Source of the DNA: Bispira polyomma
Lineage: Eukaryota
Assembly (NCBI GenBank): GCA_965649765.1
Contig: OZ287750.1
Location: 89,094,001 to 89,158,000, forward strand
DNA length: 64,000 bases
Direction of reading: 5' to 3'
The position numbers and the translations under genes were made by a program. Every line of letters begins with the position of its first letter. Position 1 is the first letter of the stretch. The notes under the pieces are model-generated. The model worked only from the letters and a program-made list of their open reading frames with translations, did no database searches and had not been told where the DNA came from. Shown one piece after another: positions 1-64,000 of this stretch.

Positions 1-195
1 CTCTCAGCTCCCTGAGGAGGCATACTAGCCGTGCTGCCAAATACGGTGAAAAGACTAACACGCATTAGCATCCAGGTACCTATTTAAACACCCAGGTAAA
101 GAGTACCAACTATGTGTAAAGTACCTTGCTGATTACCGAAGGATACCATCCCCAGGGCAATAGTGAGGATCGAAACTGGGACCCTCTGGTCCAGA
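1..195 (-). mobile_element. SINE fragment (CORE/Deu-like body)
   Basis: CCAGGTACCTATTT...GTAAAGTACCTTGC motif and GGATCGAAAC B-box remnant. Confidence 0.5.
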
Positions 196-841
196 AATAA
201 ACATTTGTGTGTATACGAGGAATTCTGTCATCTGAACATTTTATTCTGACATGCATCTAATACTATGTATAGACAGCAATTCTGTTGCATGAACATTCTT
301 TTATCTGAACATATGACTCTGAGTTATGTCTCTTACATGTGTAGAAATTCTCCTTATCTGAATATTTGTTTGTCCAATATATGTCAAGTACCTTGTATAC
401 ATCAAGAAATTCTGTTATCATTTCATATCTAATCATTCTGCGATACAACTAACTTAAAAGATACAGGTAAATTAGAAGCTAAATTTAGTTCAGTTTTATG
501 TCTCTTTTAAGGCTTACGTAAACCAGTGCTTTAAACCAATGACCTGTGGCCTGTTATAACCTCTACTATCTAAATATTCTTTCTTACAATCATTCTACCC
601 TGAGACTCTATGTACAGGGTCCTACAGTTATATAGTTCCGTAATAAGTTTTAAGATTTACTTTGTAAATTTTCTTCTGGTCATGTTATACAATATTCTAC
701 AACTTCTACATTTACCACAGGTTTTAGCACCCGTATTATAACTTGATTCCACCTTATTTTCATCAACACCAATAAGTGGCATCATGCAAATATCTATACA
801 TCATCGACACCATACAAGCGGTTAGCTTCAGTCAGTCTTAC

Positions 842-3535
842 TTCCACATTGTCCACACCAGAACTAAGTTGTCATCTCCCGCCGAGACAAAATGGCTGCC
901 ATCATCAGTAAATTTGAGACATCGCACACACTGATAGTGTCTATGTAATACAGCCAAAAGGTTACCTGTACACACCTGTAATTAACAAACAAATAATATG
1001 ACAGCTAACACGAATACAGCTAACAGTTTACCTGTACACACCTGTAAATCACGTTGCCTGCACATAGCTAAAATTTTATTACAAATGGCATATATGATAC
1101 ACAATATACCATTGCATAATTGCCACATATAGATGTTATCAGACAATGTAGCATTGCTTACTTGTCATGTATGGATCTTGTGGACAATATGCCTTTCCTC
1201 ACTTGCTATATGCGGATACGCCATTGCGTACTTGCCAATTTGCCATAAATAGATATGGCACTGCTTATTTGCCACAAAATGATATGCCATTGTTTAATTG
1301 TCATTAAAGGATATGCCAATTATTGACTTGTCTTATATATGATATGCCATTGTTTACTCGTCATTAAACGATATGCCAATTATTGACTTGCCTTATATAT
1401 GATATGCCATTGTTTACTTGACACATATGGATATGCCATTGCGTACTTGCCAATTTACCATACATAGATATATATACCATTGCTCACTTGCCATATAAGG
1501 ATATGCCATTGTTTACTTGGCATATAACTGTATGCTATTGTTTACTTGTGATATATGGATATGTCATTGCTCACCTGCCATACATGTATTTTCTCCTGGA
1601 TAGCGGCCACAATGTAAGCACTGTCTGGACTGGCACACAAAGCACTGACCACACCTGGACACACCATACGCTGGTGGACTTGTTCCTGTAAAGACCTCAT
1701 TCCATTAACAATTAGACCTAGTGCATCGGAGAACCAATGCATGTTTGTCTCCACCAGAAAGACAAAGCACCCTAGCTAGCACCCAAGCTAGGAACCTATG
1801 ATTTCCTATAGGGCAATTATGCTAAAGCCTTAAATCGCACAAGTGGGTTTCCCATTGCAAACATGTGGGACCAATAAGTGTGAGACAGGCACTTTAAAGT
1901 TTAGCCTACTCGTTTGACCTTGCACTAGCGATCCAAGGTCGAGTCTGACCACAGCAAAAGATTAGCAGCCCATGATTTCCTACAGGTTGGTTTCACATCC
2001 AAAACCTGTACGACCAATAATAAGCGAGATATAGGCATTTTTAAGTTTGACCAAGACTGAACTTGAACGAGGGGCCAAAGGTCAAATCGGACCACATCAA
2101 AAGATTCCCAGGCCTTGATTTCCTACACGTTGGTTTCATATTCCAAACCTGTAGGACCAATTATAAGCATGATATAGGCACTTTTAAGTTTGGTCATCTG
2201 CATTAGAGCTTGAACGAGGGGCCCAAGGTCAAATCTGAGGACATGAAAAGATTTCCAGCCCTTGCTTTTGATAGGTTGGTTTGGCACTCCAAACCTGTCG
2301 GACCAATAATAAGCCAGATACAGGCACTATTAAGTTTGCTATCCACATTTGACCTTGAACGAGGGGAATCAATACTAAGGTGGAAAGTGTGAGAATTGAA
2401 CACCTGTATGTGAGGAGGGGGGGGGTCCCTTGACATTCGAGATAAGTGTTCTAGACTGTATATCCGTTAAACATATCATCGGTAAATCCCATGGCGGCCA
2501 TATTGTTTGTCATAATAAGGCCAAAATTACTCCCCGGCAAGCTTTTGTAAAAAAGAACATTTTCTGTAAACTTCAGAAGCCTATGTGTAAAAGTTTTCCC
2601 AGGAGAACGGTAACAGTCAAATCTCTACACACACTGACGCGGCAACTGCGGTGGCGTAACGATGAGTAATCCATAGTATCTACCTGAGTTTTCCAGTGGA
2701 TACAATTATGGTTATTATTACACGCAGCATAGAAACAAACTCTATAAGACAAACATCTGCAATCAATACCTTACTGTGACAGACAAAATTACTGATTTGA
2801 TAAAAACAATGAAGAAAACAATATTTTAAACTTAAACATAATATGTAATAATGTAACTGTAAAAAGCGTCAGAAAATTAATTAATTACTCTTTCTGGACA
2901 TATTAATCTTAAATTGTAGCTTTATTCGATTTTCGTCAAAACAGAGACGATAGTTGGTCCTGCTACCTTAATTTATTCAATGAAGACGAAAAGTTACCTT
3001 CTTTTGGACATGCAAAAAAAATGCCCAAATAAGGCCCGGCAAAGCAGATTGGAAACATCAAAGAAAAAAAATAAACAAATGACATCACCATTTCAAATAA
3101 AGCTTAATATCAACAGATTCCCTGGTCCTATCGACACCCGAAAACTCTCAGACATCTTGGGCCTAGACACGGTCTTCAGACCAAATTTGAGACCACAGCT
3201 CCCTATAAGTTCTCAGAATAGCCTGTCGATGTGTTTTGAACCCCCTTCTCTCCTCCAACCAATGCTATAACAGAAGAAAGCTGGAGGTCGGATATGCAAT
3301 AAAGGCTCTACTGTACAAGCTGTTTTAGATCTAAAGCCCTTACCCTTCTCTGTAGCGCCCACACATGGATCAATGACTTGTTGACGACTCCTGTCAATAG
3401 GTAGTCACATGACAGCATACACATGGTTCTGGGGCCACTACTGGCCCCTTTGTATGTAGTGAGGGTTGAGGAGGAGTTCAAGTCCCACACACAGGCATTC
3501 CAGAGCTGACCAGATATCTCCGAGGTGATCACTAC
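842..3535 (-). CDS. WDR18: WD repeat protein 18 (IPI3 homolog, rixosome/PELP1 complex), 5' partial; exons 3344-3535, 1575-1685, 842-975; continues left of the window
   Basis: Spliced translation VVITSEISGQLWNACVWDLNSSSTLTTYKG...HVWALQRR|EQVHQRMVCPGVVSALCASPD...IHVWQ|VCTGNLLAVLHRHYQCVRCLKFTDDGSHFVSAGDDNLVLVW matches the WDR18 N-terminus; GT-AG junctions, exons of 192, 111 and 134 nt. Confidence 0.93.
1105..1580 (-). repeat. Minisatellite (about 29-30 bp) derived from the WDR18 exon donor junction at 1575
   Basis: Unit GATATGCCATTG(C/T)TTACTTGCCATATA versus the real junction GATATGTCATTGCTCACCTGCCATACA. Confidence 0.88.
1752..2707 (+). mobile_element. Helentron/HINE-like non-autonomous element with internal tandem subrepeats
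   Basis: Repeated TTGAACGAGGGGCCAAAGGTCAAATC...CCAAACCTGTAGGACCAAT units and a 3' hairpin-like end. Confidence 0.6.
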
Positions 3536-5065
3536 CTGTACAGGTGGGTTATAAATTTACTTGAATTTAGTGGGGTTTTATGTCGCTTCTAACCATTAGG
3601 CCTTTGCAGTACAGATGGAGTACAGAACGAGGAACACACATTGTTGCAATCAAAATCTTTGTTAGACTTGTCTATTTAATCTTACTTCTTGCCAACAAAA
3701 ACTTTCACTCGCATACATAAGTTTCAATGCTGACAGTATTATTATTACAATGTAATATAATTTATCAACAATAATACAAGAAGAAAATATGCATGTAAAG
3801 AACTAATACAGATATAACTATAATTTTTAAAACCAGTTGGTGACTTCAGAATATATTTTGCATTATTTTACCAAAAAATTTTAACATTTAAGTTAAATTT
3901 TATACTTTGTAGCCATTAACTGATATGTGCTATATTCTACCACTGTGTTATAATCAGTTAATAACCGGTTGTCCGCAACTGGTGAATGAAAAGCCAAACT
4001 AAACAAAAGACGTCATTTATTTTATTAATACATTTGTATACTTGTCATTGCTTCATTTCTTCATATTTAAAGGTGCACTGCATGTGTTATATCTTAAGGA
4101 GCAAGTGTCTCACTTAGATCTGACTACATATACTCAGAACCTGAATCTGTACATTTTACTTTGATATCAGGGACCCGAATCTTAACCATTCTGTTAAAAT
4201 TCAGAGACTCAATCTTACCCACTTCAAAAAAATTACCCAGAAGCTTTCTTGGGAGAAGAATTCTTAAAAGATCGAATTGCAGCAGATTTAAGTTCCACTA
4301 GTCTTAATAATATCGCAGTGGTTAAAATCCTAGATAAAATTCCTGGCATGTAGCAAAAACGTTGGGTGTCGGGAATTAATTAATTGACTTTGGGAAGCGC
4401 ATACAGGGAAGCATATTTGATTGTTGAAATTGACAGAAAACAATATATGCGTACATTAATGACGACTTCTTTCTGTCTATCACCTCTGTTTTTTGACTCT
4501 GGCTGTGGTTTTTTTTTTGCGTCTTAGAATTCGTAACAACGAAAATAAGCGCTAAAAAAGTATGATATATTATTATTATTATGTATAAGACATATAATGA
4601 AACAAATCCAGAAATATCTTTCTTCTTCGTATACCAAATAAATATGCCTTATATGTTCCATGTTCTCTAGTTTCAAAAGTACTCACTAGTTGACGAAAGT
4701 TAGCAGTATAATATAAACAAATGTAAAAACCACTTAATGTTAAACAGGGAATATAAATGTTTAATGATTGCTTTTAAATGTTATCAACATACTGGTCCAT
4801 TAAATTTATTGTATCATTTTGCTTTCAATACCACAATATTTGTGTTAAAATATCAGTGCTTCTCCAAAATATTAACTAATATTTTTAGAGTAGGCATTAA
4901 CTGTTACAGCACCAGTATATTTCTAAAATATGGTGTTTACCATGTTTACTACTATTGATTTGTACTAAAGAAATATGTGGACGTGCACAGATATGCTGTT
5001 AAATGATATTAATTAAACTATAAAAAAGTGTCATAAAATGCGGCAACCGGTATGAGCCAATTTAC

Positions 5066-5150
5066 CATTTCGAGTGTGCATGTCCAACTCGGGACAAATA
5101 ATAGCATAAGTACGCGAAAGCGACACTTTCCGAATCTCGCAAAATCTCGG
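5066..5150 (-). promoter_or_regulatory. WDR18: Tentative WDR18 first exon ending ATG|GTAAAT (ATG 5066-5068), with CpG-containing promoter-like sequence
   Basis: Exon 3344-3535 lacks an in-frame upstream ATG, so a phase-0 upstream exon is needed; this candidate fits, but it has an out-of-frame ATG 13 nt upstream. Confidence 0.35.
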
Positions 5151-5653
5151 CAACTTAATGCCTTCCTCTCCAGATTTTAAAATAAATTAAAACACTTATG
5201 GTCATATTGCTAGTTTTTGTGCTATTACCAGTTTTTGTGTTATCGATTTTTATATAGCAAATAAACATATCTTGTGACATCTTGTGAACTCTACAGTAAA
5301 TAAATGCATGTTCTGTTGTTTATAATTTAATATTCCGGCCAAAATATGCACCATGCAAATGTAAATGACATTTATTTGGTATATCTTTGTATACATGTTG
5401 TACAGATAACTAAGACGAAAACTGGTATGACCAGCATAATATCTAAAACACTAATACAGGCAATCTTGGTGTCTACAGACAGGTTTTAATGGGAGCTTCT
5501 TGATTATAAGTTCGTTTTTACAATAATAATTCTTTATAATAATAAATTTTACAAAATGTAAATACGTGGTGTTAATTATTTCTCCGTAGTTCGTGTATGC
5601 CGAACCGAAGCAAACACACAGCCATTTATACATGTATGCGCACTCGAAATACT

Positions 5654-6680
5654 GGTATGCGAGCAAGTCGCAACCACAACAACTCGCACCCAACAACTCG
5701 CACATACAAGTTGCACCCCAAATTACATTTCTACAATACTGAAGAATTTTAAGTCACGGTAGCGTGGATTGATATAAAAATAGGAAAACATTTAAGATAG
5801 ATTAATATATGATCGTGAGTTTTCTTGGGAGTTTTCTTGGGATAAATATAAAAAAAATAATAATATATGTTGGCGGTTCTTGCCGAGTCAAGGTCAGAGG
5901 TGCCTAATTTGCATAAAATTCTTCCATCGTCGCTCATATACACGTGCTTCACTTCCGCGGTATACATCAACAACGGACTTAATAAAAGCAAATAGCAGAA
6001 CGCTTTCCTCATTAACATAATATATCACGTAACTGACAAAGGCATACATGACTACCCGTATTTAAACTTAAATATCTCAGTCATTTCTCAACGGATTTTA
6101 ACGCAACAAAAAGCACATTACTCGCAATAAAATAAGCTTTCTCACCATATTTTTTACATAAGTTTGGCTTCAGTAATTTTTGAGTTATTGATAGATTATC
6201 GGCAATTTACTTTTATACGTTGAAATTATATATGCGTCGAAATAACATCATAATCTAATCTAATCTAATCTAGTCGTACTTTTATAGCGTTTAATCTTTG
6301 TACAACAAATTCTAAGGTGCAACAAACCCAAAACGTTAATCGCAAATCAAAAATAGTGGGCAGATGGAAGTCGTAACCAGGGAGACTACCGTAGATGGTT
6401 ACGACGGCTAAGGTGGAAAAGCCTGTTCAAAAAGATAGGCCTTCAGCTTACTCCTGAAAGAGGAGAAAGTTTGAGCCAGGCGTCATACAACCATACTTAT
6501 AAAAAAAATAATAGTAGGTCGAATCATCTTATATTTTAGTAAATTTATTTTACCAACCATTATTTTATTTCACTCAATTTAGAATGATGAAGTTAATATA
6601 TATTTTTCAAAAATCGGGTGTGAGTTGTATGTGCGAGTCGATGGGTGCGAGTCGTTTTGGTGGCGACTCGCTGGTATTTC
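5654..6680. mobile_element. Mutator-like MITE with repetitive TIRs
   Basis: Inverted AACTCGCACC repeat blocks at both ends, flanked by the direct repeat GAAATACT. Confidence 0.7.
6250..6482 (-). mobile_element. L2/CR1 3' end with (TAGAT)n tail, nested in a MITE
   Basis: FRSKLKAYLFEQAF C-terminal motif and microsatellite tail; other LINE 3' ends at about 25665-25780, 28020-28140, 29280-29545 and 31170-31395. Confidence 0.7.
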
Positions 6681-7158
6681 GAAATACTGAATTGGCTTAT
6701 TATGACCAGAGCGTTAATCGCTATGAAACGACAGTGAACTCAGCGTGGCGAGCGATAATATGTGATAATGCGATTAACCCAATAAATACCAACTAAAAAA
6801 AATATCGAAAACTTGTTGTTTATCAAACAATAACAATGGGCAACTGATGCTTGTCTTGTCAAGTAAACTGGTACTATAATATTAGGATAACATACTTCAC
6901 TCATATCTATATTGTTTGGGCAGACTTTTTTGTGTTTCACTAGAAGTTCTAGATTACTGGTGTGCCCCGACAACTGCATCCTGCTTGCAGAAGGGTACAG
7001 CACCATACAATATCCTTCATATTCAAACTATATCGTTTCTCATGATAAACTTTATCCTCATACACACCAGTGACTTGTCACAGGCATGACCATAATCCTT
7101 AAGACAAACTTAAGCAGATAATACATATATGGCTGAGCAACCAGTTTTATGTAAGTAA

Positions 7159-9648
7159 CCCAGCAGGCACATGACTTGAAAACGACATAGATTTAGTGTT
7201 AAAAATTGGTTCTGACACTGATAAATGGATTTTCAACACTAAATCTGAGTCAATATCCTGACTTGGAAAAGTAGCCTCCTTTAGATTACGAAGAGTGTTG
7301 ATTTTTGGTTGAATACCTGACTGAAGCATGCTCAGTGTGCTTGTTTACACTTCCTGGCAGACATCTTTGTTGGAGGTAAGCATATATAGTTTTAAATTTA
7401 TGTGTAATACCTTGAGAAATGTCTTTTTACTACCATTGTTTTTAATATGTGTTAGTGTGATATATATCAAGGAATAGTTTTGCATAAAATGTAATGTTGT
7501 ATATTGTCATAATAGCCTAAACTCGTGAGATTTAAATTTTAACCGGTGCTTCTGAGGCATGACTAGTACTAACATAACTATAAAAAATTCAATATTTATA
7601 TGTAGACATACATTTCAGATATATACATACTGCAACAATATTAAACTGTTGTGTAACTGTAATAATTTAGAGTTTGTGGTTACCCTTAATGCACATAATG
7701 CTCAAAAAAATTAATTATAACAAGTGACCATATTTCACCAGTTTTTGTATAGGAATTCAACTCGAAATCTATAATAAACCAACTTCAAATATCTAACTTT
7801 TCAACTGTAATTCTGCACAGGAAACAACCCTTTTTCATCTCTAAATCTACCTTTTTTCAATACTAGAGCCATCATTTACTTTCAAATTATAATGTATGTA
7901 TATGTATCATTAAATTTAACATTACAAATGACTATCAAAAGGTTTAAATGTCCAGTATATGGGCATACTTTCCATTTGATTTTTCACATGAGTCAATAAA
8001 TACCTATTTTTTGAACGCACTGTTCTAAATTTGAAATTCATGTGTAACAAATGATGCCCAACAAAAAATCCCAACAATTAGATTTTTGAAAACACAAGAA
8101 GTGATATAATGGGGCTAAAAAGTATCTTTATCTTTGATGCATGCTGTTGACATAGCTGAAAGTAAATGCATGCTGCCTTCAAAGCCAGGGGGCCGCAGTG
8201 GCCTAGTGGTTAGCAAGCATTGCGCTTCAAAATCACTGGTCTCTCACCTCTGGGCAGCGTGAGTTCGAATCCCGTCAATGTCTATGTGGGAAAGGTGGTA
8301 GTTCCTTACTGTGTGCCGCTGGTTTCTCTGCAGAACCTTGACCGACTGTATGCAGTGTTTCCTCCAGCATTTCTAACTACCCATCCCAATATAACCTACT
8401 AAAAGGTACTAGAGTGGACATTAAATATCCCAATTCAAATTCAAATCCTTCAAAGCCAATTGAAACATGTGTTACCAATAGTGACTATAGATAATTAGAA
8501 TAGTTTATCCCTTCTTATCTTATATGTATGTTTACTAAGTACTGGGGTCATCCTTTTCCATACACATGTAAACCATAACAAAATTCTACAATAATGGGAA
8601 TTTCATTTGAGGAATAGTGGAGAATTATAATCATGCCTAGTGTATGTGTGTTCTTTTTTGAAGTACTACATATGTATAGGATAACATATACTTTTGTTAC
8701 AACTGTGTTTGAGTAGTTTTAATGCAGCCATTTATTGCTTTCAGGAAGACATCCTCAGATAAACAGACTTCCTTAAATCATTCTTTTGGATTAAACACTA
8801 AGGATACAGACGGATCTAGAGACATACACACATGGAATCAGTGATAAACACTTGAATAAACGTGAAATGAAATATAAAAGTTTACATTTTAGTTCTATTA
8901 CAGTGCAGTTGTATGTGTTAACTATTGTTAAAAAGTTATAATCAGGGACCATAAAGCCAATAAAGTCAATTATTTCATGGTGCTTAGTAGAGTCAAGTGG
9001 ACAATTTCGTCAAAATATAAAATAACAGTATACTCTAATAAGCAGGTCCAACAGAGAATATGCATCAGGAAAAGAAGACACTCATACATATGAGATAATT
9101 GATGTCAATAATTATACACAATCAACAAAATAAAACTGATATTTATTGATTCCCACTATTTGTGTCTTTTTATTTGATTTTAAATTTACCCAATGAGAGT
9201 TTCCATTTGCCCTGGGACGAATTTATAGAATAATTAAATTGTAACAAGGTTTACAAAAATCTTTTCTACTATGACCACATTTTGAACCATTTAAAAATTT
9301 TCCACTGTCAACTAATTAAAAACAATCCAGTTTGTTTACATTCTATCTCTGTTGGAATCAAACAGATTTCACTGTTGGATCCAACCAAAAATAGTTTGTA
9401 AAATATACACACATTTCAACCTGAAATCTCAGATATAAAACAACCAGATTTCATTGTTGGATCCAACCTAAATTGTCAGGTTGAAATCAAATACATTTCA
9501 ATGTTGGATCCAACCTGAATTCTCTGGTTGAATTCAACCAGATTTCAATGTTGGATTCAACTAAAAACGGTTTGCAAGATCTAAACGTATTTCAACCTGA
9601 ATTCTTCGCTTGAAATCAACTTGATTTCCCAGTCTTGTGCCTACTGGG
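7159..9648 (+). mobile_element. Non-autonomous CMC/EnSpm-like DNA transposon, full-length copy 1
   Basis: Imperfect TIRs CCCAGCAGGCACA...TGTGCCTACTGGG, 2-bp TSD AA (7157-7158, 9649-9650), subterminal GTTGGATCCAAC repeats. Confidence 0.8.
8188..8446 (+). mobile_element. Full-length tRNA-derived SINE with 12-bp TSD
   Basis: A box TGGCCTAGTGG, B box GTTCGAATCC, (CAAATT)n tail, TSD CCTTCAAAGCCA at 8176-8187 and 8447-8458; empty site in transposon copy 2 near 14100. Confidence 0.93.
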
Positions 9649-11185
9649 AATGTAGTGTACATCAATGAAGTGTGCATATAACTATAATATAATAACTAAA
9701 TAAATAAAATATTCACAGCAAACTTTGTGTCAAAGATAGAAACATGAATTATTTTTTGAAGTGGGATTAGGGGGCTTTGCCCCCAATTAGAAACATAAAA
9801 CTAAATGACTAATTCAAGAGGGATGTTATGTAAGGGGGAATTACGTGAGGGGCCTTCTTTTCTGAATATCCTTCATATCTAAACCTAATCCTTCTGGTTA
9901 TAAACTTTTTTTCTTACACACACACCTTTGAATAGTCACAATCATGCCCATAATCCCAATAAAATAAAAAAAAATTGTCTAAAAGACAGAAAAAACACCA
10001 TTCAAATGTACACAAAAATGAGCTGTTTTTCCAATGATTTTCATTCAAATGGGAGTTCAAACTAATCCGGATTGACCCACATTCAGATAGAACAACATTC
10101 AACTACTGTTCTTTGCATTCAGATAAAACCACATCCAACTACTGTTCTTTGCACACTGATAACCAATATTTTAATATTAATATTTTCGATTCCACCAATC
10201 AAAATGGAAGACTCTCCTTAAGGCCTTAAAACAGAAATTAAAAGCATTTTACAATGATGAATTTTCAATATCAGTTGCAGGATAAGGCAGAAAAAATTAA
10301 AACTTCTTGGATTAAGTGGGAGTCAATCTTCTCTCTGTAAATTACAAGTAAATTGCCTCAATCACAAAATGTGGCACTGTGTTGTTTAGTGTAAAAATGA
10401 ACCAATGAAGAACATATAATTTCTATATTAAGTCAATATATGGTTTCTTGACTTCAACTTAAAACAGATAACTAGTTGCCTGGTCAGGAGTAATAATAAT
10501 TATATGTAAATGTATAGGCTTTTAGCCGTAACAAAAGAAACAATGTATGAAAACAATGTATTGTATGTAATTATAATGTTAATAAGAACAAAATAAAATT
10601 AAAAAAATTTAATCAAAGTTTTAAAGCTTATTTTGATTTTTTTAATTAACACATCAAAAGCCCATGCTTAATAATCAGTGTCAATACCTCAATCCTTTAA
10701 TTTAGAGTTACAGGCAAATTGCAATCAAGCTCCAGAAGTATCAAAAAAAATTAACCTTGAGCAAAGACAGATCAAGAACTAATGGAATAAGCCTAAGTTT
10801 AACACAGTTTATTTTATTACATTTGGGAGAATTACATATTGACTTTATGTTTTTTTGTCAGAGCTCAGTTAACTATTTTTTTCCCTGTTCTACTGTTCCA
10901 TGTATTTAACAGATGTCTTTATGTTGTGTGTCATTAATTCAGCCTAATTCCTTCTGTATTACTCTTGTAAAAATAAAGCATTTAATTTGGTAATATATTG
11001 CCAAACAGTGAAAATGTAAAATTTTTCTGTAATTTATTTTTTATGATATATGATATAATGTAAAAACAAAATAAAAAGTTAACATTGGTAATATAATGCT
11101 CAATGGTGAGAATATAAAATTATTCACATATCTATAGAGAAAATGCCCTATATGTGATAAACCTCATTTCTAAGAGATTTCTAGA

Positions 11186-11619
11186 TGAATCTAGGAACTT
11201 TGCCCACAAGAACTTTGCCCACAAGGGACTTTACCCACAGGAACTTTGCCCACAACCATTTTTACAGGGTAGGACTTCTGCCCACAATATAAATTTTGCC
11301 CACCACAAAGACATTTTCTTTTTTCATTGCAATTAATATTCACCTTAGATACCTGCTCAGGACATAATAGTTTCAAAAGAGATCAAACATTAATTAACCT
11401 TCACCAAAAGCTTCCCTGCCTCCTAATATTTACCTTTTTTACTGCTCAGGTCATAATCGTTTCAAAAGAGATCAAACATTAATTATTCACATTTTATTAT
11501 TATTGTGGGCAAAGTGCCTCCCCTATGAAAATTGTTGTGGACAAAGTTCCTTGTGGCCAAAGGTGCTGTGGGCAGAGTTCCTTGTGGGCAAAGGTCCTGT
11601 GGGCAAAGTTTTGTACTCC
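11186..11619. mobile_element. Foldback/Mutator-like MITE with (ACTTTGCCCACA)n TIRs
   Basis: Inverted tandem arrays; TSD TTTCTAGA at 11178-11185 and 11620-11627. Confidence 0.85.
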
Positions 11620-11627
11620 TTTCTAGA

Positions 11628-12150
11628 CAGATTTATACAGGTTTCATGTGGGAGTTGTATGTACAGTAGTATATGGCTAACTTTATAACCGATCATAGCG
11701 CGATATACTTTATTTCTACACAGACCTATACAGGCTTATAATTGGAGGTGTGTGTGCCATAGTATATTGTAAACTTTATCCGATCATATCGTGATAAACC
11801 TCATTTCTGGACAGACATACATAGGCTTTATATGGGAGTTGTACATACATTAGTATATTACAAACTTTATCCAATCATAGCACGATAAACTTCTTTTCTA
11901 AGTACACCTATACAGGGTTAATATGGGAGGTATGTGTACAGAAGTATATTGGCAATTTTATCCGATCATAGCGTGATAAAATTCTTCTCTACACAGGCCT
12001 ATACTGCTTAATATGCAGACTCTTGCAATGGGAGGTGTGTGTACAGGTTCATATGCAGACTCTTTATATGGGGGTTGTGTGTGTGGTAGTTTTTAGTAAA
12101 CATTATCCGATCATAGCTTGATATACTTCATTTCTACACAGACCTATACA
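11628..12150. repeat. Degenerate tandem repeat, unit about 90 bp
   Basis: Recurring CTTTATCCGATCATAGCGTGATAAAC...ATGGGAGGTGTGTG; the first unit is interrupted by the MITE. Confidence 0.8.
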
Positions 12151-12869
12151 GTGGCAATATGGCTTTGTGGGTTCGCTAGTATATAGTCAACAACTAAACT
12201 ATGACCAAACTATATCCTCATTATCCTCAAATAGCGGTACAATATCCTCCATATCGCATTTTACCCCCATTTACAATGTACAGGGATTATCGTCCATCCC
12301 AGAAAAAGAGTAGATGCTGCACCATACCCCCTACTTAAAGGTTGTTTGGCAGGTTTAAAAATATATAAACAATTTTGTATTATTATTACTTTTCATGTGG
12401 GGGTCCTTATATTAGTATTGTTTTCCAACCAAAACCGACCCTAACATTACCCCTTAGAAATCTGGGTCATAGTGGACAAATGTTTTCCCCAAGATCAGGC
12501 CCCTGTATCCACTCATGACCTTTTATTTCTACTTTGACAGAAACAAGCATCTCAAATAGTTGAAAAAATTAGTCTTTGTCGCTTTTAAAAAGGTTTCTTC
12601 AAAATTATGTCAACAGTCACTATCTTCGTCTGGCTAAAACAAACCTCCACTACTTCATCAAGTTAATGCTCACAGTGTTACAGCATTCACTTTCTCATAA
12701 GCCTTCCAAGATGACATTTTCTCAATCCTGTACATGTCATTGGAAGTCTCAAAATAACTTCATTTAGTTCTATTTTAAAGACTTAACTTGGATTGACAAG
12801 GCCCCATTGTGACCATGCAGCTAATCTAGAGGTAACTTTTGTATGAACATATATATCCTACAGTAAATC

Positions 12870-13166
12870 TGGGAATTTGTCATAGCACATCCTCTGTCCA
12901 GGCGTGGATGAACTACTCCAAATAGAAATTAAATCCCGACAAAACTGAATTAATTCTCATTGGAAACAAGAAAGACGGTAAGTTTCTGAAATTATTATTC
13001 CCAATTTCTCTTCTAGGTAAAGATATATTACCTTCCAAAAATGCCAAAAACCTTGGTGTCATTTTCGACTCTGCCTTTTTTGTTTGACACTCGTATTGCC
13101 AACATCTGTCACTCCTGCTATTACCACATTTGTGACATTGAAAAAATCCCAAACCACCTATTACTG
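12870..13166 (+). mobile_element. Degraded L2/CR1-type LINE reverse transcriptase fragment, interrupted by EnSpm-like copy 2
   Basis: Translates as VQAWM..*KLNPDKTELILIG...AKNLGVIFDS. Confidence 0.8.
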
Positions 13167-15004
13167 CCCAGTAGGCACACAACTTGGAAATCAAGTTGAT
13201 TTCAGCCGAAGAATTCAGGTTGAAATACGTTTATATTTTGCGAACCGTTTTTAGTTTGATTCAACATTGATATCTGTTTGATTCCAACAGAGATAAAATG
13301 TAAACAAACTGGATTGTTTTTAATTAGTTGACAGTGGAAAATTTTTATATGGTACAAAATGTGGTCATAGCTGGAAAGGTTTTTATAAACCATGTTACAA
13401 TTTAATTATTCTATAAATTCGCTCCAGGGCAAATGGAAACTCTTATTGGGTAAATTTAAAATCAAATTAAAGGTCACAAATAGTGGGAATTAATAAATAT
13501 GAGTTTTATTGTGTTGTTTGTGTATAATTATTGATATCAGGTATCTCATATGTATGAGTGTCTTCTTTTCCTGATGCATATTTCCTGTTGAACCTGCTTG
13601 TTGGAGTATACTGTTATTTTATATTTTGACGAAATTGTCCACTTGACTTTACTGAACACCATGAAATAATTGACTTTATTGGTTTGTTGGTTTTATAGTC
13701 CCCAATTATAACTTCTAACAATAGTCAACACATACAACTGCACTGTAATAGAAATAAAATGTAAACTTTAATATTTCATTCCACTTTGATTCAAGGAAGT
13801 CTGTCCGAGGATGTCTTTCTGAAAGCAATAAATGGCTGCATTAAAAACTACTCAAACACAGTTATAACAGAAGTATGTATTATCCTATGTAGTACTTAAA
13901 AACGGAACTCACATACACTAGGCAAATGATTATAAGTCTCCACTATTCCTCAAATGAAATTCCAATTATTGTAGAATTTTGTTATGGTTTACATGTGTAT
14001 GCAAAAGGATGACCCCAGTACTCAGTAAACACACATCTAAGATAAGAAGGGATAAACTATTTTAATTATCTAGTCACTATTGGTAACACATGTTTCAATT
14101 GGCTTTGAAGGCAGTGTGCATTTACTTTCAGCTATGTCAACAGCATGCATCACAGATAAAGATACTTTTAACCCCATGATATCACTTATGTTTTCAAAAG
14201 GCTAATTGTTGGGATTATTTGTTGGGCATCATTTGTTACACTTGAATTTCAAATTTAGAACAGTGAGTTGTTTAAAAAATAGGTGTTTTTGGACCCATGT
14301 GAAAAGTCAAATGGAAAGTATGCCTATATACTGGACATTTAAACCTGTAAATAGTCATTTGTAATGTTAAATTTAATGATACATATATATACATTAAAAT
14401 TTGAAAGTAAATGATGGCTCTAGTATTGAAAAAAGGTAGATTTAGAGATGAAAAAGGGTGGCTTTCGCGCAGAATTACAGTTGAAAAGTTAGATATTTGA
14501 AGTTGGTTTATTATAGATTTCGAATTGAATTCGTATACAAAAACTGGTGAAATATGGTCACTTGTTACAATTAATTATTTGAGCATTTTGTGCATTAAGG
14601 ATAACCACAAACTACAAATTATTACAGTTACACAACAGTTTAATATTGTTGCAGTATGTATATATCTGAAATGTATGTCTACATATCAATATTGAACTCT
14701 TTAGTTGTGTTGGTATTAGTTATGTTAGTACTAGTCATGCCTCAGAAGCACCGGTTAAAATTTAAATCTCACGAATTTAGGATATTATGACAATATAGAA
14801 CATTACTTCATTTTGTGCAAAACTATTCCTTGATATATATCACACTATCATATATAAGAAACAATGAAAGTAAAAAAAGATTTCTTAGGATATTACACAT
14901 AAATTTAAAATTATATATGCTTACCTTCAACAAAGATTTCTGCCAGGAAGTGTAAACAAGCACACTGAGCATGCTCCAGTCAGGTATTCAACCAATAATC
15001 AACA
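13167..15004 (-). mobile_element. Second, inverted copy of the EnSpm-like element, truncated at one end by a Helentron-like insertion
   Basis: Reverse complement aligns to 7296-9648; begins CCCAGTAGGCAC. Confidence 0.85.
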
Positions 15005-15009
15005 TTATT

Positions 15010-16248
15010 TCTATTTTTGGTTGCCCAAATCAAAAATTACTTCAAAAGTTTACATATAAGGCAAAATCAGCCCTGTGGGTCGAAAATGAGCTTTAAAATC
15101 GCTCCGTCTAGCACCGTTTCCGAGATAAAGGACATTTTTCGTAAAAGTCACAGAAATTCAAGATGGCCCCCAAAATCAAATTTTTTTCAAAAGTGTACTT
15201 TATAGGCAAAAACAACCCTGTGGGTCGAAAAAGAACTCAAAATCGCTCTATCTAGCATCGTTTTCGAGATAACGGACATTTTCGAAAAAGACGCAAAAAT
15301 TCAAGATGGCCGCCAAAATTAGAAATTTTAAATAGTTTACATATAAGCAAAATCAGCCCTGTGGGTCAAAAATGAGCTCGAAATCGCTCTATCTAGCACC
15401 GTTTCCGAGATAATGGACGTTTAAAAAAAAACTTTAATTTTAAAATTTTTTGAAATTGAAATCGTTTTATATCAGTAACGATCGCATATTTTTGGATAGG
15501 GTAAAATAAATAAAAATTCAGGCTATTCTTTAAAAGTTATGCCCTGCATGTACTGATTTAAAATTAAATATAAAAAAAATCCTCACACGCTCAAAAAAGC
15601 ACCCATCAACACATTTTTTTCCCCATTTTGTATGATTGATCAACCCTGTCAATCAGTCAATTATCACAAGATTGATCTAAAAATTTACGGACATCTATGC
15701 TTTGGTATAGGCAATGTGCATGCTAAATTTCATTGAAGTATGACAAGTACTTCAAAAGAAAAGTTGATAAAAGTGCAAGATAGAGCAAAATAACTGAGAT
15801 TTTTACATCATACATAAAATCAAAAAGTAGATGAATAACCTACACTAAGAGAAAGCCGAAATCCCAATAGTTTCCGAGATAGCAAAAAAGTATCGATTTT
15901 TCGGTTGACAATCGGTCAATTATCATCCGATTAATCTCATCAGCGTCTCCCATCCTGAAAATTGCCTTACCAAGGTACATACCAAATTTCATTGAGCTAT
16001 GATGAATACTTTTTGAGAAAACCTAGTGACAAGCACTTTTACCCCCCCCCCCCCACCCCAGGGTCACCTGACATTTAAGTAGGCCAAAGTTCAAAGCCAA
16101 GAATATGAAAAAAAATTTCCCATTCCTGGTTAAGAGAACTGCCAGAAAATATTGAAGGAGATACTCAAGGAAGACGATGCGGCGGCGGCGGCAGTGAGGA
16201 AACCAGGGGTGAAACCAAATAAATGCCCTTTTCAAGGGACGCTTAATT
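15010..16248 (+). mobile_element. Helentron/HINE-like element with internal repeats of about 130-140 bp
   Basis: Highly similar to 50604-51980; unit AAAATCGCTCTATCTAGCACCGTTTCCGAGATAA...AATTCAAGATGGCCGCC; fragments at about 17270-17460, 39840-40000 and 52970-53170. Confidence 0.75.
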
Positions 16249-17789
16249 ACCCTGACACAAGCCTGTCGAAATTAAGTGACGTTAAAGCCACACTAATCTT
16301 ATCCTATATATCAATTGAATTCTATGTCACTTACTCTTCAGCATCACTATGTGATGCCTGTTATTTATCTGTCCCTCTTCCTTAACAGGAGAAAGCAGAG
16401 CATATTAAGTATATGTAACTGTCTTCAAACTAACAGAATGTACATTGTTGCTGGGAGAATTAATGTAACTCTTAACCATGTCTTACCCTGTCTGGAGGTC
16501 TAAAGGAATTATCTCAATATTTGCCCTATGGATATAGTTTAGCTCACGAAACCAGGGGCCATATTCACAAACATTTTAAGAATCCCATTCCAATTTCCTT
16601 AGTCAATCTGACTATTTAAAAGAATATTTTAAGCCAGCCCGAAAAATTGAGAAACCATTTTAAGAATAACAATATTTTTTGAGCCAGTCATATAGATTGA
16701 GAAAACATTTTAAGAATAATAATATCTGCGAGTACTTGCCCAGGATTATGTTCGGTTTAGCATTGTTGGAAGTAGTCACCACTACTTTCTAGTTCAAATA
16801 TGAGGATCTTTGAAAAATCTGGAAATTATGTTAGTCCTAGATGATTGAGAACATGAAAACAACTGGGAATTAATTTTAAGGGGATCAGTTTTAACGTTCG
16901 ACCCCTCCTGGAAGGTCAAATGGTAGTGCACATAGTTCATGTAAATTATATCTTACTTTATTAGTCCCCTGTAAATGTTAGAATTGGCCAACTTCTCGGA
17001 TATTCACCCAGAGGAGTCAGCACCATCACCGGGAACTGAAGGAAATACTTCAGGCAACAAGTTACAGAAAGCTGAAGTCACAAATAATATACTACTTCCG
17101 ATATTCAACAACAGCCTCCCATATAATTTTTTAAACAATGATTCTGTTGTACTAACAATATCATCTTGTGAGAAACTGAAGAAAATCTAGAGTACTGCTT
17201 TGCAAATGAAAGGAAATTGTTTTTGCACAGCAAAAACAAAGCGTCCTAATAAGACATTGTGCAACGTTAAATATATTTTGATGGCCGCCAAAAATGGCGG
17301 GAGAGCGATTTTTATGAAAAACATGCAAATTACTCTGCATATACCCTCCAGGCCCAAAATTTGGCCGTAATTGCTCTATCTGGCACCGTTTCCGAGATGA
17401 ACGAGTTTTTGCGTTTAACGTAGAAATTCAAGTTTGACACCAAAAATGGCAAGAGAGCTGGTTTTTTTAAATATTTGCAAAAAAGAATTGAAAAAATAAA
17501 TAAATTAGAAATTAGAAAGGGTTAATGTCGTGAAAACCAAAACCTGAATCAGAACTTTTGCCGTCAAATGTCCACATTGAAAATCATAAGATTTGAGACA
17601 AAGCCAAGACCTTTCGGGAATATCTCCCCAGGAGGGCAGGACAAGAGAAACCAGAAGCAACTCTGGTCTAACTTAACAACATAGGTAGTGGATAGTAAAA
17701 TAAAGTAAGGTGTAATAAATGAGCAGATGTAACAACTAATTTTTTGAAACAAAAAACACCAAAACACAACAGCTTCAATTTTTCAATAT

Positions 17790-20102
17790 TTATTTATCAT
17801 TAATTTATTGCAAAAAAGTGACTTTTCCCATGGTTTTATATATATATATATCACAGTAAATAATAAAAAGTAGTCACCAACAATAAGAAATTAAGGAAGA
17901 ATGCAAAATATAAACATATGTGTATTTAGTTTACTGAATTCTTTGGATACAAACTGTAACAATAAAAATCAATAACTGAAGCTTTAACTTGACTGGTGGA
18001 AGTACTTTGTTCATAAAAAGACCCTTGTATTTTCTGGAGGTGAAAGTGTTTTTTTTTATCAAATCAACTGATGGTAATAATAAGCTTACTACGATGTCAT
18101 ACATTAAATTATTAGATTTCAAAGTTTTATACAATTTTTGCATTAAATGAACCCTACTTGCCTTTAAACTTGTTTTCATACTTTTTTTAAACTTTAGAAT
18201 ACTGGCAAATGTCAGGATGAGGTAAATTGTCGCATAGAAAAAGCAAATAAATTACAACTCCTATTATTCAAACATCATGGATTAGAAACAGTTTGTTTGG
18301 ATAACAGTGAATTAATAAAATTCAAGATGCACCAAAAAACCAGCAAAATATTTAAATGGGGGAGACAGATACATTTTACAAAAGTAAACAAAATTAAAGA
18401 CTCAAAGTTTAAATAATATACAAGTAGTTTCCTTTTCCAACGAATAAATTTTCGCTATAAAATAGAAATACCCCAGTTCTAATGTACATCTTACCAGATA
18501 CATGTGATACAGGTGAAACCCTTTAAAGTCAAATGTCAAGGGTCCAGGAATAAATACCTCCATCTAAGGATAAATTCCACTTAACAGGTGAGATTTTACA
18601 ACAAAGGACCTAAAGGTCATAAGACTTTTTCCAAATAAATGAAGAATTGACTTAACAGAGCGTTTTACTCAAATAGATTCAACTGTATTTTACAACACAG
18701 GCAGAGCAGTTTTTTTAAAACAGCTTGTGGAAGTTAAAGATTTTAAGACAACTGTGAAGGTACACCTGCAATATTGTACATAGGTAGTACTTGATTTATG
18801 ACATAATTTATAAGTTTTAGGATATGCAAAGAAATGAAAACATTATACACTGTAGGCCACTTTTAAATAAATATAAAATTTATAGCACCGGAAATGGTTA
18901 TATTTCTACACAAATTTTCCCTTTATTAATAGCAAAAAATTTCCTACACAAATTTCATTTCCTAAATTTACATACAGTAGAACTTCTTATTATCCAAACA
19001 CCTTGGGGAGAGTGAAAAATCTGTTTGGATGATGGAATGCTCACAGAAGAGAATATTAAGGTATTTTAGTGTAAAGCAACAGGAAAATACAGATTTAGAA
19101 TAGAATGAAATTTAGTTCATAAAAGAATCAACTGTTTGGTATATATAGATGTTTGGATAATAGAAATTCTACTGTACTGTCAAATCTTGCAGAAGGCTTT
19201 TTTATTCACCGCAACTGGCTATATTCTCAACTGTTCTCAGAAAATACTGTAAGATATAGTAAAATTTTACAGCAACAGTATGAAACATTGGACCTCAGAA
19301 TGGCCGCAACTGGAGAGTGGTTGTCCTTGGTTCTTTGAGACAGAGAGGGCCTTTTAATATTTATCATAGTCACTGGGGATACACAGGCATCGCAATAAAC
19401 TTCTGTACACACATTAGAATTTGCTGTACATCCAAAAATTCACCTCCTTTACAATTGTTAGTTATTGTTCTGAATGAGGTTGTCAATATTAACCCGTGCG
19501 GTTACTCCTTTCATGGGTGGGTACCTAGGTACCTGAATCTTAAATAAATTGAACCCATTTACTCCAGGGTTAACAAAGATGGCGCAAAAAGAAACCAGCC
19601 AACTTTCACAATACTTTGACGTGAAAATACAAAAGATTTACACAGTTTCAAATAAAATGATTGCCATTCTAAATAATGCTACACATATGTATGTAGTGTT
19701 TTACATTGGAATTTAAGTCTACTTATGATTTTTGACAGAATATCCAAACTCGTTAATGAAGCACAACTAGTTTGGGACGATATTTAGTCGGGTACTCTGT
19801 TCCAGAAACTGGAATCATAACATATACAGCTTTTTTTTTCAAGTCTAGCATACTTTACTTTACAACTAAAATGTAACCATTGTAAATAATCTTACACTTA
19901 TTTTTTATTACGTAACAACTTTCTGAGATACCTTTCTCCAAATTGTTTCGAAAAGGCAGAAGTAAAAAGTATAGTTCACAAGTGTTTTCTAATAATGGTT
20001 ACATTATATATATCTGAGAACATTTAAGAATATCGTCCAGTTTTTAGTTGATACTAGTTTATTGGTACAGAGAAGTAAATAGGATAACATTATTTAATAC
20101 AT
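17790..20102 (-). other. ABCD3: Probable ABCD3 3' UTR; the end is uncertain (candidate AATAAA near 20060 and near 17805)
   Basis: AT-rich sequence downstream of the stop codon with minus-strand AATAAA hexamers; no transcript evidence. Confidence 0.35.
18975..19174. mobile_element. Short TA-flanked MITE of an abundant family
   Basis: TIR CAGTAGAACTTC(T)TATTATCCAAAC; relatives at about 31065-31490, 40050-40235 and 47435-47750. Confidence 0.75.
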
Positions 20103-23100
20103 TTAGGACCCAAACTCCACAGTTGAGGAATCAATAGGCTTGAATTCAAATGACCCTCTTCCATCCATGCTTAGATAATACTGAAAAAAAAAGAGATATA
20201 TATAATTTTGATTGATGATTGTTCTTTTTAAGCCTCTATCTTTAAATTCTTCCCTGTGCTTTCACCTTACCATTCCAGTTACTCTCTCTAGTAATTAAGA
20301 AACCATTCGTCATTCAGGGATTTTTGCAAACACTGTGGATGTTTACCAAAACATAAAATTTAAATTCAGTATCTGAGGGATGAAAATATATTCAAAATAT
20401 TCAGACCAATCCTACAATTGTTGCACAAAGTACTGCAAGGCAAGAAGTTCATTATCTTAAAAAATATATGACTGACTTTCACATTTAATGTAACGGAACC
20501 CCCGCCCGAAGGTAAAACTAAATGGGCAACAACATTGAGATTTGGTAAAATGTATGGAATAAGTTGAAAAGTTTGAAGTATACCGAACCCAACCCTTTTA
20601 AGAAAATTTGTTTAAGACTCCAAAATTTTAAAAGTGTTACCATGACAACAGTTGTTGCCGGATACCCCCAAAATCTAATGAGCTGTAGATCCTCTTGTGA
20701 TAAACATATCCTGAAAATTTGGTGAAAATCCATGCATGGGTTTTAGCCTGTAGAACACCCACAAAGTTTAATACCCAAAGTCTTAGAAGCAGTGCCATGG
20801 CAACAGTTCTTCCCAGTTACCCCCCGAAACCTAATTGGTTCTACATCCTCTTGGGGTGAACATATCATAAAAATTTGGTGAAAATCCATGCATGGGTTTA
20901 GCCTGTGGAACACTCACAATGTTTATGCCCTATGCCGATGCTGGCCGGCCGGACGGCGGAAGGAATGACTATAACCCCAGCCTTTGTTGGCTGGGGTTTA
21001 TAAAACATATCTCAAGTAGCACATGTAAACAAATATGGTGATTTCTTGTTTTGTGTTAATAACATTTTTGTGAGACATAAATGCTGGATATATTTACCTG
21101 TTATCATCCATCATTATTTTGAGGTTTCTCAAGTAATGTGACCTACCAATATCTGTGTAACATATTCAGAAATACTGTGGACAAACTTTGAAGCAAATTT
21201 TTGGCCTGAACTAGCAGTGATAGTTGTTTACATATTTTTTGTCCGTTGTCTATTAAATATCAAAAATATACCTAAAGATCAATTATCCGAGCTATTTACC
21301 TCATGGTGTTTCCATAGTGATTTTCTGTGAGAGACTGTGAACAGCGTTATTCCAACCTGTAAGTACATAAAACATCATTGGCTGATTAAACTGTGTCGAG
21401 TAATCTGATTGGCTTGTAATGTTTGTGCTGAATTGGAGAGCAAAGTTTCCAAATCAATAACAGCAACATATCAGTATTGTAGATAGATGTAGGAGGGAAA
21501 TGTATAAGCAAATCGGCACAGATTATTTTGTGTACATGAAGAACATATTTGTATTTTAGGCTTTGAAAGTTCATTTAAAATTTGTCTATATTTAAGTGAA
21601 TTTTGAATTTGAATTGGGATATTTAACGTCCACTCTTGTACATGTTTAGGGTATATTGGGATGGGTAGTTGGAAACACTGGAGGAAACACTGCATACAGT
21701 TGATCAAAATTTTGCAATGAAACCAGCGGCCTACCGTAAGGAACTGCCACCTTTGCCACATAGGCATCAATGGGAGTCGAACTCACGCCGACCAGAGGTG
21801 AGAGACCAGTGATTGTGAAGCGCAATGCTTGCTAACCACTTGGCCACCGCGGCCCCTATATTTAAGTGAAACAATAGGTTTAATGTCTGTTATCATCCCT
21901 AATTAGGTTTCAGCTAACTACACAATTTACACCTTTAGCCTGGGGTGTTTCACTTTGTCCTCTATTTGGTACATTCCAGGGAGCATCCAAGCCATGCTGC
22001 CACATACGACACAGACTATAATAACACCCAATAGTGGCCATGTACACATGTAAGCACTAGAGCTGAGAGTTTCTTTAAATTCATTTGGGTTTTTTCGTTC
22101 GCGTTCAACAGCTTTGGACATATTACGACTGCCAGGTTTAGTGGTGGGAAAACAAGTACTGGAGCACTGTCAACCACCGACCTACGGCAAATACCTGCCA
22201 AATATTCTCACATTAAAGTGGAATCTGTGGGATTCAATCCCCAGAGGTGAGAGGCCAGTGATTTGAAAGCAGACACTTATAACCACTAGGACACCACAGC
22301 CCTTACTAGAGTGAAGAGAGACACCCATGATTGAAATACCTCGTCCAAGGGTACAATCTGCAGATCTGCAGCAAGGATTGATCCTAGGACCTACTAATCC
22401 AAAGTCAAACACTCTAACCACTAGGCCACAGAGACCCTTAAAATCTCAGAGGTCAGGGAGCTGTTGATCCACTGCAACCTGGCAATATTTGGCCTAGTTT
22501 CCAAAACTCTTTCCAACTCATTCAGACCTTTCATATGACGCCTTATTTAAAACAATTGTAATCAGACTTTTATTGTGCTTAATCTCCCCTTAACAAAGGG
22601 GACTCTAAGGCGCACAAACAAGTGGGTTAGGAGGAGATCTTGGAAACATTTTTTTAGGTGGGTCAAACCCACAACCAGAAGAATGGTCTGTAACTACAGA
22701 CTCTGCATGGCAACTATCATTTAGGCAAATTCCATGATAATAGGAGCTTCATACCATTAGACTCATAAGACAATTAACCATTAGACTCATTGACCATTAG
22801 ACTCTAAGACCACTGACTATTACACTCTAAGACCACTGATCATTAGACTCCAACACCATTAGACTCAAAGATCATTAAACTCCCAAGACCAGACTATAAG
22901 ACCACTGACTATTACACTCTAAGACCACTGATCATTAGACCCCAAAACCATTAGAGTCTAAGACCATTAGACTCTAAGATCATTGGACTCTAGGACCAGT
23001 GACCATTAGACTGTTAACAATCTAAGACAAGTGATTGTTGGCCTCTAAGTCCACTCACCTCCCGGCAGTGCTGGTACATAAATCCCTCCACATCCACACT

Positions 23101-26100
23101 CACGGCACTGGTACACTCATCAAGAATGGCAAACTGTGGCTTGTGGTAAAACAGTCGGGCCATCTTTAGACAAAAAGACACAAGTACTATATTACTACAC
23201 AGTTCTCAGTTTTTAGCGGTGATCAATCACATAATTGGCCTTTATTATTCCTAAGATCTTCAGAAACAACCAATGACAAAACAAATATTCCCATAACAGG
23301 ACTGTCAAACACCTTCGTTAAAGATATGCCGATAATTTATATAATTTAAACCCCAAAACTCAACATCTAGCTGCAATTCATAATTCATCAAATGTATGTC
23401 GCCTACTATTTTACCTCACCATCCAGTACACACTAACAACTCACCCCCACTTACCACCACTATCTGTTTCTCTTCCCCATTTACTGCCACCTTCGGCTTA
23501 TCACCCCCCACTTACCGCAACCCTCTGTTTCTTTCCCCCACTTACCACCACCCTCAGTTTCATGCTCCCACTTACCACCACCCTCAGTTTCATGCTCCCA
23601 CTTACCGCCATCCTCTGTTTCTCACCCATCACTTTCTGTAACCCTCTCATTATCACCCCCCACTTACCGCCACCCTCTGCTTAAAACCCCCACTTACCGC
23701 CACCCTCTGTTTCCTGGTCCCACTTACCCCCACTGTCTGTTTATCATGCTCCCACTCACTGCCACCTTCTGCTTATAACCCACACTTACCGCCACCCTCT
23801 GCTTATCATATCCCCACTCACCGCCACCCTCTGCTTATCATATCCCCACTCACCGCCACCCTCTGCTTATCATTCCCCCACTTACTGCAACCCTCTGTTT
23901 CTCACCCATCACTTACTGTAACCCTCTCATTATCATCCCCACTTACCGCCACCCTCTGTTTTTCACCACCCTCTGTTTATCACCCCCACTTACCGGAACC
24001 CTCTGTTTTTCACCCATCACTTACCGGAACCCTCTGCTTATCATGCCCCCACTTACCGCAACCCTCTTCTTACCACGCCCCCACTTACCGCCACCCTCTG
24101 TTTCTCTCCCCCACTTACCGCCACCCTCTGTTTTTCGCCCCCACTCAGTACATCCATCCAGTCCTGTACCGAGTCCCAGCCTCCCTCTCTATCCAGGATG
24201 TACCCTAGCTGTACTTTAGTCAAGATGTCCTCTAGGTCTCTGTCTGTGTAACCCTTCTTCAACTGCTCCGCCTTGTTGTCTGGGTAAATCACCTGGTCAC
24301 GCAGGGTGCCCAGTGTCATGTAAGGCCTCTGTGTGGGGACAAAAACAGGCCGTTACAGAAAGAAAACATATACCCAGTGTCATGTAAGGCCTCTGTGTGT
24401 GGACAAAAACAGGCCGTTACAGAAAGAAAACATATACCCAGTGTCATGTAAGGCCTCTGTGTGGGAACAAAAACAGCAAGAAAATATATACCAGTGTTAT
24501 GTGAGGCCTTTGTGTGGGGACCAAAACAGGCCGTTACAGAAAGAAAACATATACCCAATGTCATGTGAGGCCTCTGTGTGGGAACAAAAACAGCAAGAAA
24601 ACATATACCCAGTGTCATGTGAGGCCTCTGTGTGAGAACAAAAACAGCAAGAAAATATATACCAGTGTTATGTGAGGCCTTTGTGTGGGGACCAAAACAG
24701 GCTGTTACAACTAGAAAACATATACACTGTGTCATGTAAGGTCTCTGTGTGGGGGCATAAACAGGCTGTTACAACCAGAAAACATACACCTAGTGTCATG
24801 TAAGGCTGTTACAGCCAGAAAACATGTACCAAGTGCCATGTAAGGCCTCTGCGTGTCAGGCTGTTACATGTAGGGTGTGGAGATCCAAACATCAGTATAA
24901 GGCTGTTATATACAGAAAACATATACCAACTAATATCGCGATGACTATAGTGATAAAAGGTTTAAGAAAATATCAGGAAAAAGAAGTTTTAACTTGCTGT
25001 TACAGTCTATACGAACAACAATTTTTGAATTGAACACTAAGACGTGATTAGAACTGAATATTTTACCTGTGGAATGTAAAACAGGTGTTTGCCGTCAGGT
25101 TTTGTCAATGTCCCTCCAAACAGTGGCCAGAGCTGAAAGGAAGATTTTTTATGTATATATATAAATTCAGACTAATTTTGGGTGTTATGCTATTTATCAT
25201 CCATCCACTTATATCTCAAGCTTTACAAAATGGCAATGTCTGTTGTTGACATGATAACATTTAACAAAAAAAACAAAACATTTTAACATATAACAAACCA
25301 TCGGGGATTATTGACAAAAAAAGTCAGTTATAATCCCAAGCTTATCATTTAACACGTGTATTTTTGATATCAAGTAGGTCATGTGACAATATATTTACTG
25401 TGAAATGCCAAAAAAAAACCACTTTAATTGTGACCCAACAGTCTCTACCTACAGATACATTGTTTCAAGTAGTAACCCTCTTTTGTCAAAATGCACCTCA
25501 GGGGCAATAAAAGCTATTATCATGTACTCAAAACTGTGAGTGTCAAAGTTTATATGCCCCTAACCCTTAAGCTTGTTCCCATTCTGGAAATATCTGAATT
25601 AGAAGAAGTTCTGGACTATTTCAAACCAATTTCGGGTATTTGGCGACTTACCATTTATTATTATTATTATATATTTTTAACGCGCTTTATTGATGCTAGG
25701 CATCTTCTAAAGCGCAACAGCAGAATCAGTGATCCAATCGTAAAGTCCATGGGCATATATCAAAGTCATAAGTACCATCCATTAACTTACATTTCATTAT
25801 CCATTTATATGAATAAATAAACGTTTTCACCCTTTTTCTTCCTTACCTCTCCTAGTATTCTAAACAGTGAACTTTTACCACAGCCGTTGGGACCACAGAC
25901 TAGAACATTCATCCCTGATTTCACCTGGAACATACAGTCAGTACACCATACAACATCCTCTCATCAGATGAACAAATAAACAAGTACAATAGGCATTCTA
26001 TTGTGGGAACATGCTGGGATAGGAACATTTTCTGGATTCTAACATAACACAGCTAAAATTCACCATATACACTAAGGCTGCCAGTCAGGGGTGTAAACTG

Positions 26101-29100
26101 CATCGATTATCGCCCACGTGGACTCGATGCATCATTCGATGCATCGAAAATTCCATTTTAACCAAAAAAAGTGCCGATACATACCCAGAATCTACTGTTT
26201 TTTTATGTTTTCCCACAATATACCTTCAAATTTAGGTGTAAAACGAACATAAACATTTTCACGTACCTATTATTTATATTTGTTCTAGTCGACAATGTGC
26301 TTTAAGTGCATACTAAAATTCAGCTAATAGGGAGTACTATATAAATGATCGAGTCGCAAAGCCCGGCTCAATGTATCATTTTTCTTGTCTCACTCGATTA
26401 ATGCATCGATGCTAGCGCTAATTGTCACAGCCTTAATATACATATACACCAATTTTGTCCGTAATGTACTTTTTGCCCACAGAAAAATAGTTCCAACAGT
26501 GACATATAATATTGCACTAAATACAGTAGAATTCAGTAATCATTTTTACTTGTCTTGTTAAAATCGGAATAGCACATTCAAATAATTCTGTAACATTTTC
26601 TGATGATATGAAAAACTACACCCCAATAATACAGACAACTGACAACTGAAAAGAGCATACAGTTTAAGTAGCTTACCTCAAAGTTGAGCTCTTTCACAAG
26701 TATATCTCCATTTGGTGTCACAAGGGGCACTTTTTCAAACCTACAAAAACAAAAAAAGAAATTTATAGAACTGAAGCAACTGTTAGGACGAGGAGAGTAC
26801 ATTTTATGCAATAGAAATTCTATTTTCTGACGCTATATTATCTGTGATAATAACAGCGATATTATAGTGCCATTGTTATATTTACTCATTAAAATTTAAT
26901 CTATTGGGTGGAAGTTCTGTTATGCAGAACCAATTTTTATGGTACCTTCAGATTCAACTTAATTAAGTTCAACTGAAAAAAGGAAATTGTTACCAACCCA
27001 GTTTAAATAAAGCAAGAATCCATTCTTTATTACTTCTGCAAAGACAGTGATATTTTAACTAATGTCTGTTGGTTTGTATCTCACCAGGATTACAACAAAA
27101 ACTACTGAACAGATTGACATGAAATTTGGTGGAGGGATGGGACAAGGACCAATAAAAAATGTAAAAAGTTCTGGTGCGATATCTAAGGAGCATGGCTGAT
27201 CCAAAATTTTAAAAACGTTTTCTGTGGACTTTGAACTTGGCACTGGATGCTTTTCTGAATGCCCTTCCTAATGTTTTCTTCAATGTAATATTCTTTAGAG
27301 TCTTCAAATGACTAGATTATAGTGTTCGGACTTGGTCAATATGTATCAGGTCGCTTATTAATCGCAAAGACTTATGGCCAATCATCAACTCAAAGGTATT
27401 TTTTAACTGGGAGAATATTTTTCTATTCACAGCCATACAAATTGCAAACCACTGAAAGTATCATTCGTGGAGCGGTAAACTGCATAATTATGCAAACAAA
27501 TAAAAGTGAGCCCTAGCCATTAATACTGTGTATATAGGTGCAGGGTGCGGCCATGTTGAAAAGTGCCACCATGTTTGTAATAATATGTAAGGCTTTGTTG
27601 GATTAGTTGGAAGCAATTGACACGGACAAAATAAGGAGTGTCAGCTTAATACTATCACATACTGCCTGATATTGTCGCCATGTTGGAAAAAATATGAAAG
27701 GAAGGGCCTTCATGGATTGGTCAGAAGTAATCTACCTGGTCCAACTAATGGGTGTCAGATTAATATTTCTCACACTCTGCATCTGTGTCTTTTTTAAAAG
27801 ACAACTCTTGTTAATTTTTTACACTGATTATTGCAGTACTTTGACTATATACTACGTTGTACCTGATAAGCTTGTCCTGAAGGATCAACCTGCCTGACCC
27901 TGGTACAAGTTGGCTGCCATTTTCTGAAAATTTAAAAAACAAACACCACTAGACATCAGAATATACATTGGTGCACATATATATACATAGTCAGTCATTT
28001 AAAATTCTTATTACTATTATCATGCATTTTATCACTGCGCTTTATCGATGCTAGGCATCTTCTAAAGTGCAACAGCAGAATCCGTTAACCAATCGTACAG
28101 TCCATAAACATAACTAGGTCTAAAAGGAAGGATGTAGTGATGTTATATACCACATAAGTGTACCATTATCTGACAAGCAATTTGAAATTGAATTGGGATA
28201 TTTAATGTCCACTCTAGTACCTGTTTAGGTTATATTGGGATGTTGTAGTTGGAAACGCTGAAGGAAAAACTGCATAAGTAAGAATCTACCACCTTTATAT
28301 CTGACAAGCAAAAGATAATGAGAGGAAAAGGCTGAAAGAGAATGGCTGATTAATCTGTATTCGCTACAACATGACAAAAAGAGAATAATGATATTACTGT
28401 TTGATTAATCGTTTTTTTTTGACAAGTGTACTGTATTTTAAGCGAGTTGTTGCCATTGTCCTCTTATTGTTCACTGTTTTGAAAATTATCTAAGCTTACA
28501 ATCAACATAACAGTGCAAAAAACTATGTCAATTAGATTATTCGTTCAGCTTTACTTAAACTAATCGGATTAGTACATTGGCTATTTATTTTGATCCTCAA
28601 AAGAGGGTTATGTATGGTGTGCAGTAAACCTCTTTAAGTATTACGCTGTTAAATCTATTTTCATTTGATGTGAAAGGAAAATCTGTAGCTCCACAATAGT
28701 CTTGCTTTTTTAAAAAATCTACACCATTAAGTGAAAATTTAATTTTTTTCTGCTGATCCCTTGAGGTGCAACATTAAAAAGATTCAACTATAAATGCAAG
28801 ACAAACAACAATTACAGTGTCTGACTTGGTAATTTGGCAAAATGTGGCCCGAAAGATTTTAAAGGTCTTAATCCACGTTTAGAAATGGCGCACTTCTGGC
28901 CCAAATTTCATTGACATATTGCAAGTAAGGCAATATAGGGCAAGATAGACTTTTGAGCTGTGTTAAATTACAACGCCAAACACAAGTCTTAAATTAAAGC
29001 TTTACAGAAACAGAAGTTTAATATACAAATATATTAAGGAGACAAGTAAAACCTCTTGGGAGAGCAAGATTTTGCTTTGGATAATAGAGGGTTTACGACG

Positions 29101-32100
29101 CAGAAAAAAGCTTTTCTGTGTAACACAATAATAGTAAAAACAACTTTCGGAGAGTGGAAATAAATTGAATAATATTGAATCCAACATATATTTGGTTTCT
29201 ACTGACATACAGTCACTATCCAATTACCGAGAGTTGTAAAATTATTTAAAACTCAATTGGAAGAAATGACTGTCATGTTAATGTTATTATTTCTATAGCG
29301 CCACAACCGATGATCAGCACATCCCAGTTGATAAGCAGAAGAATAGTCTGCTAGGAGAAAAGGTTTGTGATCAGAGTTCAGTCATTACCAGCAGACGAAT
29401 GTTGAGGCAAAAAAGTGAGTTGATACAGATGTGTTTTTGAGCTTTTTCCTAAAAGCTGTAATCCTGATCTCAGTCTGAAGACTGACAGGGAGACTATTCC
29501 ACTAAGCAGGTACTGCAACTTTAAATGACCTCGAACCTGCAAGTTTAGGCATTTTTAAAATATATTTTGCTGACCTCCAGTGCTTTTCTCCGTGGTAACC
29601 ATAGTTCTCTCATATTGGCCTTTGTTTAAATCTTCCAACACCTTCATAAACTCAGTCACTCTGGCTGTGAACCTACAGAACAGAAAGTACACATACAGAG
29701 TGTCCATAAATAAAGAAGGAAGGGGGTGGGTGGGGGGTGGGGGGGGGCAAAGGTAATTCCAAGCAGCCTACTGTCATGATAAACACACACACCACATTCT
29801 GTGAGGACACCTTCATTACTTTTCCTGTAAATGAATAGAAACACCCACATAATATATATTTCAACACTTTAAAGACCTTGTCCATCGGCTAGCAGTAGAT
29901 GGCCATTTCTATTTGCCAGTGCCATGTCCGTCATGGTATAGTGCTCATAATATAAAAATAATAAATATATTTTTTTAAATTTGTGATGAAACAAAAAGTA
30001 TCATAAAAGTGGGTCAAAGTATTTTCTCTACAGCAATCGTATCCAGCCAATCATATCATCTCTCTGGCTTACTTTTCTCCTATATTTTGGTTGGCTAACA
30101 CACAAAATTGATCTCTTACCCAGCGAATCATATCATCTCTATCTATCACTTATTCTCCCCTGTATTTCTATTCACTGCCACACACCGAACAGCACTTACC
30201 CAGCCAATCGTGACATCTCTCGACCAGCCAGTACCACTCTGCCTATGGCTTCAGCCATCTTTACTAACATGCGTCCACTCTGGTAATAATCCTGCAAATT
30301 CATACAGTATTCTAGTATTACCCCTCTGTGTACATGCCGATACACAATTAAACCAAAACGTACAGTTCAAATACTAGCCAACTTAATTTAGACAAAAACT
30401 ATACTTACTACATAATTGCTACGTTAAATAGTTTGATTTTCTATTATGAGTTAATGGTGCCTTCTCTACAGGCAGTTTTATAATTGGTGTATTACTCTTT
30501 TCTTAAGACTCATGTTCGAACACAATTACTGCAAACTCTTTACAACTAGGAACCAGTATAAGTCAAATTTCTGTATAACTAGAAGCAATTTTGTGGTCTC
30601 CATATGCAAACTTCTAAAATTTAAGTAGAAGTTAGCCATAAGTAGAACCAACTAAATAACTAATTTGTCTGATAAAGTATGTATTCACTTTAATATTACA
30701 TGATATCAATACATGAAATTATATTTACAAATATATACATAAATTTATACTGAACTAATCAAAATACAGAAAATAATTTTCTAAGCTAAATTTCCTAGTT
30801 GTCTTTACACATGCATGCAAAGGGTCAGAATATTAGTATCTCACCATAAAACCTATTTATATTAAACCTGAAAAGTTTTGAAAACAAGTGACAAGCTAGC
30901 AATACTACTTTTTGGGGTTATATTTGAAACATATATTAACTAGGGTGAGTAGGCAAATAAATATAAACTAGTAAAATAGGTGAATTAAGTAAAATTACTT
31001 TAGCTTGTAACAGCTATATTAAATTATTAGTAATATGCTAGGACTAAAAAAGTAAAATGTCGAACAGTAGAACTTCTATTATCCAAACTTCTATTTTCCA
31101 AATATTTGATCTTATGAACACACTTTTATGCTCTTACATTTTCCTATTATTTTCCATTTGTATTTTCCATTTCAATGCGCTTTATTGATGTGAGGCAACA
31201 ACAAAATCAATTAACCAATCAAGAAGTCCAAAATACATACCCAAGATCATAAGGAAGGATGTGGGGTGCACTGGGAGTGAATCAAAGGGGGCAAGCAAGG
31301 TTGAAAAGATAGGTTTAAGCTTTTTCATGAACCCATTAAGAGTTTCTAGTTATCTAAGCTCAACTGTGAGATTATTCTAGAACATAGGGGCAGGCAATAA
31401 AGTATCTGTTCTGTTTTACAAACATTCTTTTATCAGAACAAACTTCTTGCTCTCAGAGCAACATTATCAGATAATAGAGGTTCTACTGTATTTGTTTTGG
31501 CTATTTTGGAAACAACATACTAACTAAGCTAAGGAAGCAAAATATATTAACTATAGTAGGCAAAATAGGCAAATTAGAACTTTGTCATATTAGCAATATT
31601 ATATGTTTAGAACTATCAAACCAAAAATAAACATGAAGATACTATTGTTAAATAAAAAAATATTTAAATTTATTAGACACCAGCTTATTATTAACATGAA
31701 AATCTACTAAACAAACATAAATATTCATAAAAAGTACCCTCATTGTTAGTGACAACACTCTGTATTTATAGATATATTTTGGAAAATAAATAGAAGTTAG
31801 GTCAACGGTCAAGGACAATCTTAAAAGAGGAGAATGATCCAAAAAGGCTCATTAAATGCCGGTAATCATTTTAAAATATGACCATGTGATACTACAACTG
31901 TTCATATATATTTTTTTCTTTACAACACTGCGTTATGTTATATATTTTTCAGAATTTATAACACAATTTGAATACATTTGGAAGATTGAGAAGTTTTTTT
32001 TAATTAAAAATGGGCCAATTTATGTGAATGTTTGGGTAACAGCAGTTTTGATAATAAGTAATCAATAGTAACAGATAGCAAGGACAGTTAACGCATATAT

Positions 32101-35100
32101 TCTGACTAAAGTGGCACCTCTATTTTCTGAACATGTTGGGAGAGAAAGATATTGTTTGGATAATAAAAGGTTCGTAAAATGGAAAAAACATTTTTGTAAA
32201 ACAATCAATTTAGGAGAGTGGAAATGAGTTCATCAAATCTCAAGGGCCTTACTAACTGCCGACTACATGACACTACATGGGACGACACATCACTGCACGA
32301 CAGTAATATACACACCAAGCACGACACAATATTACATATTACAAAAAAGTATAAAGATCAATACATCACCAAAGCCATTTGTGCACAAACAATATAGAAA
32401 CACCCCACGAAACACAGTGTCTATTTTTTAGAGATTTTTCCCAAGTAAAATTGCAGTGTCATGTGGTGTAGTGTTGTGTAAGGAGCAGTCTGTATAACCT
32501 CTATACATTTTCTTTTTTTCTACTTTATTGTAGTGTTGTGTTGTATCGTGTAGTTGGCGGCTGTAAGGCCATTTATATTCGGATAATAGAAGGTCGTACA
32601 ATAAGGTTCTTCCGTATTATCCTCAATTTTGCAAAAAAAAACCAAAAAACCAGGGGCCCTATTTACAAAGATTCTTATTCTCAGAATTGTAGTTATTCTT
32701 AGAATTTTTCTTACATTAAGAAATTTTTGAGAAAAATTCTAGAAACAGCAATTTTCAAATTTGTTTTATTCCCATTCTCAGATTTTTTTTAAAGAAAAAA
32801 TTGGAATAAGGCTAGAATCTAGGAATGGTACATAAATTGGCAACTTTGTGGTGAATAATTTTTTTGAAAAATCTAATATTAAGAAATCAACAAATGTGAA
32901 CATTTTTATTCTTAGAATTTTTTCTCAACAAATTCTTAGATTAAGAACAATGCTAAGAATAAGAATCTTTTTGAATATGGCCCCTTATCTGTTGAGTGAG
33001 CACTAGACCTGCCTTTGGTCAATGTATTCAAGTAAGACTTAAAACCCTATAAAACTGAACATCTGCAGATAGCAAGAATTTATTGAGGTACTAGGAAGTT
33101 TATAAAGAGGCATTTTAGAGAACAACCAAATATGAAAGAAGAAGGCCACTCAGTAGAGCGCATACCCCGGCTAAAGCCCTGCAGTGCCAACAATTAAAGG
33201 AAAGATTCCCTGAGGATTACCCACATATGCTTAAACTTTTATATTCAATTTCCACTTTCCTTCCCTCAAACCACATGTTAATTAGGGTCAGTAGTTTTTT
33301 TCTCATCCTGGGGTGGTATTCACAAATGGACTTAGCCAAGTCTTAGGCTTAACTCTCTATACTTTTGTGCTAGATTTAAGCCTGAGACTTGGCTAAGTCC
33401 CTGCGTAAATACAGGCCCTGGTGCCAAACATTCATATATATATATGTATAGTGCACGTTTCACTTTAAATCAGATACTCCTTTTTTGTTCTCAAGAGCCC
33501 AAATGATAAATATTGTCGATATTAATGAACTAATAAATTTACTCACTACTGCACTACTGTAAAAAGTTTTTAAAAAATCCGAAAATTTGGGTTATAAGCT
33601 CACCTCCATTTTTTGACTTTGGGACATGTTATCAAAGCGTGTGCTGGTGAGATCGAGGAATGGTCGGCTCACAACAGTAAAACCACAGACCGTGGCTAAA
33701 TCTAAGAGACAAACAAAGAAATTCAACATAACCCACACCAAAGAATGAAAAAAAATATCTGTCTTATAAAGTTTTGCATTAATTGAGGAATATGTTGACT
33801 ATAATCAGTTGTTCTGCTGTAAATAGTGAAAGACCAAAACTTTCTAATTAAAAGCACATCGATAATGAAGGAAATTCCACGGGGTAACAGGTTTGCATAA
33901 ATAGCTAGAGTCACTAAAACACACACCATATATACTCCAGGCATTGTGCATAATTTTATAAAAACCCAGAGAATTCACCAGTACTGAAACATTGAAAAAT
34001 GCTGAACACTGAAAGAAAGTAAAACAACAATATGGGGTTGGGTATGGGGCTTGTCCACTGATTTTCCATGGACAACGAACCTCCAATAAGATGGAGATGT
34101 TGACTGCTACTCAATGGACATTATGATTGTGACAGTATGTTATAAATCAAAGATGAAGTTAAGAAATTCAGACAGGAAAGTTTGCAGTTAATGAAGCAAG
34201 TTGTTATCAAGCAGAAGGGTCAATGAATGAGTTGAATGACACATGCAAAATCCCGAAAATGAAGTTATAAACACCTTCAGATACACAGGATTTATACCAA
34301 GATTGGCAATTAGAAAAACCTTTTAAACAATATCAGGCACAACTTTGGGCAGTAAAAAATTTGGGTATGGCAATCTGTCAACGAAGCCATGCATATAGCC
34401 CATCCTTAAACACTGTAATATTGCAATTGTAAAAATCTTCTCTTAAGCACGGTGAGATTATGAAGCCACCTGGGTTCTTATAAGTGATGTTTGAAACAAA
34501 AATTTTCCTTCCAAAGGGGGATATCATTGTAGCCCCCAAAGTGTAGCTTTTTGTAGATACAAACGACTTTGAAATTACTATAAAATCAGCCAGCATATAT
34601 ATATATATATATTTGTTCTCTCCAAAGAAAGTCAAGTTTAGACTTCATTCAAATAAACTCCCCCTTTATAAGGAAATCACCTATACTCCATGCCAAATTC
34701 TAGTAGTTGATCTATTATTAACCAAACTTCTGTAATTATCAATGTTCAATGGACAATTTTATGGACAGTTTTATTTTCCCAAATTTTAATTTTCCAATTG
34801 ATTTATTCTAAAATGCCTCTTCTATTTTAGAACCTTCTATTATAACTGAGATATTCCACTGTATATGTAGACAGACTTAACTTCACCCTACCCAAAGATA
34901 TAGGCTACATTACATTTGAGAGTCTACTAAATCCTGATTTATATTAGGAAAATTGTTATTAATAAAGAGGAAATAGGAAGATACAAATCAAACTCACACA
35001 AGACAAACCACCCTCAGGAATCTGAACAAAAATGGTCACTCGCAGTTGAATTTTCCCACATAACCTTTAAGTGACCGACCTACTGAGCATCACCAAGGAG

Positions 35101-38100
35101 GCAATATAATCGGGCGTTATTTTTATATATAAGAATTTTCTTCACATACACCATGGCTATAGAAGCTATTATTGCAATATATTAATTATATAAATATAAA
35201 ATTATATATTTTAACATATTTGACTGCATCTAATAACTCAATGGTTGGCGATCATTTGTGTTACAAAATGTCTTGCAGTAAACTAACTTGTATAAAGAAA
35301 GACTATCACAAACTGGCTAAAATTGCAATTGATGAAACGCTGAATCATTCACTGGTTAAATATTTGTTTGAATGACAAATGTGTTATGCGCAGTGTCAAA
35401 TAAATAATTTCTACTTTTTTTTCCCACTCAAATACACAGACTTGCAATAGCCAGGGGTCACTATGTTACATTAGTAAAGTGGATAACCTCTCACTAAATA
35501 TACTTCAGGGGACACTTTTGAACAAATAAAAGCAAATTGGTGGGAATCGTAATGGAATTTTCTTCAGTTCTCAACTGTAGTTTTCTCCCAGTCGTCAAAG
35601 GGTTAATACCAAAATCGTTAATAGGTTTCATATGGTAGCAACTCATGGGTGACCGTCCTTTTAGAGTGATCGTCCTTTGAGAGTGGTCGCTTGTAGGAGT
35701 TTAGTTGTAGTTTGTGAAAGACCTCCACGTGCAAATCAATAGAAACCCCTAAACATCTTCCAAAACCATAGAAAGAATAGTGCATGTTAATTTAATAAAA
35801 GCGTTCTAATAGGGATGACACAGTACTTGAAAGTTTTCCAATGAGATTTATCTACATGTACTTGAAGAAAAAAACATTCAGATTATGGAAGACCACCATA
35901 CGATACATTGAGTTTAACCAACTAAACATGCCAAAAACTGGAATAGGATTAAAATCAAACCAAAACAGACATAGAATTGGTTGCTCATATTGATTAATAG
36001 TGATAAAACAGGGTGAAAAAAATGGCATTAAAATTTTCTTATATTTTAAAATACAGCACATCACAATCATTTGTAGATCTGAATTTACATATTGATATTG
36101 ATTACATATTTATTACACCCAAATGTTCAAAATTAGACATTCCTCCTAATTTAGTTTATGTTCTCCAGCCAAATATACACTGATCTTGAGATCTTCAGAG
36201 TACAATGTCATCCATATAGTTAGTGCTTGGTTAAGTAAGGAACAATTGAATACAAAGAAACCGAAAAAGATTTAGATAAGGACAGGAAATACACTGATTA
36301 AATACCCCAGTAGGACCCCTTTTAGCCAAACTTTTATTATCCGAATAATTATTTTGATTTTCAATTTTAATCTTTAAAGTATACATTATTTCCTATAATT
36401 AAATTTTTTTTAATACTAAATACCATTCTAGTTTATGAAGCTTCTATTATCTGAACCAAAAAAACAATGGTTGCTCACCCAGTATGTTGGGATATAGATG
36501 TTCTACTTTGTAAGAAGCAGTAACTACAAGAAGATGGTAATTTGCTGATACATTAAGATCACATCTGTCCATCATATTTGGGGAAGAGATAGCAACTACC
36601 TCAGTAGGAATAGTTCTGTGATACAGTCATTCACTGAAAATAAGAAATGTGGCCCCCCTAATAAAGGCTTTCCTAATTGTTAAAGATATGGAGGTCAGTG
36701 TACTGCATTGGTTAGGACATACAGGGGACCCAAATTGTACAGACAGACATAAACGTCCAGAAATGTACTTCATGTGGGCCTTCCCAACCAGTTACCCCTA
36801 CTGGCATTACCCTAGATGTATAATGTATGGCCCTCCTATGTATTCGATGATACCCCTCTAATACCCCTTCTATACCACAGGGACAAAAATTCTCCCTCTA
36901 CTTTTTACCAAAAATAAGAGGGAACTTCAACTTTTTACCCTAAATAGGAATAGACATATATTAGTTGTCTTGCAAGATAGTTAGATGCATTCAGTTAATT
37001 GCATTCGGTTTTAGCTGGCTTGCAGTCACATTGCAAAGACCAAATGCAAAGGTTGAAGAAACTAGGGCTGAAGCACTCTCAACCACTGACCTATGGCAAG
37101 TACCTGACAAACGTTACCACATGAAGGAACAATCGGGATTCAAACCCACATTGGTGAGAGGCCAGTGATTGTAAAGCTACTAATGCTTCTAGCCACTAGG
37201 CCACTGTGGCTGCCATCTTGCTTAACCTGCAATATTAATGGTTTAAAGTCTTATTATTATTGGTTATTTTTTTATTTCCTTCTCGACTTAATTTGAGCAG
37301 AATTACCGAAGGTACAAATATCAGAGTGAGAGTTCTAGGTTAACAAAAATGTATGGAAAATAAGAATGTGGCCCTAAGGCAAGGGGCAGAAAAGCATTTC
37401 CATAAAATAAGAGCGGCCCCTCATATATTATTGCATGTTCCACCTCCTTATTTTCAGTGAATCATTGTAGACTGAATATTGATACAATGAACAATCAAGG
37501 CTATCATTGGCATTTAGATTTAGGTTGGTGGGTGAGTTTAGAGGCTGTAGAGACAGAAAGAAACCGATTGGCCAATGGTTGCCATGGTAGAAACATATAT
37601 ATATATTTGATCATGTGACCTCCATTCTGCCGGTTTGAGTCAAGGCATTCATCCTGCTGTCATCAGTATCAAAGAACGGCCGGCTGACCACAAAGTAACC
37701 CATCATGAAAGAACAGTCTGAAAATACCAGCCAAAAGGCGGCTAGTTGTGGAGTGGTGAAAACGCCAGCCAAGACTAAGACCTTTTGGAAATACGGCCCC
37801 GGTTTGTAACCTATATATGATGTCAGTTCCTCGATACTTAACTCGAAGTGAGATATCAAAATTTGAGTTTGGTTTTTAGCAAATCTTTGGAACACTATAT
37901 ACCATACCATGTCAGTCATAGCAATGATATTAAATTGTACTATGGAATTTTAACAGGCCTTTTAGATGCCAGCCATCTGGAAAAGTGGCAACATCAAAAA
38001 TCAATAAACTATTAATCATTTTCCTAATATACAGGAAAACTGTTCACTGTCAGTAGGCAATAGCATGCGCACATCTTGTCCAACTTTTAAAGACTGCTAT

Positions 38101-41100
38101 CCTCCCAAGGAACATAATTATGGTCTTACTAAGAACCTTTGTTTGTGCAAATAACCATTCATTTTAACAAAGATTCTAAAGATAGAGTTGAACGTCAAGC
38201 TGTATAAATCACACTATTAAAATGAATTCATAATGTATTTTATATCATAGGAGTTAAAATCATTTAACAGCACTTTTATGTTTCACCAAAAATCCGTAAA
38301 CGCTTGTTATGTGACGTTTAGACCAGAAATTGGCATGGACCAGATTTTGCACATTGACTATATATTTCATGAAATACTGTTTAATCAGTTGTTAGTTTTT
38401 TAAAACCAACAAACAGGTAAAAATCTTCAAAACCAGTTACTAGTTTTAATATCAATGTGTAAGTTTTGCACCTATACATGGAAGTTTCTACTTTTAGGCC
38501 AGTATTTGACACAACGTTCAGCACAGCATAGTGCTTTATTTTGGTCAGTTTTGTTAAGTCAACTAGAAATATTAAAGGATCTATGAACTTTGGTTTCTTT
38601 ATTTTGATATATATTTTTCCAATTTACTGTAACTAGTTAAGTAAAATATGATTAGATGGGTAACATGGGCCATGAAAGCTAGAGATAGGAGTTACGTCTT
38701 GTGCCGGAGTGATACAAGGTCATGACCAAATACACATACGGTACTTACACTTAGCAATGACGTTGTCAACCAGACCCATAGAGAAACGGAAGAAGATGAA
38801 GTTTCTGAGATGGTCAACCTAAAACAAAACAATTAAAAGAACCAGAATTAAAGGAATTTTAATTTAGTCATATCATGATGGCCAGATTTAATGGTGGAAG
38901 AAAACCAGTGCTGAAGCACTATGTAAACCAAACAACCTATGGCAAGTACTTGACAAACTTTACCACACGAAGGAATAAACAGGATTCGAACCCACATTGG
39001 TGAGAGGCCAGTGATTGTGAAGCAGACGCTTCTACACTCATGCTTACAGTCATCATATTACAGTCTTCTGACTAACTACTGACTTAGGTTCATTCCCAGC
39101 CTTGATCACCTGGGTACTGGCATGGCTGTCACTACTTGAAATGGTAGTCTTCTGTCATTGGGTCATATCCCCCAGTGACAGGTTAAAGAACCTTGGGGAC
39201 ATTAGTTAATGGTGTCACCCTCAAGTATCCGTCTTCAGTTTGGTGGATGGCAGTTACTAGCACTATTTGGCTGTATCTGGGCAGTCAAGAAAATATTATT
39301 TAGCACTATAAATACCAGGTAAAAGTAGATAAAGGTGCCGAGTACAATACACTCATCCACTAATCAAAAAACGTACCAGTTTTTCGAATGCCGCTGTTAT
39401 AATTGTCTTCTCTTTCCTGTTTCCCTGGTAAAAGGCGATTTCCTCACAGTTTGTGATGAGCCTGGAGTTGACGTAGCGATATTCTCCTTCCAGTTTCTGT
39501 TCAGTTACTGTCAGTGCCCCGATTGGCCTCCTTAATCTGTGGGTCACATGACCAAAACATACACGTTAAAGTTTTTATGATAACATAAACTCTACTTAAC
39601 AATGTAAATTTTAATTAGAAATCTAGCAATGGAACATTAATACTATGTTACTTAACATGTAACTCCACTTATCAGAGTTCTACTTTAAGGGGTTTGATTG
39701 CACGTATGTTTAACACGTATTTAGAATTAGTCATTTCAAGAGACTCTTCCTTTGGGATAGTGTAAACAACTAAAAAAACAGTTTTTGATAACAAAAACAA
39801 AGCATCTCTAAAGTTGAAACAATAATGATGTTATTAAGAGCACAATGTCTAAAACTGTTTGAAAAGTTGACATATAAACAAAATCATTCCTGCAGGTCGA
39901 AAATAAGCTCGGAATCAATATATCAAGCACTGTTTCTGAGATAACGCAAATTTCGAAAAAAAAAGATACAGAAATTCATAAAAATCGAAAATTTAAGGTA
40001 AAAGTAAAATTGGCAAAACATGAGGTTAACAGTAAGTCTTAGTAAAATACAGCAGAACCTCCATGATTTCAACATATTGGGAGAGACTAAGATTTTGTTT
40101 GAATAATAGAAGGTTTATCAAATAGAAGTCATTTTAGAGGAAACTAATAGGAAAATAGAAATTTGGAAGGATGAAAGGGTGGTATTAAAATCAAACACAT
40201 ATTCAAATATTAGAAGTTTGGATAATAGAGGTTCTAAAGTATTGCTTAACGTTGGATTGTGTTCTGCACTATGGTACCTACTATTTATACACAAATATAC
40301 ATTGTGACTTAATTAATAGGCTAAAATTATAAGCATTTTACCTGGTTAGAATTAATCCAGACACGAACAAATAGGACAACATAAAGAATGGACCCTGAAA
40401 AGAGAAAACAAACCCGAAAGTGAGATCCCAATCTTCATTACAGTTCACATAATTAGCTAAATGGTTTGACAAAAGGCAAACTGAAGGGAGAAGTAAAGAG
40501 TCTTAAAGGTGTAAATAGAAGTCTTTTAAGTCTTACAGGTGTGGATAGAAGTAGTTTGTGTACTGTACTTAAAACCTATCGTGTTTTGTTTGTTTACTTT
40601 TAGGTTTAATAAAAATTTCAACAATAACGTACGATATTACAGTGGGCAGTTTATTAGCATTGCAAAGCAGAACAGCATAGTTGATAACAATTTCTGAACT
40701 GTAACGTCGGCAACTATAGTGTCGGTTAATTTTCCTACATACATGTAACAGCCAAGATTCAAAGTTTCAAACCCATCCTGATAAAACTTATCTCAGTATA
40801 TGGAATATAAACATATACCAAATCATACTTCACATTGGAAGCTAGTGACAAAAGCACCACTAATTTAAATGGTTACAAGTATATACTTTGACATACATAA
40901 GCCTTCATATAGCCTACAGTTAAGTATGGGCTTAAGTGTGCAGTGCACTTCAACAATACAGATACCAAATACTACATGTAATTTTACTTTTTATGAACAC
41001 ACAAACAAATTATAAACCATTTAATTTTTTCTGCTAATTACTTATATTACATTACTTGTACTGAAACATTAAATTTACATAAGAGTGTGTAAAAGTTAAT

Positions 41101-44100
41101 ATCAACAATGTAGACAAGAATCATAAGATAATGTAATTATAAATAAAATAGATAATAGTGTGATTGTGTAATACCTATTAACAATCAAAAAATGAAAAAT
41201 GTTCTTTTTTTTTAATTTACAACTAAAATCAATTTAATTCCATGAACAATAAATTCTCAGTGAGTCATATTAGACTAGTATTACAGTATTCACTAAACAT
41301 ATTGTTCTCACCTGAGCTCCAATGGCACTGGTTAGTCTGGTTGCATAGATGGCGATATCTAACAGTGGCTGTAAATCACAAAAGTAGACAAGTTTCACAC
41401 TACCTCATTTAATTTTTGTATAGACCTTTTTACAGCCAAGAGGTCACTGAGTGTGTGTTGTGGTGCATTATGTGTAAACCTCGCCCCCTTATTGCACATA
41501 TATTGGTCAATTGTACTGCAATTAATCTAAATGTGCATCTTTTCAACACTTAATATCCCTTCATAGTCAGAAGTCATTTAAAATCTAATATCCCTTTATA
41601 GTTAGAAGTCATTTAAAATCTAAGTGTTGATAAATGACTTACACATATTTTTTTTATCACCTGAAAAAAGGCAACAATTAAACCTATAACAATGTGAATA
41701 GGCTCTATTGCTTCATAATTTTTGTAAACAAATATTGGGTAATTCTGAGGGGGTCAATCTTGTGATATGGACAGAATATTCCCACCACTTGGTGACACAA
41801 TGTCAAAGGTGACACCATGTTTTGTTATTACTGCTGTCCTACAGATTTGTAAAAATATCTACCACTGGTATCTGGTGTCGATAAAGGTTTACCAGTATGC
41901 TGCACTTCATTTAGGTAAAAATCGTAGGGACATTGATGAATGGAGACATACTCAAGCCTCTGTGTTTAGTAAGGGGAATGACAGTTACTGGTGCTGGGTG
42001 GCTGTACTTGAGTCAAGTAAAGGAAAGGTTAATTTGTCCTTTGAATACCAGACAAATGGAGAGTATAAATTTGATTACAAATTCAATACAACAAACATCA
42101 CGAGATATTTTACCTTGCTTAAGTTAGAGTACAGCTCTCCTACACTTGAACACAACTTTTCCACATCTTGAGTCAGAAGTTGATCCGGGTTGGCGATCCG
42201 GTTGTCAAGGTTACTCATCTTGTAATAGGTAAATGTTCTGTAACACGGAATCACAAATTATAACCGATATCAAAGGAGACTATGTATTCACCAGGTTCAG
42301 TTAGTTTGATACCAGGTTACCAGGATTATACTAAAAAAACTGACCCGATTAACATGAAATTTGGTGAACGGACAGGAGAGAAGGTAAAAATAAGAGTCAA
42401 TTCAATTTGAAAATAGAGGACATGGATCTGCTTAGAAGAGCAGATGCACAAAGAATTGTCTGTCTTTTTGCCACTGTGGCACTTTGGTAGAGGTATGCAC
42501 TCTACTGAGTGTCCTTCTTATTTTTTCTCACTTTGAACACGTTTTTAATTTGGGTTAATAAATATTCCCCTATTATTATACATTGTACAAGATAACTATG
42601 CTCTTATTCTCTCTTTAACTTCAAGAGAGTAAAGAGACTTTCTGTTTTCTCTGAAAACCCACCAAGAGGGCTAAATCTAGAACTTTCTCAATCGCTGCCC
42701 CTATGTTAATGGCATAGTCTCCCAGTTAAGCTTAGATCACCAGAAACACTTTTCTAGGTTTTAGAACGCTATTTGGCCCACATGACCTCACACTATTTTT
42801 GAAAAAGTCACCATAGCAACCATCTTGTTGGTGAGATTTGGTGAAAAACATGCATCATACATTGTATCAACAGGATAAAGCCAAAATAAAACAGATTTAT
42901 TCTTTATCCCCTATCGGCCAAATTTCTGTAAAAAGGAAAATCACTTACTTTAGAACAAAGATATTGTTCATAAAAGGGTTGCCTACAATGTAACCATTTA
43001 CTTGTTTCTATGAAGATTCACTTTGACGTAAACAATGTCTGTCAATACTGATACATATTATAATGTATACATACGAGATACAATTTTCTGGAGTAAACTC
43101 CAACATTAAGATTAACATAACGGAGCAATTCTACTTTACCAGTACAAGATTTTAACAAGACTTTGCGTGAGTGATAAAATAAGGTAATTTAGTGTAATTT
43201 TGGGGGGGTTTGTAATGAATCGTCAAGATTTAAATTTACATGTAAACAACAAAATCTTGCATAAAACAAATCTCTTACCGGTAAAGTAGAAACTATCCAA
43301 CACAAACTCCATAGATACTTTGAAGTTAAACATTCACCTGGGATACTGTGTTTAGTTTGACGTGAACACTTAAGTGTACCTGTACACATGTACCTGACTA
43401 TACTGTTGTCTATACTATAACAAGTGTAAAAACTTACATCAGACACTATTTATACCGGTGTTCACTTACATGAGATACTGTTCACTATAACAAGTATAAA
43501 CACTTACATCACACACTATTCATATCGGTGTTCACTTACATGAGATACTGTTCATAATAATAAGTGGAAACACTTACATCACACACAATTCATATCGGTG
43601 TTCACTTACATGAGACACTGTTCACTATAACAAGTGGAAACACTTACATGACACACTGTTCACACAAATGTTTACTTACGTGAGATACTGCTCGTAGAGA
43701 TGCGTACTAAGTCGTGTTCGGAAGCGTAGCTTGAGTTCATTTAACCCATACTGGAAGTAGAATGTGGTTTATTGGTAAAACATTTACATGTACATAGATA
43801 TGTACAAGTTCAACTCTCTTTGTACAAACACGTTCTTATTTTGTCAAAATAACTTTACTATCATCAACTTTTAAATATGATCACAAGACAAAACTGCTTA
43901 AATTTAAATTTGGCAAACTTTAAAACCTTTACCCCATAATAACAGTGAACACTGAAAAAAAAAACTCCTCAATATCAATTTCCAACATTGATAATAAGTT
44001 TAAACTCTTTATAATAATAAAATAAATTCTTACGTATAGTGCTCACTGTGTGTGACTCTGGATGAAAACTATAGTTAACATAAAGTCATATGATAGTCAT

Positions 44101-47100
44101 ATACATACCTTTAAGATATTGTTCACCAGTGACATCTGCAAATTAAACACAACATTCATTGACTTTCAATTTGTAAGCAACATAGAAAACACTGAAAGAA
44201 AGGACAAGTGAATAGTCACAACAGATCATTCTGTATAACAAGAGTTGTCTTAAAAAAAGACATAGGCACCTATGATAAAATACACACTGTTGATATGGCC
44301 ACTATGAGTTGGCACCCCTACAAAAAATCATCTGACACCCCCTCAGCTTGGACGGTTGATTGTTTCCAACCAAACCAAAAAGGCCTTACATATTTTTTCT
44401 AAGATGGCGGCGCCCTTTTCAGAATGAAAACAATATCAGGTTGTGCCTGATAAAAACTCAAATACTCTTCAAAGTATGGTGTGTTGTTGAAGACCATAAT
44501 GATGTTTGTCTTTGACATATCGTGGGCTGTTGTTTTTTGATAGAAAAGCTAGATATACTTAAGAAGTGATTATTCTGACGTTACTTTCTCAAGTTAGGCG
44601 TCTGATTAACAAATTTAACCAAATTAGCTTGACAAAAACTTGCCATCTTCGACTTTTGTTGCTTGACCCTTGGTCGTCTGAACTACATTCTATTATTCTG
44701 TGGCATATTCCAGATCTATGGTTCATTTTTTACATTGCAAAACTTTCTAGTGTTAACTACCGACTTACAGCAGGCATGGCACAGACAAGTCTGAGGAGAT
44801 GCTTCTTAAACAGGGTTGAACTTCTCCCAATGATAGCACTGCAAGTATAAATACAAAATACTGACATGACCATGTAATTAACATTACTACTGTATAGTGT
44901 TACTAAGGGCTGGGGTGGCCTAGAGGTTAAAGGCACCTGCTTCACAATCACTGGCCATTCACTAGTCACCAAGTGGGTTCGAATCCTGTACATTCCTCCA
45001 TGTGGGAGTGTTTGGTCAGTTACTTGCTGGAGGTTACTGGTTTACCGTGGCTTTAGCACTGATTTCTTCCACTATTGAATATGGCTGTCGGAATATGACC
45101 TGAGCCGTTGAAAGTGACGTAAAACCCAACTAAAAAAATACTAAAGTACATAGTGTTATCACTAATTTATCCAAGATAATAAACGTGTCCACCTTTTCTT
45201 AACCTTTCTTGAAATTTTAATATTAACTGCTTACAGGGTATATGTTTCAGTATTGGTTGACTTAAAATTTTACCATGTTGTTTTACTGTATTAAAGAGTT
45301 TGAGTGGAATCTCAAAATACCAGAAGAAATAACTTGACTTAAGCAAAGTGGGTATACTGCCAACCTTCTTCCTAGGGTGGAAAAAATGAAAATGTAATAA
45401 GCAAGAATTATTATGTTTGGAAAAAAACATGAAAATTGAATCTTTTGGGGTCATAAAGGTGACCTTTGAACAATTCCTAAACTAACAATCTAAACAGAAT
45501 GTCATGAACATGTGGTCAGTTGTATGCAGAAAGAAGTTCAGTTTTGTCTTCAATGTATTTTGAAAAGAAGATTGCTAAAACAAATTGTGTTTTAAAATTG
45601 ACACAATTTTTTTTTTGAAGGCAATAAAGGAATTGGTTTAAAAAAATGTGCATATATATATTTATACTGCAGTCCAGTTAGTTTAAAATTCCTTTTCTGT
45701 GGAACCAAATTTGTTGGCTCCCAAAATATGCATATATTATTAAACAATCTCTGTTGCCATATTCTGTCTCATCACTCAACAACTTACCACACAAAGTGGT
45801 ATTTTATGGTATATATTACCTTTCAATAGAGGTTCCATTTTCAATCATCCAGACATCACAAAATGTTCTTGCTATTAAAGCTGCAGCGACCACCACAAGA
45901 TACCAGACCTAAAATAACAATTAATACCAAATATCATGTAAAATCTCCTGTGACTTTAAATGGTCGAGAACCTGCTAATTTTGGTAAGGATTCCAAGGTG
46001 GAGACGCAGTTTCTTCTGATGAGATTGCAGAGTCATATCATGGATGATAAGTAGGATGACGGTTCAATATGAATAGTCTTAAAAGTGAGGCCACTTACTC
46101 TAAATTGAACTAGAATTGGGCCAACTCAACAGATAGGTTAAAAAGATAGGTTTTATGCTTTTGCCTAAAACCAATAAGTGTGGCAACGGATGTGAGGTCG
46201 ACTGGGAGACTATTCCATAACTGTGGAGCTGCAGTGGAGAACGCTCTGAATCCCGCCTTCCTGATATGTCTGACCGAAGAGACAGAGTCTGTTGCCTCTC
46301 TTGCAGTTACTAAAGGAGAGAAGGGAGGAGAGAAGGGAGGCAAGGTAGGGGGGCTGTTGAGCGACTGCAGCCTTAAAAGTAGCAACGTGAATCTTGAACA
46401 AAATGCGAGAATGAATGGGCAGCCAGTGTAATTTTTTTAAAATAAGGAGTAACGTCTGTACGACAACCCAGGCGAAAAATGACCCTACATAGGTAGTTTT
46501 GGATGGACTGGAGCTTTTTAATATGTGACTTGTTTGCTCCGTACAAGAGAGAGTTGCAGTATTCGAGGCGGCTACTCACAAGGGCATTTGCCATAGTTAT
46601 CGCTGTGTCCATGGACAGGTAGTTTCTGATGAAGCAGAAACTTTTTTCAAGATTTCAGCGATGGCCGTCATTTTGTTTTTTGAAACAAGGCTAAAGTCAA
46701 TACCAAGCAATGTACTGACCTAATACACCTTCATACATAATTTGGTAATTCTATCTGCAATAGTTCTCCTTGAAATAAGCGAAGACAGTTTTCACGATTT
46801 TGCTGATGGCGAAATTAAATGTTTATTTAAACGGCCCAAAATCAATACCAAGCAAGCTACTGACAAAATACACCTCCGTATAAAATTTGGTGATAATATG
46901 GGTAATACTGTTTCTTTAAATGAACGGAAACCACAGCTACAGGACGGAGAACAATGGACGCTGACATGCACAAAAATGATATTTCATCCCTCAGGGTGGA
47001 CATAACAGACCTCAGTTGGGGAGCCAGCAAAGTGCCAACAGAATTCTGCAAGGTTTGAAACATGGTTTTTGAATATACAATTCTGCGAAGGTTGCTCTTG

Positions 47101-50100
47101 AATTTTCTGCAGGTTTTAAATTTGACACCTGCCTCAGATAAACTTGACAGCTACCTTTGATAAACTTGATACTTACTCTGATAAACCTGACACTTACCTC
47201 TAACAACTTGACACCTGCCTCTGATAAACTTGACACCTACCTCTGATAAACCTGACACCTACCTCTGATAAACTTGACACTTACCTCTGGTGTGAGCCAG
47301 CCTGGAACAAGGATCTTGAGAATCCGCCACAGTCGACGGAAGAACACTAAATCTACACCAGCCTTATCTCGCTTGCCCTTACTCTGTAAATAAAAACCAT
47401 GTGTCCCTTCATAGAACTTCTCCTCTGTGTTAATTACAGTAGAACTTCAATTATCCAAACTTATATTGTACAGATATTCAATTTTATGAACATACTTGCA
47501 CTCACTAAATTTAACATTTTCCCTATTTTTTTGTTCCAGTAACACCAAAGGTATACACTTATAAACCATGAAAATACAGTACAAATACAGTATAACCTCT
47601 ATTATCCAACATGTTGGGAAAGCAAGATACTGTTTGGATAATAGAAAGTTAATAAAATAAGAGCCATTTTAGTATAAGACAATAGACAAATATAAATTTT
47701 GGAGAGTGGAAATGAGTTCATATAATTTGAATATTCGGATAATTGAAGTTTGGACTGTTTGGTTAAATATATGTCCTACTTTATGACGCTTTACTTTTAC
47801 AGTATTAGCTTGACCGGTAGTCTACTAATTAATTCACTAATGAAGTAATTCAATTTATTTTAAAGGAATATAATGGATAGTTTGCGTTTCATACACATTT
47901 TTGTGTAGATCGTATTCAGAATGGATTTAAACACATTTTTAGTTTAGTTTTTTTAATTTATTTAGTGTTTTACTATTCCATATACAAATGGTACATTAGA
48001 ATACAATATCAGCCATGAAATGCAAATTAAATCTTTTGTATGCACTTTTGCATACATTAATAATCAATACTAGTTCCTGTGTGGAACATTAATCTTTCAT
48101 TCCAAGTTCGTTGTTTTCTTCTCAATTATGCATATACATGTACACATATGTATTATACTTATAAAATTATATACATATACAATAAAAATAGTACTTCAAT
48201 CAATCATACACATATTGGGATATATAGTCCACTGCATAAATCTGGTGCATTCTAATTTCCAGTCTTACCAGTTTTCAACGTCACTATTAAGATGTTTCTT
48301 GAATAAAAATGCTAATAGAAACTTTATAATCCTTGCAATAGAAAGGCTGTTGATTATATTAAAGTTTTTTTGTTTTGTTTTTTTGTGAGCCATAAGAACC
48401 CTTAACTTATGGTAACTGCTATGAGATAAAAGACATACAAGATATTTATTTAATAGACTGGAAAGTGGTACAACCAGCATGCTTGTATTTCAGATATAAC
48501 ATTATCCTTGATAGACTACCTTTAACTGTCTCTTTAAATACCACATGAACTTTCAACTTAAATTTAAGAAAATGTAGGGCATGGGCTCTAGTCCGCTCTA
48601 CAGAGAATGTGGTTTTCTGTTTACACTTTTTACTGTATTTATAGACAAGAGGAAGTGACCTTGCGGTCACAAATATCGGAGACATGTATCTATTTTTTAA
48701 GCTGTCTGCCTAAGAATTGAATATATTATACACTTTATTATTATGCCATGTTGGTTCAATGGCCGTGTACCAGACGTTTGCTGTCGATTCCGAAAGGGAC
48801 CCGGTCACTAATTGGTGGTCGAAATGGATTCCAAAAATGATCTATATGATGATGAATGGGGTTTTCCTAGACAAGCGTACATCAGTAAATCAAAGCATCG
48901 TCGAGGACAGAGAATACGTAGGAACTTCTGTTATCGCCTATTACTCAAATCTGCGGTAGCAATACTATATAAATACAAACTACAACTTTGCAAACCTCAT
49001 TTTATACAAACCATTGAAGAATGTGGCTTCAAAATTCGATGCAATTTCCTTAAATAACATTTTATTTCTCTCTCATAAAAATTAAAACCGCCTTTACCGA
49101 AAACTGACGTCATAAACATAATACTTTAAAACGAAGCTGTATAAAGCAGGGGACTTTCCAACTTTTGCTATAGCCCATTACTTTTGTTATAGCCCATTGA
49201 AGAGTGTGGCTTCAAAATTCGATGCATTTCGATACGATTTATATTTTATTTCTAATTTTATTTGATGTTTTCACTGTATGGTTATATATTGCTGGGAAAA
49301 CCCGACCTACTGCGCACACACTTGCGCATTTACGCATTCGCATTGAAGACGTACCCCAAATCAGCCAATCCCAACTCGACTAAGATGAAATTAAGTCAAA
49401 CACCATATTGGAGTATTCTTTACTACTATTTACTAACAGAGATCGACCAATAGAAATCGTTGCCACAGAAATTTGTAAATAAAGTACAGCTATAAACTAC
49501 AATATTTCGAGGCGAAAGCGAGGCGCTAATTGATGGTGTATAATACTCAGCATCGCTTTGAAGTAAAAATAAGGTTTCAGATGGGGCGAGTTCCTGATTG
49601 GCGGATTAAAAAATCAATTAATATCATGTGAGCATCTGTTATTTACCACATATATGGCGGTTTCGGAAGCTATCGAAGTCTTACAAACTAAAAGAAATTT
49701 TGATGGAATGAAGCCACTATATGAGCAGATAAGGTGAGATTTTGTCAAACTGTCATATAAAAATATTGTTTATTGAATTAAGGCAATTTCTTGGCTTTTC
49801 GCCACTTCTCGCCCATCGTTTTAAGAAATAGAATTCATCTTCTGTTTAAGGTCTTTCTTGTACACAAATTAAAGACTGTAGTGTGGTGCCGTCTAGCGGT
49901 CGAGACCAAAGTTAGAAGGCATGCATTCTCGCAAGTAAGAAGCCAAATTGGAAGAAATAGATTTTCCCGTCAGTGTGGGTGTATATATATCGCATATATA
50001 TTCCCAATCCTAGTCTTTGTCACACATATATATTGAAACCTATTGAAACCTACGAATCTGACTGGCCCCACGAAAAATGGACATAACAAAATATGCGGTA

Positions 50101-53100
50101 ATTGCGAGGTCAAAGGTTAAATCTTATTTTACAAACAAAATAAAAAAATAAATAGATATATTAATGCTTCTGACTCGTTCTTAGTACCAACCACGTGTAA
50201 CTGTTAAAAACCGACTTAAAACGAAACTGGTAGAAAGTGCTGTCTACAGACCAAAAACATCCATCTCGTACATGATCTCAGCGGGCGGAGCCCGCCGAGA
50301 TGAAAAATGGGGTAGGCTATTATGATGGCATGCATGGGCTATACAGAGAGTGTCCCCTGTATATCTGGACAAAAATTGTCTTACATGCCACACCTTATCT
50401 TTTTTCTAAATAATATTATATAAAAAAAGATTGGATCATAAAAAACTATAATCAATGCAAGGTGAAATTTTGTTGCAACACCATCATTTGGTCCAACAAA
50501 TTTATTGTCAGATTCATTTTTACTAAGCTATGCCATTGTCACTGTCATTTATAAAGCAAGAAATTAAAATTTCTTACAGAGAATATGTAACACAGAGAAG
50601 CAAAACTAGAAAACAGTTGAAATAATAATGAAATTGTTTAGTGTACAAGGTTTGATATTGTTTAAAAGTTGACATATAAGCAGAATCAGCACTTTTGGTC
50701 GAATATAAGCTCGAAATCGCTCTATGTAGCACCATATCCGAGATAACAGACGTTTTCTAAAAAGACGCAGAAATTGAAGATGGTTGCCGAAATCGAAAAT
50801 TACTTTAAAAGTTTACATAGAGGCAAAATCAGCCCTGTGGATCGAAAATGAGCTTAAAATCACTCTATCTAGCACAGTTTCCGAGATAAAGGACATTTTC
50901 GAAAAATACGCAGAAATTCAAAAAATTTTAATTTTTTTAAACTTTACATAAAACCAAAAATTAGCCCTGAGGGTCGAAAATGAGCTTGAAACCGCTCTAT
51001 CTGGCACTGTTTCCGAGAAAAAGGATATTTTTGAAAAAGACGCAGAAATTCAAGATGCCGCCTAAATCGAACATTTTTTTAAAAGTTTGCATATAAGCAA
51101 AATCAAAATCAACCCTGTGAGCTCAAAACCGATCTATCTGGCACCATTTCTTAGATAATGGACATTTTCGTAAAAGTTGCAGAAATTCAAGATGGCCGCC
51201 AAAATCGAACATTTTTTCAAAAGTTTACATATAAGTAAAATCAACCCTGTGGATCGAAAATGAGCTCAAAATCGCTCTATCTAGCACCGTTTCCAAAATA
51301 ACGGACATTTTCGCAAAAGATTGATCTAAAAATTTACGGACATTTATGCTTTGGTATTTGCAATGTGCAAGCCAAATTTCATTGAACTATGACAAGTACT
51401 TCAAAAGAAAAGTTGATAAAAGTGCAAGATAGAGCAAAATACTCATTTAAAGTACTCAGTACTCATTTAGTACTGAACTTAGAACTGTGGGATTTTTACC
51501 TGATACATAAAATCAAAAAGTAGATGAATAACTTACACCAAGAAAATGCCGTAATTGCAATAGTTTCCAAAATAGCAAAAAAGTACGGATTTATTGCATT
51601 TCAATAAAAATCAATCGGTTGGCAATTGGTCAATTATCATCCGATTAATCTCATCAGCGTCTCCCGTCCTGAAAATTGCCTTACCAAGGTACATACCAAA
51701 TTTAATCGAGCTATGATGAATACTTTCTGAGAAAACCTAGTGACAAGCACTTTTACACCCCCAGGGTCACCTGACATTTAAGTAGGCCAAAGTTCAAAGC
51801 CAAGAATATGAAAAAAAATTTCCCACTCCTGGTTAAGAGAACTGCCAAAAATAATTTTGATGCAGATAATATTGAAGGAGATATTCAAGGAAGACCATGC
51901 GGCGGCGGCAGCACCACAGGTGGCGGCAAGGAAATCAGGGGTGAAACCAAATAAGCGGCTTTTTCAAGGGATGCTTAATTAATATAGTATGTAGCAAAGA
52001 GAAACAAAATTAATATAGTTTCCACTAACATCTACTCAAACATGTTGAAGTCAGTGAAATATTGGAGACACATATGCAATATAACTATTATGTATATCAT
52101 ACATGTACTAATGTATTTCCTAAGGATGCAACGAGCCGGCAAAATGGGCCCTGGTTACTCGCTATGTGAAACTCGATTTGATGCCGTTTACTTTCTGCCA
52201 ACCGTAAAAATATATAAATTGTAAATACTAAAGAAAGCGGTGGTTTTGGGTCAAAATATTAAGTTTTGATGTCTAATTATATATAATTTTATGTTCATGT
52301 ACAGTTTAATGTATTGTATGTGTGTCAGAAGTAAACTTAGCAAGTAATCAGATTCTCATTTCTGCCACAAGCCAAACCACTTTGTCTGGGATTAACCGAC
52401 TACTCGTTCCACCCTTAGTATTTACTGGTTGTTGACTTTGCTATAGGTATGATAGGCGAGCTGGTATCATAAAATAACGCCACATTAATATTTCTAAAGC
52501 GGTATTTAGGTTTTCATGAAAAATGAAAGCTTACACAACCCCTTAAACATATTCATGTATTAATTTTACAGATAAGCATTAAAAAGAGCAGCAAATTGGT
52601 ACATTAGTGACATCTTCTATATTCCTGACTTTTTTTCTCCGAGCTAAGTTACCAAGCACTTCATATACACATACTTACTTCACCGATAACATACTTCACT
52701 TGTTCTCCTTTCCTAAAAATAAAAAAAAGAAACAAACCATTGTTGTAATAAGGCACTCAAATTGTACATGTAAAGCTAGAATACTGGAAAGTCAGGGTGA
52801 AGTAAAACGGAGGCATACTTAAACTAGAAACTGGTTTTACAGTGTCCCTGAAATAAAAGCAAAAAAAGTGGTTTCAGTGTACATAGTTGGAGTAAGGTTT
52901 AGTTTAGTGATATTTATGAAAAAGTAATATTTTATATATTTGAAAAATCATAGAGGAATTTATAATGTAGACGAACAACTTGTGCGAACAAAAACCTGAA
53001 ATCCCAATAGTTTCTAAGATAAGAGCCCACATAGGAGCAAAGTTTTACATATAAATCAAAAATGAATCACCTGTCAATCAGTCAATAATCACTCGATTCA

Positions 53101-56100
53101 GAGTCAATTGATCTAACAATTCACAGACGTCTAAGCATTCATACTTGCAATGTGCATGCCAAATAGTATTAAGCTAGAAATCTAGTTTAACAAGTGTGAC
53201 TTGTAGCTCCCAAAATCACTAGACAAAGTTGTAAAGAGGGATAACACCTTTACCTGTATCTACACAAACATATCATACAGTTAAACATTTACACAACAAA
53301 GTGAACAAACACAATAAATTTATGTCAATTTCATCTGGATCGGGCACAATGGTCTTAAAAATTGACGCAGAAGGAAATTACATGAATCGATCGTTTTTTT
53401 TGGGAGTGATTAACTGTATATGGTTAAATTCTGTAAATATATTTTGTGATTATATGCAAATTTATTATAGCCAAAACAATATTTTGAGTTTAATTGTAGT
53501 TGTCAAAACGGTCCCCCTTTTATGGCCTGGTTGAGTCGAAACAGTGTTTAACACATAGTACTAACAGGAATTGACAAGAAAAGAACCGAAGTACCAAAAA
53601 TATATGATGAGAAATAGAAGAATATTTTACACAAATACAACTGTTTCAGGAATGTGAAATTTTCTAAAAAGTAATACATACATGTAAGACACTTAGTCAA
53701 ACAATTATATGTAGCATATTGTTGGTGGTAATAATACCTTGCGAGGCAGTCAAATCAATTTATGTTTTAATACTCTCAATTAAGGCATTCCACAGAATAC
53801 TTAGCAAGGTACATTAAATAAAGATTAGTCCTATTTCAACTTTCCCATGTTTATTTCAGGAAAGAGCTGAATTTGGTCACGTCGCAGAATTCTGAAATTG
53901 TTTCCAATTACGTTAACAAAACAAATTGGCAATTTATGATAACTTTTATTTAAACAGTGAGTTCGTATGCAGGGATAAATTTCCCAGCATCGAACAAAAA
54001 CGTATGTTGAGAAATAATTTATTTTGAGAAGCGCATACCAGGAAATATTAAATTCATAAAACTTCGTTCCAGGAAGTAATTTTCAGTCAAATTCGTTCCG
54101 AGAAGTATTTTTTAATAATTACTTATTCTATTTTATTATCATGCTTTTCTTTTCATTAAAATTCGTTATGAAATGCTTAAGGTATTCAAGTTTAAATACG
54201 GTTAATTTCTTCCACGTCATATGTGAAGATATAAGGTAATATATGTTAGCAATTACTGACGAGTCTAAGGTCAGAAACAGTTAAATAACCTTATATGGAA
54301 GTTAGTGCTTTGGGGTGCTCCTAATGATGATATATTGCCTAATTGGTATCAAATTCTTCCATTGTCGCTCAAAAACACATGCTCCTCTTCCGAGCCATGG
54401 ACTTAATAAAAAATAAGGTCTGCAGATATATTAGTTTATTTATATATTATTTGATGATTCTTTACTAAAGAATGATGACAAATTATTAGAAAATTAATTT
54501 CTACATTAAAACATTATTATGTAATTACATAATATATTTTATGCTTCCTGGTATGTGCTTCCTGGTATATGCTTCCCGAAGTCTATTAATTAATTACTTC
54601 CCAACTTCCTAGCATACGTTTTCATTCTAAGAAATTTATTCCTGCATCCAACCACTACTTTATGTAAATATACATTATCAAATGAAAAACTTTTGCACTG
54701 ACTGAGACCATGCCTCACGTGGAACTAGAATTAGGAACTACTGCCACTCGTCATTAATTAATTGTATAATACCCACACCTCACAAACTCAAACAAATACA
54801 CATAATCCCTACCTAATTCCTAACCCATGCCTCGGTCAGCTGCACACAAAGGCTATTGAAAACTTTTACTCCAATTGTCAACAAAGCATGGCACGACTTA
54901 TGATATTCTGCAGCATCTGTGGTGGAGTAGGATTAAGGTAGTACTGTAACAATTTAGAACACTATCTGAGTTTGGTTGAAAATTCAAATGTCAATTGCCT
55001 TTTGTGGCAGTTGGATGAGTTACATTATTTACCACTGTCAAAATTCAAATCTTGATTGTCTTTTGAAGCACTAATTGCCTTTGTGTTAGTCATTTGGATT
55101 ACTGTGTGTCACACACCTTGTCAACTTACTGAATCCAGCCTAATTACAGTTATCAGTCATCACTCTCAAATCTGTGGGGTACTATCATTTACTTGTGTTT
55201 ACACATTGTGATACATGGATTCATTGAATATTGCTATTTCCGCTCTTTTCAAAGATTATTTTACACAGATTTATAAGATGGCATCTATAACTTCTATTTT
55301 TTCTCTGGGTCAGAAGTTTGATTTCTTTGTGGAATTGGGTTCTGCTATAAAGGAGTATCAGACTCTTCATTTCTGCGATTTGAAATGTGGCAAATGTAGA
55401 AAAGTATTGAGCAATTCTGAGTCCATAGGCTGCAATTCCTGTCTGGACTGGTATCATATGCTAGGAATTAAACTAAAAAAGGTTCCAAAGATTAAGTATT
55501 GGTATTATGCCCATTGCAAGTAAGTATCTACAAGGAAAAAAAATTTCACAGTATTTTGTACTTTTAATCCCACCAACTAAAAGAACCAAATTTTGGTCAC
55601 AAATGTCCTCCTCCATCACAAAAAAAAAAATTACAAATGGTGAATATTGAGCAAAGAGACAGTCTTTTAGGTTGTTTTTTTAATATTATAAGGTTATATT
55701 TCATTAATTGTTTGAAGTATAATTTTTTTAAGGATACGTTTTTGTTACTTTTACTTTAATTATTTATGACGAGTGGTGATAGCATTTAATTCTAATTCCA
55801 CGTGAGGCAGGGAACTAACTCTGGCAAAAAACTTCTACTTGGAAAAATACCACGAAGTTACAGTTCAATTTGTGATGAAATTCAAAAACAAAAATTATAC
55901 CCATGAATAGTTGCTACATTAACCACTGTGTCAAGTAAAATAAGGGCAATAAAACTTGAAATTGTTTTTTAAAACATAAATTTGCTACTGAGTTAGGTTC
56001 CAGAATTTAAACTTTTTCGAATTAAGGAACTTCAGGGTTGCACAATATGGGAAGATTTTCCGAAATTCTGCGACGTTCCGGAATTCTGCTCTTTCCGAAA

Positions 56101-56326
56101 CTGATATTGAAACAGGTCAAAATCAGGGACAACAGTCATGCATCATCTTGTAAATATAAAACTTATAATTGAAAGGAATAACATAGTCCAACATAAATAT
56201 GACTAACTTCTTTTGTATTCTCTGATTCCTCTTTCTTAGTGCAATCCAACCAAGTGCAAACGTTGTGGCAGCTATAGCAGTTTTCCCAGGGTTTCCAATA
56301 CTTCCCAATTTGCTGAGAACTGCCAT
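20103..56326 (-). CDS. ABCD3: Peroxisomal ABC half-transporter ABCD3/PMP70, complete 23-exon CDS (659 aa). Exons in transcript order: 56208-56326, 52679-52712, 47285-47383, 45820-45908, 44769-44838, 44109-44135, 43680-43750, 42114-42237, 41312-41368, 40342-40394, 39377-39536, 38749-38818, [37620-37717 OR 33604-33701], 30200-30291, 29575-29672, 27863-27923, 26677-26740, 25847-25924, 25067-25132, 24119-24328, 23059-23163, 21300-21356, 20103-20180
   Basis: All junctions are GT-AG with compatible phases, and lengths sum to 1980 nt ending in TAA. The translation has the ABCD motifs [25 protein letters not shown]-like EEIAFY, Walker [10 protein letters not shown]-loop FYIPQRPY, signature LSGGEKQR, Walker [12 protein letters not shown]-loop VSHR and C-terminal VEFGS. 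It is colinear with vertebrate ABCD3 as recalled. Confidence 0.97.
20490..21004 (+). mobile_element. HINE-like element with a two-unit internal repeat
   Basis: Duplicated AAAATTTGGTGAAAATCCATGCATGGGTTT block; 3' hairpin ACCCCAGCC-TTTGTT-GGCTGGGGT. Confidence 0.65.
21601..21856 (-). mobile_element. Full-length copy of the same SINE family, in ABCD3 intron 21
   Basis: Homologous to 8188-8446; TSD TATATTTAAGTGAA at 21587-21600 and 21857-21870. Confidence 0.92.
22130..22435 (-). mobile_element. Two degraded tRNA-derived SINE fragments
   Basis: Residual A/B boxes and similarity to the SINE body; related fragments at about 28180-28290, 37060-37210, 38870-39030 and 57690-57810. Confidence 0.7.
22750..23058 (-). 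repeat. Minisatellite abutting the ABCD3 exon 21 donor
   Basis: ACCATTAGACTCTAAGACCACTGAC units resemble the junction-proximal CTCTAAGTCCACTCAC. Confidence 0.8.
23440..24130 (-). repeat. Minisatellite (about 30 bp, about 20 copies) of the ABCD3 exon 20 donor junction
   Basis: Unit CCACTTACCGCCACCCTCTGTTT..., equal to the exon end plus GTAAGT on the minus strand. Confidence 0.95.
24119..24328 (-). CDS. ABCD3: ABCD3 exon 20 ([16 protein letters not shown]...[10 protein letters not shown]), ABC signature exon
   Basis: 210 nt, phase 0-0, CACAG|AGG acceptor and GCG|GTAAGT donor. Confidence 0.95.
24310..24910 (-). repeat. Minisatellite (54-64 bp, about 9 copies) of the ABCD3 exon 20 acceptor junction
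   Basis: Unit CCAGTGTCATGTAAGGCCTCTGTGTGGGGACAAAAACAG..., equal to the acceptor plus the first 19 exon nt. Confidence 0.95.
32652..32985. mobile_element. PIF/Harbinger-like MITE (GGGGCC termini)
   Basis: Long inverted repeats GGGGCC.TATT.A.AAAGATTCTTATTCT; short relative at 33309-33419, fragments at about 16553 and 37760-37802. Confidence 0.7.
33604..33701 (-). CDS. ABCD3: ABCD3 alternative exon 13b ([33 protein letters not shown]), canonical-like version
   Basis: 98 nt, phase 1->0, acceptor TCTCTTAG, donor GAG|GTGAGC; closest to vertebrate [18 protein letters not shown]. Confidence 0.93.
36624..37467. mobile_element. Tc1/mariner-like MITE with TA TSD, containing a SINE fragment
   Basis: TIRs CAGTCATTCACTGAAAATAAG / CTTATTTTCAGTGAATCATTG flanked by TA. 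Confidence 0.8.
37620..37717 (-). CDS. ABCD3: ABCD3 alternative exon 13a ([33 protein letters not shown])
   Basis: 98 nt, phase 1->0, acceptor TATTTTCAG, weak donor GAG|GTCACA, open frame containing VVSRPF. Confidence 0.75.
43330..43690 (-). repeat. Minisatellite of the ABCD3 exon 7 donor junction
   Basis: CACTTACATGAGATACTGTTC units versus the real TACTTACGTGAGATACTGCTC. Confidence 0.9.
44109..44135 (-). CDS. ABCD3: ABCD3 exon 6, 27-nt microexon (MSLVNNILK)
   Basis: TTTGCAG|ATG...AAG|GTATGT; supplies the conserved SLVNNxLK segment. Confidence 0.92.
44905..45135 (+). mobile_element. tRNA-derived SINE with V-domain-like body
   Basis: GGTGGCCTAGAGGTTAA A box, GGTTCGAATCC B box, tail GTTGAAAGTGACGTAAAACCCAAC; older related copy at about 58460-58700. 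Confidence 0.8.
45960..46635 (-). mobile_element. L2/CR1-type LINE ORF2 3' fragments, frameshifted
   Basis: [16 protein letters not shown]...KKLQSIQN and [15 protein letters not shown]...KTYLF motifs. Confidence 0.88.
47120..47290 (-). repeat. 21-bp minisatellite of the ABCD3 exon 3 donor junction
   Basis: ATAAACTTGACACTTACCTCTG units, about 8 copies. Confidence 0.92.
48642..50306 (+). mobile_element. Helentron/HINE-like element, probably with a nested insertion
   Basis: 5' ACAAGAGG start, 3' GC-rich palindrome TCTCAGCGGGCGGAGCCCGCCGAGA followed by an A tract. Confidence 0.55.
50604..51980 (+). mobile_element. Second copy of the same Helentron/HINE-like family, ABCD3 intron 2
   Basis: Shares the internal repeats and 3' end (GGGGTGAAACCAAATAA...TTCAAGGGA.GCTTAAT) with 15010-16248. 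Confidence 0.78.
52679..52712 (-). CDS. ABCD3: ABCD3 exon 2, 34-nt small exon ([11 protein letters not shown])
   Basis: Polypyrimidine acceptor TTTTTAG and donor AA|GTAAGT; converts phase 2 to phase 0 as needed to join exons 1 and 3. Confidence 0.8.
53852..56105. mobile_element. Long-TIR Mutator-like element with degenerate PHD-finger remnant (ORF 55215-55523) and a MITE (about 53955-54655) nested in its left TIR
   Basis: GAAAGAGC(T/A)GAATT..ACGTCGCAGAATT inverted at about 53860/56095; TGCCTCACGTGGAA(C/T)TAGAATTA inverted at about 54710/55800; CGKC...[11 protein letters not shown]...WY motif. Confidence 0.7.
56208..56326 (-). CDS. ABCD3: ABCD3 exon 1 (start codon; [39 protein letters not shown])
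   Basis: ATG in AAAATGG context, MAxxSK start plus hydrophobic and basic N-terminal segment typical of PMP70; donor AA|GTTAGT, phase 2. Confidence 0.9.
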
Positions 56327-56432
56327 TTTTGTGTACGGAAGTGGTTTTGTAAGTTCAAGGTTGTCTCTACATGAAACCGAAAGGGGTAACTTCTAAAACT
56401 CGGAGATCCCCTGGGCGATAAAATCGCCTTAA

Positions 56433-56510
56433 TAGAGGGTTTTCAGCGGCAACGGCTAAATTTGCGGCTAAATTAGCCGGCGCCATGTTGGAGGGACTGG
56501 AGGCCGTGGA
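56433..56510. mobile_element. TAGAGGGTTTTC-type DNA transposon terminus (Academ-like); related inverted terminus ends at 60783
   Basis: TAGAGGGTTTTCA...GCGCCAT(G/C)TTGGAGGGACT is shared with the reverse complement of 60724-60783. Confidence 0.55.
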
Positions 56511-57109
56511 GTAAAAATGAACGAAAATTAAACTTGCGAGCGATTTGAGACCTCTAGACATATAAATTTACCATGAAATTATATATGACATTAAATTTAT
56601 GATAATCTTAAAATTATATATTTCACTATGAAAGGTATAAGGTGGTTTAGCTAAAATCCTAAATTATCGCCCATTAAATCATCAACACTTGCAATTGTGT
56701 CTCGCGTTAGTGAGTCTAATCCCTGTCTGAATTTTGCCGAAAAACGTAAGTACACAAAACACATAAAACATAATGTGGTTTATCAGATTGTTTGGTATCA
56801 AAATGTTCGTCTTATTCTTCAGATAAAAATATTACAAGAATTTCAAAAATCGGACCAGGAATAAGAAAGCTATGGCATTCAGAATGAAATGCCATATTAT
56901 GTATGATATCTCCAACATATTTCAATTTAATTTACTGCCTCTAGTTATAATTCGCCAGTCAAATATGTACATGGACGTCGAAAATTCTGAATGGAAATGC
57001 AAATAATATCCACTTAATTATGAAAACCAGCATTTAACACAAGGCCTGTAGACTGAGTTTATGTAAATAAAATGACAAATACTGACCAATTTTGTTTAAA
57101 TTGACTTTT

Positions 57110-57378
57110 GTTAAAAGCCTGATTAACTACTTTTGACACTAGCTATGACTGTTTGTATCTTGCCCTGATTAACTACTTTTGACCCATGACTGTTTGCTGA
57201 TTAACTACTTTTGACCTCTATGATTGTTTGTGTCTCGCCCTAATTAACTACTTTTGACATCTATGACTGTTTGTGTCTTGCCCTGATTAACTACTTTTGA
57301 CCCCATGACTGTTTGCTGATTAACTACTATTGATCTCTATGACTGTTTGCTGATTAACTTTTGACCAGATGACTGTGC
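57110..57378. repeat. Minisatellite CTGATTAACTACTTTTGAC...ATGACTGTTTG (33-45 bp variants)
   Basis: About 7 tandem copies seen directly. Confidence 0.9.
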
Positions 57379-57429
57379 CCTTTTCCATGTTGGCTGTTTA
57401 GTTGGCCACTCACACACCTTTCTTCTCCA

Positions 57430-57696
57430 TAGTGGATAATTATATTGATTTATAGAGATAATATGGTGACAATTAAAAAAAAAATTCCTTTTAATTATCT
57501 CGATTTATCGAGATATTAACTCGACAATTCAAAAAAAAATATTTTTTTTTTTCTAAATTATCTTGATTTATCAAGATATTATCTCGACAATTCGAAAAAA
57601 AAAAAAAAAATTTTTTTAAATTATTTCGATTTATCGAGATATTATCTTAACAATTCAAAAAAAAAAAAAGAAAGTTGGCCCTTATACTCTTCCATA
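57430..57696. mobile_element. MITE with internal palindromic repeats ATCTCGATTTATCGAGAT
   Basis: Three internal units; terminus GGCCCTTATACTCTTCCATA. Confidence 0.6.
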
Positions 57697-60600
57697 GCAT
57701 ACAGTTGATCAAGGTTCTGCACTGAAACCAGCGGCCCACAGTAAGTAACTACCACCTTTCCCACATAGGCATCAACGGGAGTCGAAGCCACGCCAGGCTA
57801 TCCCAGAGGTGAGAAACGGTCATGGGTTTGAATCTCGGGCATAACATATTTGTGGGAAAGTTGAAGTAAACTTTGCGAAGGCTGAAACTTTATTGAATAT
57901 GTCTCTACAGTTACTACGCCAGAAAATGTCAGAAGGATAATCTCATCTGGTTTCAAATCCCAGGGTAGATTACTATAATTTTTACTTTGCTCTCCGGTCT
58001 TTGAACTCTGGGTTCAATTCCCAGCCGGGTTTTATTAATGAACCCTGGATGGTCAAGTTCAAACTTGTACAACTTCACTTATGTGGGACATTCAATTGAA
58101 TATTCTGTAAAGGCAACAATGAAGATAAAGTAAACTAAGTCAATCAAAAAATATTTATTGAAATGTTGTAAAACTCAAACAAAATTTTAATCAAGATGGT
58201 CATACGGGTTTTATATGGCGGTTTTATATGCATATCAGCTTCTTTGTGCATTGCCACAAAAAATGAACAGTTTGCAATGTGATTTTGAAAAATGCCAATG
58301 CTGTCAAAATATTTTTTGAAACAGTTTACAAGGAAATACTGTACTCCATATAACTTTTAATAGCAACAAATATCTGCCAAATAAATTAAAACTTTTGTAA
58401 AATTATAATTCATTTGTCAGTTAAAAGAAAATACATTTGTAGTTTAAACAAGAATAGGGGGCGGGAATTTGGTGGTGTAGTGGTAACAAAATACTCTTCT
58501 ACGACTGCAGTGGTAGGTTTGAACCTTGGCCCTGGCATCTATATGGAATATTGGCAGTACACTTGCTGAAGGCTGGTGGTTTGCAGAACAGAAAACCGTA
58601 AGCAACTATCTTCCTTTTGAATTTCCTTCATTAGTAAAGTTAACTGCCAGTCATGATATCATAACAATCAAATGTTTTGATTTGATTCCAAATGTTGAGG
58701 TCAACATCCTAAATACTTGGTAATCCAGGCTACTTGTTTCAAGTAGTTTGCATATTACATTGTAATAGGCAGTATATTGGTGGATGAAAGAAAGCAATAT
58801 TATTCCTCAATATTTCTGAACTGGTTTTGCTGATGTACAAGCTACACAAATTTGTTGAATAATAATTAAAAAATCATATGCAAAATTATTTAGGCGATTT
58901 TTACCTCCGTCAGATCTCAGTGCGATAACTAGTACCCTAAATATTCCGAAATAAATATGTAAAGGTGATAAAAACATAAAGTACCCAGATTTTTTACTTG
59001 CACCAGAAGGATTTGTCACAACCATTAGCAGACAATAATATCTACCCTAGGATTTGAACCTAGATAACAAAATCCTTCTGATATTTTATACTGTAACAAT
59101 AATTTTCAATTCCTTACTGAATGGTTATCAAAGGTGTCTCAAACTCTAAACTTAAAACTCTCAGAATAAAACTTACATAATATTCACAAAGTGGAACCTC
59201 TATTATCCGAAACATGTTGAAAGAAATCCGTACCTTCTTAGGAATTTATGACGTCCATAACTGGATTTTCGACATACACCAGCAGGATCTGTCACAACCA
59301 TTAGCAGACTAATAATCTACCCTGGGATTTGAACCCAGATGACATTATCCTTTTGACAGTTATTGGTGTAACAACTGCAAAAACATATGCAATAAATTTG
59401 CTCCTAAAATTTTTAAAAACATCAGACAATCTGAATGCGATTATCATGTATGACATTCTAGTACTTTATGTCTGAAAAGCATTTCAGTTTTCATCAAAGG
59501 TAAATTAGGTCATACTTAGGTCAGTCTTGAAACCTCTCATAATTGTCATAATTTCAATAGAATTCCACATAATCTCAAATTTCCTTACATTAATCATTAT
59601 CAACCATTATCTAGTATTTGGTATTTGAACAACTAATTAACCTTTTCTTGACTACCCAGGTACAGCCAAGCAGATAGTCTAGTTGAGCAAGTTTGAGTCG
59701 GAGCTACTTTCTCCAGATAATCAGTTAGATCAAATGGTGGTTTACTCTCGGCCATTCTGTAGAATAAAGAAATAACCCATATCAAGACAACTGCAGGTTA
59801 GTTAGTAGTTAATATACAATGCTAAAACCTTACATTGGAACTTTTCATTACCTAACAAATTCAATATGATGAACACATTGATACATTAGCTTTATACTGC
59901 GGTATCGTCAGTTTCTTTTTCCCCCTTCTACTCTGATGCACGTCCAAGCAATGTAATAATGACGTAGCCTTTGCAGCTTGCATCAGTAGAAACAAAATGT
60001 ATGTATAAAACCACATTTCCGCTCATTTATAAAACCATATTGCTGATTATTAATAACTCAACAAATATTGAGTGTTTGTGAAAATTTGGTAAAAAAAGCT
60101 TATTTTATTACAATTATTTTTTTAATTTTTTGAAAAATCCGTTGAGAAATGGCCGACATATTTAAGTTTAAAAATGGGTACTCCTGATTTGTTGACTGCG
60201 TGTTTAAGGTAGCAAATAGTGATGGTATATCGAGTAGATTTTATTCCAATTAAAAGTCAGAAACTACAATCATTTCTCTTTAACAGCATATGAGTATGAC
60301 ATTCACAGGACCCGTAATTGTAGAGATTGAAATTTTTATATAAACCATAAAACACTTAAACATGGATGAGAATAGTGTAATTTTGCAAAAGTTCAATTGG
60401 AATATCGTCCTTTAACAATGAAGATAATTATTTTGCAAGAAATCAATACTTTCACATCATATGTCAAAGTTTGAGGCTAGTATATGAAATACTAATTGAG
60501 ATATTTACATATTTTGACAGCTCACACAGCATGTTTGTTTACCTCCGTATATGGACGATAATATAAGATATGTTGCAACTTCACGACAAATTAAGTTGTA

Positions 60601-63253
60601 AAACATAAAAAAACAGTATGAAACTAAGACAAATATACTGCTTCAAAGTTTTGATGCTTCTGAACAAGGTAATGTTATTTTTTATAGTAATTCTACCTTC
60701 TTGGTTAAAGTTTAATAAAACACCGTAGAGTCCCTCCAAGATGGCGCTACTTCCGGCTAAGCTAACGCTGTGAAAACCCTCTATTGTAGGAGGAATCGCC
60801 TAGGGTCTGTGAGGTTGCTGTAATATCGCCTAGAACCAGGTAGGTAACTTTAACATTACTCCAGAGTACAGGAGGTGGCCTGTAAAATGGCCTAGATGTT
60901 TGGAAAATTAAGGCTGTAAAATTGCCTTGGGGTCTGAGAGGTATGGGTAAAATCCCCCTGGTGCCTGTGAGGTGTATCTAAAGTCGCCCTGGTATAAAGA
61001 GGATGTGTATTTAACTGCAATTCAACTAATTAACTAAACTTGTCTTGCTTTTTTGCAAATTTGCTTGCATTACACATTTTTTTTTATTAATGTATATGCA
61101 TATGTAATAATTATACTTAAGCTTTATTATCAACAGGTAAAAACAGTAAAACACTGGTCCTGAAAATGAAAGGATAATTCAAATTTACCTAACTTCTTTG
61201 AAGTATATTAATGTTCATCAAAAAACCTGATACTAAATATGTAAGATAATTCACATTTACATAACTTCTTGTATATTTCTGTTGGTTACAAGTGAATTGC
61301 GTTCCAGGCTGTGGTAGATGACAAGTTTACGTTATCCACGGAAAAGGACAGTTTAGAAGTAATATAAAATTCTTTATTAGATATAAAACCGTCAGTCAAC
61401 TGAGAGCTAGATATAACATTGAATATTAAAGCTAATATTTTAAAAAAGCCTGTATTGATAAATTGGTAGACTAATGGGGCAGTTTTGAACATACATCAAA
61501 AGTTAACAGGAAGCCAGTATAAATATTTGAGACCAGGAGAAATGTGGTAGACATGTTTTTGGCGGACAAACAATATAGCAATGACTTACAGTTGTCAATG
61601 CGACTTTTACTGACAAACAATGATTAAAAGGTAGAACTGACATGTTTCCTAAAAGAATAATCAGCGTCAAACATTACTCCAAGATTACGCCAAACATTTA
61701 AGGGTCATATCATACTCCCCAGGATGTATATTAAAAACATAACAAAGTTTGTTTTGTTGGAATAAGAATTGTTAAAAAGGCCATATTTAAGGTATTAAGT
61801 CTCATTTTAGAAGTTTTTATACAATTAAAAATGTACGGAATAACTGAATTATGTCCAATTTTACATGTTTGTTTTTCCTTTCATAGACCTAGGGCAAGGT
61901 TTTGTCATGAGGACTTTGAAGTAAATAGTAAAATCTTTTGACAGTTAAATACTGGTGGCACTTATATTACATAGTGAGAATTATATATTTTTTAAAAATG
62001 CTGTTTGTATTAAAGTTACCATGTTCTCCAGACACAAAAGCATGGCCTTCAGGCATTTGTGTGAACGTTTTGTTGCAATCAGGAAATTGCTATAGTGTAC
62101 TCATTTAGTGATTTTAATAAGCAATAAGCAATAATGTACAAATATATGTTGGATGCTTTTAGGCAGTAATTGTCTACTCTAAATAAAAGTATAGCTTAGG
62201 CAATTAACCTTATTTAAACAATGGTAATGTCACACATATTGGAATATAAGTTTAATAAAAGGCAATGTTCTCTAGTTTTGTGTTGTTAATTTTATGTAGA
62301 ATATCAGTGATGTATCTACTGGTGCCTCCTTTGCTCATCAATCTTTAAATATATATTTTTTTCCCTATGAGATTTTCCTGTTAAACTAAATGTGGATATC
62401 TGAAGAAAGTGGATACAATCAATCCTAAAAAGCATACAGGTATCCACAATTATTGACAATGTGCTTTTGTATTGCTTTAACATGCCAGAAAAAGGCTGTG
62501 TCCATATATTGGTGAGATACTTACATTTCATTCACACCATTATCGTCTTTTGGAACCATTTCAAAACCTATACATATAACATAGCTTTTTCAATGTACTT
62601 TAACCTATTAACCCGAAACACCTTTGTTATAACCTGTTGAAGCCGTTTACATGGTGTATTGAAAGATTGTACAATAGAGTACAAGTTAAAGTGCAGTAGT
62701 CCAAAGGTTAGAATCAATATATCCAAAAACTGTACATAATTAAAATTAAAACTGATAATTAGAACTTTTAAAAAGGGAGATAATTACGAAATTCATATTA
62801 AAATATATATAATTTATTCAATAATGCACCATTCATAATAATACAATCAAGAATGGATGAATTCCAAAAAAATCAAGATGAAAATCTGAAGCAAATTAAT
62901 AAACAACACAACTTTCATCAGTTTAGTCCAAAATATAAACATTTATACCAGATAATATACTGTGGCGACAAATACATAATCTGTATTCCTAAAAACATTA
63001 CAAGTTACAATCTCATACTCGTCCCAGTCTCTGGGGAAAAAGACAAACTAAAGAAAAAAATTGGTGGAAGAAATTTGGTGCTTAAAGTTATTCATCATTT
63101 AAAATTTTTTGGTGCTCAGATATTTATACATATCTATGAGCTGAAAACCCCAAAGAAAAAAAAAGTTATGTCATAAAAGAAATGTGATGATTAAAGGTAA
63201 AAAAATATAAATAAAACAGTTACTTAAGTCCTATCTCCCCAGCATTCTAGAGT

Positions 63254-63782
63254 CTAGTTATTTTGCTTATTTAGTCTCTTCATCAGCCTGTTCCTAGCCT
63301 TCTTGCTTAATCTGCTACCTCTTCTCCCACTGAAGTAAATGAACCATCCTTGGAGCTGTAAAGCCATTCCCTTGACCATCATGACCAGACTTTCCAGTAA
63401 CTCTGGCCAGCAGCAATACAGTCCAGCCACCATTAAGCTGACCAGACAGACAGTAGGGAGAACTGACCACATAACAACATCTCTGTAGGACCTCCACACC
63501 TTCTCCACCTCCTCTACCACCATCTCCTCAAACTGCCTCATCTTTTCTAATTTCCCTATGTACTGGTCATATGTTACTCTGACCACATTCCTTCTGCCTA
63601 GCTTCAGTTGTCTGCCAGACTTTGGGACCTTGAGCTTTCAGATGTGCTGATAGATCTGACAATAGATTTCCTATGTGTTTTAGCATGTCCCCATCTTCCT
63701 ATGCACCATGTACACCTGCTTTGGGTATCTCTGGATAGTGGTGGTCTGCAGAGGTATCTGGGACGTTGGTCCAATGATAGAG
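63254..63782 (-). pseudogene. Disrupted coding segment of an unidentified single-pass membrane protein (Cys-rich part, helical stalk, hydrophobic VVMWSVLPTVCLVSLMVAGLYCCW, basic tail)
   Basis: GC-richer than the flanks; ORFs 63604-63804 and 63254-63586 join with one frameshift near 63637; interrupted upstream by a MITE end at about 63783. Confidence 0.45.
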
Positions 63783-64000
63783 TACAGAAGCCTATAAGGG
63801 TCACATAAGTAAAGTTTTAAAAAATCATAAGTCGTAATTACGACTTATTCTATGTCGTAATTACGACTTACTATGTCGTAATTATAAAATACTATGTCGA
63901 AATTACGACTTATGCTATGTCGTAATTACGACTTACTATATCCTAATTATGACTTACGCTATGTCGTAATTACGACTTATGTTATGTTGTAATTACGACT
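63783..64000. mobile_element. MITE terminus followed by the tandem palindromic unit GTCGTAATTACGAC (17-22 bp)
   Basis: Begins TACAGAAGCCTATAAGGGTCAC, the same style as the 57696 terminus; array runs off the window. Confidence 0.65.

Follow-up and report, generated by a model that had tools for sequence, protein, structure and literature searches.

A tandem pair of homologous exons encoding alternative versions of a CoA-contacting helix in an annelid ABCD3 gene

Mutually exclusive exons that arose by tandem duplication are characteristically matched in length, with a nucleotide count not divisible by three, exchanged inside a single domain and evolutionarily old (PMC9741552, PMC8373072). They are enriched among membrane transport proteins and have appeared convergently in orthologous genes (PMC9741552, PMC8373072). 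Among ABC transporters, ABCC9, Drosophila MRP and C. elegans mrp-1 have acquired duplicated exons separately in their three lineages, and two of these duplications coincide in one structural region (PMC9741552 Fig. 5). The peroxisomal importer ABCD3 (PMP70) is usually regarded as existing in a single form. It is absent from the text of PMC9741552 and PMC8373072 and from the searched supplements of PMC9741552, and no description of mutually exclusive exons in ABCD3/PMP70 was found in the literature searched, which consisted mostly of papers available without subscription; the preliminary description of the locus reported here had known of none either.

The human protein shows what such a swap could affect. 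Structures with phytanoyl-CoA show Tyr330 stacking on the adenine or hydrogen-bonding to it, Thr326 touching the ribose or its 3'-phosphate, and Lys322 touching the phosphates (PMC11369193, PMC12154719), the Thr326 contact being assigned to the main chain in one structure (PMC11369193). The adenine is held jointly by Glu111', Tyr330 and Tyr357 (PMC12154719), the acyl tail rests against TM3, TM4 and TM6, and substrate-stimulated ATPase activity is lost or lowered in the Y323A and Y330A mutants (PMC11369193, PMC12154719).

Two copies of exon 13 in an annelid ABCD3 gene

The window, that is, the whole 64-kb stretch of DNA analysed here, contains no N and carries an ABCD3/PMP70 gene on the minus strand (20103..56326, with the first coding exon from 56326) in which exon 13 is present as an upstream copy, 13a, and a downstream copy, 13b. 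Its 21 mapped exons, which start at 47383 and end with the stop at 20103, can be read as 608 codons without interruption, all introns being canonical GT-AG; one small N-terminal exon is missing from this map. The product is an ABCD3-type half transporter with ABC_membrane_2 (exon 11, PF06472, E 2.8e-19) and ABC ATPase domains, and the exons for the Walker A and signature motifs were mapped. Exon 13b matched only ABCD3 chains in the PDB, and the window protein is 78% identical to Capitella ABCD3, which in turn gives E 2e-138 to ABCD3 vs 2e-42 to ABCD1. By these comparisons the gene groups with ABCD3 and not with ABCD1/2 or ABCD4, in agreement with the identification made earlier; peroxisomal location and acyl-CoA transport would follow from orthology. 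The 1.035-Gb genome holds a single ABCD3 locus, together with one ABCD1/2-like and one ABCD4-like locus on other contigs. A protein tree built without exon 13 placed the window sequence with Capitella and the clitellates (clade 97/96), apart from the molluscs, which identifies the host as an annelid.

Both copies lie between two constitutive exons on the minus strand. Exon 12 (38749..38818, 70 nt) ends with K322 and the first base of the Tyr323 codon, within which the exon 12/13 junction falls, and exon 14 (30200..30291, 92 nt) encodes TM6 with Tyr357 and Arg373. Exons 13a (37620..37717) and 13b (33604..33701), also on the minus strand, are homologous, each 98 nt long and in phase 1 -> 0, and all four exons have AG/GT ends. 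The copies share 13 of 33 residues and 49 of 98 nucleotides, with different codons at 6 of the 13 shared residues. With 13a alone or 13b alone, the frame stays open through exon 14 without a stop; with both, a stop is reached two codons into 13b, and joining exon 12 straight to exon 14 creates a TGA at the joint. The preliminary description had given the same coordinates, lengths (70, 98, 98 and 92 nt), phases, splice ends, residue identity and stop-free frames, and had remarked on the synonymous differences in conserved codons and the frame break on including both copies or neither; all of this was reproduced. A tblastn comparison within the window matched 13a with 13b at E 4e-5, the next match being at E 0.78. 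Between exons 12 and 14, the pattern of a stop-free 98-nt AG..GT exon with Y..G..PF in register is matched two times, against none in 300 shuffles. No third copy of exon 13 was found in the window or in the genome, nor were further duplicated exons found elsewhere in the window ABCD3 gene.

The Capitella counterpart and the origin of the pair

In Capitella teleta, the ABCD3 locus (L008, GCA_000328365.1) likewise has two copies of 98 nt, enclosed by the same neighbouring exons. The downstream copy (L008:5786-5883) is used in the gene model, from which the upstream copy (L008:5517-5614) is left out, flagging a missed ABCD3 exon in that annotation. The frame logic is the same as in the window: skipping leads to the same stop, and double inclusion leads to a stop within the next exon. 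Thus, in both animals each copy alone restores the frame, and both or neither break it. The downstream copies are identical at 20/33 residues and have the donor GTGAGC in common. The upstream copies are identical at 11/33, with a synonymous codon change at 8 of the 11 shared residues. Orthologous exons retain only ~55% nucleotide identity and show no stop, indel or lost splice site, while the introns have nothing in common beyond chance; an 11-mer common to the two upstream introns was dropped, as about one is expected by chance at these lengths. The pair is conserved in another species. The preliminary description had proposed an old duplication under purifying selection; the intact tandem pair in a second annelid supports the proposal.

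Elsewhere, a single copy of exon 13 was found in the leech Helobdella, three gutless-worm-type contigs, a limpet, a bryozoan, a further animal contig and starfish, and no second copy was found in the fish ABCD3 locus. Three metagenome contigs contain a close 13b ortholog (L001:432-529 in the first of them, 23/33 identical) with only ~430 nt of sequence upstream of it. The upstream type occurs in none of ~375 proteins retrieved, and a homolog search with the 102-aa ORF containing 13a, which is limited by its length and says little, returned nothing. Exon 13b is closer than 13a to the ancestral exon.

The five annelid-type exons, namely the window pair, the Capitella pair and the 13b-like exon of L001, a contig of a marine animal, fall into a single clade (97/97) separate from the ancestral type. 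Within it, the best tree places the upstream copies together (80/46, on long branches) and does likewise for the downstream ones (89/72). The order of the copies, their partition of Thr326 and Tyr330 (see below) and a 7-mer behind the upstream donor are also the same in both species. These features suggest that a single duplication is likely the better reading. A pair that is real and spliced in both annelids, having arisen independently in the window lineage and in Capitella, seems rather unlikely, and several observations would fit it. The upstream copies, which both sit on long branches and evolve 3-4 times faster than the downstream copies, are no more alike to each other than to the downstream copies; AU tests did not reject trees that pair the exons within species (p 0.33 and 0.12); and clitellates have a single exon of ancestral type. 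The exon-13-free protein tree did not recover window and Capitella as a clade, yet such a clade was not rejected either (p-AU 0.154).

Splice sites of the two copies and the helix they encode

The donor of 13a (GTCACA) has the poorest U1 match, 5/9, among the 21 donors scored in the gene. The preliminary description had taken this weakness as a sign that 13a is the minor form. The donor is indeed the poorest in the window gene, but the Capitella upstream donor matches at 7/9; the weakness is not conserved, and the idea of a minor form therefore rests on other, indirect hints. Taking the donor together with the absence of this type from the retrieved proteins and its faster evolution, we infer that 13a is the minor form. 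The motif ATCAAAT (37605..37611, minus strand, 7 nt) follows the 13a donor at +9 to +15, and an identical copy follows the upstream donor of Capitella at exactly this distance (P ~0.002, or ~0.02 after allowing for the nine flank pairs compared), making it a suggestive candidate for a splicing element. The intron between the copies measures 3918 nt in the window and 171 nt in Capitella, too long for simple steric exclusion, and a duplex scan of the introns revealed no competing RNA pairing common to both. Exclusivity is presumably achieved by splice-site competition and decay of the frameshifted products. The window introns also contain inverted repeats resembling mobile-element ends, and Capitella is without such repeats.

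Residues are numbered according to human ABCD3, as taken from the human PDB chains. Capitella ABCD3 aligns with the human protein without gaps at an offset of +66, which places exon 13 at human residues 323-355. In a predicted structure of the Capitella downstream-type protein (a monomer, pTM 0.56, used for secondary structure only), exon 13 encodes the half of TM5 on the luminal side, then the luminal loop, and finally the initial turns of the long TM6 helix. The human structures and this model agree with the earlier assignment of the swapped segment to TM5 and the luminal loop. Exon 13a has Phe at 326 (codon 37709-37707) and Tyr at 330 (codon 37697-37695), while 13b has Thr at 326 (codon 33693-33691) and Phe at 330 (codon 33681-33679); correspondingly, the Capitella upstream copy has Leu326 and Tyr330 and the downstream copy Thr326 and Phe330. 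Among 165 distinct homologous segments, 163 have Thr at 326, and position 330 is Tyr in 109, Trp in 33 and Phe in 22. Each isoform thus keeps one of two ancestral polar contacts. Exon 13a further retains Gly329, the VV-S/C-R/Q-PF end of the helix and the RM end of the exon.

It had been proposed that the isoforms differ in substrate-pocket residues. Contact residues do differ, but they contact the CoA ribose and adenine and not the acyl tail, which lies on TM3, TM4 and TM6 in the human protein, so that the swap does not directly predict a shift in the fatty-acid chains preferred. A difference in CoA handling, affecting how the luminal gate binds or releases the head group rather than which acyl chains are selected, is a tentative reading that we hold at slightly below even chances. 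The functional effects could be small, given that one structure assigns the Thr326 contact to the main chain and that Phe and Trp are frequent at 330 in homologs. Since ABCD3 is a half transporter, the isoforms could conceivably mix in dimers.

We consider it quite likely that exon 13 of ABCD3 was duplicated in tandem in a polychaete-annelid lineage, giving two mutually exclusive exons. The spliceosome would pick 13a or 13b, and transcripts with both or neither, in which the frame runs into an early stop, would presumably be removed by nonsense-mediated decay. Exon 13b would yield the default importer and 13a a variant, probably restricted to certain tissues or stages, with a remodelled luminal loop and luminal TM5 half, a bulky hydrophobic residue in place of the ribose contact Thr326, and Tyr330 kept. 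Its likeliest effect would be on how the CoA head group is bound or let go at the luminal gate, through affinity, ATPase coupling or turnover.

Other explanations fit the evidence less well. That the pair reflects an assembly error, a duplicated haplotype or a piece of another gene is extremely improbable, because contigs of three DNA runs reproduce 33373-37108 and 37150-38895 with zero differences; moreover, the copies are only 50% identical, the locus is the sole ABCD3 locus in the genome, which has no other match to 13a, and the pair recurs in a second species. Over 33000-38900 (5,901 letters), the three runs behaved as DNA, showing neither splice joints nor variants in the exons. That 13a is a never-used or decaying pseudoexon would accord with its having the weakest donor in the gene, its long branch, its replacement of a nearly invariant residue, and the absence of its type from both the retrieved proteins and the Capitella model. 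However, the frame and splice sites have stayed intact in two species in which the exons have diverged to about half identity and the introns are unalike beyond chance, and conserved residues are encoded by changed codons; we regard a pseudoexon as improbable and consider that 13a is very probably spliced into transcripts. Nearly as improbable is a mainly regulatory or dampening role, in which 13a serves as a poison exon whose co-inclusion lowers ABCD3 mRNA, or encodes an inactive subunit that poisons dimers. The stop within the next exon after double inclusion in both species and the loss of Thr326 would suit such a role, but a poison exon needs no in-frame conservation of residues, and yet Gly329, Tyr330, the end of the helix and the closing RM have all been preserved.

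Exon duplications around the CoA site and in other transporters

Exons 5 (44769..44838, minus strand, 70 nt, beginning directly after Glu111) and 14 are each present in a single copy in the window gene, and their equivalents are swapped in other animals. In three starfish species, annotated isoforms of the same length swap the exon-14 equivalent (TM6, 92 nt), with changes at positions 362, 368, 369 and 374 (XP_033636379/XP_033636380 and XP_022087262/XP_022087263 in the public annotation). Canonically spliced tandem copies of 92 nt are seen in Asterias genomic DNA (L030:16249-16340 and 16737-16828). In teleosts, frogs and lizards, annotated isoforms (X1/X2 models) swap a 70-nt exon directly after Glu111, and genomic DNA of Pempheris holds tandem 70-nt copies with canonical splice sites (L031:6135-6204 and 7899-7968). 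Isoform annotation by the public pipeline generally rests on RNA reads. No description of the starfish and vertebrate pairs, annotated as they are, was found in the literature searched. Of the residues changed in starfish, Ser368 and Ile374 are substrate contacts (PMC12154719).

Like the annelid pair, the starfish and vertebrate pairs consist of equal-length tandem homologous exons of the same gene. They concern other exons, TM6 and the segment after Glu111, which points to separate origins. These swaps show that ABCD3 can accommodate such exchanges and has evolved them more than once. Because Glu111', Tyr330 and Tyr357 jointly hold the CoA adenine, the three duplications border one site. It is possible, though we think it unlikely, that ABCD3 is a repeated target of duplication, with switches in annelid TM5, starfish TM6 and the vertebrate segment after Glu111, all around the adenine pocket of the luminal gate; the products would be tissue-specific importers, and mixed dimers, that hold or release CoA in different ways. 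If so, natural pairs, including those accessible in zebrafish and Xenopus, could be used to probe how ABCD transporters handle the CoA moiety and their substrate range.

That one gene encodes two natural versions of the CoA-contacting helix, and that exons around a single pocket were duplicated separately three times across animals, may mean that this site has been tuned repeatedly by evolution; the pairs also offer naturally occurring variants for studying how structure relates to function when CoA is bound and released. In every feature testable here, the annelid pair belongs to a well-known kind, the tandem duplicated mutually exclusive exons, sharing with described events the equal length, the frame constraint and the swap within a domain; new are the ABCD3 case, the hidden Capitella counterpart and the three-lineage convergence, which adds peroxisomal lipid import to ion channels and ABCC/MRP as settings in which exon duplication has been convergent. 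Ligand-binding residues are usually conserved in the surveyed events (PMC9741552, PMC8373072), whereas a ligand-contact residue is changed non-conservatively in annelid ABCD3. ABCC9, MRP and mrp-1 resemble ABCD3 as ABC transporters with unrelated, lineage-specific exon duplications; however, ABCC proteins are full transporters of the plasma membrane with up to eight alternative exons, while ABCD3 is a peroxisomal half transporter with two, for which no competing RNA structure was found here. The closest structural reference is the human ortholog (PDB 8Z0F, 8Z9X, 9NGJ), gapless over 323-355 and with K322, Y323, G329, Y357 and R373 conserved in the annelid: the human structures contain one TM5 sequence, whereas the annelid gene encodes two.

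Relatives of the duplicated exon and the adjoining gene structure

An intact second exon 13, absent from the annotation, was found in the ABCD3 locus of Capitella teleta (L008:5517-5614). The closest ortholog of exon 13b, identical at 23 of 33 residues, was located on a marine metagenome contig (ENA ERZ23499014; L001:432-529). We also observed that the 171-nt intron on the 3' side of the upstream Capitella exon is likewise stop-free when read in the frame of that exon.

Exon 11 of the window gene (39377-39536) lacks an internal intron that is found in Capitella, leech, limpet, and bryozoan, and in Capitella no intron separates exon 11 from exon 12; these differences are lineage-specific intron losses adjoining the duplicated exon. 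In the bryozoan Watersipora, the intron immediately preceding exon 13 carries a short partial copy of the exon 12 3' end (L029:11242-11289).

Repeats and an opposite-strand reading frame in the window gene

Both ends of the 210-nt exon at 24119-24328 have given rise to minisatellites (24309-24848 and 23443-24145). The upstream array holds approximately five extra copies of the acceptor and first codons in a 54-64-nt unit, and the downstream array approximately eight extra copies of the exon end and GTAAG donor in a 30-nt unit. These minisatellites are arrays of decoy splice sites.

The first ABCD3 intron contains a 102-aa ORF on the forward strand, opposite to the gene (55215-55523). Its match to a PHD finger (E 9e-4) was below the cut-off, and the ORF is probably derived from a mobile element.

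Separate exon pairs in vertebrates and starfish

Vertebrate ABCD3 possesses a tandem 70-nt exon pair directly behind Glu111 (human numbering), present in fish, frogs, caecilians, and lizards, as in Pempheris (L031:6135-6204 and 7899-7968), and evident in the proteins P0157/P0159, P0130/P0131, and P0181/P0183; we found no published description of this pair in the papers searched. Since one dog ABCD3 model (P0206) also has the alternative-type exon, mammals may retain it.

In starfish ABCD3, a tandem 92-nt exon pair, separate from the annelid pair, encodes TM6 (Asterias rubens, L030:16249-16340 and 16737-16828). The pair is conserved between Asterias and Acanthaster (isoform pairs P0334/P0143, P0335/P0336, and P0149/P0337), and the swap alters the equivalents of human Arg362, Ser368/Gln369, and Ile374.
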